IMG/VR virus record: IMGVR_UViG_2718218128_000007
Span: 1-14,524 of that record
Length of the DNA: 14,524 nt
Reading direction: 5' to 3' (one strand)
Source of the DNA: a virus
Lineage: Duplodnaviria > Heunggongvirae > Uroviricota > Caudoviricetes
Shown: positions 1 through 14,524 of the stretch, in pieces
Layout of the letters: every line of letters starts with the position of its first letter
How positions within the stretch are numbered: the first letter of the stretch is position 1
Position numbers and translations under genes: made by a program
The notes under the pieces: generated by a model
What the model was told of the DNA's origin: nothing
Seen by the model: the letters and a program-made list of their open reading frames with translations, nothing else
Databases searched by the model: none

Positions 1-669
1 TTACGATGCCATCCCCTTTTTGGTTAAAGGTTTCGCAGGATTCCCAAACACAGTCACTCCAGCTGGCACACTTTTTGTAACGACGGCTCCCATTCCTATA
101 ACTGCCCCATCCCCAATGATAATTGGTCTTTTAGGAGAACCCTGTTTTATAACTGCACCCGCCCCAACATATACGTGATCACCAATAACAACGCTTCCAT
201 TACATTTAACACCCGGAGCGAAGGTAACATAGTCCCCTATAATGCAATCATGGGCAACATATGAATATATATTCGCATGGAAAAACTTACCTATTTTTGC
301 ATCCGCTGTGACACACGTAAAAGGGCATAGGATGGCACTATCATGAATATCACTAGATTCATATTGAATACTGTGATGTCCTTTAATGGTAAAGGGGACA
401 GCACCAGCCGCCATTAACATTGAGGCTATCCTTTCTCTAACTTTACTATCACCAATAGCGACATTAAAGAACTTGTTATCATAATCAGATTCACAGAACT
501 CCTGTGGAGATAGAACATCAATTCCAGAAATTTGCTTACTTTCAGAATTCTCAACAATAAATACTAATTTATAACTATCATGAAACGGTAGTTCATCGAA
601 CATGAACTGAACTAAAGGTGCAACTTCACGACCAAAACCACCTGCACCAACAATCCCATAGATATCCAT
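1..669 (-). CDS. NeuD/PglD-family hexapeptide-repeat (left-handed beta-helix) sugar O-acyltransferase; likely accessory/moron gene
   Basis: ORF 1..690 (-). N-terminal Rossmann-like segment MDIYGIVGAGGFGREV is followed by repeated hexapeptide-like [LIV]-G-x-x-x-x units (IGDYVTFAPGVKCNGSVVIGDHVYVGAGAVI ... IGDGAVIGMGAVV). The track start at 690 is a TTG; I prefer the in-frame ATG at 669, which has a GAGGG Shine-Dalgarno a few nt upstream. Stop codon is at 1..3, so the gene is complete. Confidence 0.7.
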   Translation of the reverse strand: MDIYGIVGAGGFGREVAPLVQFMFDELPFHDSYKLVFIVENSESKQISGIDVLSPQEFCESDYDNKFFNVAIGDSKVRERIASMLMAAGAVPFTIKGHHSIQYESSDIHDSAILCPFTCVTADAKIGKFFHANIYSYVAHDCIIGDYVTFAPGVKCNGSVVIGDHVYVGAGAVIKQGSPKRPIIIGDGAVIGMGAVVTKSVPAGVTVFGNPAKPLTKKGMAS

Positions 670-904
670 AACACCCTCAGACATTATCAATTTTAGATAT
701 AGTATGTCCTTGGCGTAGATTTCTCAAGAGTGTAAACAAGGGGGGAGACTTATGCTGGAAACTTGGGAAAAAGCGACTGTTATTTTGTTCAGTAAACACC
801 ATGTAAACTCACTGCCAACTGGCAACCATTCAATACTCACACCATCGAACGGACTTCAACTGACCGCGACCTGTTTCTTCATTCTCGGATAGCGGCATTC
901 ATCT

Positions 905-1492
905 TTATGCTGGTTTTGCTGGCCAAGTGATGTCAGGTGCTTTCGATGTATCGACCTCCTGAAGTGCTTTAATGTACCAAATCCACGCAATCAGACTCGT
1001 CTTATCTTCGTCGCTAATGATTCCCAATTGCAGTTCAGTTGTCCAGAAACTGATCTTTTCCTTAGCTTTTACCAATAGAATAGCTTTTTGCTTATCAGCC
1101 ACTTCAACATCAGCTGCATACTTAGCATTTGGGTCTGATACCCACTTTTTCCCATCCCATTTCTGGAACGGATCAGAAGGAGCAATATTGGTATAGCCAT
1201 TATTAATAGGACCAATATAGTCGATAGTATGAGGCATACCGTCAGTAGTTGAATAAACTGTCTTACCTCGATGGTCTTCTTTCAAGACCCATCCTCCATT
1301 TTCGAATACAGCAACCTTTCCTGTTAGTTCATTACCCGGATCAATATCGGTAGAATTACCCGGCATACTGACGCCAATATTAATATATTCGTCTGACCAT
1401 CCTATATATTCAAAAGTTACTATATCGTAGTAATAGCAGCGGATTTCACCCGGTTCCGTTGCCAGTCCATTTTCATCAAAAACAGGTTTCAT
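905..1492 (-). CDS. tfa: phage tail fiber assembly protein (Tfa chaperone)
   Basis: 195-aa ORF with blocks typical of enterobacterial Tfa proteins (EDHRGKTVY, QKWDGKKWV, C-terminal VDTSKAPDITWPAKPA). Its ATG overlaps the stop of the upstream tail fiber ORF (TAATG on the minus strand), implying translational coupling. Confidence 0.8.
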   Translation of the reverse strand: MKPVFDENGLATEPGEIRCYYYDIVTFEYIGWSDEYINIGVSMPGNSTDIDPGNELTGKVAVFENGGWVLKEDHRGKTVYSTTDGMPHTIDYIGPINNGYTNIAPSDPFQKWDGKKWVSDPNAKYAADVEVADKQKAILLVKAKEKISFWTTELQLGIISDEDKTSLIAWIWYIKALQEVDTSKAPDITWPAKPA

Positions 1493-2250
1493 TATTTAGC
1501 CCTTACTAAAAAGTTAAATGTGATATTGCGGGGACGTGTTTCGTTGCCTCCAGGATTTTGGAATGCAGGTAAAGCTCCCCCTATCGGCTGACTGATTCCG
1601 TTGGTATATAAAGGAGCTGCATTCGATATTGTACCAAACACTACATTGCTACCATTTCCGCTTGTCCCTAAAAATTTATGCTCATGCATTTTGAAGTCAT
1701 CTGCTTGTGCAGAAAGTAAGGTTCGCCCTCTATCCACCCCGCGCCCATCATCCCAGATACGAATAAAATCACCCCGTGCGTCAGGTAATGCTAGCGCCGG
1801 AAACACTTTCGCCAGCACAGGGTAATCAGTGGCAGAGAATTTCGCGCCGTTGAACTTCAAAAACACCATACTGGACCAACTGTCGATTACAGTATTTGGC
1901 ATTGCGGCGGACGGCCAGAAGAACGGAACGCCAATAGCTGGAGCACCTTCTCCCAAACCAAGATTTTCGAGAGCCGTTTTCACCGTGCCATCCGATTTGA
2001 TATCACCAAACGGATTCTTGCGGCTTAACAGCAGAGCACGAAGCGCGGTAAGCAACTGGTCGTTTCGCCCCTTCTCCAGGCTGGCACCGGATGCCTCCAC
2101 CACGCTGCAGAGTTCTTCCTGCAACATATCAAAGTAGTCATCATCCAGATCGGTGGCAGGTGTGCCAGTCTGGGGGTTACCACGGGTAAAACCGTTCTTA
2201 CCCGCGCCGAACTTATCCTTCTGCGCGGTTTTCGTGTCTATACGATGCAT
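1492..2250 (-). CDS. phage tail fiber protein (distal receptor-binding type), possibly a truncated remnant
   Basis: 252-aa ORF immediately upstream of and coupled to tfa; Gly/Asn/Ser-rich C-terminal half ending [11 protein letters not shown], as in Stf-like fibers. It is short for a lambdoid side tail fiber and is preceded by an in-frame TAA that separates it from the terminase-like ORF. Confidence 0.55.
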
Positions 2251-2253
2251 GGA

Positions 2254-2874
2254 TTACTCCGGATATTTAAAAATTACGTAGGTATGCGACGGGCAGAGTT
2301 TGTTAAGCACACATTCGACAACGGTGTCGCCCCAGATACGCAGCGCGGAATCACAGGGATCGCCACATGTCATCCAGGTGGTGTTTGTGGCGGCTGGCAT
2401 GTTGACCTGCCAGTAATACCGCCATTCCGGCGCATTCACCGCGTCAGAACAGGCCGATGAGCAGGTGAACGTGCTTTTGTCGTATCGCGTGATGGTAGCC
2501 TCCTGTTCTTTTTTGGCGGTCAGCTCCGGATTTTTGACCATACCGCCCATTGCACCGGTGATGGTGTTGCCCTGTCTGGCAATATTTTTCACGGCACGTC
2601 GCCAGAACTCGTAGGCCACGCACCACCGCTCAAGCACCGCGAGGTCAGTCACGCACAGCAGGCCCTGACCGCAGAGTTCTTTGGTTGTCAGTTGCCACAT
2701 GATCGTAGCGAGAGGGAGATCTTCTTCAGCGAACCACTCCGGTGGCTCAACACCTTTGATGGGCGTAAAAACAGGTTCATCTTTGTTCAGGGCTCGCTTG
2801 CCGGGGTTTCCGGCCAGCGCCTTGCGCGCCGTTGGCTTGGGGCGACGCCCGGAACGCCCCGCCGTTCCAGCCAT
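2254..2874 (-). CDS. terminase small subunit, P27 family (N-terminal about 135 aa), with an atypical Cys/Trp-rich C-terminal tail; probable deletion remnant
   Basis: N-terminus [36 protein letters not shown] matches the conserved P27-family TerS start. The track start at 2883 is GTG; an ATG at 2874 is preceded by an AGGAG Shine-Dalgarno. The last about 70 aa ([40 protein letters not shown]...) do not resemble a TerS C-terminus. Confidence 0.55.
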
Positions 2875-2913
2875 ATGCGGCACTCCTGGTTAAATTTCAT
2901 TTTTCGCGGGTAT

Positions 2914-2972
2914 AAAAAAACGATGGGGCGGGCAGTCCTGAAGGCGTCAGGTCACAGGGATTTGACCCGCCC
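2914..2972 (-). other. GC-rich nested inverted repeat between HNH and TerS genes; candidate cos/packaging-site structure or intrinsic terminator
   Basis: GGGCGGG (2926..2932) pairs with CCCGCCC (2966..2972), enclosing an inner hairpin CCTGA-aggcg-TCAGG (2937..2951). On the minus strand the outer stem is followed after 5 nt by a T7 run (complement of A7 at 2914..2920). Confidence 0.3.
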
Positions 2973-2998
2973 TCCCCTCTGGCAGTGGAAACTGGTTC

Positions 2999-3349
2999 TT
3001 ACTTCAGCCGTTCACGGGCCGTCTTCGCCTTATGACACGGCCAGCACAGACTCTGCAGATTACAGTCGGCATCAGTGCCGCCATGCGCTTTAGGGATGAT
3101 GTGGTCAACGGTTTTCGCTTCACGCACCACACCGGCACGCAGACATAACTGACATAAACCTTTGTCACGTTTCAGCACACGCGCGCGGATAGCGTCCCAC
3201 TTCGAACCGTAGCCGCGCTGATGACGGGACTGGCCTGGCTTGTATTGCTTCCAGCCTTCGCTTTTGTGGCTTTCACAATAGCCTGACGAGTCAGTGGTGG
3301 TATGGCGGCAGCCGCGAACGCGGCAGGCTTTTGGGGTTCGTGGGGGCAT
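2999..3349 (-). CDS. HNH endonuclease (phage terminase-associated type)
   Basis: Cys-rich HNH signature CRVRGCRHTT...CESH ... VDHIIPKAHGGTDADCNLQSLCWPCHKAK. It sits directly upstream of TerS, the standard HNH-terS arrangement in cos-type phages. I prefer the ATG at 3349 (MPPRT..., GGAG Shine-Dalgarno) over the track start at 3418, because a terminator-like hairpin lies between the two. Confidence 0.75.
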   Translation of the reverse strand: MPPRTPKACRVRGCRHTTTDSSGYCESHKSEGWKQYKPGQSRHQRGYGSKWDAIRARVLKRDKGLCQLCLRAGVVREAKTVDHIIPKAHGGTDADCNLQSLCWPCHKAKTARERLK

Positions 3350-3360
3350 GCTGGCTCCAA

Positions 3361-3383
3361 TAAAAAGCCCCGCGACGCGAGGC
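3361..3383 (-). terminator. putative rho-independent terminator after the small membrane protein gene
   Basis: Minus-strand RNA GCCUCG-CGUCG-CGGGGC (6-bp stem including one G-U pair) followed by UUUUUAUU, about 30 nt after the stop at 3415. Confidence 0.4.
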
Positions 3384-3414
3384 TTAGACAGAAAAAACAC
3401 CGGATAAGATCTGG

Positions 3415-3618
3415 TCATTCTTCCTTTTTAATAATGACTTCTCGAGGGCGCAATTGTTGGATAGCACGACAAATACAATATGGAATAACTGCCCATGCTA
3501 CTCCCATTGCTGCACCTGCAGCCTGTTGTGGAGCACTCTGAGCACCGAAAACCCCGAGGATTCCTTCAATAAATCCAATAGCACTACACAAAAGACTGAT
3601 GACCCAGAGAATTTTCAT
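3415..3618 (-). CDS. small hydrophobic membrane protein (two predicted transmembrane segments), function unknown
   Basis: 67-aa ORF MKILWVISLLCSAIGFIEGILGVFGA...AMGVAWAVIPYCICRAI with a charged C-terminal tail. A strong AAGGAG Shine-Dalgarno lies about 9 nt upstream of the ATG, and the region is AT-rich. Confidence 0.45.
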   Translation of the reverse strand: MKILWVISLLCSAIGFIEGILGVFGAQSAPQQAAGAAMGVAWAVIPYCICRAIQQLRPREVIIKKEE

Positions 3619-3735
3619 AAACCTAAACTCCTTTTAAATAAACACTTTACTAGGATAATTCTCATAAAATGTTAGTAAAGTATTTTCAGGAAAATAGCGT
3701 ATCACTGCCTATTTTTGACACTGATGCTGGGATAA

Positions 3736-4110
3736 TTATTCCGGTCGCTGGAGTTGCTCATGATGATACAGAGCGAGAATCAGGTCATAAGACCCTTGCC
3801 TGTCTTTGTAACCAGTTTTATCAACCAATTCAGCTTTACTGATTCCGGGTAAATCAAGAATCAGATTCGCAACTTCAATTGCCCTTTGGTACAACTTACC
3901 GCCCTTTTTCTCCCCATGCAGTGGTTTTACATTCTTGAGGTAACCGCTATCCGCCAGGGCGAGAAATGTTGCCCTTGGGCATATCTTCTTTCTTGACGAT
4001 TCGCTTTCTGTAACCTCTGCGACAGCTGCATCCCATGCATCACGAGGAGGCATTGAGCTATCAGCAACCAAATGATAAGCGATTAAAGCGGCGCGCGCGT
4101 ATTGAGACAT
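3736..4110 (-). CDS. hypothetical protein (accessory gene downstream of Rz)
   Basis: ORF 3736..4161 (-). The track start is a GTG that overlaps the end of Rz; the in-frame ATG at 4110 (MSQYARAALIAYHL...) is more plausible. I recognise no family from the sequence. Confidence 0.4.
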   Translation of the reverse strand: MSQYARAALIAYHLVADSSMPPRDAWDAAVAEVTESESSRKKICPRATFLALADSGYLKNVKPLHGEKKGGKLYQRAIEVANLILDLPGISKAELVDKTGYKDRQGSYDLILALYHHEQLQRPE

Positions 4111-4148
4111 AATGCATCCATATACAAAAATCTCATGATAATACTTTT

Positions 4149-4592
4149 CTAATATGAACACTGTGATCTCACATACTCTTGCAGGCCATTCAATTGGTTA
4201 GTTATGGTTTCGATGCGCTCTCTGAGAACGAAATAATCTCGTTGAGCGGTGTCAGTAAGTCTGGGGCTGGAAGCATCATCCACGCCGGAGGCGGCGGTGG
4301 TTTTATGCATGTCCGGACAGACTGCTTTGACGTGCAGCCACTTACGACCAGCAGAAACATCAGCACGAAGACTTTCGATAGTCGCGTTAGCATCAGCAAG
4401 CTCCTTTGTATATCTGGCATCGAGTTCAGCTACATTACTTTGACGTTTCTGTATGTCAGCGATAATGGATGCGGCCTTATCGCGCTGCTTTTTGTAGGTG
4501 ATGGCGTTATCACGGTAATGATTAACCGCCCATGACAGGCAGACGATGATGCAGATAACCAGAACGGAGATAATCGCGGTGACTCTGCTCAT
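4149..4592 (-). CDS. Rz: Rz i-spanin (inner-membrane spanin), lambda-like
   Basis: 147 aa; N-terminus [34 protein letters not shown] is near-identical to lambda Rz as I recall it. Its start overlaps the R stop (ATGA), and it carries the embedded +1-frame Rz1. Confidence 0.9.
4202..4393 (-). CDS. Rz1: Rz1 o-spanin (outer-membrane lipoprotein) embedded out of frame within Rz
   Basis: ORF 4202..4420 (-) lies entirely inside Rz in another frame. It has a signal peptide plus lipobox ([20 protein letters not shown]) followed by TSKQSV...[10 protein letters not shown], matching the lambda Rz1 pattern. Start is placed at the ATG at 4393. Confidence 0.8.
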
Positions 4593-5065
4593 ACCTCAAT
4601 CTCTCTGACCGTTCCGCCTGCTTCTTTGAATTTTGCAATCAGGCTGTCAGTCTTATGCTCGAACTGACCATAACCAGCGCCAGGCAATGAGGCCCAGATA
4701 TTACTGCAACGGTCGATTGCCTGACGGATGTCACCGCGATCAATCATTAGTAAAGCGCCACGCTCCTTAATCTGCTGCAATGCAACAGCATCCTGGCTTT
4801 TAGGAGAGAAGTCTGTCAGCCCTAACTGCTTGCGGTAAGCATCCCACCAGCGTGAAAGAAGTTGATAACGGCCTGCGGCTGTTGATTTGAGTTTCGGGTT
4901 TAGCGTGACAAGTTTTCGAGGGTGATCGGAGTAATCAGTGAAGAGTTCGCCACCGACAATAACGTCATAACCGTGGTTACGTGTCGGTTGTCGCCCGTTA
5001 TCCGTTCCTTCTGACCAGGCCACCATATCAAGGAAAGCTTTACGCTGAGGATTTAGTACCTGCAT
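4589..5065 (-). CDS. R: endolysin R, lambda-type lytic transglycosylase
   Basis: 158 aa, [45 protein letters not shown]..., near-identical to lambda R as I recall it. AAGGAG Shine-Dalgarno upstream of the ATG. Confidence 0.9.
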
Positions 5066-5068
5066 AAA

Positions 5069-5404
5069 TTACTCCTTCGAGCTACCAAATTTGTTACCGA
5101 TTACTCGCATTGCAGCCCCACGAATAGCATCGACACCGATCAGCCCAACGCCGCCACCAATGGCAACAGAAAGAGATTTAGGCCATCCGACATACTCAAG
5201 AGCGGATGCAAAAGTCAGCGTCAGAGCACCACAGAGCAAAATCTCGAGCGTTTTTCGCTTCCAGCCACCACCACCGCCAAAATAGGCAATGCGCAAGCCA
5301 GCCATAACGATCGACATAATCACTGCGCCCAGCGGTGTGTCTCCACGCCACCAGCTCTGAAACAACTCCAGCCAGTCCGGCCAGGTATTTGGGTTATGAG
5401 GCAT
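5069..5404 (-). CDS. putative holin
   Basis: 111-aa ORF immediately upstream of R, with hydrophobic segments (GAVIMSIVMAGLRIAYF, LEILLCGALTLTFASAL, LSVAIGGGVGLIGV) and a GAGGTGAGAG Shine-Dalgarno. It does not resemble lambda S, so the call rests on position and hydropathy. Confidence 0.55.
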   Translation of the reverse strand: MPHNPNTWPDWLELFQSWWRGDTPLGAVIMSIVMAGLRIAYFGGGGGWKRKTLEILLCGALTLTFASALEYVGWPKSLSVAIGGGVGLIGVDAIRGAAMRVIGNKFGSSKE

Positions 5405-5545
5405 TTGTAGTTATCTCTCACCTCGCTGATACAGCAGGTGCAAATTGAGGAAACATCATGTTCCGCAAATCAGAAGCGGAAACGTCAAAGAAGCCGAGTC
5501 AAAGGATAACTGCGGGATAAACCAAGCCCAACGAACAACCAGGCC

Positions 5546-5578
5546 CAGAAACGACAAAACCCGCTCATCGGCGGGTTT
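5546..5578 (-). terminator. rho-independent terminator upstream of the holin (tR'-like position)
   Basis: Perfect 8-bp stem AAACCCGC (5557..5564) / GCGGGTTT (5571..5578) with a 6-nt loop; on the minus strand it is followed by UUUUGUCGUUUCU. It lies between the moron start and the holin start. Confidence 0.5.
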
Positions 5579-5670
5579 AAGCTGTGTGGCGAAGTAACCA
5601 CTCTTAACACATTACATGATAAAATGCGGACCGCGTTAGTAATATTTTTCTCATATATTGGGTTCACTAC

Positions 5671-6417
5671 ATGCGACATAATTTTTCTAAAGACACTATA
5701 AAAAAATTAGCAGAGCGGGCAGCATTCATTTGTTCAAACCCTTCATGCCCTAGATTGACCATTGGCCCATCAATTGATGGCAATAAATCAATCAAGACAG
5801 GAGTTGCTGCTCACATATGTGCAGCATCTCCTGATGGCCCACGCTATGACATGTCACAATCAGAAACAGAAAGGAAGTCAATTAACAATGGCATATGGCT
5901 GTGTGCTACTTGTTCTGTATTAATAGATAAGAATCAGGGGCTAGACTATCCGGCACCTGTATTAAGAAAATGGAAAAAAGATCATGAAAGCCTTATAAGC
6001 TCCTGTCTTGAAGGTTCGATTAATATTACCTTCGATGCTTTGAAATATATTCAACAGCATGATGAAAGAAATCTGGCAAAAAAGATTATAAATGAATTGG
6101 ATGATAAAGGGGCTTTGTTCGTAGAATATCATCTTGAAAACCCCTGTTTTGTTGCCGAATCACTCAAAGAGTTAAGAACATGTTTGACCTCTTTGCTTTC
6201 TCAAATCCCAGATGAATCACCTCTATTTATCGTTTGCAAGTCAATTCGAGAAGCATGCCGTTATTATATGAACAACACTTCTAAAGACGCAGGGATTAAA
6301 GAGTTAGAATTTTCGTTGGGAGCGGTCAGAAAAATCGTAGGTATCAACGTTAAAAGAATATCAGAAACCTACGGGGTTAAACCTAGCCCACAATTATCTA
6401 CCATAATGCCAGATTAA
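5671..6417 (+). CDS. AT-rich moron encoding a 248-aa protein with an N-terminal HNH-like (His-Me finger type) Cys/His motif and an uncharacterised C-terminal domain
   Basis: Long ORF on the strand opposite to all flanking genes. Motif: CSNPSCPRLT ... GVAAHICAASPDGPRY ... ERKSINNGIWLCATCSVLIDKN, i.e. CxxxxC ... AHI ... N ... CxxC, with Ser where the final His is usual. Sampled 60-nt stretches are roughly one-third GC, against roughly half or more in neighbouring genes. A terminator follows it. Confidence 0.65.
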   Translation: MRHNFSKDTIKKLAERAAFICSNPSCPRLTIGPSIDGNKSIKTGVAAHICAASPDGPRYDMSQSETERKSINNGIWLCATCSVLIDKNQGLDYPAPVLRKWKKDHESLISSCLEGSINITFDALKYIQQHDERNLAKKIINELDDKGALFVEYHLENPCFVAESLKELRTCLTSLLSQIPDESPLFIVCKSIREACRYYMNNTSKDAGIKELEFSLGAVRKIVGINVKRISETYGVKPSPQLSTIMPD

Positions 6418-6426
6418 ATCTGTTAC

Positions 6427-6469
6427 GCAGCAACAAAGTTAAACTCTATGTTGCTGCCTTAATTTTATT
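6427..6469 (+). terminator. rho-independent terminator of the moron gene
   Basis: Perfect 9-bp stem GCAGCAACA (6427..6435) / TGTTGCTGC (6449..6457) with a 13-nt loop, followed by CTTAATTTTATT on the plus strand. It sits between the moron stop (6417) and the convergent Q stop (6468). Confidence 0.55.
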
Positions 6470-6830
6470 ACTCCATTTCTAAACGAATATCCAGCATCGA
6501 GAGACAACCATCTATAAACCCTTCAGCCAACTGTATCTCTATACGTATCAATTTCTCATCTTTTTTGTATGCTTTTGCTATCTTCCTTTTCGAGATGCCA
6601 TACAGGTAATGAGCCACAATCAGAGAGTGCTCATACGGTTTTCTCTTCTTAAGAAGAGCAAGACAACCTTCAATAATTAATGCATCACTATCTGAACAAG
6701 CCTGACGTGTTTTGCTTGTATAGGGAAGAAGCCCTTTAAACCCAGCAGCTATAGGAGAATAGTCTACTCCAGAACTATCACTCGCCGCCCATGCTCCCCA
6801 ACGATCCAGAACCATCTGAATATCACGCAT
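6468..6830 (-). CDS. Q: late-gene antitermination protein Q (Phage_antitermQ type, as in phage 21 / DLP12-like elements)
   Basis: MRDIQMVLDRWGAWAA...IAAGFKGLL...ALIIEGCLALLKK...LAEGFIDGCLSMLDIRLEME matches my recollection of the small Q-type antiterminators. The track start at 6845 is TTG; the ATG at 6830 has a GGAGAAA Shine-Dalgarno. Operon position is upstream of the lysis genes. Confidence 0.75.
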   Translation of the reverse strand: MRDIQMVLDRWGAWAASDSSGVDYSPIAAGFKGLLPYTSKTRQACSDSDALIIEGCLALLKKRKPYEHSLIVAHYLYGISKRKIAKAYKKDEKLIRIEIQLAEGFIDGCLSMLDIRLEME

Positions 6831-6847
6831 CAACTTTCTCCACAAAA

Positions 6848-7171
6848 TCAGGCCAGCACACCAGTTGCCAGCGCACGATCGATAAAACGAAATATCAGCT
6901 CCAGTTGGGAGCCATACTTCTCTTCAAATGCCACGGTACCCTGGCGACGCGCCTTACGCGTTAACCAGCCTTCTGCTTCCAGCCGTGCGATAGCCGTTCT
7001 GACGGTACTCATCCCCGCGCCAATCTGACGGGCAATGGTTTCAATTGATGGCCAGCACACACCTTCGTCATTACTGAAATCAGCCAGGCGGGCCATAATT
7101 GCCACGCTGGATAATTTCATGCCTGACGCAGCGCAACCATCCCATACATAGCCGGTTAATTTAGTGCTCAT
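6848..7171 (-). CDS. winged-helix/HTH DNA-binding protein, possibly the N-terminal remnant of a replication-initiator-like protein
   Basis: 107 aa with an HTH-like segment LSSVAIMARLADFSNDEGVCWPSIETIARQIGAGMSTVRTAIARLEAEGWL. Its start overlaps the end of the upstream frameshifted gene and its stop abuts the Q start. Confidence 0.45.
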   Translation of the reverse strand: MSTKLTGYVWDGCAASGMKLSSVAIMARLADFSNDEGVCWPSIETIARQIGAGMSTVRTAIARLEAEGWLTRKARRQGTVAFEEKYGSQLELIFRFIDRALATGVLA

Positions 7172-7519
7172 GACCGACCTCTATTTCCCTGAATTTACGA
7201 CGAAACTGTTCGAGCGGGCTGAAGCACTCATGCTCATAGCCTTCACGGAGGTAGATAACCCGTTGTGTTTCCGGCTCCCAACGAATAACTCTGACGGGCA
7301 CTCCGTAGTGATCTTTGAACCAGCGGTTAACTTGTCGCAAAGGACTGTCTCCTTCTGCCGGTTGAAATCACCCACAGCCCACTCTGCAAAGCTGTGGGTT
7401 ACAATTTCCCTGTCACCTGGTACATTCACTGCATAGCAATATTCCACCTTCGCTTTTCCACCCGGTACAGGAAGCGCAATCAGTTGCGAGCGACGGTAGT
7501 GTGTTGTTAAACTGTTCAT
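7161..7519 (-). pseudogene. frameshifted gene of unknown function (two reading frames needed to span it)
   Basis: The frame from the ATG at 7519 gives [52 protein letters not shown]..., then degenerates into low-complexity sequence ending at 7181. A second minus-strand frame is open from 7367 to a TAA at 7161..7163 and reads as ordinary protein (...[61 protein letters not shown]). That second frame overlaps the HTH gene start by 11 nt in the usual coupled manner. This implies a single-base indel near 7330..7367. Confidence 0.4.
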
Positions 7520-8085
7520 GCGTTAGTTTCTCCACAACCAGAAGCAATCGACGCCACGACGCCCGGAGCTGCACACTCGCGGGCGTCATTACTTTCTGAA
7601 ATGCAAAAGATTTTGTAGACCAGTGCTGCATGCTCCTGCAGCTTCGAAATTGAGAGATACAGCTCGTCGTTAATTGCTGTCTTCTCATGCGGTTCCACTA
7701 CACCGTCTTCGATTGCTGAACGAATCTGTTTTGAATAACTGCCGATCTGTTCAATGACTTCCAGCAGACGCTGGTTAATATCGGCGTTGTCCACATCCTC
7801 GACGTCAGGAAGAGACACAAAGACGCCATTTGCAGACTGCGCCACAGCATCAGCAATGAAGTGAGTGCCACCAGCACGCTGTAAAACCATTGCCCATCCC
7901 AGCGGGAAAATCTGATCGCCATCTGCACGAAGGCGGTTGAATAAAGCGTTTTCTGTTACATCGAGCCAGTCAGCCGCTTCAGCGTAACCCCCCGGCAACG
8001 CCGCGATAGTTTTTCTGACAGCTTTCACGTACCACTCAGGCTGTTTTTCTATTTTCCAGTGATGCTTACCCACGATTAGCCTCAT
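7516..8085 (-). CDS. putative phage early regulatory protein (possibly CII/CP76-like); family assignment uncertain
   Basis: ORF 7516..8199 (-). The first 38 codons from the ATG at 8199 look non-coding (Arg/Ser/Phe-rich, over an AT-rich promoter-like region), so I prefer the ATG at 8085 ([25 protein letters not shown]...). Neither start has a clear Shine-Dalgarno. It heads the minus-strand early operon, divergent from the DUF551/AlpA pair. Confidence 0.35.
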
Positions 8086-8275
8086 CGTTCTGTGGTTAAA
8101 AATTGAAAGTGTTCTGCTAATCTTTCGGATAGATAATTGGCTGGCGTTCTCTCTGGTACACCTGGGGACAAAAAGAAACCGGAGAATGGCAGTGGACATT
8201 TCAGGTCGGGGACCTTGAAAACGTCAATATCACTCACTGGGCAGTAATGCCAAAAGCACCGGAGGCTGGAGCATA

Positions 8276-8896
8276 ATGACCACTTTTACCGACAAAGAAC
8301 TGATTAAAGAAATTAAAGAGCGTATCAGCAGCCTTGACGTGCGAGACGATATTGAGCGCCGTGCTTATGAAATTGCTCTGGCATCGCTGGAAGAGGATCC
8401 GGTGGCATGGCTGCATTCAGACAATGGCTTAGGTATTCCGGCAATAACGAGGAGTAAAAACATTGCTGACAGTTGGTTATCAAAGGGCTGGTATGTTCAG
8501 CCGCTATATATAGCCAAGCCAGTGCTGGTGGTGCCAGATGCTCGTCCGTCTTTAAATAATGGCATAGTCGGTTTTGATGAAGGCTGGAACGCCTGCCGCG
8601 CCACCATGCTTCATGGTGCCAAACCTGTAAGCCAGACTTACAAGTTGAACAAGCTATCGGGCAACTCTCCGGTAACTCCGGATGGTTGGATAAGCTGTAG
8701 TGAGCGAATGCCGAATGATAAACAGTATGTTTGGTGTTGGGGTAAGTCTTACGGCTGGACTGAGTACGATACCTTCGAAGGGTATTACGATTGGTCGAGA
8801 AACAAATGGTGGGCAGTTACTGACGATGGGGAAGAACCGGCATCGAAAGTAACCCACTGGATGCCGCTACCGGAGCCACCGCAGGAGGTGAAGTAA
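8276..8896 (+). CDS. DUF551-domain prophage protein
   Basis: C-terminal Trp-rich block DGWISCSERMPNDKQYVWCWGKSYGWTEYDTFEGYYDWSRNKWWAVTDDGEEPASKVTHWMPLPEPP is characteristic of DUF551. GGAGG Shine-Dalgarno upstream; stop overlaps the next gene's ATG (TAATG). Confidence 0.65.
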   Translation: MTTFTDKELIKEIKERISSLDVRDDIERRAYEIALASLEEDPVAWLHSDNGLGIPAITRSKNIADSWLSKGWYVQPLYIAKPVLVVPDARPSLNNGIVGFDEGWNACRATMLHGAKPVSQTYKLNKLSGNSPVTPDGWISCSERMPNDKQYVWCWGKSYGWTEYDTFEGYYDWSRNKWWAVTDDGEEPASKVTHWMPLPEPPQEVK

Positions 8897-9090
8897 TGAA
8901 CAACTTAATGACAACTAAACAAGTCGCCGACTTCTGTGGCGTTTCAGTATCGACCGTTCTTCGCTGGAACAGCGTAAACAGGAGAACTGGCCAGAAATAC
9001 AGGCCTGACTTTCCAGATCCTGATATTAAATCCTGCCCAAATAAATGGGCATCACGCAAGATATACAGGTTTGCTGGAGTTATTGAGTGA
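8896..9090 (+). CDS. AlpA/excisionase-like small HTH DNA-binding protein
   Basis: 64 aa; LMTTKQVADFCGVSVSTVLRWNSVNRR fits the Xis/AlpA-family HTH pattern (T-x-K-Q/E-V-A ... G-V-S ... T-V-x-R-W). GGAGGTG Shine-Dalgarno; translationally coupled to the DUF551 gene. Confidence 0.55.
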   Translation: MNNLMTTKQVADFCGVSVSTVLRWNSVNRRTGQKYRPDFPDPDIKSCPNKWASRKIYRFAGVIE

Positions 9091-9125
9091 TGGGTATTAG
9101 ATCATATCAGAACTAATACCCATCA
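9088..9125. repeat. 13-bp perfect inverted repeat (hairpin or protein-binding palindrome) at the boundary between the xis-like gene and the SIR2 cargo gene
   Basis: TGATGGGTATTAG (9088..9100) and CTAATACCCATCA (9113..9125) are exact reverse complements separated by 12 nt. No U-tract follows on either strand, so it is not a classical intrinsic terminator. Confidence 0.5.
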
Positions 9126-9292
9126 ATGACACAGAGCCAACTACCCACCCTGTGTCAGGGGCTAACTTTTAACACCATAATTCACCGCTAGATAAAAACT
9201 GTATTGCATTGCACGAGCGGCGCAGCATTATCAGTTAGAGTGTCTTTACCTTGTTAGGCTCCACAGTTCGCACTGTCCAACGCCTGTCACTT

Positions 9293-12200
9293 TCACACGC
9301 TGCGCCTTCGAGAATATTCATTTAATCGCTGATAACGAACATCTTGCTCCAGTTGTGGAGCAGCTTGAACAATTTGAAGCAAGCATTGCCCCAACTCTCG
9401 AGGCCCCCAGTGTTGGTCGGCAATCACGGCATTCAGCAGGGATAGAGCGTCCGCAGGATATCGGCTGCAAATATCTGATTTTAGCAAAAGGCGAACGTCG
9501 TAGCTAAGGTGTTCGAGCGGTTGCAGCCAGTCCTGCACCACTGCCAAAGCCGCCGGAAATTCACCTCGGGCAGCAATCACCATACGAGTCAACGATTCGG
9601 ATATGCGTGGGGTGGCCAAGTTGCGGGACTTTGGCCAAACCTGTTGCCAAAATGGCTGGACACGATTTTTCCAATACTCCTCGCGCTGATCGCCCGCACC
9701 TTCAAGTGCCTGGTATAACGCCTGCGCGGCTACCTCCAGACCTTCTTGTGGAAGAGCACTAATTGCCGTTCGGAACTCCTCCACGGTATATCCCTCGGTA
9801 GGGCCCAGAGCTGCATAAGTCAGGAAAGTAGCGAATTGCTGCCGGTGCTCGCCAAGATCAGAATAGTGATTGGCGCTCTCCAAAAAATCTGACTTGAAAG
9901 CTATCAGCAACGGTTCATACAGGCGTGGCGACCAGAGGAAGCCTTCCCACACAGCTTGTGCTTCGACGGGATTACTCCAAGCAAACAAGGGCAATAGATA
10001 CTGTTCGGTCCAAGGTCGATCTACGCGAAAAAATGCGATCAGCCGCGACCCCAGCAACACCCGACCATGGCGGAATAGCTCTATCTGTACATTACACAAT
10101 TTGGTGAAAAGTGTTTTCAATTCAACAGGAAGCAAATCATTGTCATTCGGGTTCTGTTTGAACCATAGGGTGATCAGTGATTGCGTGACATGCCCAATGG
10201 GATGATTGATCGCCGTAGAAACAGGATCATAGGTCTCAATTCCGTTTCGAATGGTGCTAGACTCTGGGCTTGTTTCTATCATCAGAACCCGACGACAAAG
10301 GGCCAGTAGAATCTCCTCGTGGCAGAGGATGGGCTTCGAAGCCTCCTCCATCCACCAAGTGACAGCGTGGGAAATCTCCTGAAGTACTGCGTCAGGCATG
10401 TCAAGCACCAACGGTGCGGCGTACCGCCACGAACGCAAAATCATCCCTGGTTCAGCCCAAGTCTGCAGAGCTTCACGCCACCGACCAACAGGCCACACAT
10501 CATCTTGTGATAGTTTACGTAACGCATACAGACTGTGAAAAAAGCGCGTACGGCAAACATCACTCCAAGTGTCCTCATAGAAAGGCAGTCTTTCTGGCAT
10601 AGGCTTTGCGAGCCATTGCACTAATTCCTGCCACTTACGGGGCGCAATGTCGACATCTATACTCTCCTCGAAGCCTGGATCACCGGTTCCGCTCATCCAG
10701 TGAGAGAATTCATCACGCTCGTTGGTTGCCAGTTGCCATTTTGGGTATGCTGTGGATATTTCCGTCAAACGTGTAGCCGCAGACTCTCCCAAAACAAGGC
10801 CCGCTCCCCTGAGCTTCGCTAGACACAACCAGACGGAATGAGCCACCAAATAATGCCACCTGTCTGCTTCCAAATTATCCTCGTACATCTCGCGCGGAGG
10901 CCCTGCCAAGATAGCAGTTTCCAGACGCTCTTGTGCAATTCCTGTCAGATGTCGTCCCTGCAAAACAAACAGTCTGAATACCTCTCGCCCAGTATCCGTG
11001 GCCCACAACCACCATGAACCGTCCTCTAACAACCAATTAACCCACCGCTCAGGTGGTATGCAGTTGTCTTGGCTTGCGGAAAACAGTGCCAGACGTTTGA
11101 AGGTGGGATATGGCAACTCAAACCAATTCTGAGCAATGCGCGTGGCCTGATCGCTGTCTTTGGCTCGAACGGCTAACCATGAATCCCGAAGTAATTCAAT
11201 CAGGCTCACCCAATCGCGGAACCCCCGGTTCTGCCAGTGCGGAGTGATGGACGGCAAATCCCAATGCGAGCGGTCGTGACGATCGTCGGACTCTCCCAAC
11301 TCCCGCAACAAGTCCAGTGCATCACGCAACAACTGCTGAAAATCTTCCAACAGGTATGGCAAGGACGATTTCCATGACTCGTCAGCAAGGTCGAACAGGG
11401 TTGAACGTACGTAATCAGCAGTCAGCACCAGCTCCCAATCCACCAATTGCTTGATTCGCAAGGGCTCATCAGTGCTGCTCGAATCGTCTTCACTATAGCG
11501 AAACGGCCGCCTCAACATAACCTTGGGAGAAAGCAACTCGCGTAACTCCAAACGCAATGTAGTCGTCAAGCCTTCATTCTTTAAGCGGTTTTGCCAACGA
11601 TACAAATCCAGGTTCTGCAATGGCGATTTCACACGACCACTAAGCAGAAGCCGCCATAAAGTAGACATAGGTGGACCAGGAATAGCCAGGGGGGAATGCA
11701 AGAGAATTTCATCTAACTCAGAAGTCTTACGCTCCCGCATCAGTGCTGCTAAGCGATCTAGTTCGCTCTCAATCAGAAACATCCAACGGTCGTGTATTTG
11801 TCCGCCGCGTTCAGCAATCCATATGATCAACCTAGGGTCGCCCAGATAACGAACTAGCCAACGGGCTATATGGGACATTACGTCATCCCATTTGCTAGCA
11901 CTGACACATCCAGAAACCAGCGACATCTGCGGGGCTAGCTCATAGGGCGCAGGACGCTGAACCAGACTGAATCGGAGTTTCGGGTCAATTTCGACATGCG
12001 GAGATACACAAAAGCGTGGCAGATCGCTGTATTTAAATCGTTCGTCCGAGAAAGCTTTCAATAACCAATCCAGCGGCGGTGCAGGATTGAGTTCCGCAAA
12101 ACATTTTGCTGGTAAACCTGACTTATCAGATAAGGCCCACATCATCCGACCAACGAAATCGTCCTGCCGAGTGCTATCCTGCGGGCGGGCCAGAGCATGT

Positions 12201-13120
12201 TTGACGACAATGGCTTCTTTGCCTTGTATACCATCGCGATAAATATTTGCCCAAGCACGCAATGTATGGTGCATCGCTGAATGATCATTGGAGTCCGCCG
12301 GTACGGTGTAAAGGATGGGGGTGACCCCCTTGGCCTCCCACTCGATAGATTTCCGGTGCTCCTGCCCCGGCTCACATTCTCCTAGTGCCCATACTTGCGG
12401 CGTGACTTCACCGAGCCTCCGATCTGCTGCCAGTGCGTCCATCATATAGCGTAGCACCGGGTCGTTGATGCTGTAGCCCACGAAGCAGACCACGTAGTTA
12501 CGGAACAAGTCACTTACAAAACGGGCAGCCCAGCGTTCCGTGAGATAGGCTAAGCCAAAGTCTCCACTAGTGACAACCAGACGATTCAGAGCAGTATCGT
12601 CTGTCTTTTCCGGTAACAACCCATGCAGGTAGACTATTCCGTCCCAGCGACTATTTTTCGGAATTGGCAGCATCGGCGCTACATAAGCCTGAAACGCTTG
12701 GGCCGTGCGTTTAGCTGCCACATGAAATAAGCGGTCAAAGTTGGTAGTAACTAACCGAAGGGCACCATCGCGACTACGCGCCAAACGCAACAGCGCCATC
12801 TGAGTATCAGTTGCGCCTCTATAGTGAAGTTTTGGCTTAAGGGCTTGTTCCAGCGCGCGACGGACGGCTATACGCTGTCCCGGTAGGCGCCGTTCCAACA
12901 AATCCAATGTGGCGTCGAACTGACCGCGCTTGAAGGCCTCACACTCAATTTCTGAAAGTGTTGTTCCGTTCAACTGGTAAATCCGCTTTACCAATCCCTT
13001 GAAACCTGGCAAACCAGCAGGGTAGGAAATGCCTGCCCCGCAGAAGAACACCACGCGGCCTTCCTCGTGCGCCTGCAAAAGTTCATCCGGAATATCAGGG
13101 CCGTTGGTGATAAATTGCAT
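9293..13120 (-). CDS. large single-gene SIR2-domain protein (defence-associated sirtuin-like): N-terminal SIR2 NADase-type domain plus about 1000-aa Trp-rich helical C-terminal region; candidate anti-phage/abortive-infection effector
   Basis: 1275-aa uninterrupted ORF with a strong Shine-Dalgarno (AGGAGGAAAAGGA) before the ATG at 13120. N-terminal motifs of the prokaryotic SIR2 family: VVFFCGAGISYPAGLPGF (NAD-binding GAGIS-type), LVTTNFDRLF (Asn 127), IVYLHGLL (His 165, 38 residues after the Asn) and CFVGYSINDP. No Walker A/P-loop is visible. Located between the integrase and the xis-like gene. Confidence 0.8.
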   Translation of the reverse strand: MQFITNGPDIPDELLQAHEEGRVVFFCGAGISYPAGLPGFKGLVKRIYQLNGTTLSEIECEAFKRGQFDATLDLLERRLPGQRIAVRRALEQALKPKLHYRGATDTQMALLRLARSRDGALRLVTTNFDRLFHVAAKRTAQAFQAYVAPMLPIPKNSRWDGIVYLHGLLPEKTDDTALNRLVVTSGDFGLAYLTERWAARFVSDLFRNYVVCFVGYSINDPVLRYMMDALAADRRLGEVTPQVWALGECEPGQEHRKSIEWEAKGVTPILYTVPADSNDHSAMHHTLRAWANIYRDGIQGKEAIVVKHALARPQDSTRQDDFVGRMMWALSDKSGLPAKCFAELNPAPPLDWLLKAFSDERFKYSDLPRFCVSPHVEIDPKLRFSLVQRPAPYELAPQMSLVSGCVSASKWDDVMSHIARWLVRYLGDPRLIIWIAERGGQIHDRWMFLIESELDRLAALMRERKTSELDEILLHSPLAIPGPPMSTLWRLLLSGRVKSPLQNLDLYRWQNRLKNEGLTTTLRLELRELLSPKVMLRRPFRYSEDDSSSTDEPLRIKQLVDWELVLTADYVRSTLFDLADESWKSSLPYLLEDFQQLLRDALDLLRELGESDDRHDRSHWDLPSITPHWQNRGFRDWVSLIELLRDSWLAVRAKDSDQATRIAQNWFELPYPTFKRLALFSASQDNCIPPERWVNWLLEDGSWWLWATDTGREVFRLFVLQGRHLTGIAQERLETAILAGPPREMYEDNLEADRWHYLVAHSVWLCLAKLRGAGLVLGESAATRLTEISTAYPKWQLATNERDEFSHWMSGTGDPGFEESIDVDIAPRKWQELVQWLAKPMPERLPFYEDTWSDVCRTRFFHSLYALRKLSQDDVWPVGRWREALQTWAEPGMILRSWRYAAPLVLDMPDAVLQEISHAVTWWMEEASKPILCHEEILLALCRRVLMIETSPESSTIRNGIETYDPVSTAINHPIGHVTQSLITLWFKQNPNDNDLLPVELKTLFTKLCNVQIELFRHGRVLLGSRLIAFFRVDRPWTEQYLLPLFAWSNPVEAQAVWEGFLWSPRLYEPLLIAFKSDFLESANHYSDLGEHRQQFATFLTYAALGPTEGYTVEEFRTAISALPQEGLEVAAQALYQALEGAGDQREEYWKNRVQPFWQQVWPKSRNLATPRISESLTRMVIAARGEFPAALAVVQDWLQPLEHLSYDVRLLLKSDICSRYPADALSLLNAVIADQHWGPRELGQCLLQIVQAAPQLEQDVRYQRLNEYSRRRSV

Positions 13121-13306
13121 TCCTTTTCCTCCTATCCAATGTGGATATTCATTCGAGCAAATTAGGGGACAATGGGGCTACAGATTATTAGACCGACTAT
13201 GCAAACACTGCTTCCTTGCAAGCTACCCTGATCTAGCCAAATCACAATGTCCGCTCTCCTATCAAAGCAAACGGCTAGATTTGATTGTATTATGGCTACT
13301 CAAGGA

Positions 13307-14524
13307 TCAGTTAGAGTCTGAGCAAGTAATTATCGATTCAATCCTCTCCCACCATGCCAAGTAAGCTTTACGCTGTTCTTCTAGATAATCGCTCTTATCA
13401 TAAACTTGCCATACCCCTGGCAGCTTATGACCAAGCATGATTTCTGCGATATGAGGCGCAGTAAGATCAGAAAAATTTGTTCGTGCTGTCCGTCTCAAGT
13501 CATGAAGAGACCAATGAGGGAATTGATACCCAAAACGCCGCCATGCGTATTGCATTAAATTGTAAGGTAGCGACTGCAAGGATGTCCGACCAACTGGTTC
13601 CCTGCTTCCTTCCTTAGTAAAAAGCATATCGGAACCGTTGTTCATAGAGATAACGTATTTTATAAGCTCTTCAACCGGTTCAATAATGGGCCGCTTTAGC
13701 GGTTCGTCTGTTATATCCCCTGTCTTATGTCGTTCTGGTGGTACAGTCCATATTTTATTAATGAAATCAAAATCGTCCACCTTGGCAGTAATTAGCTCTG
13801 AACTACGGCAACCAAAATGCAGCAATAGTTTAATGAAGGCCCGGTATTTAGGAACCATTCGAGAACCATCGATCGCAGCATAAAGGATTTTAATTTCATC
13901 ATGTGTCAGAAACCGTTTCTTCTGACCTTTACGGATATCCATATCTTTACCCGTGATATCCGACAGCGGGCGAGTTTCAATGAGCTTTCTCTTATACGCC
14001 CAGACATGGGCCTGCTTTGCGTTAATTAGCAATCGGTCTGCTATTGCTGGAGTCTTAGTGCTAAGAGGCTCCAGGACTTCTAACCAATCATGCAATGTAG
14101 CTGCATCGTGAGGGATATTCCCGATTTTAGAGAACAGGTGCAGCTCAAACGAGCGGAGTATCTGTTCAGAACCTTTTTTATTTTTTACACAATATGCTTC
14201 ATACCAAGCACGGATCACAGATTCTACCGTCATGGCTTCAGTAGCTTTACGTTTTTCTGCCAGCTTGACCAATCGTGGATTGCGGTTTGACTCGAGTTCA
14301 CCACGAAGACGGATAACTTCTTCTCTGGCCTCTTTTAGTCCAGTTGACGGGTAAGTTCCGATATCAAGACGCTCACCTTTCCCCGCCCACTGATAACGAT
14401 ATTGGAACACTACGCGACCTTTCGGTGATACTCTAACAGACAGACCATCACGATCGGATTTAACCAAAACCTTATCACGTTCCTTTCCAACGACTGAACG
14501 CAACCACGCATCAGACAGCGCCAT
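13307..14524 (-). CDS. int: tyrosine site-specific integrase (P4-like, with arm-type N-terminal domain)
   Basis: 405-aa ORF whose ATG is at the window edge (14522..14524). The N-terminus (MALSDAWLRSV...GLSVRVSPKGRVVFQYRYQWAGKGERLDIGTYP...LKEAREE) resembles P4-type integrase arm-binding domains. C-terminal catalytic-region motifs: HDLRRTARTNF and LGHKLPGVWQVYDKSDY (candidate tyrosine nucleophile). Confidence 0.85.
   Translation of the reverse strand: MALSDAWLRSVVGKERDKVLVKSDRDGLSVRVSPKGRVVFQYRYQWAGKGERLDIGTYPSTGLKEAREEVIRLRGELESNRNPRLVKLAEKRKATEAMTVESVIRAWYEAYCVKNKKGSEQILRSFELHLFSKIGNIPHDAATLHDWLEVLEPLSTKTPAIADRLLINAKQAHVWAYKRKLIETRPLSDITGKDMDIRKGQKKRFLTHDEIKILYAAIDGSRMVPKYRAFIKLLLHFGCRSSELITAKVDDFDFINKIWTVPPERHKTGDITDEPLKRPIIEPVEELIKYVISMNNGSDMLFTKEGSREPVGRTSLQSLPYNLMQYAWRRFGYQFPHWSLHDLRRTARTNFSDLTAPHIAEIMLGHKLPGVWQVYDKSDYLEEQRKAYLAWWERIESIITCSDSN

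Follow-up and report, generated by a model that had tools for sequence, protein, structure and literature searches.

The window (the whole stretch of 14,524 nucleotides analyzed) carries at positions 1-669, on the minus strand, a gene for a putative sugar N-acyltransferase of 222 aa, hereafter AT (ATG at 669-667, stop TAA at 3-1). The reading frame was open from the stop codon up to position 690, and the RefSeq CDS WP_032361631.1 displayed the same coordinates and the same start. Since the alignments of AT homologues began at residues 1-3, and a Shine-Dalgarno-like GAGGGTG read from the sequence at 672-678 of the same strand lies 2 nt 5' of the ATG, positions 1-669 likely correspond to the complete gene. 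A purine-rich stretch occurred at the equivalent position in homologous cassettes. The window ends at the stop codon of AT, and a gene for a MaoC/PhaJ-like hydratase (MaoC) starts 1 nt beyond it, both genes together being referred to as the cassette. On its other side, AT lies 235 bp downstream of a gene for a tail-fiber assembly protein (tfa; 905-1492, minus strand, 195 aa; Caudo_TAP, PF02413, E 3.5e-28), next to that of a tail-fiber protein (1492-2250, minus strand, 252 aa; weak Collar domain in Pfam) of an SfV/e14-type prophage with a Mu-like baseplate. In intact copies the tail-fiber gene was preceded by gp46, baseplate J, and gp48/YmfQ.

A sigma-70-like promoter candidate for the cassette was located on the minus strand at 699-727, with TTGAGA (727-722) and TACTAT (704-699) separated by a 17-nt spacer; it matches 9 of the 12 consensus positions, sites of this kind being no more numerous in the region than in shuffled sequence. 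In the copy of a flagellar island (L006) the corresponding site reads TTGAGT-17-TACTAT, the hexamers and the 17-nt spacing thus being kept at around 74% overall DNA identity, and the homology between the window and L006 stops at about window 711, within the promoter candidate. No terminator-like site was found on the minus strand between tfa and AT, so that read-through into AT from the late operon could also occur. A 46-codon plus-strand ORF (752-892) pointed out in the sequence-only reading does exist, as does the G-rich AAGGGGGGAG 5' of it (738-747), but its status as a gene did not hold up: no match was obtained in Pfam or NCBIfam, and the exact peptide was missing from a collection of 15 billion proteins, though the neighboring DNA was present in many assemblies. 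The DNA of this ORF was confined to the five E. coli genomes carrying the cassette, no promoter-like site preceded it on the plus strand, and a terminator-like hairpin at 893-912 was within chance expectation. We therefore judged it not to be a gene. An Rfam search of positions 1-3000 gave no structured RNA at E ≤ 1.

The architecture of AT, an N-terminal alpha/beta nucleotide-binding domain followed by a left-handed beta-helix, was confirmed by Pfam (PglD_N, E 3.9e-9, 37.4 bits for a cut-off of 23.4; Hexapep, E 3.9e-15, 55.2 bits), in agreement with the hexapeptide acyltransferase with a Rossmann-like N-terminal domain first proposed for this ORF. In the profile search suggested at that time for separating the NeuD/PglD subfamily from CysE/LacA-type enzymes, AT scored 165.1 bits with the NCBIfam model TIGR03570 (NeuD/PglB/VioB family), narrowly above its cut-off of 160.8, and stayed far under the cut-offs of the CysE, LacA, and Maa models. 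Its best matches among solved structures were 4M9C (E 1.8e-71), 7L7Y (2.8e-58), and VioB 7TXP (6.4e-22), the first two alignments spanning query residues 3-218 of the 222. The database entry of 4M9C carries a generic name only, and we take it to be A. baumannii WeeI/QhbA, reportedly described by Morrison and Imperiali in 2013. Two of these relatives, Pcryo_0637 (7L7Y) and VioB, are biochemically characterized 4-amino-sugar N-acetyltransferases. In the alignment AT keeps the catalytic His (in AHD), the Asn, the oxyanion Gly, the equivalent of Gln178, and the C-terminal Asn-Pro, for which the reference residues in Pcryo_0637 are His142 as the base, Asn135, Gly160 at the oxyanion site, and the Asn212-Pro213 turn (PMC8040287, PMC9271549). 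By these sequence features AT is a two-domain class I nucleotide-sugar N-acyltransferase of the PglD/WeeI/VioB type, with intact catalytic residues and a predicted activity, and is closest to the N-acyltransferases of 4-amino-4,6-dideoxy sugars (WeeI/QhbA, Pcryo_0637, VioB). This refines the earlier assignment to a family acylating surface sugars, the closest similarity being to 4-amino-sugar N-acyltransferases and not to a sialic-acid or capsule O-acetyltransferase. Neighbors of neu type (sialic acid) were absent from all the genomic contexts of AT homologues examined, and neither AT nor MaoC matched the known anti-phage defense systems in PADLOC.

The MaoC protein consists of a single hot-dog domain of around 140 aa (Pfam MaoC_dehydratas, E 1.1e-26) and matched PhaJ-like structures (5CPG, 3e-32; 1IQ6, 2.4e-25). 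In the alignment its SGDHNPVH segment falls on the PhaJ motif and retains the hydratase Asp and His, which we take to be Asp31 and His36, the catalytic residues of the hydratase-2 motif. MaoC is accordingly classed by homology as a PhaJ-like (R)-specific enoyl-CoA hydratase of predicted activity. It lies immediately 3' of AT in every member of the clade of the window (68-79% identity), a clade that takes in two flagellin-glycosylation islands and one P22-like phage; in the contig of the latter, AT-MaoC comes directly after the tailspike gene, presumably the position where P22 carries gtrABC and Sf6 carries oac. Only the head-binding domain of that tailspike matched known phages, so that it was discarded as a clue to the host; the source of the contig was not E. 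coli. MaoC was found 3' of AT in 7 of 80 species-level genomes, and the pairing turns up again in another clade and sporadically in other lineages, in settings that include flagellin-glycosylation islands, O-antigen clusters, and places beside tail-fiber or tailspike genes. The pair was seen in two more phage contigs, and five others carried a related AT without MaoC (L011, L012, L021, L022, and L023). Carriers also include Enterobacter asburiae. From this distribution, AT and MaoC constitute a portable cassette, and given the 1-nt spacing the two genes are probably co-translated. The E. coli copies of the cassette were at least 99% identical to one another, and the exact AT protein was indexed in 243 blocks of the collection, with 115 contigs in the cluster-member count. 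The 517-aa gene past MaoC in E. coli F8704-2 and the 474-aa gene past MaoC in L006 showed no homology to each other, and neither had a Pfam or PADLOC match.

At this place, the AT-MaoC block was present in five of 5426 complete E. coli genomes. Window positions 1-1247 were specific to these five carriers, with the tfa portion from 905 to about 1250 moving together with the cassette, and other E. coli prophages matched (≥85%) only from around 1247-1362 onward. An identical fiber-tfa-AT block occurred in prophages inserted at prfC (F8704-2) and at thrW (F1267 and D9), with different flanking genes beyond the block; DinI-type phage cargo lay past it at the prfC site. The block was intact in four different deletion derivatives of the prophage, the window included, and in one of them only int-fiber-tfa-AT-MaoC plus downstream cargo genes were left. 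AT is prophage cargo; the alternative of a chromosomal gene just outside the prophage boundary, raised in the sequence-only reading, was rejected, the block being tied to the fiber and tfa genes at two chromosomal sites. In a sister E. coli prophage the same post-tfa slot is occupied by a membrane Oac-type acyltransferase. Seven other phage contigs (L011, L012, L014, and L020-L023) have a related AT next to a gene for receptor binding, for lysis, or for an integrase, and in some phage contigs a related AT stands beside Oac/OafA-type genes. The Oac-type gene in the sister prophage and the linkage at two insertion sites agree with the view of the position after the tail-fiber genes as a moron slot. 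Together with the seven contigs and the vioA-type hosts described below, this comparative evidence supports a surface-modifying, phage-borne moron, with a predicted effect on the host surface.

The nucleotide-binding site gave indications about the sugar. AT presents Val39-Glu40 where Pcryo_0637 has the uridine-binding Asp40-Asp41 (Asp35/36 in PglD), and Gly replaces Ser11. The Asp-Asp pair was present in 50 of 53 ATs adjoining PglE-like aminotransferases, the other 3 deviating from the rule, whereas all 11 ATs adjoining DesI/VioA-like aminotransferases had Val/Ile/Ala/Thr-Glu (Fisher p = 5e-10, uncorrected for phylogeny). Since VioB, a dTDP-viosamine enzyme of solved structure, carries Asp-Asn rather than Val-Glu at the nucleotide site (PMC9271549), the Val-Glu rule is an empirical correlation only. 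AT lacks the Asp-Asp pair that marks UDP-diNAcBac-type acetyltransferases (PglD/WeeI proper), and no PglF-type dehydratase, PglE-type aminotransferase, or PglC-type transferase was found near the E. coli copies. The clade of the window is partnered by DesI/VioA-like aminotransferases; the one adjacent to the cassette in Buttiauxella is DesI-like (2PO3, 3e-67), and its full-length alignment with VioA of E. coli D9 shows 62% identity. From the nucleotide-site residues and the native VioA/DesI-like partners we predict dTDP-viosamine as the substrate of AT.

This prediction preceded the reading of the host O-antigen loci. All five complete E. coli carriers possess vioA-containing O-antigen clusters, either O39 (F8704-2; rfbBDAC-vioA-acyltransferase) or O116-like/OgN31-like (D9/D4 and F1267/OY754389; rfbBA-wzx-vioA-...). 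Among the 5426 genomes the O39 type occurred 15 times and the D9 type 7 times, and the five carriers fell within these (hypergeometric p = 6e-8, counting only three acquisitions as independent); 14 of the 15 O39-type and 3 of the 7 D9-type genomes were without the cassette, with S21, H14, and ET565 among the natural non-carriers. With around three independent lineages, the association may merely reflect phage host range. The vioA of F8704-2, which differs by 1 bp from that of other O39 clusters, is annotated as frameshifted, so that in this strain the substrate may be missing or the frameshift may be an assembly error. In the D9/F1267 cluster vioA was present without an acyltransferase between galF and gnd, as described for the OgN31 cluster (PMC4873512), and in D9-type hosts a hexapeptide acyltransferase adjoins wzzB. 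NCBIfam offered only generic Wzx/Wzy models, with no discrimination between O116 and OgN31; the type was assigned by gene content and the published description (no gne, glf present; PMC4873512), the right half of the cluster being unlike that of 13 genomes sharing only wzx-vioA. The D9/F1267 hosts appear to carry the OgN31 cluster. The genes called vioB in E. coli O-antigen clusters code for short hexapeptide proteins that lack an N-terminal domain of this kind.

Taking these data together, we consider that the cassette stands about an even chance of being a two-gene lysogenic-conversion module that transfers an acyl group, probably 3-hydroxybutanoyl, to the amine of dTDP-viosamine and thereby changes the O-antigen receptor. 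RmlA, RmlB, and VioA of the host cluster would supply dTDP-4-amino-4,6-dideoxy-D-glucose (dTDP-viosamine), and the hydratase would convert crotonyl-CoA or another short enoyl-CoA to the (R)-3-hydroxyacyl-CoA. If the genes are expressed in the lysogen, as we infer, AT would move the 3-hydroxyacyl group onto the 4-amino group, in competition with the unrelated hexapeptide acetyltransferase of the host, and N-(3-hydroxybutanoyl)-viosamine would replace N-acetyl-viosamine in the O-antigen repeat; a host glycosyltransferase refusing the altered sugar would lead to less O-antigen instead. Either outcome, altered or reduced O-antigen, would change the receptor and the serological epitope and would be expected to hinder superinfection by phages reading that O-antigen.

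Several precedents bear on the acyl group. QhbA/WeeI is predicted to acylate a sugar of the same kind with either acetyl or 3-hydroxybutyryl (PMC3628348), VioB of P. syringae together with dedicated donor-supply genes gives N-(3-hydroxybutanoyl)-viosamine on flagellin (PMC3927599), and 3-hydroxybutanoyl-viosamine derivatives occur in E. coli O49 and O123, going by titles cited in PMC7685785. Against the proposal, glycosyltransferases may be strict on the N-acyl group, VioT being an example (PMC3927599). A residue comparison of MaoC-linked and MaoC-free ATs gave no signature clearly mapping to a larger acyl pocket; the strongest MaoC-linked signal was a 4-residue C-terminal extension of AT overlapping the ribosome-binding region of MaoC. 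The next MaoC-linked feature of note was a change of Ala75 to Gly, in the eighth-ranked column. The configuration of the acyl group also counts against the proposal, the sugar of E. coli O49 having the (S) configuration, while the products of PhaJ-type enzymes are (R). Literature searches for a link between MaoC (or enoyl-CoA hydratase) and 3-hydroxybutanoyl glycans, for viosamine in connection with prophages, and for anthrose brought up nothing pertinent, and in the literature searched we found no description of phage surface conversion by swapping the acyl group of an amino sugar.

Among other explanations, AT could be a plain acetyl-CoA N-acetyltransferase of a 4-amino sugar, like WeeI, PglD, or VioB, that supplies or boosts viosamine N-acetylation, with an unrelated or accessory hydratase. 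WeeI (4M9C) is said to have been characterized with acetyl-CoA. The same donor was used in the assays of Pcryo_0637 and VioB, near characterized relatives of AT (PMC8040287, PMC9271549), and the five phage contigs with AT and without MaoC fit this view. So does the D9/F1267 cluster; with no vioB inside it, N-acetylation by the phage could matter there, but the hexapeptide acyltransferase adjoining wzzB could be the VioB of these hosts. What makes this explanation unlikely overall is the 1-nt pairing of AT with MaoC throughout the clade, recurring in glycan loci of three kinds: found again in another clade and here and there in other lineages, it makes functional coupling of the two genes hard to avoid. 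A still less probable possibility is that the cassette has no function in E. coli and is a passenger, derived from a piece of a flagellin island or O-antigen locus placed beside tfa by illegitimate recombination and intact only through recency. The homology to the flagellar-island copy covers just the two genes and around 40 bp, the G+C content of the cassette (around 0.39-0.41) is low with respect to the phage, no glycosylation genes lie between fliC and fliA in E. coli, and at ≥99% identity among the E. coli copies purifying selection is not measurable. However, both ORFs were intact in every copy examined, even in heavily decayed prophages, the exact AT protein is widespread in the collection, the carriers were limited to hosts with the predicted substrate, and unrelated phages have independently gained related genes at the equivalent position.

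Slightly less probable again would be a NeuD-like O-acetyltransferase or an enzyme with another acceptor, such as sialic acid or capsule, the ECA precursor dTDP-Fuc4N, UDP-Ara4N, or a phage structural protein. The name of the NCBIfam family includes NeuD, and some homologues are labeled sialic acid O-acetyltransferase in their source databases. As dTDP-Fuc4N is made by every Enterobacterales cell, it would account for the cassette being spread over a wide range of hosts. In contrast, the strength of the 4M9C match and the conservation of the amine-deprotonating His and Asn point to an amino-sugar N-acyltransferase, and around 100 genomic contexts showed DegT-type aminotransferase neighbors and never sialic-acid genes. 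To our knowledge, all characterized class I enzymes use an equatorial 4-amine, whereas the amine of Fuc4N is axial, and with an ECA target one would not expect the carriers to be limited to vioA hosts.

The proposed conversion by N-acylation of dTDP-viosamine can be set against known systems. AT shares fold family and catalytic residues with WeeI/QhbA (4M9C, Acinetobacter) and Pcryo_0637 (7L7Y/7L7Z, Psychrobacter), which act on UDP-2-acetamido-4-amino-2,4,6-trideoxyglucose, but differs in having Val-Glu for Asp-Asp and Gly for Ser11, in the VioA/DesI-like partner of its clade instead of PglE/PglF/PglC, and in being phage-borne and hydratase-paired. With VioB (A. baumannii 7TXP; flagellin viosamine island of P. 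syringae) it has in common the class I family, the predicted substrate, and the product, which is reported for P. syringae (PMC3927599) and proposed for the cassette, although the match to the solved enzyme was much weaker (E 6.4e-22); donor supply in P. syringae relies on a KAS III, an ACP, and a reductase, whereas the phage cassette has a PhaJ-type hydratase. The slot between receptor-binding genes and attachment site is shared with Sf6 Oac, gtrABC of SfV/P22, and OafA/GtrC-type modules. These act at the membrane on the finished or lipid-linked O-unit, by O-acetylation or glucosylation, whereas the enzymes of the cassette are soluble and cytoplasmic and would act on a nucleotide-sugar precursor by exchanging its N-acyl group. 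EpaA/EpaB of an A. baumannii prophage reroute pseudaminic-acid synthesis (PMC13228068). NeuO, from the K1 prophage CUS-3, is a hexapeptide acetyltransferase encoded beside a tailspike gene. Like the cassette, these systems consist of cytoplasmic prophage enzymes changing a surface polysaccharide, but they differ in enzyme families and chemistry (polysialic-acid O-acetylation for NeuO, nonulosonic-acid epimerization for EpaA/EpaB). The same logic of hydratase plus N-acyltransferase is found in the anthrose operon of Bacillus, where AntA makes the 3-hydroxyacyl-CoA and AntD puts the acyl group on dTDP-4-amino-4,6-dideoxyglucose; unlike the cassette, that operon is chromosomal, serves a spore glycan, and has its own aminotransferase and glycosyltransferase.

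In a wider context, we tentatively suggest, with less confidence than for the conversion cassette itself, that temperate phages alter an O-antigen precursor at its N-acyl group, exchanging acetyl for 3-hydroxybutanoyl on dTDP-viosamine, by means of a portable AT plus PhaJ-type hydratase, a form of cytoplasmic seroconversion in which the cassette would shuttle among flagellin-glycosylation islands, O-antigen loci, and the conversion slots of unrelated phages. The proposal predicts an increase of 44 Da per repeat unit and altered phage adsorption. Sequenced strains exist both with and without the prophage. Strains whose O-antigen cluster is another one, OgN31, have been described as cross-reacting with O39 (PMC4873512), and in E. 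coli the cassette could contribute to this. If the proposal is true, a new biochemical route would be added to the known ways of phage seroconversion (membrane O-acetylation, glucosylation, and polymerase swapping), which could account for N-acyl heterogeneity and cross-reactions at odds with the O-antigen gene cluster, and DNA-based O-typing restricted to the rfb locus could overlook phage-encoded determinants. Flagellin glycans, O-antigens, and phage receptors would then be joined through one mobile module.

The reading frame of the minus-strand acyltransferase gene (AT) at the window's edge was uninterrupted from the stop codon at 1-3 to position 690, and its start is likely the ATG at 669, because the RefSeq start is placed there, homologue alignments begin there and a GAGGGTG motif lies 2 nt upstream. 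The gene already carries a generic RefSeq annotation. Its product displayed PglD_N and hexapeptide repeats (Pfam); with NCBIfam models it narrowly passed the NeuD/PglB/VioB family cut-off and fell far short of the CysE, LacA, Maa and LpxA models. These profile searches bore out the domain type and position given by the sequence-only reading, and assigned the subfamily to NeuD/PglB/VioB, not CysE/LacA. The 46-codon plus-strand ORF of that reading is present in the sequence but did not hold up as a gene: no family match was found in Pfam or NCBIfam, the exact peptide was absent from a collection of 15 billion proteins, and its DNA was restricted to the genomes carrying the AT.

The window stops at the AT stop codon, and a 141-aa MaoC-family gene starts one nucleotide further on. 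Among solved structures it came closest to two (R)-specific enoyl-CoA hydratases, P. aeruginosa PhaJ1 (5CPG, E 3e-32) and A. caviae PhaJ (1IQ6, E 2.4e-25), and its hydratase motif is intact. AT homologues at 68-79% identity presented this AT-MaoC pair (the cassette) in three settings: flagellar, phage tailspike and scattered loci. In Buttiauxella and in a metagenomic enterobacterial scaffold the pair lies in the fliC-fliA interval, a flagellin-glycosylation island, where its neighbours encode a DegT aminotransferase and a large protein of the methyltransferase/TPR/GT41 type; in a P22-like podophage it is immediately 3' of the tailspike, and in Pseudomonas a pair of about 60% identity adjoins an O-antigen cluster. 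The E. coli and flagellar-island copies were homologous at the DNA level over no more than the two genes plus some 40 bp upstream; a promoter-like element (TTGAGA-17-TACTAT), conserved in the flagellar-island copy, straddles the edge of this homology. In most of 80 species-level genomes the AT occurred without MaoC, in the order PglC-like transferase, AT, PglE-like aminotransferase and PglF-like dehydratase; MaoC was inserted straight after the AT in seven of them. The MaoC-followed ATs carry a C-terminal extension of about four residues (GMAS in the window AT, window 1-15), missing in some 73 of 80 MaoC-free homologues. This extension overlaps the MaoC ribosome-binding region and may therefore have arisen through translational coupling and not as a functional tail. 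In a Hamiltonella defensa contig, an AT homologue (61% identity) was located in a degraded polysaccharide locus with a short MaoC remnant downstream (about 9032-9068), suggesting that the cassette is decaying in this symbiont.

In a neighbour-joining tree every member of the window AT clade was MaoC-linked, a second MaoC-linked clade was present, and phage-borne ATs occupied at least six separate positions. In other phage contigs, related ATs follow a fibre gene and the tail-fibre assembly gene (tfa) ahead of an integrase, are flanked, together with MaoC, by an integrase on one side and SGNH-type spike-like genes on the other, adjoin a DUF2793 fibre gene, or adjoin Oac- or OafA-type O-acetyltransferases, endolysins and integrases. 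In Acinetobacter phage TPWB-05 a related AT lies beside a convergent 726-aa gene.

A decayed E. coli prophage makes up the window, and almost all of its genes lie on the minus strand. It contains an integrase (13307-14524), the adjoining SIR2-domain defence sirtuin Dsr1 (1275 aa, 9293-13120, minus strand; full-length PADLOC match, 2711 bits), CII-like and Q-type regulators, a lysis cassette, an HNH endonuclease, the tail-fibre gene (1492-2250), tfa (905-1492) and, at the very edge, the AT ORF. Over the comparable stretch (window 1-4760), identity to the E. coli O39:NM F8704-2 prophage was 99.9-100%; relative to that prophage the window lacks an IS3 copy and has undergone a 16.2-kb deletion. 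This deletion removed all head and tail genes, joining position 22508 of the F8704-2 prophage locus (L001) to 38727 with 10 bp common to both ends, and created a 209-aa ORF (2254-2883, minus strand) in which a 5' segment of the small terminase gene runs into a 3' segment of gp48/ymfQ. The prophage is therefore defective, though its fibre-tfa-cassette end was kept. The IS3-family insertion of F8704-2 (L001 39650-40959) falls at window 3420-3422 with a junction overlap of 3 bp. A low-G+C island (0.36-0.41) separating the lysis genes from the Q antiterminator contains a 248-aa ORF on the other strand (5671-6417, plus), for which Pfam gave no match. Over its N-terminal 130 residues it matched PADLOC candidate PDC-M68A (E 7.5e-27) as well as HNH-type endonuclease effector models; it is a possible second defence moron.

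The AT gene was found in five of 5426 complete E. coli genomes (F8704-2, F1267, the dog strains D9 and D4, and OY754389). All five had the same contiguous fibre-tfa-AT-MaoC block, in prophages at two loci (prfC and thrW), and both cassette ORFs were intact in all copies. In F8704-2, next to prfC, a 517-aa gene and then a DinI-like gene come after the block; in the thrW copies (F1267, D9, D4) a lipase gene or a broken 517-aa gene does. Public assemblies contained more deletion derivatives, one of them reduced to integrase-fibre-tfa-AT-MaoC and downstream cargo genes. In a sister prophage whose baseplate, fibre and tfa genes stand in the same order, this slot carried a membrane acyltransferase along with a DinI-like gene and an integrase. 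These observations place the AT inside the phage, at its variable cargo end. The alternative left by the sequence-only reading, a chromosomal gene beyond the prophage boundary, is rejected, and its proposal of a surface-modifying moron is supported, in a sharper form. The 517-aa gene (L001 17211-18764, outside the window), annotated in RefSeq as a sigma-70 family RNA polymerase sigma factor, had no match in Pfam or PADLOC. It occurs together with the cassette in F8704-2 and in several further assemblies; in D9 it is broken into two ORFs, and in F1267 a class-3 lipase gene stands in its place.

The closest solved structure to the AT was 4M9C (E 1.8e-71), which we take to be A. baumannii WeeI/QhbA and which clusters with Acinetobacter cassette genes in the tree, followed by Pcryo_0637 (2.8e-58), VioB (6.4e-22) and then the PglB acetyltransferase domain, PglD and PerB. 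The PglB domain and 4M9C presumably acylate the 4-amino group of an NDP-4-amino-4,6-dideoxyhexose. The same reaction is carried out by Pcryo_0637, VioB, PglD and PerB (PMC8040287, PMC9271549). In the alignment the AT keeps the catalytic His, the Asn, the oxyanion Gly, the Gln178 equivalent and the Asn-Pro turn. Val-Glu takes the place of the Asp-Asp pair with which Pcryo_0637 and PglD bind uridine and ribose. Across the family the residues at this position follow the type of partner aminotransferase: Asp-Asp occurred in 50 of 53 ATs with a PglE-like partner, and Val/Ile/Ala/Thr-Glu in all 11 with a DesI/VioA-like partner only (p = 5e-10, not corrected for phylogeny). The aminotransferase neighbouring the Buttiauxella cassette is DesI-like, with 62% identity to E. 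coli VioA over its full length vs. 28% to a Pseudomonas PglE-like enzyme. The Val-Glu pair and the VioA-like partner therefore predict dTDP-4-amino-4,6-dideoxy-D-glucose (dTDP-viosamine) as the substrate, with the caveat that the nucleotide site of solved VioB is Asp-Asn. Action on another acceptor is a rival reading.

As acyl group of the predicted reaction we propose 3-hydroxybutanoyl, on four grounds. The PhaJ-type hydratase gene is conserved at 1-nt spacing, and the two genes are probably co-translated. QhbA/WeeI has been predicted to transfer acetyl or 3-hydroxybutyryl (PMC3628348); in the viosamine island of P. syringae, VioB and donor-supply genes yield N-(3-hydroxybutanoyl)-viosamine (PMC3927599), and E. 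coli O49 and O123 contain 3-hydroxybutanoyl-viosamine derivatives, according to titles cited in PMC7685785. The rival here is a plain N-acetyltransferase providing VioB activity. The candidate VioB proteins encoded by the hosts themselves are short hexapeptide acyltransferases that lack the N-terminal domain and resemble the AT only through generic repeat similarity.

Host O-antigen loci were read after the viosamine prediction had been made. F8704-2 has the O39 cluster (rfbBDAC-vioA-acyltransferase-wzx-...-wzy-...-manCB). Its vioA (positions 6980-8091 of that cluster locus, L106) is annotated as frameshifted, and the region lacks 1 bp relative to other O39 clusters, through either real inactivation or an assembly error. 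D9 and F1267 have rfbB-rfbA-wzx-vioA-GT-wzy-GT-GT-glf-GT, and in both a hexapeptide acyltransferase gene lies in the wzzB-hisI interval; this cluster type is also that of D4 and OY754389. This cluster lacks gne, and its wzx-vioA part alone is common to 13 other genomes. OgN31 is described with rmlBA-vioA, a wzx nearly identical to the O116 gene and a right half unique to it, and O39 antiserum agglutinates OgN31 strains (PMC4873512); O116 is reported with gne (PMC7685785). Compared with these descriptions, the gene content of the D9-type cluster points to OgN31. In D9, a prophage remnant near sbcB (L107 32407-33689) contains a 496-aa gene together with yfdG/yfdH, which are bactoprenol glucosyltransferase genes of the gtrA/gtrB type; it is a second, classical O-antigen-modification module in that host.

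Among the 5426 complete genomes, vioA-like DNA occurred in 171, the D9-type cluster in seven (cassette in four) and the O39 cluster in 15 (cassette in one); no carriers were found among the remainder. Taking three acquisitions as independent, the chance of all three falling within the 22 O39/D9-type genomes was about 6e-8, and within the vioA-positive genomes about 3e-5. The association could reflect host range alone, and few of the lineages are independent. In a further rival reading, the cassette is a passenger without function.

The cassette most likely turns host dTDP-viosamine into an N-(3-hydroxyacyl) form, so that the O-antigen, probably the receptor for the phage and its relatives, would be changed or depleted; downstream glycosyltransferases may refuse the altered sugar. 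This would be the logic of classical seroconversion, here at the precursor level, with a prophage precedent for rerouting a sugar-precursor pathway in EpaA/EpaB of A. baumannii (PMC13228068). We found no literature description of the cassette, of its movement among flagellar, O-antigen and phage loci, of its restriction to viosamine-type hosts or of the proposed N-acyl editing.

Follow-up and report, generated by a model that had tools for sequence, protein, structure and literature searches.

A chimeric terS–ymfQ open reading frame as a probable deletion scar in a defective SfV/e14-like prophage of Escherichia coli

The 206-amino acid open reading frame (ORF) at positions 2254..2874 of the window, by which we mean the whole 14,524-nucleotide stretch of DNA that was analysed, is real and chimeric, with the small terminase TerS as its front and YmfQ as its back. 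We consider it very likely that this ORF amounts to a chimeric pseudogene, a scar left by a deletion within a defective SfV/e14-like prophage, and that it originated from a single deletion at the trinucleotide GAG; nothing that we found contradicts a deletion. The ORF lies on the minus strand, as do all of the genes surrounding it, and extends from an ATG at 2874 to a TAA at 2254..2256, with an alternative in-frame GTG at 2883. An intact prophage located at the chromosomal site of the window prophage is found in F8704-2 (E. coli O39:NM, NZ_CP050998.1, approximately 2,199,500-2,242,700), and the features discussed here are listed in Table 1.

Both parents of the ORF could be recognised. Pfam Terminase_4 (PF05119) matched residues 57-133 with 52.4 bits, compared with a cut-off of 24.7 bits, and covered profile positions 2-79 of 98, in agreement with the original prediction of a P27-type TerS N-terminus. 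About 135 residues had been assigned to TerS and the remaining 70 to a tail of different origin; the chimeric split holds, while the actual lengths are 125 and 81 residues. Residues 126-206 of the chimera are identical to residues 114-194 of the F8704-2 YmfQ, and they replace the C-terminal 39 residues (126-164, SEMSSTGAMLGLDPSSRQRLIGLAGKKKATNPFLKIIES) of the full-length TerS, which comprises 164 amino acids in this lineage. Against Pfam Phage_Mu_Gp48 (PF10076) the chimera scored 21.6 bits, below the gathering cut-off of 37.4 bits, at the C-terminal end of the profile (positions 109-149 of 150); the intact F8704-2 YmfQ scored 94.6 bits over profile positions 3-149. The tail had also been described as Cys/Trp-rich, and its content of these two residues is indeed 12.3% versus 5.6% in the TerS part, because the tail is the normal YmfQ C-terminus. 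Since the fusion is in frame with ymfQ, the ORF terminates at the genuine ymfQ stop. Megablast of window positions 1300..3500 divided the query in two as well, with 3500..2500 matching HNH endonuclease and P27-family terS genes, and 2509..1300 matching ymfQ, fibre and tfa genes.

Table 1. Coordinates of the chimeric ORF, its neighbours and the two further scars in the window.
Feature	Position	Strand	Remarks
Tail fibre assembly protein gene	905..1492	-	intact, 195 aa; Pfam Caudo_TAP 98.8 bits; so annotated in F8704-2
Short tail fibre gene	1492..2250	-	intact, 252 aa; protein identical to F8704-2 fibre; native 3-nt gap
'ymfQ	2254..2499	-	codons 114-194 plus native TAA stop in authentic frame; Mu-Gp48-like baseplate gene
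Deletion breakpoint	2500..2502	-	3-bp microhomology GAG (plus strand CTC), common to terS codon 125 and ymfQ codon 113
terS'	2500..2874	-	codons 1-125 of a 164-codon P27-family small terminase gene; identical to F8704-2 TerS
cos cohesive-end sequence TGCCCGCCCC	2925..2934	-	exact; between HNH stop and terS start
HNH endonuclease gene	2999..3418	-	intact; Pfam HNH 55.1 bits; annotated as HNH endonuclease in all relatives
Second scar	6848..7171, junction ~6936..6938	-	107-aa in-frame chimera; Pfam, BLAST and junction comparison
Third scar	8134..8135	.	4,115 bp absent relative to E600003 prophage; 2-bp microhomology (TA)
SIR2-domain protein gene	9293..13120	-	1,275 aa; annotated in relatives as anti-phage defence sirtuin Dsr1

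The breakpoint was placed in a three-way DNA alignment that set the window against both parental sites of F8704-2. Base 2503 agrees with terS only and base 2499 with ymfQ only, so that the endpoints are mapped to the base; the comparison with intact prophages proposed earlier for tracing the tail and locating the deletion has in this way delivered both. F8704-2 is 100% identical to the window at 1..2502 and at 2500..3422, and 99.97% identical at 3420..6938, the two mismatches in the first BLAST block being an over-extension of the match across the junction. Between its two window matches, F8704-2 carries 16,228 bp that start with the last 39 terS codons, end with the first 113 ymfQ codons, and contain 22 complete genes, terL being the first and baseplate J the last. 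The front of this stretch encodes terL, ymfR, portal, HK97-type prohead protease, major capsid protein, and connector and closure proteins, and its back encodes tail terminator, sheath, tube, assembly chaperone, tape measure, DNA circularisation protein, and the baseplate proteins P, V, gp46 and J/gp47. The original prediction, in which terL, portal, protease, capsid and tail genes were noted as absent between terS and the fibre gene and a large internal deletion was proposed to have joined the packaging and fibre modules, is thus borne out by a relative with 100% identity on both sides.

No IS element and no recombination site was found at the terS'/'ymfQ junction. Short microhomology without such elements is a signature of illegitimate, RecA-independent deletion, and we infer a RecA-independent, microhomology-mediated mechanism, either slippage or joining. 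A single illegitimate-recombination event at the 3-bp GAG would have eliminated 16,228 bp, from terS codon 126 through ymfQ codon 113, and with them the TerS C-terminus, terL, ymfR, the portal, protease, major capsid, connector, sheath, tube and tape measure genes, and the baseplate genes up to gp47/J. The terS and ymfQ reading frames coincide by chance, as happens in one case out of three, and translation from the terS ATG would run on via the genuine YmfQ C-terminus to the ymfQ stop. The resulting chimera is presumably without function.

The junction had previously been placed at the TAA itself, because the ORF is followed by a single codon and then by the fibre gene in the same frame. This layout is present in the sequence as claimed, with the codon TCC at 2251..2253 after the TAA and the ATG of the 252-aa ORF at 2250..2248, but the breakpoint lies about 245 bp upstream of the TAA, inside the ORF, between terS codon 125 and ymfQ codon 114. 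The ymfQ stop is separated from the fibre start by an identical 3-nt gap in the intact F8704-2 prophage (6255/6259), in K-12 e14 (ymfQ 11998 / stfP 12002), in phage SfI (16927/16931) and in LH10-b-1 (5847/5851). The in-frame relation of the ORF to the fibre gene is therefore native and says nothing about the deletion. Programmed read-through, or a TerS-fibre fusion across the TAA, was considered and rejected, as the TAA-TCC-ATG spacing is native in intact and functional relatives. The fibre N-terminus, for which a check of authenticity had been proposed, proved genuine: residues 1 to approximately 103 are almost identical to K-12 StfP, while the C-terminal half diverges.

The remnant as a whole is arranged in the order integrase, Dsr1, ymfL-like gene, DUF4222, Q, holin, lysozyme, Rz, HNH, cos, terS', 'ymfQ, fibre, tfa, cargo, DinI and prfC, and it also retains a DUF551, a DUF6650 and a DUF6979 gene. 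Its gene content and order are homologous to those of SfV, SfI and e14, an integrase gene adjoins, and the site is chromosomal, between yjjG and prfC in E. coli. Relative to intact relatives, it lacks genes essential for virions, namely terL through baseplate J, the replication/nin block and the immunity region, as befits a defective prophage. The expectation that lysis, fibre and cargo genes would be retained was correct, with holin, lysozyme, Rz, fibre, tfa, Dsr1 and the downstream cargo all present. Dsr1 is a cargo gene adjoining the integrase gene (13307..14524), and a different gene occupies the same position in F8704-2. Further cargo is located downstream of tfa (window 1..690 on the minus strand and beyond; 12206..15664 in the longer contig L005) and comprises a PglD/NeuD-like hexapeptide acetyltransferase, a MaoC dehydratase and a 517-aa protein, a sigma-70 family factor according to RefSeq, followed by DinI and prfC; this set is conserved with F8704-2. 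In addition, the DUF6650 gene (248 aa, 5671..6417) is encoded on the opposite, plus strand between Q and holin, in a moron-like position, and a strong terminator-like hairpin is found after it at 5557..5578 on the minus strand.

Two more deletion scars were detected in the window. The 107-aa chimera at the second scar consists of the 5' quarter of an HTH_36 replication-initiator-like gene and the last ~90 nt (~30 residues) of a DUF968 gene, with Pfam HTH_36 at residues 23-70 and the end of the DUF968 profile at residues 77-104. The junction has a 2-bp microhomology, and 4,284 bp are absent relative to F8704-2, including the nin/replication genes yfdN, a methyltransferase gene, a LexA-like gene, rusA, a KilA-N gene and most of the DUF968 gene. 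At the third scar, yfdR, yfdQ, yfdP, ymfI, the LexA-family repressor gene ymfK, and the cro-like gene ymfT except for its last six codons are gone, and the divergent early promoter region was deleted as well. The comparator for this scar, the E600003 prophage, shares the integrase and Dsr1 with the window at approximately 96% identity. Consequently, the remnant has neither the repressor nor the early promoters while Q and the full lysis cassette are kept, and the loss of the early promoters along with the repressor offers a plausible reason why Q and lysis genes can be tolerated without a repressor. A promoter scan returned fewer consensus matches than shuffled sequence did, and carries no weight here. 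The remnant is probably transcriptionally silent after the loss of its immunity and promoter region.

These scars also bear on the earlier view of the element as a non-inducible remnant created by the head-tail deletion. The loss of virion production can be assigned to that deletion, whereas the loss of inducibility appears better explained by the second and third deletions, which affect the repressor/cro/promoter region and the replication genes. Judged from its gene content, the remnant is strongly predicted to be unable to produce infectious particles on induction. According to our hand estimate from the coordinates, it measures approximately 18 kb, about half of the SfV/SfI genome.

The packaging start region is better preserved. 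The 10-nt cos gap of SfI was determined experimentally as TGCCCGCCCC (PMC3636060), and the window contains exactly one match to it, compared with 0.01 expected by chance; the left end of SfI aligns directly after this sequence in the window. The HNH protein is the packaging partner of the terminase in the SfV/e14-like phage family, and for its gene the gene callers give a 116-aa start at 3349. The remnant therefore retains cos and HNH without a functional terminase.

The junction is not confined to the window. In total, 11 contigs encode exactly the same 206-aa protein. Seven of these loci were fetched, one from an NCBI assembly contig (131 kb, GCA_043370955.1) and six from separate sequencing runs assembled by Logan, and they represent seven different samples. 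Over the length shared with the window, six of them match it at 100%, and the 131-kb contig, which contains the whole remnant followed by prfC, osmY, ytjA, yjjU and yjjV, differs by one mismatch in 12.9 kb. In contrast to these copies, megablast against 5,426 complete E. coli genomes found none that spans the junction and no place covering at least 80% of the query (window 1300..3500), and none of 37 matches in phage records spans it either. The exact junction 41-mer had no match in the GTDB species-representative genomes, which is uninformative as this set comprises only one genome per species. Diverged relatives sharing the remnant architecture were likewise not found in the 5,426 E. coli genomes, the GTDB representatives or the phage records. 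An intact relative in which the full ORF precedes a 252-aa fibre gene, which would have spoken for a natural compact arrangement, was not among the hits; only copies of the remnant, identical or nearly so, were recovered. The junction copies point to one recent event in one lineage.

Several other readings of the junction were weighed against the deletion. Two contigs could have been joined by the assembler at a short repeat, and it is true that merely 3 bp are shared at the junction and that the window stems from an unknown assembly; the identical or near-identical junction in seven samples argues against such an artefact and effectively refutes it, so that we attach practically no probability to it. 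It is also conceivable that the chimera is a selected neo-gene, in which a TerS shortened by its 39 C-terminal residues serves as a decoy or dominant-negative factor against the cos packaging of superinfecting SfV/e14-like phages. The ORF is intact and in frame, the native terS start and upstream sequence are kept, it adjoins an intact HNH gene and an exact cos sequence, and the remnant bears the defence gene Dsr1 besides. Chance alone, however, would put one deletion in three in frame, and the family contains other, independent deletions that either fuse out of frame or have their break in terL; the remnant has also lost the early promoters on which Q-dependent late transcription would rely. 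Furthermore, the near-identity of all copies found indicates one recent event that left no time for visible selection, and taken together we regard a neo-gene as very unlikely. Selection for in-frame junctions in general, through translational coupling or avoidance of polarity, was tried as a separate idea and rejected: four of the seven junctions compared are in frame (both gene-fusing scars of the window, MEI7BO1-21 terL'::'stfP and K-12 YmfN) and three are out of frame (GF31, LH10-b-1 and K-12 beeE/jayE), which against an expectation of one third gives a binomial P of ~0.17 (calculated by hand) and is not significant.

The element might, on the other hand, be naturally compact, that is, a helper-packaged phage satellite or PICI-like island equipped with cos, HNH, a TerS variant and a fibre. 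The retention of cos, HNH and integrase and the reduced size would suit such an element, but all three junctions lie inside ORFs of full-length prophages that are otherwise 97-100% identical and show microhomologies of 2-3 bp. A satellite would moreover be expected to bring its own replication module (primase/rep plus ori) and a helper-responsive master repressor, neither of which was found among the window ORFs; replication genes and repressor are absent, and the only replication-type ORF in the window is the truncated HTH_36::DUF968 chimera. The full lysis cassette is atypical for satellites, and the seven fetched loci, identical or nearly so, are not accompanied by diverged relatives of the same architecture. 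We therefore find a satellite highly improbable, and the deletion scar in a defective prophage remains the preferred reading.

Even as a deletion remnant, the element keeps cos, HNH, integrase and cargo at both ends, and could therefore still be mobilised. As a passenger, for example, a ~36-kb dimer could be packaged by a superinfecting SfV/e14-type helper supplying TerS, TerL and capsids. We see a slight chance that the remnant is still mobilisable by a helper phage in this manner, or that the truncated TerS::YmfQ protein interferes with or modulates helper packaging; if true, the window would represent a prophage in transition towards a cos-type satellite.

For annotation purposes, the name small terminase is inappropriate for the 206-aa ORF, and we recommend recording the element as a defective prophage. 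The window offers a base-resolved view of stepwise prophage decay: virion genes, replication genes and the immunity/promoter region were lost in three deletions, which span 4-16 kb and have 2-3 bp of microhomology at each junction, while defence and other cargo at both ends are kept. For each scar an intact comparator of 96-100% identity is available, F8704-2 for the first two and E600003 for the third. Alongside e14 and the three other alleles, the window shows that loss of the head-tail block is a recurring event in the SfV/e14 phage family. This adds one more allele to a process that is recurrent and already well understood, namely routine prophage decay closely analogous to that of e14, and the finding leaves the current understanding unchanged.

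Among the known relatives, F8704-2 is 99.97-100% identical to the window from Q through lysis, HNH, cos and terS, and from ymfQ through fibre, tfa and the acetyltransferase gene at the window edge, and it is 99.86% identical to the longer contig L005 through the remaining cargo genes to prfC. It differs in possessing the 16.2-kb head-tail module, the 4.3-kb nin/replication block and the immunity region, in an integrase that is 95.6% identical to that of the window, in the gene that replaces Dsr1, and in an IS3-family insertion between the DUF6979 and HNH genes (24451..25664 of its locus L004) which the window does not have. In view of the IS3 insertion and the differing integrase-proximal part, F8704-2 is a sister and not a literal ancestor, and it serves as a parent proxy only from the HTH/DUF4222 genes and Q rightwards, as the left part (integrase, Dsr1) is ~95% identical or different.

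The Shigella serotype-converting myoviruses SfV, SfI and SfIV matched both query halves at 94-96% DNA identity and share the same cos 10-mer. They belong to the SfV/e14-like phage type, with an HK97-type head, a Mu-type contractile tail, and cos packaging with HNH, TerS and TerL, and their late genes follow the order of the inferred parent: cos, terS, terL, ymfR-like, portal, protease, capsid, then sheath, tube, tape measure, Mu-like baseplate, YmfQ homologue and short fibre. SfI, a plaque-forming myovirus with cos packaging that is close to SfV and e14 (PMC3636060), has terS at 51..545, the ymfQ homologue at 16343..16927 and the fibre gene from 16931, nearly the same distance as in F8704-2. 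Unlike the window remnant, these phages are complete and inducible, carry gtr O-antigen modification genes as cargo and integrate at thrW (PMC3636060).

Deletions of the same module with other endpoints have occurred independently in GF31, LH10-b-1, MEI7BO1-21 and K-12 e14. The E. coli elements GF31, LH10-b-1 and MEI7BO1-21 have HNH and terS within 1-2 kb of the fibre gene and the structural module deleted, but in contrast to the window their terS is intact, and the upstream break falls in terL after 219, 798 and 387 nt, respectively. The downstream break is located just before the fibre gene in GF31, in the last 84 nt of ymfQ in LH10-b-1, and inside stfP in MEI7BO1-21. In MEI7BO1-21 we also noted an uninterrupted 422-aa ORF (4968..6236 of locus L014) running from the terL start via the stfP fragment to the stop of a 'glycine-rich domain-containing protein' gene, another in-frame deletion chimera that the annotation splits into three features.

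The nearest parallel is e14, which was compared via the K-12 RefSeq annotation. It resides at the icd locus of K-12 and contains homologues of ymfK, ymfT, ymfL, ymfR, ymfQ, stfP and tfaP, as found in the phage family of the window. Like the window remnant, e14 is defective through internal deletions that left chimeric ORFs, and has kept fibre, Tfa and cargo; its YmfN is annotated as 'chimeric replication protein/phage terminase', and the junction between beeE (portal 5') and jayE (baseplate J 3') removes the head and tail genes. The endpoints differ, being rep to terL and portal to baseplate J in e14, and terS to ymfQ, HTH-rep to DUF968 and the immunity region in the window. Whereas e14 keeps repressor, cro and xis and is devoid of Q, lysis genes, HNH and terS, the reverse applies to the window remnant, and Lit and McrA are the cargo of e14 at icd, compared with Dsr1 and the acetyltransferase/dehydratase set at the yjjG/prfC site of the window.

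Follow-up and report, generated by a model that had tools for sequence, protein, structure and literature searches.

In the DNA analysed here (a viral stretch of 14,524 nucleotides, the whole of which is referred to as the window), the interval between the Rz spanin gene and the packaging genes was found to bear two small genes, one coding for a soluble protein of 124 residues and the other, named ORF67, for a membrane protein of 67 residues. Both are very probably real moron genes, independent of each other. The best overall explanation, to which we give somewhat more belief than doubt, is that two independent moron cassettes are stacked in a hypervariable slot and that ORF67 protects the lysogen. 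Prophages alter their hosts mainly by way of morons, and most moron proteins have no known function. What was a vague couple of 'two hypothetical ORFs' now consists of two defined and separable units. Of these, ORF67 is the more useful lead, being contained in a compact cassette of approximately 320 bp with recognisable expression signals.

The prophage in the window is SfI/HK97-like and defective. The complete lambda-type set of S, R, Rz and Rz1 is present in the window, and the two genes lie between this lysis cassette and the packaging genes, in the following arrangement:

5069..5404, lambda-family holin (Phage_holin_3_1)
4589..5065, lambda R-like lysozyme
4149..4592, minus strand, Rz spanin, last gene of the lysis cassette (PF03245, E 8e-39; phrog_13)
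4202..4420, Rz1, embedded in Rz, with the lipobox VSGC in the ORF
3736..4110, minus strand, DUF6979 family gene, coding for a soluble, all-helical protein of 124 aa; first cargo gene after Rz
3415..3618, minus strand, ORF67, coding for a predicted helical-hairpin membrane protein of 67 aa with the invariant core SAPQQAAGAAMGxAWAVIPYC
2999..3349, minus strand, HNH endonuclease, downstream border of the slot, ahead of cos and the P27-family small terminase gene (PF01844, E 8e-15)

An earlier note on this DNA had called both ORFs with these same ends and had placed them downstream of Rz, and our analysis confirmed it on each of these points. Annotations of SfI and of intact E. coli prophages show the same gene order, HNH-cos-small terminase. 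An alternative 139-aa ORF starting at 3418, with an ATGA overlap with the ORF67 stop codon, was considered as a case of translational coupling between ORF67 and HNH; it was rejected because the extension crosses a terminator hairpin and because both RefSeq and SfI start HNH at ATG 3349, which is preceded by a GGAG of its own. A search of the window against Rfam gave no family at gathering score, and only chance-level matches at E <= 1.

The interval from Rz to the packaging genes had been regarded as a moron site, and relatives support the description of a variable slot, since they hold DUF6979 alone, ORF67 alone, both genes or other cargo (the latter in L172 and L173). The co-occurrence of the two genes across prophages, proposed in the earlier note as a check, was evaluated in E. 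coli genomes and viral contigs, and they turned out not to be a co-occurring pair. Among 5426 complete E. coli genomes, ORF67 was present in 51 and DUF6979 in 247, with approximately 196 genomes containing DUF6979 without ORF67. DUF6979 adjoins ORF67 in 18 of the 80 viral contigs bearing ORF67 and is absent from the other 62; reciprocally, ORF67 was found in 18 of the 59 contigs bearing DUF6979 and is missing from 41. Phages mEp460, 4A7, D2, 1W and 3W carry DUF6979 only, and E. coli L134 likewise lacks ORF67, while all the loci examined in Rahnella, Pantoea, Yersinia, Morganella and Pseudomonas carry ORF67 without DUF6979.

The location of ORF67 also varies. In most Enterobacterales loci it lies directly 3' of Rz, co-oriented with it within the late operon, and it precedes three different terminase types in this position. 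The Pantoea homologue separates the tail chaperone T gene from the tape measure gene and so occupies the site of HK97 gp15, and the homologues of Morganella and of the Edwardsiella phage Edno5 directly follow the tape measure gene. The Yersinia homologue lies among tail genes, and those of Pseudomonas are found in the interval from gpK/I to gpJ and ahead of a tape measure gene. A P4-like island provides one further setting.

Neither ORF had been assigned to a family in the earlier note, but profile searches assigned both. The 124-aa protein belongs to Pfam DUF6979 (PF22399), with an E value of 7.3e-28 and 97.7 bits against a cutoff of 27 over profile positions 1-126 of 127, and it matches phrog_5039 with E 1.8e-69; RefSeq names the product 'DUF6979 family protein'. 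It has in common with the Pfam family the invariant residues W26, K42, C44, P45 and G56 and the motif SESSRKKGCPRxTFLGLCE. ORF67 matches phrog_12304, annotated as 'unknown function' in PHROGs, over its entire length (E 2.1e-44, positions 1-67 of 67), and is part of a large uncurated two-helix family for which Pfam and NCBIfam hold no model. The NCBIfam profile search returned nothing for either protein, PADLOC-DB v2 gave no defence family for either ORF at E <= 0.01, and ORF67 matched no holin, toxin or defence-system profile in Pfam, PHROGs, NCBIfam or PADLOC. Literature searches on DUF6979 and on the RefSeq accession of ORF67 found no paper.

The earlier note had made its case depend on conservation in related elements. 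Both ORFs proved to be conserved and under purifying selection, and neither is a chance ORF. For ORF67, pS was 0.6-1.0 (synonymous sites saturated) versus a pN of 0.11-0.25, and dN/dS was 0.06-0.12 where computable; for DUF6979, dN/dS was 0.19-0.28. The annotation of the reference phage SfI omits ORF67. The two helices proposed for ORF67 were recovered on the Kyte-Doolittle scale, residues 3-25 being strongly hydrophobic and residues 33-53 Ala/Gly-rich and moderately hydrophobic. The AlphaFold2 model places helices at residues 2-25 and 29-56 with a mean pLDDT of 84, and the C-terminal tail holds most of the charged residues.

The definition of a moron (Juhala/Hendrix) and the precedent of gp15 are summarised in PMC3594210. 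DUF6979 and ORF67 each occur alone elsewhere, and each is inserted between two genes that are direct neighbours in related phages. ORF67 is followed by a terminator, and the base composition of the region departs from that of the flanking genes, with a GC content of 0.405 for the ORF67 cassette, 0.30 for the intergenic region upstream of it and 0.467 for the DUF6979 gene, as compared to 0.575 for HNH, 0.571 for terS and 0.53 for the holin gene. The two genes are separated by a 117-nt AT-rich spacer containing a promoter-like element. The ORF67 cassette extends from 3679 to 3359 on the minus strand and includes, besides the ORF, the following signals:

3674..3679, minus strand, -35-like hexamer TTTACT (column conservation 0.85, versus 0.47 beyond -66)
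3658..3673, variable 16-nt spacer between the hexamers (conservation 0.63)
3652..3657, minus strand, -10-like hexamer TATCCT (conservation 0.79)
3628..3633, minus strand, ribosome-binding site AAGGAG, 9 nt 5' of the ATG at 3618 (0.83 conserved in homologous cassettes)
3359..3385, minus strand, intrinsic terminator found by scan, with a hairpin at 3385..3365 and a T-rich tail at 3364..3359

Of 49 distinct upstream sequences, 41 contain the sigma-70-like pattern TTTAC[TA]-N16-TAT[CTG][CA]T at a constant distance from the start codon, and the ORF67 unit recurs together with its flanking signals in many unrelated surroundings. In the window, the element agrees with the consensus at only 8 of 12 positions and was missed by the built-in promoter scan, which requires 9. 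The putative promoter is predicted from conservation only, and its -10 hexamer is weak. The ribosome-binding site that the earlier note had attributed to ORF67 is present, as is the hairpin with its T5 run downstream of the gene. The terminator, AAGCCTCGCGTCGCGGGGCTT TTTATT, has 9 pairs, 6 of them G-C, and lies between the ORF67 stop codon and the start of HNH. Among 55 distinct homologous downstream sequences, 52 show a hairpin followed by a T-run, with variable loops; divergent cassettes use the alternative stems AACCGCC/GGCGGTT. The idea that this terminator is ORF67's own held as to its presence and failed as to its being unique to the gene, given that a hairpin of the same type (GCCTCGC...GCGGGGC-T5) directly follows DUF6979 in phages without ORF67. 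As it is common to such phages, the terminator may belong to the site and not to the cassette. In Pantoea and Morganella, the ORF67 homologue overlaps a downstream ORF with a signal peptide and has no terminator. Judging from these sequence signals, ORF67 is probably expressed autonomously.

An exhaustive profile search showed that the ORF67 family is far larger than its phage copies suggest. It comprises 1121 clusters of two-helix membrane proteins at 50% identity; 45 clusters close to ORF67 were found in Enterobacterales. Across many phyla, the core motif [SG]APQ[QE]AAxAA...A[VI]IPYC, which covers the loop and the second helix, is almost invariant. Members also occupy ordinary chromosomal sites, such as speA/speB in Xenorhabdus, and relatives with zinc ribbons fused at either end are found in many phyla; these chromosomal sites and fusions point to a general cellular rather than a phage-specific role. 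An all-against-all comparison of the flanking ORFs of distant relatives at 19 loci revealed no conserved neighbour.

The two-helix hydrophobic hairpin with a short loop is also seen in VirB2/TrbC-like pilins (PF18895, T4SS_pilin). This profile matched ORF67 below threshold (13.9 bits versus a cutoff of 26.6, E 0.059), and sub-threshold similarity was found in 16 of 37 family members, with a best E value of 3e-4. Unlike these pilins, ORF67 has no signal or leader peptide, and no type IV secretion genes were present in the contexts examined. The similarity of the family to T4SS pilins and to DUF4282, sub-threshold in both cases, was considered too weak to use.

In lambda, the slot between Rz/Rz1 and the packaging genes holds bor, a lysogenic-conversion gene expressed from the prophage. 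Both ORFs described here occupy this same slot, 3' of Rz/Rz1 and 5' of the packaging genes. Bor itself is a lipoprotein of the outer membrane and its gene has the opposite orientation, whereas both ORFs lie on the late-operon strand. The lipobox [LVI][ASTVI][GAS]C is found in neither ORF, and the DUF6979 protein has no hydrophobic N-terminus. The possibility of ORF67 being a Bor-like lipoprotein was rejected, as its residues 8-11 read SLLC, which puts Leu at -1, and as Cys11 lacks conservation.

A parallel to the proposed protection of the lysogen by ORF67 is provided by HK97 gp15, a superinfection exclusion protein (Cumby et al. 2012, reviewed in PMC3594210); the HK97 record annotates it as the product of a moron, 62 aa in length, with a terminator behind the gene. 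Both proteins are small (62 versus 67 aa) and located in the inner membrane, by prediction in the case of ORF67. Both genes are self-contained cassettes with a strong ribosome-binding site and a terminator, inserted between genes adjacent in related phages, and the gp15 site, flanked by the tail chaperone T and tape measure genes, is the very site of the Pantoea homologue. The relationship is not one of sequence: gp15 has a single N-terminal helix and belongs to the YebO family, whereas ORF67, with two helices, carries another conserved motif, and BLASTP gave no alignment between the two at E <= 100. Membership of ORF67 in the gp15/YebO family was therefore ruled out. Exclusion activity has been demonstrated for gp15, and is proposed for ORF67 by analogy.

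According to the mechanism that we propose, the ORF67 cassette would be transcribed on its own in the lysogen, transcription stopping at its own terminator, while during lytic growth Q-antiterminated late transcription would read through it. The protein would insert in the inner membrane so that both its termini face the cytoplasm, and the invariant turn and second helix (SAPQQAAGAA...AVIPYC) would contact a conserved partner. The most likely role of ORF67 would be that of a lysogen-protecting inner-membrane factor; a candidate activity is the exclusion of superinfecting phages when their DNA enters or at the tape-measure step. Phages have inserted ORF67 repeatedly where known exclusion genes sit; a role in phage exclusion, suggested by the analogy with gp15, is nevertheless put forward as a tentative possibility. 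A broader version of it, speculative and rather unlikely, is that ORF67 represents an undescribed widespread family, repeatedly captured by phages as a self-expressed cassette, and forming a new superinfection-exclusion or defence class that blocks genome entry at the inner membrane. Its captors would then, at the same low probability, be temperate phages of Enterobacterales and Pseudomonas. The wider-family motif considered in this connection is [SG]APQ[QE]AAxAA...A[VI]IPYCxAR, and the typical capture sites would lie beside tape-measure or tail genes or the lysis/cos junction.

The breadth of the family may also be read differently, ORF67 being a lysogenic-conversion factor unrelated to exclusion that tunes a conserved host inner-membrane complex. 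Candidate targets would be a transporter, a sensor kinase or a protease, with the gene co-opted from a widespread bacterial family. The 1121 clusters from many phyla with their almost invariant motif, the members at ordinary chromosomal sites and the fusions of some of them to cytoplasmic zinc ribbons are all in keeping with this, and so is the failure to find a conserved neighbour gene, as expected of a stand-alone modulator. Yet the phage copies repeatedly lie by tape-measure and tail genes and in moron hot spots, and phage-phage competition accounts for this equally well or better; we consider this explanation unlikely, at about one chance in a handful.

That ORF67 is a late lysis accessory acting with S, R and Rz, such as an antiholin, a lysis-timing modulator or a pinholin-like protein, was considered improbable. 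Its place directly 3' of Rz on the same strand of the late operon in most Enterobacterales loci would suit such a function, and it resembles the class II holins and pinholins (phage 21 S) in outline: it is of comparable size, ends in a charged C-terminus, is encoded near the lysis genes and has two hydrophobic helices, of which one is rich in Ala and Gly. Unlike class II holins, ORF67 follows Rz instead of preceding the endolysin, and a canonical holin is already present in the complete lambda-type set of the window. It lacks a dual-start motif, M1 being the sole Met before residue 38, and it matches no holin or lysis profile in Pfam or PHROGs. Moreover, homologues reside at a distance from lysis genes, in tail modules, in the P4-like island and at chromosomal sites, and the cassette bears its own terminator and conserved promoter-like element.

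More improbable still is a membrane-damaging toxin, either a type I toxin or an abortive-infection effector, although ORF67 is a small hydrophobic protein with a strong ribosome-binding site, encoded in an AT-rich cassette on mobile elements, and one distant relative adjoins a TIR effector gene of Pycsar type. A single helix is usual among the known type I toxins. Neither an Rfam antisense RNA family nor a known toxin profile matched, and the loop and second helix, near-invariant across phyla, suggest a specific contact rather than generic damage. The strong purifying selection, the apparently constitutive type of promoter and the lack of an obvious antidote gene also argue against toxicity.

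The reading of DUF6979 and ORF67 as one two-gene module, for instance a soluble sensor or regulator with a membrane effector, is hardly credible and was rejected as largely refuted by the co-occurrence counts. In its favour, the genes lie side by side in the same orientation in the window, in SfI and in 51 of 51 ORF67-bearing E. coli genomes, but these genomes form a nearly clonal lineage (ORF67 at least 99% identical) outside which each gene mostly occurs without the other, and the AT-rich spacer with its conserved promoter-like element lies between them.

As to the other cassette of the slot, the 124-aa protein is soluble by prediction, with no hydrophobic segment and a top 19-residue Kyte-Doolittle mean of 1.05. 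The true start of its gene is, from the alignment, ATG 4110 and not GTG 4161; it was chosen because the DUF6979 profile aligns from residue 1 and the RefSeq gene measures 375 nt. The AlphaFold2 model comprises 7 helices with a pLDDT of 92.9. A search of PDB sequences with the DUF6979 profile gave chance matches only (E ~1), and Foldseek comparison of the model with viral structures gave nothing at E <= 0.001; in these searches the fold had no relative of solved structure. One further signal was noted upstream of the gene:

4138..4167, minus strand, weak sigma-70-like site ATCACA-18-TATTAT, overlapping the 3' end of Rz and matching only 9 of 12 consensus positions

This site could drive DUF6979; in the promoter scan, the number of sites in the region was no higher than in shuffles. 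We commit only to DUF6979 being a soluble accessory protein of benefit to the lysogen or the phage. It may have a link to nucleic-acid binding or defence and, as a weaker possibility, could be a single-gene defence or counter-defence protein of a new kind and a new fold, because distant relatives adjoin TIR, Dnd-associated and restriction-modification genes. In Salmonella loci, the 3' end of Rz travels together with DUF6979.

The prophage in the window is lambdoid and defective, and its minus-strand genes are arranged as follows:
5069..5404, minus strand: holin of the lambda family
4589..5065, minus strand: lysozyme, lambda R-like
4149..4592, minus strand: Rz
4202..4420, minus strand: Rz1, embedded in Rz
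3736..4110, minus strand: 124-aa ORF (the DUF6979 gene)
3415..3618, minus strand: 67-aa ORF (ORF67)
2999..3349, minus strand: HNH endonuclease
2254..2883, minus strand: a single ORF joining the N-terminus of a P27-family small terminase (phrog_83) to the C-terminus of a baseplate wedge protein (phrog_203, Mu Gp48-like)

Since the 3' part of the small terminase gene is fused to a baseplate gene, one deletion has removed the large terminase, the head and most of the tail genes, leaving the prophage defective. The 951 bases around both ORFs share 98.1% identity with Shigella phage SfI and 99.4% with 51 complete E. coli genomes, whose intact HK97-like prophages keep the gene order of the window. 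The earlier note had taken the slot between Rz and the packaging genes for a moron site holding two accessory ORFs, and this view is borne out, both ORFs lying at the coordinates it gave.

The signals described for ORF67 were found as well: an AAGGAG ribosome-binding site (RBS) at 3633..3628, 9 nt 5' of the ATG, and a hairpin with a T-rich tail at 3385..3359 (9 pairs, 6 of them G-C), placed between its stop codon and the HNH start. Its protein has two hydrophobic segments by hydropathy, and AlphaFold2 predicts helices at residues 2-25 and 29-56 (pLDDT 84), in agreement with the two-helix prediction. For the 124-aa protein the ATG at 4110 is the preferred start over an upstream GTG: alignment to the DUF6979 profile begins at its residue 1, and RefSeq has the same start. 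Comparison of ORF67 with homologues of 75-80% protein identity showed saturated synonymous sites (pS 0.6-1.0) and changes at only 11-25% of non-synonymous sites, with a dN/dS of 0.06-0.12 where computable; for the DUF6979 gene the ratio was 0.19-0.28. These patterns exclude a chance ORF in both cases. RefSeq already annotates both genes, as hypothetical.

Both ORFs can be assigned to families, which the earlier note had been unable to do. Profile searches placed the 124-aa protein in Pfam DUF6979 and ORF67 in phrog_12304 (E 2e-44), a family annotated as of unknown function, but no Pfam, NCBIfam or PADLOC model matched ORF67. Close relatives of ORF67 (52-97% identity) occur in Enterobacter, Rahnella, Ewingella, Kluyvera, Pantoea, Yersinia and Morganella, and share an invariant core, SAPQQAAGAAMGxAWAVIPYC. 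An exhaustive profile search extended the family to 1121 clusters at E <= 0.001 (152 at E <= 1e-10), from Pseudomonas, Xanthomonadales, Xenorhabdus, Spirochaetota, Chloroflexota and others, with the common motif [SG]APQ[QE]AAxAA...A[VI]IPYC. Some of these wider members carry a zinc ribbon at the N- or the C-terminus, which is consistent with a topology in which both ends would be cytoplasmic.

The ORF67 cassette is mobile. Homologues lie after Rz, ahead of lambda-type (Nu1/GpA), P27/HNH-type or other terminases; in Pantoea between the tail chaperone T and the tape measure gene, which is the HK97 gp15 site; in Morganella and Edwardsiella phage Edno5 directly 3' of the tape measure gene; in Yersinia among tail genes; and in Pseudomonas prophages between gpK/I and gpJ or before a tape measure gene. 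An all-against-all comparison of the ORFs flanking distant relatives, covering 19 loci, found no conserved neighbour gene. The Pantoea and Morganella homologues share an ATGA overlap with a downstream ORF, 175 or 114 aa long, that has a signal peptide (5252-5779 in the related loci L011-L013, 6216-6560 in L003), an arrangement that may represent a two-gene variant of the cassette.

Among close homologues the RBS is conserved, and 41 of 49 distinct upstream sequences have a promoter-like element, TTTAC[TA]-N16-TAT[CTG][CA]T, at a constant spacing from the ATG. By column, conservation reached 0.85 in the -35 hexamer, 0.79 in the -10 hexamer and 0.83 in the RBS, compared with 0.63 in the spacer and 0.47 farther upstream than -66. 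Recognized by this conservation, the hexamers of the window are:
3679..3674 and 3657..3652, minus strand: promoter-like hexamers of ORF67

The built-in promoter scan, which requires 9 of the 12 consensus positions, did not call them, as 8 match. The cassette is AT-rich (GC 0.405, with 0.30 in the intergenic region upstream of ORF67 and 0.575 in HNH). A terminator follows in 52 of 55 distinct downstream sequences of close homologues; its loops vary, and divergent members use different stems.

The RBS and terminator are conserved signals of ORF67, but the terminator type is not peculiar to it. GCCTCGC-N4-GCGGGGC-T5, which follows ORF67, also lies directly 3' of DUF6979 in phages without ORF67 (L134, L136, L137, L159-L186), and the type is therefore common to different cargo genes of the slot. 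Two viral contigs carry different cargo between DUF6979 and HNH. A hairpin, CAGGCATTCACTGAGTGCCTG followed by TGATAATG, occurs across genera at the borders of different slot cargo genes, upstream of ORF67 (L007, L070-L079, L120) or downstream of DUF6979 (L014, L139, L190-L195). The window does not have this hairpin. A boundary or recombination element is one possible reading of it, and a terminator lacking a T-run is another.

The features of ORF67 agree with what PMC3594210 defines as a moron: an additional gene that brings a promoter and a terminator of its own, differs in base composition from its surroundings and is expressed while the prophage is repressed. For ORF67 the promoter is putative and such expression is predicted. 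ORF67 would be transcribed in lysogens from its own promoter to its own terminator, antiterminated late transcription would pass through the cassette during lytic growth, and the protein would insert into the inner membrane as a hairpin. Phage copies recur next to tape measure and tail genes, in the position of gp15 and where the lysis genes meet cos. The most likely, though tentative, role is therefore to protect the lysogen during the membrane step of an infection, by analogy with HK97 gp15. The latter is a 62-aa moron product with a terminator after its gene; the likeness concerns a possible way of working and not family membership, since gp15 has no sequence similarity to ORF67 and one helix, whereas two are predicted in ORF67. 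In an intact relative of the window prophage (L135, E. coli FDAARGOS_497), a zinc-ribbon-domain ORF (20455-20796) has the gene of tail assembly protein T on one side and that of the tape measure on the other, which is the gp15 moron site.

Other distant members of the family adjoin a Pycsar-type TIR gene or lie at ordinary chromosomal sites. A modulator of host physiology is conceivable, if unlikely. A lysis accessory, for a gene found downstream of Rz here and among tail genes elsewhere, is decidedly doubtful. That the turn and second helix hardly vary across phyla favours a specific contact over generic membrane damage, and a toxin seems very improbable. Hardly credible is a two-gene module with DUF6979: the co-occurrence check proposed in the earlier note showed that the two are not a pair. 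ORF67 was present in 51 of 5426 E. coli genomes, every copy at least 99% identical, and DUF6979 in 247 of the 5426, at 80-100% identity. DUF6979 adjoins ORF67 in 18 of 80 viral contigs carrying ORF67, which was itself found in 18 of 59 viral contigs carrying DUF6979. Cultured phages mEp460, 4A7, D2, 1W, 3W and Lambda_4C10 have DUF6979 without ORF67; the only ones with ORF67 are Edno5 and SfI (L001, NC_027339), where a 100% identical protein is encoded at 37695-37895, without annotation in the GenBank or RefSeq record. As an element of known kind, with both genes already hypothetical in RefSeq, the cassette is of modest novelty; with a family this broad, a conserved motif and recurrent acquisition by phages, ORF67 reasonably merits a simple exclusion assay.

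Over its full length the 124-aa protein belongs to DUF6979 (E 7e-28), and it is also a member of phrog_5039. In an alignment of 39 relatives W26, A29, K42, C44, P45 and G56 are invariant, with the motif SESSRKKGCPRxTFLGLCE. Enterobacterales members (E. coli, Salmonella, Atlantibacter, Leclercia) also follow the lysis cassette, before at least three terminase types, in one Salmonella locus together with a remnant of the Rz 3' end. Distant members have varied surroundings: Dnd-associated, SMC-like and helicase genes as neighbours in one setting, and three TIR genes, Nmad2 and a restriction-modification system in another. Further settings are a small RepC plasmid and an ordinary-looking chromosomal site. 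A tie to defence islands is only suggestive, and we commit to a soluble accessory protein and nothing beyond that.

Other genes of the window are:
9293-13120 and 13307-14524, minus strand: Dsr1 and tyrosine integrase
5671-6417, plus strand: 248-aa ORF between the Q-like antiterminator region and holin (GC 0.38)
1-690, minus strand: sugar acetyltransferase of the NeuD/PglB/VioB family, just past the tail fibre and tail-fibre-assembly genes

Dsr1, a full-length defence-associated sirtuin (NCBIfam NF041818, 2051 bits; PADLOC Dsr1), adjoins the integrase at the prophage end, an instance of a defence gene among the cargo of a prophage. The N-terminus of the 248-aa ORF matches HNH-type nuclease effectors of defence systems (PADLOC PDC-M68A, E 7.5e-27), as well as CBASS/SAVED-HNH effectors and SduA, and the ORF is probably another defence-type moron. 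The acetyltransferase gene possibly serves modification of surface polysaccharide by the prophage, or marks the start of the host flank.

What the first reader, a model, noticed from the sequence alone, without database searches (positions are those of the whole stretch)
5405..5670. Late-promoter/terminator region displaced from Q by the moron: candidate Q-utilisation site upstream of the holin
A strong intrinsic terminator on the minus strand (stem 5557..5578, then a U-rich tract) sits about 140 nt upstream of the holin start, as tR' does in lambda. Reading the minus strand, a weak sigma70-like pair TTACTA (15-nt spacer) TATCAT lies just upstream of it (-10 at about 5616..5621). If these are the late promoter and terminator, Q would act on a site separated from its own gene by the convergent moron and its terminator.
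Basis: inference. Interest (0 to 1): 0.4.

Follow-up and report, generated by a model that had tools for sequence, protein, structure and literature searches.

The report
Displaced Q-dependent late promoter-terminator module
The stretch upstream of the holin gene is this prophage's late-gene switch, the promoter, antiterminator target and terminator used by protein Q; it is an ordinary member of a known family that a reverse-oriented defence-like gene has pushed about 0.8 kb away from the Q gene.

Summary
The minus-strand hairpin at 5578..5557 with its U-rich tail is real. Window 5650..5553 is a conserved ~100-bp module. Its transcribed part (5602..5556) is 85% identical to the first 46 nt of the pR' transcript of 933W-type Shiga-toxin phages, whose start site has been mapped. 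In close relatives the same module sits directly after the Q stop codon.

The family-wide -10 is TAATGT (5614..5609), which predicts a start at A5602 and a ~50-nt terminated RNA.

A 9-bp palindrome, GCGGTCCGC (5634..5626), lies at a fixed distance upstream of that -10. Its sequence class co-varies without exception with the helix-turn-helix segment of 93 distinct Q proteins, so it is the best candidate for the Q-binding element.

This is a new member of a known kind. The palindrome/Q specificity code and the reverse-strand cargo hotspot between Q and pR' are the only moderately novel points. Nothing has been shown experimentally for this locus.

The parts
6468..6845 (-). Antiterminator Q gene. 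The ORF runs from TTG at 6845; the likely start is ATG 6830, giving 120 aa that begin MRDIQMVL.
   Evidence: Pfam PF06530 Phage_antitermQ, E 6.6e-52. About 30% identity to Q21 of PDB 6p18/6jnx, E 2e-4. Identical to the RefSeq 'antiterminator Q family protein' in L010.
6427..6470 (+). Terminator of the moron: hairpin 6427..6457 followed by CTTAATTTTATTA. It fills the 50-nt gap between the moron stop and the Q stop.
   Evidence: Fold of 6418..6470 on the + strand gives -15.2 kcal/mol; sequence.
5671..6417 (+). Reverse-oriented cargo gene ('moron'), 248 aa, with an HNH-endonuclease-like N-terminal half. It is convergent with Q and divergent from the holin.
   Evidence: No Pfam hit. PADLOC PDC-M68A 7.5e-27 and HNH effector models. 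RefSeq names it 'DUF6650 family protein'.
5645..5649 (-). A tract at the upstream edge of the conserved module, about -47..-43 from the predicted start. UP-element-like. Homology with other cargo types begins here.
   Evidence: Alignments A1 and A2; family consensus 'aaaaat'. The function is inferred.
5637..5642 (-). It lies just upstream of the palindrome and 22 nt from the conserved -10.
   Evidence: Sequence. This register is not conserved as a promoter.
5626..5634 (-). Palindrome GCGGTCCGC, the candidate Q-binding element (QBE). Its centre is 16 nt upstream of the -10 hexamer.
   Evidence: Nearly invariant within its class while the flanks vary. The position is fixed at 15.5-16 nt in all classes, and the class maps 1:1 to the Q cluster. 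It co-varies perfectly with the HTH segment in 93 distinct Q proteins.
5616..5621 (-).
   Evidence: Present. Only 15% of class members have A2 and T6 at this register.
5609..5614 (-). TAATGT, the family-conserved -10 hexamer.
   Evidence: Aligns with the annotated 933W pR' -10, TATCAT. A2 and T6 are present in 100% of the two other main classes and in every hexamer listed for this class.
5594..5609 (-). Best-conserved block, TGTTAAGAGTGGTTAC, spanning the predicted transcription start A5602. It contains an extended -10-like TGnTAAGAG, a candidate sigma-dependent pause element.
   Evidence: Invariant in the family consensus. The start site is inferred from the 933W homologue (PMC7547250). The pause role is inferred only.
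5586..5601 (-). Small 5-bp stem GUGGU/GCCAC at +2..+17 of the predicted RNA. Its loop TACTTC corresponds to the site annotated 'qut' in 933W.
   Evidence: Folds; 933W annotation. Covariation is weak.
5544..5578 (-). Intrinsic terminator-like hairpin (stem-loop 5578..5557) with tail UUUUGUCGUUUCU. It is the only terminator between the predicted start and the holin, so it is the functional tR' candidate. Predicted terminated RNA is about 50 nt.
   Evidence: Conserved as a structure with 41 sequence variants across the family.
5405..5543 (-). Untranslated leader between the terminator and the holin start.
   Evidence: 88-95% identical in SfIV, SfII and many E. coli prophages.
5069..5404 (-). Lambda-family holin S, the first late gene.
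   Evidence: PF05106 2.6e-27; TIGR01594 7e-37.
4149..5065 (-). Endolysin (5065..4589) and Rz spanin (4592..4149, with the embedded Rz1-like ORF 4420..4202).
   Evidence: RefSeq GH24 and lysis protein in L010; PF03245 7.9e-39; ORF list.

Best explanation
Window 5650..5544 (minus strand) is the Q-dependent late regulatory module of this prophage. It consists of a sigma-70 promoter, a Q-recognition site and a promoter-proximal intrinsic terminator in front of the lysis genes.

Proposed mechanism: RNA polymerase starts at about A5602, using the -10 TAATGT (5614..5609) and an upstream A tract. Without Q it terminates at the hairpin 5578..5557, giving an RNA of about 50 nt. Q, encoded 0.8 kb upstream at 6845..6468, binds the palindrome GCGGTCCGC (5634..5626) in the promoter. 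It loads onto the early-paused, sigma-containing polymerase and makes it terminator-resistant, so the holin, endolysin and spanins are transcribed.

The reverse-strand cargo gene with its own terminator (5671..6470) was inserted between the last codons of Q and the A tract of the module. This leaves the late transcript intact and puts the cargo outside it.

Shown here: homology, synteny, conservation and co-variation. Inferred: the start site (from the 933W homologue), Q binding to the palindrome, pausing, and termination efficiency.
For: (1) Q is a PF06530 (Q21/Q933W family) protein (family definition in bioRxiv 10.1101/651190).

(2) Window 5609..5556 is 85-87% identical to the region annotated 'pR' promoter | qut | terminator' in 933W, VT1-Sakai and phi24B.

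(3) The 258-nt pR' transcript of 933W-type phages was mapped by dRNA-seq and Term-seq. Its length and its RNase E site at +173 place the start at L006 ~708 (PMC7547250). Nucleotides 1-46 of that transcript align with window 5602..5556, E 3e-9.

(4) The module follows the Q stop codon directly in PhiR49_2, 1720a-02 and Stx2_14040, and lies beyond reverse-strand genes in cdtI, SfIV, E. coli K-12 DLP12 and this window.

(5) In 110 loci holding both a Q and the module, Q is always upstream on the same strand, at 7-42 nt or 628-2887 nt.

(6) In a sample seeded on Q only (80 Enterobacterales genomes), all 42 profile hits lie downstream of Q on the Q strand.

(7) The window holds a single module copy (E 1.6e-15) and none beside Q.

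(8) The palindrome class matches the Q cluster 1:1 at a fixed position. It tracks the HTH segment in 93 distinct Q proteins with no exception. The most variable part of Q is that HTH segment.

(9) The terminator hairpin is conserved as a structure: 75/96 modules against about 1/96 in controls.

(10) SfIV is deposited as a complete phage genome carrying the displaced layout. From my own recollection of its description, not re-read here, it is an inducible phage.

(11) Expression of the DLP12 lysis operon is reported to depend on its Q-type antiterminator (PMC7918800).
Against: There are no transcript or binding data for this locus or for this palindrome class.

The -35 region for TAATGT is poor (ACGCGG/AACGCG), so promoter strength is uncertain.

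The sigma-dependent pause element, a defining part of every studied Q system, could not be identified with confidence.

The U tract is short (UUUUG). The homologous hairpin in Stx phages does not stop all transcripts, since a 258-nt RNA ends at a second terminator (PMC7547250). Read-through without Q may therefore be substantial.

The QBE of the only structurally solved family member, Q21, is a direct repeat (TGAGCA twice, positions about -25..-10; PMC6606751), not a palindrome at about -32..-24.

Co-variation of neighbouring elements can partly reflect linkage.

The prophage in the window is a deletion derivative, so the switch may no longer serve phage production.
Confidence: 0.8

Rival explanations
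1. Same module and function, but the reader's promoter is the operative one in this palindrome class. In this version -35 is TTACTA (5642..5637) and -10 is TATCAT (5621..5616), with a start near 5609. The palindrome then lies in the spacer, and TAATGT or TGTTAAGAG act as the sigma-dependent pause element(s).
For: The QBE of lambda and phage 21 lies between -35 and -10 (PMC6606751), and this model reproduces that geometry. TAATGT has no usable -35 in this class. SfIV and L013 have TCACTA-17-TAGATT in a nearby register.
Against: The spacer is 15 nt. Only 15% of the 40 unique class members have A2 and T6 at that register, against every listed hexamer at the TAATGT register. In the 933W and DLP12 class the TAATGT-equivalent hexamer has a good -35 at 16 nt and fits the mapped start site.
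Confidence: 0.12
2. The late promoter is still next to Q (6418..6467). Q-modified polymerase reads antisense through the moron, and the hairpin at 5578..5557 is just one terminator on its way.
For: This is the canonical position of pR' in lambda, 21, 82 and 933W.
Against: The 50-nt gap is filled by the moron's own terminator hairpin and has no match to the module profile. In all displaced relatives the palindrome, -10 and conserved block travel with the lysis side, not with Q.
Confidence: 0.03
3. In this degraded prophage the module is a relic. The hairpin merely insulates the lysis genes from read-through out of the early region or the antisense moron. Any lysis-gene expression comes from host-controlled, Q-independent transcription.
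For: The window lacks replication and head genes and carries fused ORFs. The DLP12 lysis operon is also reported to respond to RpoE and Hha (PMC7918800).
Against: Q, the palindrome, the -10, the conserved block, the terminator and S-R-Rz are all intact. They are identical to those of an apparently complete prophage, L010.
Confidence: 0.05

Closest known systems
pR'-qut-tR' region of Shiga-toxin phages 933W, H-19B, VT1/VT2-Sakai and phi24B (Q933W type)
   Same: Both have a Q of Pfam PF06530. Both share the conserved block TAAGAGTGGTTAC and a homologous first hairpin; the first 46 nt of the mapped transcript are 85% identical to the window. Both have a -10 hexamer two bases before TAAGAG, an upstream A tract, and a palindrome centred 15.5-16 nt upstream of the -10.
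   Different: In the Stx phages the promoter overlaps the end of Q; here it is 863 nt from the Q stop to the conserved core. Their palindrome is TTTACGATCGTAAA, which doubles as a good -35, whereas here it is GCGGTCCGC with no good -35. They carry about 200 further nt and a second terminator that yield the 258-nt StxS precursor and the 74-nt StxS sRNA. The window lacks that part and has no match to StxS-S.
E. coli K-12 cryptic prophage DLP12: quuD - nmpC (reverse) - essD rrrD rzpD
   Same: The layout is the same: Q, a reverse-strand cargo gene, the module, then the holin. The lysis operon is reported to be controlled by the Q-type antiterminator (PMC7918800).
   Different: The cargo differs (porin nmpC with IS5, 2887 nt). 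The palindrome class differs (TTTACGTACGTAAA), as does the Q cluster (about 50% identity). The holin belongs to a different family.
Phage 21 Q / pR'21 (structures 6P18, 6P19, 6JNX)
   Same: Both belong to the same protein family (PF06530). The presumed mechanism is the same: Q bound to a site in the late promoter loads onto sigma-paused polymerase and narrows the RNA exit channel.
   Different: Protein identity is only about 30%. The QBE of 21 is a direct repeat, TGAGCA twice, at about -25..-10; here the candidate is a palindrome at about -32..-24, and no TGAGCA is present.
Lambda pR' - 6S RNA - tR'
   Same: Both combine a constitutive promoter, an early terminator and Q read-through into S R Rz, with a short terminated RNA as by-product.
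   Different: Lambda Q belongs to an unrelated family (PF03589). Its terminated RNA is 194 nt, against about 50 nt predicted here. There is no sequence similarity. The lambda details rest on established knowledge and were not tested here.

Membership tests
Lambdoid Q-dependent late regulatory cassette | A Q antiterminator gene of a recognised Q family, upstream and on the same strand | tested here: met
   PF06530, E 6.6e-52; related to Q21 structures.
Lambdoid Q-dependent late regulatory cassette | The late promoter lies immediately downstream of the Q gene | tested here: not met
   863 nt separate the Q stop from the module core, and they hold a reverse-strand gene. The same departure occurs in DLP12, SfIV and cdtI.
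Lambdoid Q-dependent late regulatory cassette | A sigma-70 promoter with a defined transcription start | tested here: inconclusive
   The -10 TAATGT is conserved family-wide, and the start is inferred from the 933W homologue (PMC7547250). The -35 is poor, and there are no transcript data for this locus.
Lambdoid Q-dependent late regulatory cassette | A Q-binding element within the promoter, specific for the cognate Q | tested here: inconclusive
   The palindrome class co-varies perfectly with the Q HTH segment in 93 proteins at a fixed position. Binding itself cannot be tested with these tools.
Lambdoid Q-dependent late regulatory cassette | A sigma-dependent pause element (-10-like) in the initially transcribed region | tested here: inconclusive
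   The candidates are TGTTAAGAG (5609..5601, overlapping the start) and TACTTC (5596..5591, lacking T6). Neither is a clear match.
Lambdoid Q-dependent late regulatory cassette | An intrinsic terminator between the promoter and the late genes | tested here: met
   Hairpin 5578..5557 with a U-rich tail. It is structurally conserved across the family. Its efficiency is untested.
Lambdoid Q-dependent late regulatory cassette | Late (lysis or morphogenesis) genes downstream on the same strand | tested here: met
   Holin, endolysin and Rz/Rz1 lie at 5404..4149.
Phage 21-type QBE | Two direct repeats of TGAGCA between -35 and -10 | tested here: not met
   There is no TGAGCA on either strand of 5590..5670. 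The QBE definition is from PMC6606751.
StxS small RNA | A 258-nt pR'-tR' transcript processed to a 74-nt 3' fragment | tested here: not met
   Only nt 1-46 of StxS-L align with the window, and the StxS-S part has no match. No Rfam family reaches threshold.

The most novel reading that the evidence does not exclude
The short palindrome at a fixed distance upstream of the -10 is the Q-binding element of the large QuuD/Q933W branch of PF06530. It comes in at least six specificity classes, each matched to a distinct HTH sequence of Q: GCGGTCCGC, GCGTACGC, TTTACGWWCGTAAA, TGTTATAACA, TGGAATTCCA and ATTCGTTACGAAT. This recognition mode (two-fold symmetric, overlapping the -35 region) would differ from the direct-repeat QBE of Q21.

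In addition, the few bases between the Q stop codon and this element would be a dedicated insertion hotspot for reverse-strand cargo. Such cargo is often anti-phage defence (Kiwa, a KAP NTPase candidate, an HNH-like candidate) and so stays outside the late transcript.
Probability: 0.5. Interest if true: 0.5.

Novelty: new member of a known kind. Interest (0 to 1): 0.3.

Why it matters
For this locus, the analysis supplies coordinates for the unannotated late switch of a common family of E. coli prophages and corrects the likely -10 and start site.

More generally, it shows that Q and its target need not be adjacent. In 81 of 110 sampled loci (a redundant sample) they are separated by 0.6-2.9 kb of reverse-strand cargo. 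Annotation rules that look for pR' right after Q would therefore miss it.

The Q-HTH / palindrome correspondence gives a testable specificity code for a Q subfamily that includes the Shiga-toxin phage antiterminators. It would matter for predicting which prophages can trans-activate each other's late genes or toxin genes.

Tried and rejected
Rfam search of 5300..5800 at E up to 10 returned only chance-level hits and no known RNA family.

The generic promoter scan did not flag either candidate promoter; both fall below its 9/12 threshold or outside its spacer range.

I looked for published oligonucleotide sequences of pR'21 to compare directly. They are only in figures, which are not held. The Plunkett 1999 paper on 933W is not held, and the Rueggeberg 2015 paper on DLP12 Q was not found.

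I could not verify the offset between the Sakai genome coordinates in the StxS paper and RefSeq version 2. I used the transcript length and the +173 RNase E site instead.

A second terminator between 5553 and the holin was considered. Only a weak 6-bp stem (UUCCGC...GCGGAA) without a U tract is present.

An RNA-level role for the small GUGGU/GCCAC stem was considered. Pairing is only partly kept in distant relatives, so it was not pursued.

The 64-aa ORF 5485..5679 across the module was treated as spurious.

Full report
**Layout of the region**

Read on the minus strand, the order of features is as follows:
- Q antiterminator, 6845..6468 (Pfam PF06530, E 6.6e-52).
- A 248-aa gene on the opposite strand, 5671..6417, with its own terminator hairpin in the 50-nt gap next to the Q stop.
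- A 266-nt intergenic region, 5670..5405.
- A lambda-family holin (5404..5069), the endolysin and Rz/Rz1.

The Q protein is about 30% identical to Q21, whose structures are solved. PF06530 is the Q21/Q933W family as defined by Yin et al. (bioRxiv 10.1101/651190).

**The observation**

The hairpin AAACCCGCCGATGAGCGGGTTT lies at 5578..5557 on the minus strand and is followed by TTTTGTCGTTTCT. Its dG is -12.0 kcal/mol. They are a weak match of the kind expected by chance; the promoter scan finds 19 sites against 19.3 in shuffles, and this pair is not among them.

**What the region is homologous to**

A search of phage genomes shows that window ~5650..5553 is a conserved module.
- In PhiR49_2, 1720a-02 and Stx2_14040, whose Q genes are close relatives, the module begins at the Q stop codon.
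- In phage cdtI, phage SfIV and this window, it lies beyond one or two reverse-strand genes.
- The downstream half (5609..5556) is 85-87% identical to the stretch annotated 'pR' promoter | qut | terminator' in 933W, VT1-Sakai and phi24B.
- E. coli K-12 has the same displaced layout in DLP12: quuD, reverse-strand nmpC, the module, then essD.

**Where transcription probably starts**

Sy et al. (PMC7547250) mapped the pR' start of the 933W-type Sakai phages by dRNA-seq. They mapped the 3' end 258 nt downstream by Term-seq and placed an RNase E cut (GU|AUU) at +173. In the 933W sequence these numbers put the start at L006 ~708, the second-to-last base of TAAGAG. That is 7 nt after the annotated -10, TATCAT.

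Nucleotides 1-46 of that transcript align with window 5602..5556 (85%, E 3e-9). The homologous start is therefore A5602, and the homologous -10 is TAATGT (5614..5609).

Register analysis supports this. In 97 unique modules, this register has A at position 2 and T at position 6 in 100% of members of the two other main classes. The hexamers listed for this class all share those two bases. For the 933W and DLP12 class the same register also has a good -35 at 16 nt. In the window's class the -35 is poor, so an upstream A tract (5649..5645) may contribute; this is inference.

**The terminator**

The hairpin is the only terminator-like element between the predicted start and the holin. It predicts a terminated RNA of about 50 nt.

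Across 96 unique related modules, 75 have a G+C hairpin with a T run 25-71 nt after the conserved core on this strand. The opposite strand has 1/96 and shuffles about 1/96. There are 41 different hairpin sequences, so the structure is kept, not just the sequence.

Two caveats apply. The U tract here is only four U. In the Stx phages the homologous first hairpin does not stop all transcripts, because the 258-nt StxS precursor ends at a second terminator (PMC7547250). The window lacks that extra ~200 nt and has no homologue of the 74-nt StxS.

**Is this the target of the window's Q?**

Three tests bear on this.

(a) Synteny. In 110 loci that hold both the conserved core and a Q homologue (IMG/VR scan plus the phage and genome records fetched earlier), Q is always upstream on the same strand. 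The Q stop lies either 7-42 nt from the core (adjacent) or 628-2887 nt from it (displaced).

(b) An unbiased sample seeded on the Q protein alone. This drew 80 loci from different Enterobacterales species. A profile of the module gave 42 hits (29 with E at or below 0.01). All 42 lie downstream of Q on the Q strand.

(c) Specificity. A short palindrome lies 15.5-16 nt upstream of the -10 hexamer in every class. Its sequence maps one-to-one onto Q clusters:
- GCGGTCCGC (this window)
- GCGTACGC
- TTTACG(A/T)(T/A)CGTAAA (933W, DLP12)
- TGTTATAACA
- TGGAATTCCA
- ATTCGTTACGAAT

Within a class the palindrome is nearly invariant while its flanks vary. In 93 distinct Q proteins, the segment that aligns with the helix-turn-helix of Q21 carries a class signature that tracks the palindrome without exception. 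For example, SKR...DEKxIRI goes with GCGGTCCGC, SLR...CSDGTIRK with GCGTACGC, and TFM...CSDxxIGKRL with TTTACGWWCGTAAA.

The window's Q has the SKR/DEKLIRI signature and its module has GCGGTCCGC (5634..5626), so they are a cognate pair. The window holds one module (E 1.6e-15) and none beside Q.

This makes the palindrome the best candidate for the Q-binding element. Three reservations remain. Linkage could contribute to the correlation. The solved Q21 QBE is a direct repeat of TGAGCA at about -25..-10 (PMC6606751), not a palindrome at about -32..-24. Binding is untested.

**What could not be resolved**

The sigma-dependent pause element, which every studied Q system needs, is not clearly identifiable. 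The most conserved block of the whole module is TGnTAAGAGTGGTYAC. It spans the start site and contains an extended -10-like motif. The loop TACTTC (5596..5591) corresponds to the 'qut' annotated in 933W but lacks the final T. Both are only candidates.

**The displacement**

Among 81 displaced loci there are 24 different cargo cassettes, and in 22 of them every ORF is on the strand opposite to Q and the late genes. The cargo includes:
- the porin NmpC;
- a KAP-family NTPase matching the PADLOC candidate PDC-S20;
- a Kiwa KwaA/KwaB pair;
- the window's HNH-like protein, PDC-M68A.

The junctions lie within the last codons of Q and at the A tract of the module. The cargo therefore sits outside the late transcript, and Q keeps its target.

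SfIV is deposited as a complete phage genome with a gap of about 2.6 kb that includes an IS element. cdtI has a gap of 1.5 kb. This suggests the layout is compatible with phage growth; their inducibility is my recollection of the original descriptions. Expression of the DLP12 lysis operon is reported to depend on its Q-type antiterminator (PMC7918800).

**Verdict**

The finding is real and its main interpretation is right. The exact promoter hexamers are probably wrong by 7 nt, and the terminator's strength is unproven. It is an ordinary member of a known regulatory family in a layout already present in E. coli K-12.

The palindrome-Q specificity pattern and the reverse-strand cargo hotspot were not described in the papers I could search. 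They are the only points with some novelty.

Noticed in passing
window 9293..13120 (-) and 13307..14524 (-): A full-length Dsr1 anti-phage sirtuin (PADLOC E 0; NCBIfam NF041818 equivalog) sits directly next to the prophage tyrosine integrase, the usual position for defence cargo at a prophage end.
   Followed up: partly
window 5671..6417 (+): The moron's N-terminal 130 aa match HNH-endonuclease effector models and the PADLOC candidate defence protein PDC-M68A (7.5e-27). Pfam finds nothing, and RefSeq calls it DUF6650. It may be an anti-phage nuclease.
   Followed up: partly
loci L012, L024, L102, L015 and others, between Q and the module: The Q|pR' junction holds 24 different cargo cassettes in 81 loci, and 22 of them are entirely on the reverse strand. 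They include Kiwa (KwaA/KwaB), a KAP NTPase (PDC-S20) and the porin NmpC. This looks like an insertion hotspot for defence genes and morons.
   Followed up: partly
window 6848..7171 (-), 2254..2883 (-), and the whole window: The prophage appears to be a deletion derivative. One ORF joins an HTH_36 N-terminus to the last 28 residues of DUF968. Another joins a small-terminase domain to a Mu Gp48-like C-terminus and is followed directly by tail-fibre genes. No complete E. coli genome covers more than 64% of the window, and then only in five pieces spread over about 20 kb.
   Followed up: partly
window 5616..5645 (+): A weak divergent promoter-like pair, ATGATA-18-TAATAT, lies on the + strand inside the module and overlaps the palindrome. 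Only 21 nt separate the module boundary from the moron ATG, so the moron's promoter must overlap pR'. Q binding could therefore also affect the moron.
   Followed up: no
L015, L025, L029, L099 (DLP12-like loci), about 40 nt after the core: Many DLP12-type copies carry GAGCTGG instead of GAGCGGG in the 3' arm of the terminator hairpin, which breaks a G-C pair. K-12 itself has the intact version. This could be a naturally leaky variant of tR'.
   Followed up: no
L006 734..756 against 937..965 (phage 933W): The first hairpin of the 933W pR' leader has seven U's and looks like a strong terminator. Even so, published mapping finds the 258-nt transcript ending at the second terminator. The fate of polymerases at the first hairpin (about +50) seems not to have been examined.
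   Followed up: partly
window 4202..4420 (-): An Rz1-type lipoprotein ORF with the lipobox LVVSGC is embedded out of frame within the Rz gene, as expected for a two-component spanin.
   Followed up: no

Follow-up and report, generated by a model that had tools for sequence, protein, structure and literature searches.

A prophage cargo gene between antiterminator Q and the lysis genes encodes an HNH-DUF6650 fusion protein, a candidate self-contained anti-phage nuclease

DUF6650 domains are known from type VI Thoeris systems, where they constitute the effector ThsG, which is activated by 2'cADPR: TIR-adjacent DUF6650 proteins respond specifically to this molecule, and ThsG has been modelled as a hexameric ring with positively charged, Arg-lined pockets and a positively charged lumen (preprint 10.64898/2025.12.03.692087). 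Only bare or membrane-anchored versions of ThsG are described there, and the toxicity of the non-membrane forms is left unexplained (10.64898/2025.12.03.692087). A DUF6650 assignment has also been made for DS-27 ('SMEK', WP_087896215.1), a single-gene E. coli system that is protective in MG1655, whose residues 169-292 were placed in this family by the authors with an HHpred value of 0.88 (DefensePredictor, PMC13092281). HNH nuclease domains are found in Cap5, the HNH-SAVED effector of CBASS (PDB 7rwk, 7rwm, 8fm1, 8ysq). Here we describe a prophage gene whose product couples a Cap5-type HNH domain to DUF6650. The protein itself, as WP_001406331.1, is on the DefensePredictor list as a 'predicted novel defense gene' with log-odds of 8.6 (Science 2026; PMC13092281).

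The gene lies in a 14,524-nucleotide stretch of caudoviral DNA (IMGVR_UViG_2718218128_000007), the whole of which was analysed and is called the window below. As the first-pass annotation of this DNA had it, a 248-residue ORF on the plus strand is situated between the genes for antiterminator Q and the holin; it begins with ATG and spans 5671..6417, the stop codon being counted in the end coordinate. Its product is identical to RefSeq WP_001406331.1, of which E. coli strain S3 has a copy that is 100% identical, and existing annotations call it either 'hypothetical protein' or 'DUF6650 family protein'. A homologue search with a cut-off of E<=1e-3 recovered 335 homologues, the best 120 of which are nearly all about 250 residues long; mean column identity across phyla in the alignment of HNH-DUF6650 homologues is 51%; and the dN/dS ratio, with a Klebsiella allele as the reference, is 0.049 in both domains. 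The number and length of the homologues, their column identity and the dN/dS ratio establish that 5671..6417 is no chance reading frame but a genuine gene on which purifying selection is strong. Full-length relatives are further found on 16 IMG/VR contigs. The first-pass annotation had made its reading contingent on the ORF being kept intact in relatives, and among the 25 E. coli genomes with this allele, 24 indeed have it intact. It had also described the ORF as more AT-rich than its neighbours: with a GC fraction of 0.378 (0.480 for the whole window), this is true when it is set against the holin (0.530) and lysozyme (0.497) genes but not against Q (0.413), so that the contrast is one-sided.

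Residues 1-111 (5671..6003, plus strand) adopt a Cap5-type HNH (beta-beta-alpha-metal) nuclease domain, the similarity of this region to Cap5 HNH domains being significant in both sequence and fold. The Cys/His motifs that had been picked out from the sequence alone are all present: C21-x4-C26, A46-A47-H48-I49 and N73-G-I-W-L-C78-A-T-C81-S82. C21, C26, C78 and C81 are the predicted zinc ligands; among 118 close homologues C21 is retained in 117 and each of the other three in all 118. His48 (encoded by 5812-5814), the putative catalytic residue or general base, and Asn73 (5887-5889), a structural residue, are present in 118/118 close homologues and are invariant in an alignment of 130 sequences as well. 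The substitution of Ser for the last His of the HNH motif, likewise noted earlier, is a feature of the family: at position 82, 61 of these close homologues have Ala, 57 have Ser and none has His, the canonical last His being missing from the whole set. More distant HNH-DUF6650 subfamilies retain a CxxCH signature, and Cap5 chains similarly have a His at the equivalent position. D86, located four residues on in the same helix, and N88 are both invariant in the HNH-DUF6650 family and may replace the last His as a metal ligand. Since H48, N73, D86 and N88 are all invariant, we assume that the HNH domain is catalytically competent. A confident placement of the protein in a non-nuclease family would have spoken against the first-pass reading; profile searches instead assigned its N-terminus to the Cap5-type HNH domains. 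Pfam and NCBIfam scans of the full protein returned only HNH_2, at an E-value of 0.086, and no DUF6650.

The C-terminal 130 or so residues, which had been left unassigned, can be assigned to DUF6650 (PF20355): residues 112-248 (6004..6414, plus strand) form a helical-bundle domain recognized by a profile-profile match to stand-alone members of the family (hhalign probability 99.9%, E 5.5e-32). A profile of this region matches three proteins, P0129, P0136 and P0148, at 1e-20 to 1e-27, which are themselves members of PF20355.3 at 5e-18 to 8e-16, and the precomputed PF20355.5 annotation is present on every homologue among the best 120 of 335. The older PF20355.3 model gave no match to the 248-residue protein and misses this subfamily; a single-sequence search with the C-terminal half likewise recovered close relatives only, and it takes a profile to reach DUF6650. 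The core in common with the stand-alone proteins comprises E156, S164, R169, C196, R197, L216, R220 and G224, with E156, S164, R169, R197 and R220 being invariant in HNH-fused and stand-alone members alike. An AF2 model based on 130 sequences presents a confident two-domain protein (pLDDT 92.6, pTM 0.82) with an all-helical C-terminus; it supersedes a model from 25 sequences with low confidence in the HNH half (pLDDT 40-55), for which a Foldseek search of the PDB yielded only non-significant helical bundles. The N-terminal partners of DUF6650 vary: HNH domains in this family and several more distant subfamilies, the Mrr_cat restriction-nuclease domain in P0356, P0358 and P0359, transmembrane helices in P0144 and P0201, and, on the published assignment, SMEK in DS-27 (PMC13092281). 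Fusions to such diverse effector-like N-termini are what one would predict for a module with a sensing or regulatory role.

The gene occupies a bounded slot in the prophage. On one side is the Q gene (6468..6845, minus strand; PF06530, E 6.6e-52), which forms the left border of the slot and is convergent with the cargo gene; on the other is a lambda-family holin gene (5069..5404, minus strand; PF05106, E 2.6e-27), the right border of the Q-to-lysis interval. Within it, an exchangeable cassette of 820 bp (5652..6471) is delimited by blocks that are conserved in related prophages: the flanks 5556-5651 and 6472-6941 retain 85-88% identity in a blastn comparison of the window with loci L002 and L003. 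Downstream of the gene, at 6427..6469 on the plus strand, is a hairpin (stem 6427-6435 / 6449-6457) followed by CUUAAUUUUAUU, which is probably the terminator of the cargo gene; since homology to related prophages restarts only at 6472, the hairpin belongs to the cassette. The earlier description of a strong terminator stands in so far as the hairpin at 6427-6457 is real, with a GC-rich stem of 9 bp, a folding energy of -15.2 kcal/mol and z = -4.8 relative to shuffled sequences; 'strong' is an overstatement for a structure with a long loop and an interrupted U-tract that was missed by a simple terminator scan. Lying between convergent gene ends, it could also stop transcription of Q.

The reading of the gene as a moron is borne out by related prophages that share this Q and holin but have unrelated opposite-strand cargo in place of 5652-6471. 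The survey of this slot that the first-pass annotation had proposed recovered such alternative occupants, for example, in strains T16R and C51, a 339-residue gene and a pair of genes for 313 and 153 residues; they gave no match to PADLOC models and are candidates for further defence genes. With its conserved flanks and interchangeable content, a terminator of its own and a deviant GC fraction (0.378 against 0.480), the interval between Q and the putative late promoter behaves as a cargo hotspot in a related group of lambdoid prophages.

A conserved non-coding block on the minus strand (5556..5651; CGCGGTCCGC ... TGTGTTAAGAGTGGT ...) adjoins the cargo at its 5' end; six prophages from E. coli, Klebsiella and Buttiauxella have it in this position, and the intrinsic terminator in which it ends (stem 5578-5557 with a T-run after it) was picked up by the terminator scan. 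We infer that this block holds a putative Q-dependent late promoter, a qut site and a tR'-like terminator; its -10 and -35 elements could not be pinned down, and Rfam gave no match in 5300-6900. A promoter scan likewise placed no convincing sigma-70-like site for the HNH-DUF6650 gene. The slot had been equated with the classical toxin position, which does not hold. The stx genes follow the late promoter and terminator and are transcribed together with the late genes. What is shared with Shiga-toxin-type morons is a cargo position between Q and the lysis genes; the HNH-DUF6650 gene, however, is on the opposite strand, between Q and the putative PR'/tR' block, and has its own terminator. Being antisense and located between Q and the putative late promoter, with its own terminator, the gene appears to be placed for expression from the lysogen and not with the late genes.

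We found no conserved partner of the gene. An all-against-all BLAST of the neighbours in 26 genomic loci with full-length relatives uncovered no shared neighbour family, and a TIR domain was detected in one of the 27 flanking proteins scanned from these loci. This instance is L021 from an acidobacterium, whose 39% identical homologue is preceded on the same strand, 73 bp upstream, by a gene for an AbiJ_NTD3-TIR protein; this gene order is like that of a type VI operon, with a ThsG that bears an HNH domain. A single TIR query run by tblastn gave no match in any of the 16 viral loci, and the unknown neighbours from four of the viral loci gave no TIR-type PADLOC match, bringing the overall count to one TIR nearby in about 42 related loci. 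The 14 window proteins scanned and the annotated locus of the identical protein in S3 are also devoid of a TIR, and hence the arrangement of a type VI Thoeris operon is not seen here; three stand-alone DUF6650 loci that we inspected have no Pfam-detectable TIR neighbour either. The enterobacterial HNH-DUF6650 subfamily moves as a one-gene cassette in prophages, and on P2-like viral contigs the relatives adjoin an Old-like ATPase and PDC-S31. The NADase Dsr1 is encoded 2.9 kb from the gene in strain S3. This proximity is due to deletions in S3, given that S56 and F8704-2 carry the HNH-DUF6650 gene in full-length prophages and have no Dsr1 within 9 kb of it, and we rejected Dsr1 as a conserved functional partner.

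The explanation that we favour, with a probability of about one half, is that the gene serves lysogenic conversion as cargo of lambdoid prophages and encodes a self-contained abortive-infection nuclease, with DUF6650 as the sensor and HNH as the effector. DUF6650 would serve as a sensing and oligomerising module; an infection cue would fill it or re-arrange the oligomer, thereby switching on the HNH domains, which would then cut DNA indiscriminately and halt both the phage and the cell it infects, in the manner of Cap5 in CBASS. As almost all relatives are without a TIR or another conserved partner, we take the protein to detect its trigger alone, candidates being a phage product or a ligand that is small, anionic and nucleotide-like. 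Counting against this explanation, 2'cADPR is to our knowledge the only known ligand of DUF6650 and would have to come from a TIR protein, which this locus lacks; the close relatives have lost the last HNH His, and the promoter scan gave no sigma-70-like site for the gene. The nuclease-based defence role proposed by the first-pass annotation is supported only indirectly, via the DefensePredictor prediction and the membership of the protein in the DUF6650 family with its validated defence roles.

It is conceivable, if rather unlikely, that the protein is inert on its own and is activated by 2'cADPR or a related isomer supplied in trans, whether by a TIR protein encoded at another site in the cell or on a different mobile element, or generated in the course of infection; it would then be the equivalent of Cap5 for Thoeris signalling, split from its signal producer. 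The specific response of TIR-adjacent DUF6650 proteins to 2'cADPR (10.64898/2025.12.03.692087) points in this direction, as do the residues of the putative ligand pocket, R169, R197 and R220, which are invariant in the HNH-fused family as they are in the stand-alone members, and the AbiJ_NTD3-TIR gene 73 bp upstream in L021. However, 25 of the 26 genomic loci have no adjacent TIR and the 16 viral loci gave no match in the tblastn with one TIR query; no TIR is encoded among the scanned window proteins or in the annotated S3 locus; the enterobacterial subfamily spreads as a one-gene prophage cassette; and a dN/dS of 0.05 together with the spread of the gene is hard to square with a function confined to rare TIR-matched genomes. 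Moreover, DS-27 protects as a single gene (PMC13092281).

Two further readings were considered, the first being a restriction-like nuclease that needs no signalling step. McrA is a prophage-encoded HNH enzyme that cuts incoming modified DNA, and on this model the HNH domain would cleave incoming (modified or marked) phage DNA, with the C-terminus used for DNA recognition or multimerisation. The lack of a partner gene, the homology tag given to the protein by DefensePredictor ('RM_Type_II REases HNH endonuclease', with a value of 0.35 that we read as coverage; PMC13092281) and the positively charged lumen of the ThsG ring, which could in principle bind nucleic acid (10.64898/2025.12.03.692087), are all compatible with it. 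We nevertheless regard it as very unlikely: the HNH domain finds its best matches in ligand-gated Cap5 effectors and not in restriction enzymes, no known DNA-binding fold was found for the protein, DUF6650 also occurs without a nuclease and fused to membrane helices, and it has a demonstrated small-molecule response (10.64898/2025.12.03.692087). Highly improbable, in our estimation, is a gene serving the phage itself, whether as a cyclic ADP-ribose decoy or sponge that blunts Thoeris or as a selfish, homing-type HNH endonuclease. The gene is phage-borne, with its full-length relatives on the 16 IMG/VR contigs, HNH homing endonucleases are common in phages, and phages are known to sequester or degrade 2'cADPR (10.64898/2025.12.03.692087); but its orientation against the late operon and its own terminator are the layout of lysogen-expressed genes, and an invariant nuclease active site would be of no use to a sponge. 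As for homing, the HNH domain is Cap5-like and not of the PF01844 packaging/homing type, which is encoded separately in the window (2999-3418), and there is neither an insertion in or beside a target gene nor a visible intein or intron context.

More generally, we argue that DUF6650 is a signal-receiving or assembling module and that toxicity would be supplied by swappable effector domains, because it is fused to Cap5-type HNH domains, Mrr-type domains and membrane helices, and at least one operon combines a TIR with an HNH-DUF6650 protein. This proposal bears on the puzzling toxicity of ThsG proteins without membrane helices (10.64898/2025.12.03.692087), and the HNH fusion offers a directly testable nuclease read-out of DUF6650 activation. 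In the TIR-less contexts, which are the great majority for HNH-DUF6650 genes, either DUF6650 itself would sense the trigger or orphan effectors would be eavesdropping. Extending this, one may speculate, although we consider it quite doubtful, that DUF6650 is a general receptor for cyclic ADP-ribose or related nucleotides, a counterpart of the SAVED/CARF domains for Thoeris, and the present gene a free-standing 'listening' nuclease. If so, it would fire upon an NAD+ breakdown signal derived from TIR or SIR2 proteins and made by other immune systems of the same cell or by the invading phage, and would represent cross-talk between separately inherited defence modules.

Set against the known systems, the protein resembles several of them in parts. 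DS-27 has a SMEK domain at the N-terminus where the present protein has HNH, and no significant similarity of DS-27 to its C-terminal domain was detected by BLASTP or by hhalign against the single sequence. Hence, the two are distantly related at best, the precedent resting on the 88% HHpred match of the authors (PMC13092281). Cap5 shares the type of HNH domain; however, the protein has no SAVED domain and no CD-NTase neighbour (its neighbours being Q and the holin), its predicted zinc site is Cys4 instead of Cys3His, and the metal-binding His that follows CxxC/H in Cap5 is replaced by Ser in this protein and by Ala or Ser across its family. All matches to Cap5 and SAVED_HNH models end by about residue 115-130, which sets the protein apart from the Cap5 effectors of CBASS. 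The same Cap5-like HNH module is present at the N-terminus of the PADLOC candidate PDC-M68A (7.5e-27) and of P2-EC46 ORF2, a 'putative lysogenic conversion protein' (AJ512680) that is 50% identical over residues 2-109, both of them from prophage cargo hotspots; these matches stop at about residue 130, and the C-terminal domains are different. Because the match is confined to the HNH part (model positions 1-130 of 253), membership in PDC-M68 was rejected, and other HNH-DUF6650 proteins likewise match PDC-M68A over the HNH part alone; PADLOC-DB 2.0 has no DUF6650 model. From ThsG the protein differs in that no TIR is found here or in about 41 of the 42 related loci, and in bearing an N-terminal HNH nuclease, which is absent from the published description (10.64898/2025.12.03.692087). 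Nonetheless, its C-terminal 137 residues belong to the same family, PF20355, with the E/S/R/R/R core kept, and in L021 an HNH-bearing relative directly follows a TIR gene.

The first-pass annotation had described a 248-aa plus-strand ORF with a Cys/His arrangement between Q and the holin, and this ORF, motifs included, is found at 5671-6417 (E. coli WP_001406331.1; here the cargo gene). Sequence comparison marks it as a real gene: there are 335 homologues at E<=1e-3, drawn from Proteobacteria, Bacteroidota, Cyanobacteria, Acidobacteriota and Firmicutes, and the best 120 of these are nearly all ~250 aa long and ~50% identical. Against the 85%-identical Klebsiella allele dN/dS is 0.049, equal in both halves of the protein, and these selection data exclude the reading of the gene as a non-functional remnant. 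Its AT-richness holds relative to the window (GC 37.8% versus 48.0%) and to the holin (53%), but the Q neighbour is itself only at 41%. The terminator ascribed to it has a counterpart where the ORF and Q converge: between their ends lie a hairpin spanning 6427-6457 (-15.2 kcal/mol, z -4.8) and, after it, CUUAAUUUUAUU; a simple terminator scan gave no match to this hairpin because its loop is long.

The proposal of an HNH-type N-terminus is supported by PADLOC profile matches to PDC-M68A (7.5e-27), CBASS endonuclease effectors (4.8e-21), SAVED_HNH (4e-19) and the N-terminus of Shedu SduA (4.7e-8), all confined to residues 1 to ~130. Solved chains of Cap5, the HNH-SAVED effector of CBASS, match the cargo protein at 1e-8 to 3e-4, and an AlphaFold2 model from a 130-sequence alignment is confident (pLDDT 92.6, pTM 0.82). 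H48, N73, C26, C78, C81, D86 and N88 are invariant in 118 close homologues, and C21 is retained in 117 of them. Whereas Cap5 and classical CxxCH motifs have a metal-binding His after the second Cys pair, the cargo protein has a Ser there, as the annotation had remarked, and Ala or Ser is found throughout the 118 close homologues; some more distant HNH-DUF6650 subfamilies keep the His. D86 or N88 may stand in for the absent residue.

The C-terminal ~130 residues, previously left unassigned, constitute a DUF6650 domain (PF20355; residues 112-248). A Pfam scan of the cargo protein made no DUF6650 call; a precomputed PF20355.5 label is present on every homologue listed (the best 120 of 335). A profile of residues 112-248, built from 21 family members and searched against 1.84 billion cluster representatives, recovered 1139 matches at E<=1e-3 and 464 at E<=1e-10. 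Most of these are stand-alone proteins of 150-180 aa, consisting almost wholly of the domain, which score as PF20355.3 members in a Pfam scan. Profile-profile comparison of the HNH-fused set with the stand-alone set gives 99.9% probability (E 5.5e-32, 127 columns), and E156, S164, R169, C196, R197, L216, R220 and G224 form an invariant core common to both. In the cargo protein the domain is predicted with high confidence to be a helical bundle, and among solved structures no specific counterpart of this bundle was found.

Two recent studies connect DUF6650 with defense. A December 2025 preprint defines operons of a TIR and a DUF6650 protein, ThsG, as type VI Thoeris: the TIR produces 2'cADPR upon infection, added 2'cADPR arrests cells with the system, and in a structural model ThsG forms a hexameric tube whose pockets, located between protomers, are positively charged (10.64898/2025.12.03.692087). 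Membrane helices are present at the N-terminus of some ThsG proteins; the authors leave the toxicity of the others unexplained, and HNH fusions are not mentioned (10.64898/2025.12.03.692087). DefensePredictor (Science 2026) counts DUF6650 as one of the domains newly implicated in defense, on the basis of DS-27, a validated single-gene system encoding a SMEK-DUF6650 protein (PMC13092281). In its prediction table WP_001406331.1 is a 'predicted novel defense gene' (log-odds 8.6), and it is not in the table of tested systems (PMC13092281). Beyond this known SMEK arrangement and the Cap5-type HNH, which is seen in the cargo protein's family and several more distant subfamilies, we found DUF6650 combined with transmembrane helices, an added HATPase_c and Mrr_cat. 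The Mrr_cat restriction-nuclease domain (PF04471) precedes DUF6650 in three Streptomyces proteins of ~395-401 aa (P0356, P0358, P0359), a second nuclease-DUF6650 architecture that is independent of the HNH one. DUF6650 is thus the constant element while its effector-like partners vary, a signature of a sensing or assembling module.

The enterobacterial subfamily always occupies one site, upstream of the lysis genes, where it is convergent with a Q of the PF06530 type. This is the case in the window (Q, 6468-6845, minus strand; holin PF05106, 5069-5404, minus strand), in intact-looking HK97-like prophages of E. coli S56 and F8704-2, in Klebsiella aerogenes (85%), Buttiauxella (56%) and IMG/VR viral contigs, and for a second E. 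coli allele with only 60% protein identity and different holins. The cargo allele is present at >=99.7% identity in 25 of 5426 complete E. coli genomes, and the second allele in 15. Prophages that lack the gene but resemble this one in Q and holin share its flanks, which are conserved at 5556-5651 and, on the other side, beginning at 6472. Surveying the slot in sister prophages, as the annotation had advised, uncovered different cargo, always on the strand opposite to Q: a 339-aa protein in strain T16R (L002 2948-3967, plus strand), and a 313-aa protein with a 153-aa predicted membrane protein in strain C51 (L003 2529-3470 and 3480-3941, plus strand). PADLOC models do not match these genes; they are possible further defense or exclusion genes.

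The flank at 5556-5651 is a 96-bp non-coding element on the minus strand, with CGCGGTCCGC ... TGTGTTAAGAGTGGT ... and a GC-rich hairpin and T-run at its end. Six prophages from three genera share it (the window, with aligned blocks in L002, L003, L094, L097 and L009), and it has no Rfam family. For this Q type the element probably comprises the late promoter together with the qut site and the first terminator (tR'); no promoter hexamers could be fixed in it. If so, the cargo lies between Q and the late promoter, outside late transcription; the claim of a classical toxin slot would then stand as to the interval between Q and holin, but the position would not be that of stx.

The chromosome of E. 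coli S3 matches the window at 100% identity; the region covered is a badly eroded lambdoid prophage between yjjG and prfC. Its minus strand carries in order: the integrase (13307-14524), Dsr1, regulatory remnants (DUF968 and an HTH gene, both down to fragments), Q, holin, lysozyme, Rz, a DUF6979 gene, a packaging-type HNH gene, a truncated small terminase joined to a tail-fibre fragment, a tail-fibre assembly gene and a sugar acetyltransferase. The full-length Dsr1 (defense-associated sirtuin, SIR2 NADase; 9293-13120) adjoins the integrase, matches PADLOC PDLC02183 over the entire length (2711.7 bits), and bears the annotation dsr1 in S3; it is a known defense gene. Its distance of 2.9 kb from the HNH-DUF6650 gene results only from deletions in the prophage, and no Dsr1 occurs within 9 kb of the cargo gene in the intact carrier prophages of S56 and F8704-2. 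Two minus-strand ORFs are deletion chimeras: 2254-2883, beside the tail-fibre fragment, joins a P27-family small-terminase N-terminus to unrelated sequence, and 6848-7171 joins an HTH gene fragment to the last residues of DUF968. The S3 prophage is therefore defective, though its cargo gene is intact. Between Rz and the packaging HNH gene, the DUF6979 gene (3736-4161, minus strand; PF22399, 1.2e-27) is a second small gene of cargo-like kind. Nested in another frame of Rz (4149-4592) is a 72-aa ORF (4202-4420, minus strand) with a lipoprotein signal (…LLVVSGC…), unannotated in RefSeq for S3 and expected to be the Rz1 spanin partner. At the prophage end, just beyond the tail-fibre assembly gene, a NeuD/PglB/VioB-family sugar acetyltransferase (1-690, minus strand) is accompanied by a MaoC dehydratase, the region extending past the window in locus L001; the two may form a conversion module modifying surface polysaccharide.

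An all-against-all comparison of ORFs neighbouring full-length HNH-DUF6650 genes at 26 genomic loci found no family in common. A Pfam scan of 27 of the 44 immediately flanking ORFs (the other 17 being apparently spurious high-GC ORFs or transposase/integrase fragments) recovered one TIR protein, from an Acidobacteriota MAG: an AbiJ_NTD3-TIR gene (L021 2934-3809, plus strand; PADLOC TIR-type models agree) 73 bp upstream of the HNH-DUF6650 gene (3882-4616, plus strand). Such a pair would be an operon resembling type VI Thoeris in which ThsG bears a nuclease, and no arrangement of this kind is described in the preprint (10.64898/2025.12.03.692087). Three stand-alone DUF6650 loci that we inspected have no detectable TIR. 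Hence, the family as a whole is mostly solitary, with type VI Thoeris as one context. In a subfamily ~35-37% identical to the cargo protein, a conserved ~385-aa protein without PADLOC match follows on the same strand within ~80 bp (L030 4385-5542, L114 4846-5997, L115 4653-5810; all plus strand), and is a possible partner limited to that subfamily. A conserved 261-aa protein, likewise unmatched by PADLOC models, is convergent to a ~55%-identical allele in Sodalis and P2-like viral contigs (L004 6915-7700 and L109 4900-5685, minus strand; also L110-L112); in L111 an IS element interrupts the HNH-DUF6650 gene. Further relatives, in P2-like viral contigs, have an Old-like ATPase or a PDC-S31 candidate as neighbour, at recognised defense hotspots, and the 'lysogenic conversion' ORF2 of the P2-EC46 Z-region has the same HNH module with another C-terminus.

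Beside the directly observed features (two domains, their conservation, a solitary cassette and a hotspot) we place the following scheme. The cargo protein would be made in the lysogen, where DUF6650 would keep it oligomeric and take an infection cue in Arg-lined pockets; the cue would license the HNH domains for DNA degradation and thereby abort infection, on the model of Cap5, whose activation is ligand-driven. We put the probability that the protein senses infection autonomously at about 0.5, favouring this reading since an enzyme producing a signal is nearly always missing. The same scarcity bears on the main rival, an orphan effector needing a cyclic ADP-ribose signal made in trans, for which the Acidobacteriota pair offers a precedent in cis; we hold this to be unlikely. 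Still less probable is a direct restriction-like nuclease, and a function serving the phage seems very improbable.

The DUF6650 family is already catalogued, and computational prediction has marked the cargo protein as defensive; in the searchable literature the HNH-DUF6650 architecture, its solitary state and the prophage slot are neither described nor tested. The main value of the protein is as a tractable nuclease read-out of what DUF6650 senses, and the slot points to a cargo hotspot with further genes of undescribed role. Compared with type VI Thoeris, the cargo protein has the ThsG domain but no TIR, and hence is not such a system. In the proposed scheme it would work like Cap5, yet it is without SAVED domain and cyclase and so is not a Cap5; with PDC-M68A it has the HNH part only in common.

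Follow-up and report, generated by a model that had tools for sequence, protein, structure and literature searches.

The window (the whole 14,524-nt stretch of viral DNA analysed here) appears to carry at 8896-14524 the integration/excision module of a lambdoid E. coli-type prophage, the kin of which include phages cdtI, Ayreon and 2H10 and some Stx1a/Stx2c phages, with relatives integrated next to yjjG. At its left end, a 64-aa open reading frame (8896..9090, + strand) matches the PHROG 1553 'excisionase' family over its full length (E 7.7e-36); its Pfam HTH_17 and MerR matches remain below threshold (22.6 bits for HTH_17 against a cut-off of 27), and searching by sequence turned up no relative of known structure. 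Its homologues carry the excisionase annotation in phages cdtI and 2H10 and are left unannotated by PGAP in E. coli genomes. Considering its small size, its family match and its presence in one module with its integrase, we take the product as a predicted excisionase and refer to the gene as xis. Directly upstream lies a DUF551 gene (8276..8896, + strand; Pfam DUF551, 3.6e-17), part of a context that varies among relatives, with an identity of ~0.5 between cargo types on this side of xis. The right end encodes a 405-aa P4-type tyrosine integrase with Arm-DNA-bind_3, Phage_int_M and Phage_integrase domains (int, 13307..14524, - strand). As the window stops at the int start codon, attL lies beyond it; in relatives, the att core GGGTGAGAAATAAT is found ~230 bp upstream of int, adjoining yjjG.

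Between the two genes, which converge as the initial annotation described, lies a single large gene on the - strand (9293..13120) for defence-associated sirtuin 1 (Dsr1), a 1275-aa protein with an N-terminal SIR2 domain (Pfam SIR2_2, residues 123-269, 1.5e-22). The product scores 2050.9 bits against the NCBIfam Dsr1 equivalog NF041818 (cut-off 1400, residues 1-1271), the 1275-aa PADLOC Dsr1 model is matched over residues 1-1275 of 1275, and RefSeq uses the name Dsr1 in 96%-identical E. coli loci; the protein is an ordinary member of its family, with no material difference. Dsr1 is a SIR2 NADase that aborts infection through NAD+ depletion; it was reportedly named by Gao et al. in 2020 and is said to have been studied by Garb et al. 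in 2022. From family membership and the literature, the same NADase activity and abortive infection would be predicted for the protein encoded here. When the dsr1 gene of E. coli ECOR17 was cloned along with the preceding 300 bp, MG1655 became protected from a T4 mutant (Srikant et al., bioRxiv 10.1101/2022.04.14.488369).

The cargo is indeed of higher GC content than its surroundings (dsr1 0.519; int 0.443, xis 0.441, remaining window 0.47), which fits its nearest relatives outside E. coli, found at 57-78% identity in Nitrosomonas, Oxalobacteraceae, Nitrospira and Pseudomonas. Flanking sequence is not shared between the window and the Dsr1 homologues of other taxa. DNA specific to this cargo, without homology to other cargo types, spans 9169..13249 (- strand) and comprises dsr1 together with its untranslated 3' stretch and some of the intergenic DNA upstream of the gene. 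The spacer between int and dsr1 shows no clear sigma-70 promoter.

A variable defence slot between int and xis

In a census of IMG/VR prophage relatives, 79 of 80 have int, cargo and xis, and in all 79 contigs with both flanking genes these converge on one filled slot, with int-xis gaps of 1083-4233 bp. The fillings fall into 15 unrelated cargo types, or clusters, which share no common segment of 200 nt or more, and every locus holds a single cassette, either one gene or a two-gene/small operon. Named cargos are Dsr1, Borvo, a defence dGTPase, the Septu-like PDC-M01 and PDC-S59, with strong PADLOC/NCBIfam matches for the BovA (2.3e-241), dGTPase (3.5e-105), PDC-S59 (2.7e-73) and PDC-M01A/B (1.6e-247 and 4.8e-111) proteins; HNH-dsrm and DUF4365 cargo proteins give weaker nuclease matches, and 7 of the 15 types have no match in Pfam, NCBIfam or PADLOC. 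Further examples of the int-cargo-xis arrangement come from phages cdtI, Ayreon, 2H10 and PhiR63_1 and from Stx phages, the slot being occupied by the 710-aa Borvo BovA in cdtI, a 239-aa protein in 2H10 and a 377-aa protein in PhiR63_1. Both cargo orientations are seen across types (6 of the 15 are co-directional with xis), and the same cargo was not seen in both orientations among the IMG/VR loci. An empty or sub-1-kb int-xis site was found in none of 5426 complete E. coli genomes, about one-fifth of which match at least one of two flanks (xis and the int 3' end). Across cargo types, xis retains a mean identity of 0.9-0.97, with an identical Xis protein beside four different types, and int an identity of 0.86-1.0 (0.9-1.0 for the flanks taken together), so that xis and the int 3' end stand as two short, nearly invariant anchors around an always-filled slot.

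That the content between two conserved genes varies while its position stays fixed, and that known anti-phage systems are enriched in it, supports the view that the int-xis slot is a defence hotspot of the familiar prophage/satellite kind, a label that rests on roughly half of the cargo types, since seven are without a defence annotation. The integrase-proximal hotspot proposed in the initial annotation is thereby upheld by 15 unrelated cargos, known defence systems among them, at 79 loci, with relatives carrying different cargo at the same position rather than the same gene everywhere. The accompanying statement that cargo splits int from xis is reasonable in evolutionary terms, int and xis abutting without cargo in the homologous module of phi24B.

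Identity to relatives with other cargo is 86-100% through the last 30 nt of xis and drops abruptly to 53-66% over the 30 nt that begin at its stop codon, where the left arm of the palindrome (described below) lies; the mean pairwise identity then amounts to 0.59-0.71 as far as ~+80 (~9168), beyond which it falls to background (<0.33). These profiles point to homologous recombination within the nearly identical int and xis sequences as the most likely route of cargo exchange, whereby ~80 nt after xis and ~60 nt after int would move along with each cargo. Site-specific recombination would not be needed, as flank homology could explain the exchange.

Structured zones and a palindrome at the cargo borders

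The ~80-nt semi-conserved zone after xis (9088..9168) is present in every cargo type, in a variant linked to each cargo, and is structured in most types on both strands, with mean folding z-scores of -2.9 (+) and -3.5 (-) versus -0.5 and -0.2 for control segments. The - strand RNA is the more stable in 14 of the 15 types, and the zone is not simply the cargo's own terminator, as the six types co-directional with xis keep it all the same. RNAalifold returned a weak consensus structure for the zone family (-1.29 kcal/mol), with covariation not above shuffle controls.

At the xis-proximal edge of this zone lies hairpin A (9088..9125), the 13-bp perfect inverted repeat that had been noted from the start. 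It reads TGATGGGTATTAG-N12-CTAATACCCATCA, with a 12-nt spacer and a left arm that starts with the xis TGA stop. No other short-range inverted repeat in the window is as long, and arms of 13 bp are reached in 1 of 100 dinucleotide shuffles. Its RNA is predicted to fold at -20.8 kcal/mol on the + strand (z -5.7) and -21.7 kcal/mol on the - strand (z -6.2). As previously claimed, it is followed by no T-run on either strand and, with 5 of its 13 pairs G-C and no U-tract, it is rejected as a canonical intrinsic terminator. Across the whole window no Rfam model reaches its gathering score, and near the palindrome Rfam gave only chance-level snoRNA hits. The adjacent hairpin B (9127..9157; TGACACAG / CTGTGTCA) is stronger as - strand RNA (11 pairs, G-U included) and has the family consensus GGCACAGAGC...GCTCTGTGCC. 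It is overlapped by a small alternative hairpin, CCCTG-TGT-CAGGG (9148-9160), followed by GCTAACTTTT, the only terminator-like match; shuffled sequence yields matches of this kind about as often (7 found, 6.7 expected). On the other side of the cargo, the semi-conserved zone after the int stop (13250..13306, - strand) holds a weak - strand hairpin at 13249-13272, a degraded copy of the family hairpin GTCCGCTTTGAGC...AAGCGGAC.

The exact palindrome adjoins Dsr1 only, in 17 of 17 IMG/VR contigs, and the number of E. coli genomes with the int-dsr1-xis arrangement, 71, equals the number with the exact palindrome; these genomes lend no independent support, as they probably descend from one module. 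It occurs at one place per genome, in 73 of the 5426 E. coli genomes, and once in the window, so that a dispersed REP/MITE-like repeat is rejected. A second Dsr1-linked variant (L026, L027 and E. coli EBJ001), ~78% identical in the zone, has a 10+4-bp stem and a different loop, relative to which the window lineage has gained two base pairs, one of them through a TAA-to-TGA stop change; the outer stem reads ATGTGT/ACACAT in the consensus and ATGGGT/ACCCAT in the window. With other cargo types, the palindrome zone has a diverged homologous counterpart in which the inverted repeats are shorter and imperfect. The palindrome thus represents a Dsr1-linked, perfected form of a zone that follows xis in all cargo types and, lying in backbone-derived sequence outside the dsr1 cassette, is neither the recombination or insertion scar that had been suggested nor a general mark of the boundary. 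Its placement exactly at the cargo boundary holds for the break in high identity but not for the end of homology, which lies ~45 nt past its right edge.

A proposed role for the palindrome

We favour, at a probability of roughly 80%, a reading in which an int-xis defence slot occupied by Dsr1 exchanges its cargo via flank homology and the palindrome is the Dsr1-lineage hairpin after xis. Every family member has two hairpins after the xis stop, and hairpin A would be the form that the first of them takes in this lineage. An RNA hairpin separating convergent transcription units is the most likely interpretation: at the RNA level, it could serve as a 3'-end hairpin or as an insulator that keeps the xis transcript apart from the int/cargo transcripts running towards it, acting through termination, pausing, 3'-end protection or RNase III processing as at lambda sib. 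A bidirectional transcription stop, already raised in the initial annotation, is our best guess as to its role.

Two other accounts of the palindrome appear about equally improbable. In the first, it would form no RNA hairpin and act as an operator at the DNA level, bound by a dimeric protein (for example Xis, a repressor or a factor of the host) that controls expression of xis or the cargo. Perfect and fairly A+T-rich 13-bp arms around a 12-bp spacer, the absence of a terminator-like U-tract and the location at the 3' end of a helix-turn-helix gene would all suit such a site; however, the half-site has no second copy in the window, the arms differ between cargo types while Xis stays identical, such that a conserved protein would lose its site, no regulator gene in the slot co-varies with the arms, and hairpin B and the entire zone are structured too. 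In the second, the palindrome would be functionless, a chance or neutral elaboration of decaying intergenic sequence that hitch-hikes with one successful Dsr1 module. That arms of this length appear in ~1% of shuffled windows, that all carriers share the same cargo at 96-99% identity, so that conservation is not independent evidence, and that covariation statistics are not significant is in keeping with this account; against it, the diverged Dsr1-linked variant preserves a 10+4-bp stem around a different loop, the window lineage has gained two base pairs relative to that variant, and structure is seen in the zone of most cargo types but not in control segments.

Less probable still is a site-specific exchange of single cassettes by the adjacent tyrosine recombinase, with the flanking hairpins as recombination sites in place of homologous recombination. 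The ~45 nt after hairpin A and the ~45 nt after the int stop do form imperfect inverted repeats at the family level (consensus repeats 31/45 identical, a score reached in 3 of 2000 shuffles), each with a GTCCGCTYTG...AGCGGAC hairpin whose shape recalls the core site of a recombinase, and the presence of exactly one cassette per slot and of both orientations across cargo types would likewise fit. Nevertheless, in the window itself both repeats have decayed so far that they match no better than chance, the att core is unlike either hairpin, and no single cargo was found in both orientations; identity decays gradually, with no fixed nucleotide inside the hairpins and its sharp break at the xis stop, and the flanking zones are cargo-linked, as expected for crossovers in int and xis. 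A dedicated cassette-exchange site, with the family-level ~45-bp repeats and the xis-proximal palindrome as recombination or breakage sites, is the least probable scenario of all; it would turn the slot into a one-cassette, integron-like platform for swapping defence cassettes inside the phage's int-xis module.

Comparison with known systems

Beyond the position of a tyrosine recombinase beside exchangeable cassettes bounded by imperfect palindromes, the likeness to integrons does not extend far: the integrase is a P4-type phage enzyme with an arm-binding domain, exactly one cassette is always present, the att core bears no relation to the hairpins on either side of the cargo, and reading the junction revealed no attC-type RYYYAAC/GTTRRRY boxes. 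We therefore reject an integron-like platform. As with lambda sib/tI and hairpin-type bidirectional terminators, stable hairpins stand here between convergent units, right after a recombination gene that closes the early-left operon, whereas the window hairpin has an A+T-rich stem and lacks a U-tract; the resemblance to sib may hint at a mode of action rather than at membership.

The Stx2 phage phi24B, in which xis has been validated and lysogens express int without dependence on CI (Fogg et al. 2010, PMC3064807), shares with the window a P4-type int that is inverted relative to lambda and converges on a small xis ending the early-left operon. The two Int proteins are 32% identical (E 5e-60) and the Xis similarity is marginal (25%, E 8e-4). 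In phi24B, int and xis overlap by 17 nt without cargo, whereas ~4.2 kb separate them in the window. The arrangement illustrates a way for a phage to set lysogen-expressed cargo downstream of an integrase whose counterpart in the homologous phi24B module escapes CI repression.

We found no description of the int-xis slot in the searched literature. Its closest counterparts are the hotspots for defence genes in P2-like phages and P4-like satellites (psu-int locus) and those next to the integrase in Vibrio K139-like and Bacillus prophages (Rousset et al. 2022, PMC9122126), with which it shares a fixed integrase-adjacent position between conserved genes, a different system in each relative, a mixture of known defence and unknown genes and cargo in either orientation. 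It differs from them in its host element, a lambdoid cdtI/2H10-like phage, in its convergent int and xis genes and in its single-gene or two-gene-operon content bracketed by structured, semi-conserved zones. While the palindrome by itself is of minor interest, the main value of the locus would be as a source of candidate defence genes: because about half of the cargo types are unannotated, the slot offers, like the P2/P4 hotspots, a cheap and well-defined place to seek new anti-phage genes.

Gene organization of the int-dsr1-xis module

Open reading frame and domain matches bear out the layout read from the sequence in the initial annotation, in which an excisionase-like gene and an integrase gene converge across a SIR2-type cargo. 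The xis-like ORF (64 aa, 8896–9090, + strand) matches the PHROG 1553 'excisionase' family over its full length (E = 7.7e-36), with Pfam matches to HTH_17, HTH_23 and MerR all sub-threshold, and a search for a solved structure with a sequence relationship to Xis returned none. It is without PGAP annotation in the RefSeq genomes of E. coli that we inspected (locus L001, 7071–7468; locus L121, 5776–6218) and is labelled excisionase in the records of the related phages cdtI and 2H10. The cargo gene dsr1 (1275 aa, 9293–13120, − strand) encodes a SIR2_2-domain protein that scores 2050.9 bits over its full length against the NCBIfam Dsr1 equivalog, whose cut-off is 1400 bits, and matches positions 1–1275 of the 1275 in the PADLOC Dsr1 model. 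The tyrosine integrase gene int (405 aa, 13307–14524, − strand), with P4-type arm-binding, central and catalytic domains, is co-directional with dsr1, and both converge on xis; attL lies outside the window because the last base falls on the int start codon. The cargo is also, as previously noted, richer in GC than its neighbors (0.519 for dsr1 vs 0.443 for int and 0.441 for xis), the two spacers lying at 0.43–0.45.

No clear dsr1 promoter was found in the 186-bp int-dsr1 spacer. Compared with L001, this spacer (13121–13306) and the last int codons are far more diverged than the flanking genes, the E. coli Dsr1 loci used for the comparison being otherwise 96% identical to the window; a 6-nt indel near the stop accounts for an int ORF of 405 aa here and 407 aa in L001.

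A variable cargo slot between int and xis

The region is 96% identical to yjjG-adjacent prophages of E. coli (71 of 5426 complete genomes), where dsr1 is the RefSeq gene name, and the int and xis flanks recur without the window's cargo in phages cdtI, Ayreon, 2H10 (Glaedevirus) and PhiR63_1 and in a set of Stx1a/Stx2c phages. Between these flanks cdtI and Ayreon carry a 710-aa Borvo protein, BovA (PADLOC 2.3e-241), 2H10 a 239-aa protein and PhiR63_1 a 377-aa protein. We surveyed the slot further by scanning IMG/VR with the integrase and keeping the best 80 of 125 relatives: in 79 of the 80 kept loci int is followed, at a distance of 1083–4233 bp, by xis on the other strand, the sole exception being one (L043) in which a deletion removes xis and also truncates dsr1.

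The IMG/VR intervals and that of the window resolve into 15 clusters without any common segment of at least 200 nt. Known defence systems are represented by Dsr1 (18 members including the window), Borvo BovA (7) and a defence-type dGTPase (5), and defence candidates by PDC-S59 and a Septu-like PDC-M01A/B pair (one member each); a DUF4365 nuclease (3) and an 870-aa HNH and dsRNA-binding protein (2) have weak nuclease matches, and a short interval with a FlxA-like ORF (3) is not defence. The remaining seven types encode proteins of 239 aa (12 members), 377 aa (10), 417 aa (5), 183 aa (4), 338 aa (4, membrane protein), 272 aa (4) and 517 aa (1, membrane protein) for which Pfam, NCBIfam and PADLOC gave no match and PHROG gave matches of 'unknown function' only, with predicted membrane segments in 2 of the 7. 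Seen in the int-xis intervals of IMG/VR loci L054, L078, L057, L045, L075, L087 and L082, these slot proteins are candidate new defence genes. In the IMG/VR representative of the Borvo type (L050) BovA is split into two ORFs of the int-xis interval (80–919 and 967–2268; 279 and 433 aa), each matching one end of the 720-position model, cdtI BovA being a single 710-aa protein, and the split may reflect a frameshift in this copy or an error in sequencing.

Nine of the 15 cargo types are co-directional with int and six with xis, and cargo GC is 0.31–0.43 in every type except Dsr1. A joined-flank query, which would have bridged gaps of up to ~985 nt, matched 1104 E. coli genomes and spanned the junction, as an empty site would allow, in none of them. 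Given the variable cargo at a constant int-xis position, the lack of any empty site in this search and the many defence systems among the cargos, our data support the view, anticipated in the initial annotation and now backed by the comparison of related prophages suggested there, that the slot is a defence hotspot.

Slot boundaries and cargo exchange

Mean pairwise identity between cargo types is 0.9–0.97 through xis and 0.86–1.0 through the last 500 nt of int, falls to 0.59–0.71 over ~80 nt after the xis stop and to 0.42–0.58 over ~60 nt after the int stop, and then reaches background. In pairwise comparisons with relatives carrying other cargo, the window is 86–100% identical as far as the final 30 nt of xis and just 53–66% identical in the 30 nt that start at its stop codon; the cargo-specific DNA spans ~9169–13249. 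The Xis protein is identical across four cargoes (Dsr1, PDC-M01, the 517-aa protein and the 377-aa protein), and the last few int codons differ according to cargo. We infer from this pattern that cargo would be exchanged by homologous recombination within int and xis, with the two semi-conserved zones probably representing old, diverged alleles carried along with each cargo.

The xis-proximal boundary contains the 13-bp perfect inverted repeat previously noticed there, TGATGGGTATTAG-N12-CTAATACCCATCA at 9088–9125, which opens with the three bases of the xis stop codon. No other short-range inverted repeat in the window is as long, 13-bp arms arising in 1 of 100 dinucleotide shuffles, and the palindrome folds at ~−21 kcal/mol (z ~−6) on either strand; the absence of a following T-run or U-tract was confirmed for both strands. 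The exact arms occur in 17 IMG/VR contigs, all 17 with dsr1 adjoining. The ~80-nt zone that contains the palindrome is single-copy in 73 E. coli genomes, so that a dispersed repeat can be rejected, and its coverage is at least 80% in 71 of the 73, the same count as for int-dsr1-xis carriers. Nor is the palindrome a piece of a dsr1 cassette: the 15 Dsr1 homologues compared from Nitrosomonas, Oxalobacteraceae, Nitrospira, Pseudomonas and other taxa (48–78% identity) have flanks with no sequence in common with the window, and the palindrome therefore did not come in with dsr1. The earlier suggestion of an insertion scar is not supported either, nor is a target-site duplication, since the cargo lacks meaningful direct repeats at its ends and the palindrome is part of sequence derived from the backbone.

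The nearest non-E. coli Dsr1 proteins are from Nitrosomonas (78%), Oxalobacteraceae (75%), Pseudomonas schmalbachii (73%) and Nitrospira (72%), and genes across these loci have a GC of 0.45–0.62. Relatedness and base composition suggest that the E. coli prophage dsr1 may have been acquired from a higher-GC proteobacterial source.

A potentially structured zone downstream of xis

A homologue of this zone follows xis in all other cargo types (consensus TAATGTGTATTAGCTCAGATGTGAGCTGACACATCTATGGCACAGAGC...GCTCTGTGCC), in which a shorter, imperfect version of the palindrome (hairpin A) is followed by a 9–10-bp hairpin B overlapping a third hairpin, GTCYRCTCT...AGAGYRGAC. Relative to this consensus, the window has a filled internal loop in hairpin A and ATGGGT/ACCCAT in place of ATGTGT/ACACAT; relative to a second Dsr1-linked variant (L026, L027 and E. 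coli EBJ001), it has gained two pairs, one of them through a TAA-to-TGA stop change. Its hairpin B lies at 9127–9157 and is stronger as − strand RNA. Because the zone is kept in the six cargo types co-directional with xis, it belongs to the backbone and is not a cargo 3′ end.

In most cargo types the zone folds better than its shuffles (mean z −2.9 on the + strand and −3.5 on the − strand, vs −0.5 and −0.2 for cargo-internal control segments), stability is greater for the − strand RNA in 14 of the 15, and A-C mismatches are commoner than G-U in the + sense. RNAalifold yields a weak consensus structure and hairpins A, B and C have pair counts no higher than those of shuffle controls, so that a conserved RNA structure with covariation is rejected and our claim is limited to inverted-repeat potential; a known RNA family is likewise rejected, as Rfam gives no match, which like the missing U-tract also weighs against a proven structure. 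We tentatively propose, with a probability of roughly 0.4, that the zone forms an RNA hairpin pair that would end, protect or process the xis transcript and shield it from the convergent int and cargo transcript. The symmetry of the palindrome would also suit a DNA operator for a protein, an unlikely reading given that the arms differ between cargo types with an identical Xis; a neutral palindrome without function, compatible with pair counts at shuffle level, is equally unlikely given the folding of the zone in most cargo types.

The slot is furthermore bracketed by imperfect ~45-bp inverted repeats in the family consensus, each with a GTCCGCTYTG...AGCGGAC hairpin: the sequence after hairpin A resembles, in inverted orientation, that after the int stop (consensus sequences 31/45 identical; local score 25 vs 13.7 ± 2.1 in shuffles, reached by 3 of 2000), the direct orientation scoring just 15. 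The window's copies, at ~9126–9170 and ~13250–13300, are both degraded in the Dsr1 version. Such an arrangement might evoke recombination sites for cargo exchange, which we consider highly improbable. The att core GGGTGAGAAATAAT does not resemble the bracketing hairpins, which argues against Int-mediated recombination at them, and no cargo was seen in both orientations among the 15 clusters, which argues against cargo inversion between the repeats; together these results leave little in favor of site-specific exchange. The repeats may represent a terminator module present in duplicate, or else the halves of an ancestral terminator that worked in both directions.

Other features of the window

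A 248-aa ORF of low GC (0.36–0.39; 5671–6417, + strand) sits in opposite orientation between the genes for the Q antiterminator (6468–6845) and the holin (5069–5404), a position we take to be the classic lambdoid moron site. Pfam and NCBIfam give no match for this ORF, and its N-terminal 130 residues match PADLOC PDC-M68A (7.5e-27) and CBASS-type HNH endonuclease effectors; on these similarities it is the window's second candidate defence gene. Positions 1–8276 carry Q, holin, Rz, DUF6979, HNH and small terminase genes and then directly a tail-fibre assembly gene (905–1492). Compared with L001, ~3.2 kb with cro and cI (ymfT/ymfK) through yfdR is absent at ~8135, which is why the YmfL/CII-like gene (7516–8199, − strand) adjoins DUF551. 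The prophage looks defective.

Comparison with known systems

Dsr1 itself belongs to the known systems: a homologue from E. coli ECOR17, cloned together with 300 bp of its upstream DNA, gave MG1655 protection, and T4 nrdC.5 counters it (bioRxiv 10.1101/2022.04.14.488369). We found no description of this int-xis slot in the literature searched, which was incomplete, and one may exist elsewhere. Established prophage and satellite defence hotspots include two P2 loci, the P4 psu-int locus and integrase-adjacent loci in Vibrio and Bacillus prophages (PMC9122126), and hotspots in E. coli prophages have also been reported by Vassallo et al.; the slot is thus not surprising in principle, and its value is as a practical source for finding defence genes. 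A homologous module is found in the Stx2 phage phi24B, where an inverted, CI-independent integrase converges on xis (PMC3064807); the phi24B Int is 32% identical to that of the window. The int and xis genes of phi24B overlap without cargo, whereas those of the window are separated by it.

Follow-up and report, generated by a model that had tools for sequence, protein, structure and literature searches.

Does a 1275-residue protein with an N-terminal SIR2 domain, encoded beside a phage integrase, represent a new anti-phage system or a member of a known one? The gene lies at positions 9293–13120 of a 14,524-nucleotide stretch of viral DNA (referred to here, at its full length, as the window). 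The first-pass annotation read it as a DSR-type, single-gene, NAD+-depleting defence protein carried as prophage cargo. The core of this reading is right, its NADase and defence part being supported by homology, and the wording "DSR-like" can be sharpened, since Dsr1 itself is what the gene encodes. The ORF is best explained, with a probability of about 0.9, as an intact dsr1 allele; dsr1 (defence-associated sirtuin 1) is an anti-phage system already known, made up of a single gene. The coordinates first assigned to the ORF are exact, the strand, which had been omitted, is minus, and the strong ribosome-binding site ascribed to the gene is indeed present (Table 1).

The family assignment is carried by models that cover the protein from end to end. 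The NCBIfam Dsr1 equivalog NF041818 scores 2050.9 bits against a cut-off of 1400 bits, with residues 1–1271 aligned to profile positions 1–1263. The PADLOC Dsr1 model PDLC02183 scores 2711.7 bits over residues 1–1275 of 1275, a second PADLOC Dsr1 model also matches (E = 5.6e-192), and PHROG 15208 covers residues 1–1275 of 1275. The C-terminal 1000 or so residues, for which a check against defence models had been suggested, are thus spanned by a PADLOC Dsr1 model. The window is 100% identical to Escherichia coli strain S3, and the S3 gene was already known, since the public annotation of that genome (RefSeq) names it dsr1. The protein has 97% identity to a cluster representative found on 488 contigs and belongs to a 90% cluster of 418 E. 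coli and Shigella Dsr1 proteins. The distribution of the gene is patchy and on mobile elements, with 76 carriers among 5426 E. coli genomes. Its neighbours are wholly unlike between hosts: a lambdoid prophage in E. coli, a Tn7-like element in V. cholerae and a lone chromosomal insertion in Nitrogeniibacter. Across these loci Dsr1 has no conserved partner gene, implying that it acts alone.

Table 1. Features of the dsr1 locus, in window coordinates.
Feature	Position	Strand	Basis or remarks
DUF551 gene, far side of slot, conserved phage gene	8276-8896	plus	Pfam DUF551
64-aa ORF, far side of slot, conserved phage gene	8896-9090	plus	without RefSeq annotation
Variable cargo cassette holding dsr1	9141..13322	no strand	limits are where Ayreon homology stops and resumes
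dsr1 coding sequence, intact	9293..13120	minus	ATG start, 1275 codons + stop; RefSeq WP_073507471.1
C-terminal sensor, residues 341-1275, alpha-helical HEAT/ARM-like solenoid	9296..12100	minus	
SIR2 NADase effector module with linker, residues 1-340	12101..13120	minus	Pfam SIR2_2; alignment to KomC NADase
His166 codon (YLHG), predicted catalytic	12623..12625	minus	invariant in 111/111 homologues; opposite KomC H146
Asn127 codon (TTNFD), predicted catalytic	12740..12742	minus	invariant in 111/111 diverse Dsr1 homologues
Shine-Dalgarno AGGAGG	13128..13133	minus	7 nt 5' of ATG; read directly from sequence
Tyrosine integrase of lambdoid prophage, prfC-integrating	13307..14524	minus	Pfam Phage_integrase, Arm-DNA-bind_3, Phage_int_M; PHROG 1

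The N-terminal effector module is a SIR2 domain of the defence type. Pfam SIR2_2 matches residues 123–269 with E = 1.5e-22 and 80.7 bits, far above chance (cut-off 24.5 bits), so the doubt whether a SIR2 model would match at all is removed. The motifs first seen by eye are present as GAGIS (residues 28–32), TTNFD (125–129), YLHG (164–167) and GYSIND (215–220). Asn127 was correctly picked as one of the catalytic pair; the histidine had been placed at residue 165, which is a leucine, and the catalytic histidine is predicted to be residue 166, so that the mutant to be made should read H166A and not H165A. The 111 homologues in which both residues were compared include some with no more than about 34% identity over the sensor. 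The closest solved SIR2 relatives of the Dsr1 profile are KomC (E = 2e-10), ThsA (E = 1.7e-4) and DSR2 (E = 1.2e-3); the match to DSR2 lies in its SIR2 region, where the catalytic histidine is H171 by the names of the PDB entries.

Dsr1 is said to have been defined by Gao et al. in 2020 (Science 369:1077), and later studies on homologues provide insights into its function. A DSR1 expressed in Bacillus subtilis depleted NAD+ during infection, with a loss that was only transient and no culture collapse (Garb et al., bioRxiv 10.1101/2021.12.14.472415), so that the outcome may or may not be abortive infection. In E. coli, the dsr1 gene of ECOR17 with 300 bp of upstream DNA protected MG1655 from an evolved T4 clone that has nrdC.5 among its deletions, and infection was restored when nrdC.5 was expressed (Srikant et al. 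2022, PMC9391042). Another way past DSR1 is the NARP1 pathway (10.1101/2024.02.11.579819). The trigger, taken as unknown in the first-pass annotation, has since been reported for the E. coli protein: in a preprint from 2026 (PMC12803255, with a further version in April 2026), the major capsid protein of phage ZL19 is identified as the unique activator of EcDsr1 toxicity, which requires the NADase domain.

By analogy with these homologues, the SIR2 domain of the S3 protein, with Asn127 and His166, would be held inactive in the uninfected cell. Upon infection, the C-terminal helical-repeat sensor of about 930 residues would bind a phage protein, the reported ligand of E. coli Dsr1 being the major capsid protein. 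Binding would switch on the SIR2 domain, NAD+ would be hydrolyzed to ADP-ribose and nicotinamide, and the loss of NAD+ would halt phage replication. The phage could respond with T4 NrdC.5 or with pathways that rebuild NAD+. NADase activity and protection from phage are thus what the homologues lead one to expect of the S3 allele, and the capsid trigger may carry over to it, as suggested by one preprint on WP_029488749.1, a protein whose closeness to the S3 allele is judged by family models.

It is conceivable, though on balance unlikely, that the S3 allele is a Dsr1 that senses something besides the major capsid protein, or that the outcome is a reversible slowdown and not abortive infection. 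The capsid trigger comes from a single screen with a single phage, described in a preprint, and the ECOR17 protein acts on T4, a very different phage. The sensor is also the more variable half across the Dsr1 family, with 73–81% identity versus 88–89% in the SIR2 half. A slowdown would fit the transient NAD+ loss without culture collapse in B. subtilis. However, the S3 sensor is about 99% identical to that of the common E. coli allele group, and the same specificity is therefore expected if the EcDsr1 protein tested belongs to this group. As to the breadth of phages, the HK97 fold is common to the capsid proteins of T4 and of T1-like phages, so that one sensor could recognize both.

The S3 allele differs from other E. 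coli alleles in a way that bears on its history. In 300-nt windows, the segment encoding residues 1–340 has 85–96% DNA identity to the allele of CB9615, versus at least 99.3% elsewhere in the gene, and the codon differences in this segment comprise 92 synonymous and 28 non-synonymous ones. The same segment has 97% protein identity to a group of alleles encoding 1276 aa. By these comparisons the S3 allele is a natural chimera, in which residues 1–340 derive from the 1276-aa group and the remainder derives from the 1275-aa one, and the breakpoint near residue 340 coincides with the junction of the SIR2 module and the sensor. Accelerated or relaxed evolution of the SIR2 module was considered as an explanation and rejected in favour of recombination: the predominance of synonymous changes (92:28) indicates purifying selection, and the identity to a second widespread allele group shows that the divergence of this segment comes from recombination and not from decay. 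Nevertheless, many of the 28 residue differences from the common E. coli allele in the SIR2 module leave the family consensus, and the activity or regulation of the S3 allele could therefore differ.

The description of the gene as integrase-adjacent prophage cargo holds. The tyrosine integrase lies 186 nt upstream of dsr1 on the same strand, its DNA is 96% identical to that of its counterparts in phages Ayreon and cdtI and in Stx-converting phages, and the prophage is a lambdoid element in the 5' end of prfC. In a blastn comparison of the window with Ayreon, homology is found solely at 14524–13323 and 9140–8136. The same slot is occupied in Ayreon and cdtI by BovA (Borvo) instead, and the DUF551 gene and the 64-aa ORF adjoin the slot in Ayreon, cdtI and CB9615 as well. 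An Stx2c phage has a 517-aa ORF in the slot, and S3 has a hypothetical gene of equal length near prfC; a comparison showed the two to be unrelated, and their identity was rejected. Elsewhere in the window, a second candidate defence gene was noted at 5671–6417, and searches of the whole window returned no Rfam family and no tRNA.

The S3 prophage has decayed to about 18 kb, with dsr1 still intact. It is without repressor/cro, replication genes and the entire morphogenesis module, and fusion scars are present. Since the prophage is defective, the expression context of dsr1 may have changed. One may even ask whether the gene is a relic, carried along as a silent or inactive passenger while the prophage decays and giving its host no more protection. 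The heavy deletions and fusion scars, the failure of a simple consensus scan to find a sigma-70-type promoter in the 186-nt gap upstream, and the 28 residues at which the SIR2 module departs from the common allele point in this direction. Nothing can be concluded from the promoter scan, because 300 bp of upstream DNA was enough for ECOR17 dsr1. Against the idea of a relic, the ORF is full-length and covered end to end by the family models, every conserved SIR2 residue is intact, the strong ribosome-binding site is retained, and the N-terminal segment is under purifying selection and recombinant rather than decayed, which together make such a passenger improbable.

Recombination in the gene and exchange in the slot suggest a broader but rather speculative scheme, in which E. 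coli Dsr1 alleles would shuffle effector and sensor modules as units and the integrase-proximal slot of lambdoid phages that integrate at prfC would serve specifically for swapping single-gene defences (Dsr1, Borvo and the 517-aa gene). We regard this scheme as doubtful. If it were true, module shuffling could evade phage inhibitors directed against one module, such as T4 NrdC.5, while capsid recognition is kept. The module-level recombinant found in S3 could help to show whether NrdC.5 targets the SIR2 half of Dsr1 or the sensor half.

The C-terminal region had been characterized as rich in tryptophan and leucine and devoid of an NTPase motif, and both points are borne out: residues 231–1275 contain 4.4% Trp and 13.5% Leu, and the protein has neither a Walker A motif (G....GK[ST]) nor an NTPase Pfam domain. 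Pfam finds no domain besides SIR2_2, leaving residues 270–1275 uncovered. An AlphaFold2 model of residues 231–1275 built from 50 close homologues (75–98% identical) was poor (pLDDT 61.9, pTM 0.44), gave uninformative Foldseek matches and was replaced by a sensor model from 62 diverse sequences with a pLDDT of 89.9. The region is a helical-repeat sensor of about 900 residues without an NTPase domain, and the only folds that match it are generic HEAT/ARM solenoids. No solved structure matches it by sequence, and DSR2, with which a comparison of folds had been suggested, is missing from its top structural matches.

The lack of a Pfam family for residues 270–1275 and of a specific sequence or structural match might suggest that the protein is a new DSR-like variant with a diverged or unclassified C-terminal sensor, as the first-pass annotation had considered. 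This reading is very improbable, being refuted by the full-length matches to the Dsr1 models of NCBIfam, PADLOC and PHROGs and by the approximately 99% identity of the sensor to that of the common E. coli Dsr1. Moreover, a search with the sensor gave 2747 cluster representatives as relatives, and the best 150 of these 2747 all have the Dsr1 architecture. That the protein is instead a housekeeping protein deacylase of the canonical CobB/Sir2 type with a large regulatory extension can practically be dismissed, since its GAGIS Rossmann loop matches CobB/SIRT3-type sirtuins only weakly (NCBIfam deacylase model, E 0.2, cut-off 221 bits; PDB, E ~0.03, residues 13–48), whereas its Pfam family is SIR2_2 and not SIR2 (PF02146), residues 1–340 have no CxxC zinc module, the solved structures closest to it are those of the defence NADases KomC, ThsA and DSR2, and its occurrence is patchy and tied to mobile elements.

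The gene is therefore ordinary, being an intact copy of the already described dsr1, and publications on the family already describe depletion of NAD+, protection against phage, a gene with which phages counter the defence and, most recently, a trigger. The value of the check is a negative one, a promising lead having proved to be a textbook example of a system already known. The locus itself is a clean natural case of a defence gene that outlasts the decay of its prophage, and it shows how Dsr1 and Borvo cassettes replace each other in one fixed slot next to a phage integrase.

Comparison with known systems places the S3 protein clearly. It differs from SIR2-HerA systems in that its neighbours are the integrase and the DUF551 gene and the hits of SIR2 models are weak (E 4e-4), and from SIR2-STAND (Avs5) and other Avs proteins in lacking a Walker A motif, an NTPase domain and any hit to a PADLOC Avs model. 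Thoeris pairs a SIR2-SLOG/STALD protein with a TIR partner, ThsB; here the ThsA models match weakly (E 4.1e-6) and over residues 13–230 only, and no TIR gene was found in the window. Dsr1 has the GxGxS, TTNxD and catalytic histidine motifs in common with the SIR2 domains of ThsA (Thoeris) and KomC (Kongming), but these two proteins belong to multi-gene systems and are switched on by small-molecule signals made by a partner, whereas Dsr1 has no partner and carries its own sensor. Avs7 (SeAvs7), a STAND NTPase, is reported in a preprint to have a homologous bent helical-repeat sensor and the same class of trigger, the major capsid protein (PMC12803255); Dsr1 is without the STAND NTPase and has a SIR2 effector where Avs7 has a Cap4 nuclease. 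DSR2 (B. subtilis 29R; PDB 8k98, 8wkt and others) is likewise one large polypeptide, in which a SIR2 NADase at the N-terminus is joined to a helical sensor at the C-terminus; the phage structural protein bound by this sensor is the tail tube protein. However, no PADLOC Dsr2 hit was obtained at E<=1 and the DSR2 chains are matched only in the SIR2 region. The closest counterparts are the E. coli Dsr1 proteins. EcDsr1 (WP_029488749.1) comes from the same species, falls in the same family in every model, is of the same 1275-aa length class and has the same SIR2 and helical-repeat sensor architecture, a likeness judged by family models; the S3 allele differs in being a recombinant. ECOR17 dsr1, also from E. 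coli, needs no second gene and is effective with the 300 bp that naturally precede it (PMC9391042).

The protein encoded by the single very long ORF of the window almost certainly belongs to the Dsr1 family (probability about 0.97), and S3 dsr1 is an already known system. The window DNA is 100% identical to that of E. coli S3 (NZ_CP010228.1), where RefSeq names the gene dsr1 (WP_073507471.1). The PADLOC Dsr1 model PDLC02183 aligns over residues 1-1275 of both model and protein with 2711.7 bits, a second PADLOC Dsr1 model also aligns (E 5.6e-192), the NCBIfam equivalog NF041818 ('anti-phage defense-associated sirtuin Dsr1') covers residues 1-1271 with 2050.9 bits, well above its 1400-bit cut-off, and the PHROG 15208 match spans residues 1-1275. 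Pfam reports SIR2_2 alone (residues 123-269, E 1.5e-22). The first-pass annotation had suggested that the C-terminal sensor may be diverged or unclassified; the full-length model matches, the RefSeq name in S3 and the widespread homologues show that it is neither. Every defining feature of Dsr1 that can be checked in silico is present.

The gene occurs in 76 of 5426 complete E. coli genomes, in 72 of them at 95-99% identity, and the 90%-identity protein cluster holding S3 Dsr1 comprises 418 sequences from E. coli and Shigella, with a representative 97% identical to the S3 protein. Full-length homologues of 77-83% identity, many already named Dsr1, are found in Rahnella, Pectobacterium, Enterobacter, Vibrio cholerae, Thauera, Ferrovum, Acidithiobacillus and others. 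Such full-length conservation across Enterobacteriaceae, Vibrio, Rhodocyclales, Ferrovum and Acidithiobacillus (77-83%) is unusually high for a defence gene. Within the family the SIR2 half (residues 1-340), at 88-89% identity, is better conserved than the sensor half (residues 341-1275), at 73-81%.

The large ORF and its strong ribosome-binding site were described correctly in the first-pass annotation, with AGGAGG read from the sequence 7 nt 5' of the ATG. Its SIR2 motifs (GAGIS, TTNFD with Asn127, YLHG and GYSxxD) were all recovered, the histidine numbered 165 there being residue 166. The remainder is Trp- and Leu-rich as described (4.4% Trp and 13.5% Leu in residues 231-1275), and the protein contains no Walker A motif. 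An alignment of 111 homologues, whose sensor regions range down to ~34% identity, shows no variation at Asn127, Asp129, His166 and Gly167 and almost none in GAGIS and GYxxxD. His166 lies opposite His146 of the KomC NADase, the position mutated in PDB entry 9xvc. Against solved structures, the Dsr1 profile matches KomC (2e-10), ThsA (1.7e-4) and DSR2 (1.2e-3), in each case within the SIR2 region only. A housekeeping deacylase, the alternative raised at the outset, is excluded because residues 1-340 carry no CxxC zinc module and the Pfam search gives no PF02146 match, SIR2_2 being matched instead.

The sensor half matched no solved structure by sequence. For residues 301-1275, AlphaFold2 with 62 diverse homologues gave a confident model (mean pLDDT 89.9, pTM 0.59) that consists almost wholly of helical repeats. 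As to the proposed comparison of the C-terminal fold with DSR2, DSR2 is missing from the top structural matches listed for the Dsr1 sensor. When the sensor alone was searched against 1.84 billion cluster representatives, 2747 relatives were found at E<=1e-3. The best 150 of these are mostly ~1250 aa long with the sensor beginning near residue 340, and all seven relatives sampled carry an N-terminal SIR2_2 domain. The relatives of the Dsr1 sensor form a large coherent family.

The S3 allele is a recombinant with its breakpoint at the effector-sensor junction, since residues 1-340 share 97% identity with a second E. coli allele group (1276 aa) and the remainder ~99% with the 1275-aa group. Compared in 300-nt windows with the common 1275-aa allele of CB9615, codons 1-340 show 85-96% DNA identity and codons 341-1275 at least 99.3%. 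Codons 1-340 differ at 28 non-synonymous and 92 synonymous codons. Decay was rejected as the cause of the divergence of these codons; the pattern is read from the sequences as recombination under purifying selection.

The window sits in a ~18-kb island bounded by yjjG and prfC. On the attL side a 69-nt piece of the prfC 5' end adjoins yjjG, and at the opposite end a DinI-like gene precedes the intact prfC. A 42-nt stretch is similar at both ends and contains a 14-nt core that is identical. Downstream of dsr1 lie lambdoid genes for DUF551, CII-like YmfL, antiterminator Q, holin, GH24 lysozyme, Rz, an HNH endonuclease, a P27-type small terminase, tail-fibre pieces and a tail-fibre assembly protein. 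The island, these genes and the adjoining integrase bear out the earlier view of dsr1 as integrase-adjacent prophage cargo. Relative to the copies of this prophage inserted at this site in FDAARGOS_1287 and O55:H7 CB9615, that of S3 lacks the repressor and cro genes, has lost the replication genes except for a fusion ORF, and has lost the entire head and tail module. As these deletion scars indicate (the HTH_36::DUF968 fusion, and the terminase abutting a truncated tail-fibre ORF), the S3 prophage is defective, yet dsr1 is intact.

Features of the window and related records (positions are those of the window unless stated otherwise)
Feature	Position	Strand	Remarks
dsr1 ORF	9293-13120	minus	1275 codons, ATG start
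SIR2 half	12101-13120	minus	residues 1-340
Sensor half	9296-12100	minus	residues 341-1275
GAGIS motif	residues 28-32		
TTNFD motif	residues 125-129		contains Asn127
YLHG motif	residues 164-167		Leu165, His166
GYSIND motif	residues 215-220		
Integrase	186 nt 5' of dsr1	minus	405 aa, tyrosine type; arm-binding, central and catalytic domains
Slot downstream of integrase	9141-13322		comparison records: L005 6203-8543; L007 6219-8591; L011 1875-4019
64-aa ORF	8896-9090	plus	directly after DUF551 gene; no RefSeq annotation in S3
HTH_36::DUF968 fusion ORF	6848-7171	minus	HTH_36 replication-protein N-terminus and last 28 residues of DUF968
248-aa ORF	5671-6417	plus	GC 0.36; opposite strand, between antiterminator Q and holin
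Small terminase	2254-2874	minus	followed directly by the next entry
Truncated tail-fibre ORF and tail-fibre assembly gene	1492-2250	minus	
Hexapeptide sugar acetyltransferase	1-669	minus	NeuD/PglB/VioB type; GC ~0.41; after tail-fibre genes
Stretch beyond window	L004 24905-26000		MaoC dehydratase
V. cholerae dsr1	6001-9825		contigs L008, L009

The slot directly downstream of the prfC-site integrase is a swap site. The integrase DNA shares 96% identity with the integrases of Ayreon, cdtI and numerous phages that convert to Stx1a or Stx2c production; homology to Ayreon ends at 13323, 16 nt before the integrase stop, and restarts at 9140. The slot is occupied by a 729-aa BovA (Borvo) gene (PADLOC E 2e-241) in Ayreon and cdtI, and by a 517-aa ORF on the opposite strand with no Pfam or PADLOC match in Stx2c_PV98-693. 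Integrase and dsr1 occur together in one Stx2c record. The 64-aa ORF is conserved: Ayreon and cdtI have an annotated 195-nt gene in the corresponding place. In V. cholerae, a 79%-identical Dsr1 lies within a Tn7-like element carrying Csy3/Csy4, and the Nitrogeniibacter gene stands alone beside the atp operon. Across these contexts dsr1 is the sole conserved unit, a single-gene cassette moving between mobile elements. The V. cholerae element, whose Csy3/Csy4 are of type I-F, encodes TnsA, a TnsB-like rve protein and TniB/TnsC, with an IS-type DDE_3 transposase adjoining.

The 248-aa ORF is a candidate second defence gene of the prophage remnant. It has no Pfam match and is hypothetical in RefSeq. 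Its first 130 residues match the PADLOC candidate PDC-M68A (E 7.5e-27), and the first ~115 match CBASS effector nuclease domains (E down to 4.8e-21) and SduA; the N-terminal domain also matches three PHROGs annotated without function. Of 5426 E. coli genomes, 25 carry the ORF with an identity of >=99%. The acetyltransferase and the MaoC dehydratase, which also follows the tail-fibre genes, are possibly surface-sugar modification cargo.

Published homologues suggest how Dsr1 acts. One DSR1 depletes NAD+ during infection, in that case transiently and without culture collapse (Garb et al., 10.1101/2021.12.14.472415), and the phage NAD+ reconstitution pathway NARP1 defeats DSR1 (Osterman et al., 10.1101/2024.02.11.579819). 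ECOR17 dsr1, together with 300 bp of its upstream region, shields MG1655 from an evolved T4 clone that has lost nrdC.5 among other sequences, and expression of nrdC.5 brought infection back (Srikant et al., PMC9391042). A 2026 preprint (PMC12803255) describes the sensors of Dsr1 and of the STAND protein Avs7 as homologous. In it, EcDsr1 toxicity is reported to have a unique activator, the ZL19 phage major capsid protein, and to depend on the NADase domain. For Avs7, EF-Tu is part of the complex. By analogy with these homologues, the most likely route in S3 runs from sensor through SIR2 NADase to NAD+ loss: the helical sensor would bind newly made capsid protein, releasing the NADase, and the loss of NAD+ would halt the phage. 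The capsid-trigger step probably holds for the S3 allele.

Among known SIR2 systems, ThsA, SIR2-HerA and SIR2-STAND do not describe the S3 protein, because the defining partner or domain of each is missing at S3 dsr1. The S3 protein is not a DSR2 either, but DSR2, like Dsr1, joins a SIR2 NADase to a sensor that recognises a structural protein of the phage, and the S3 protein would by analogy work in the same way.
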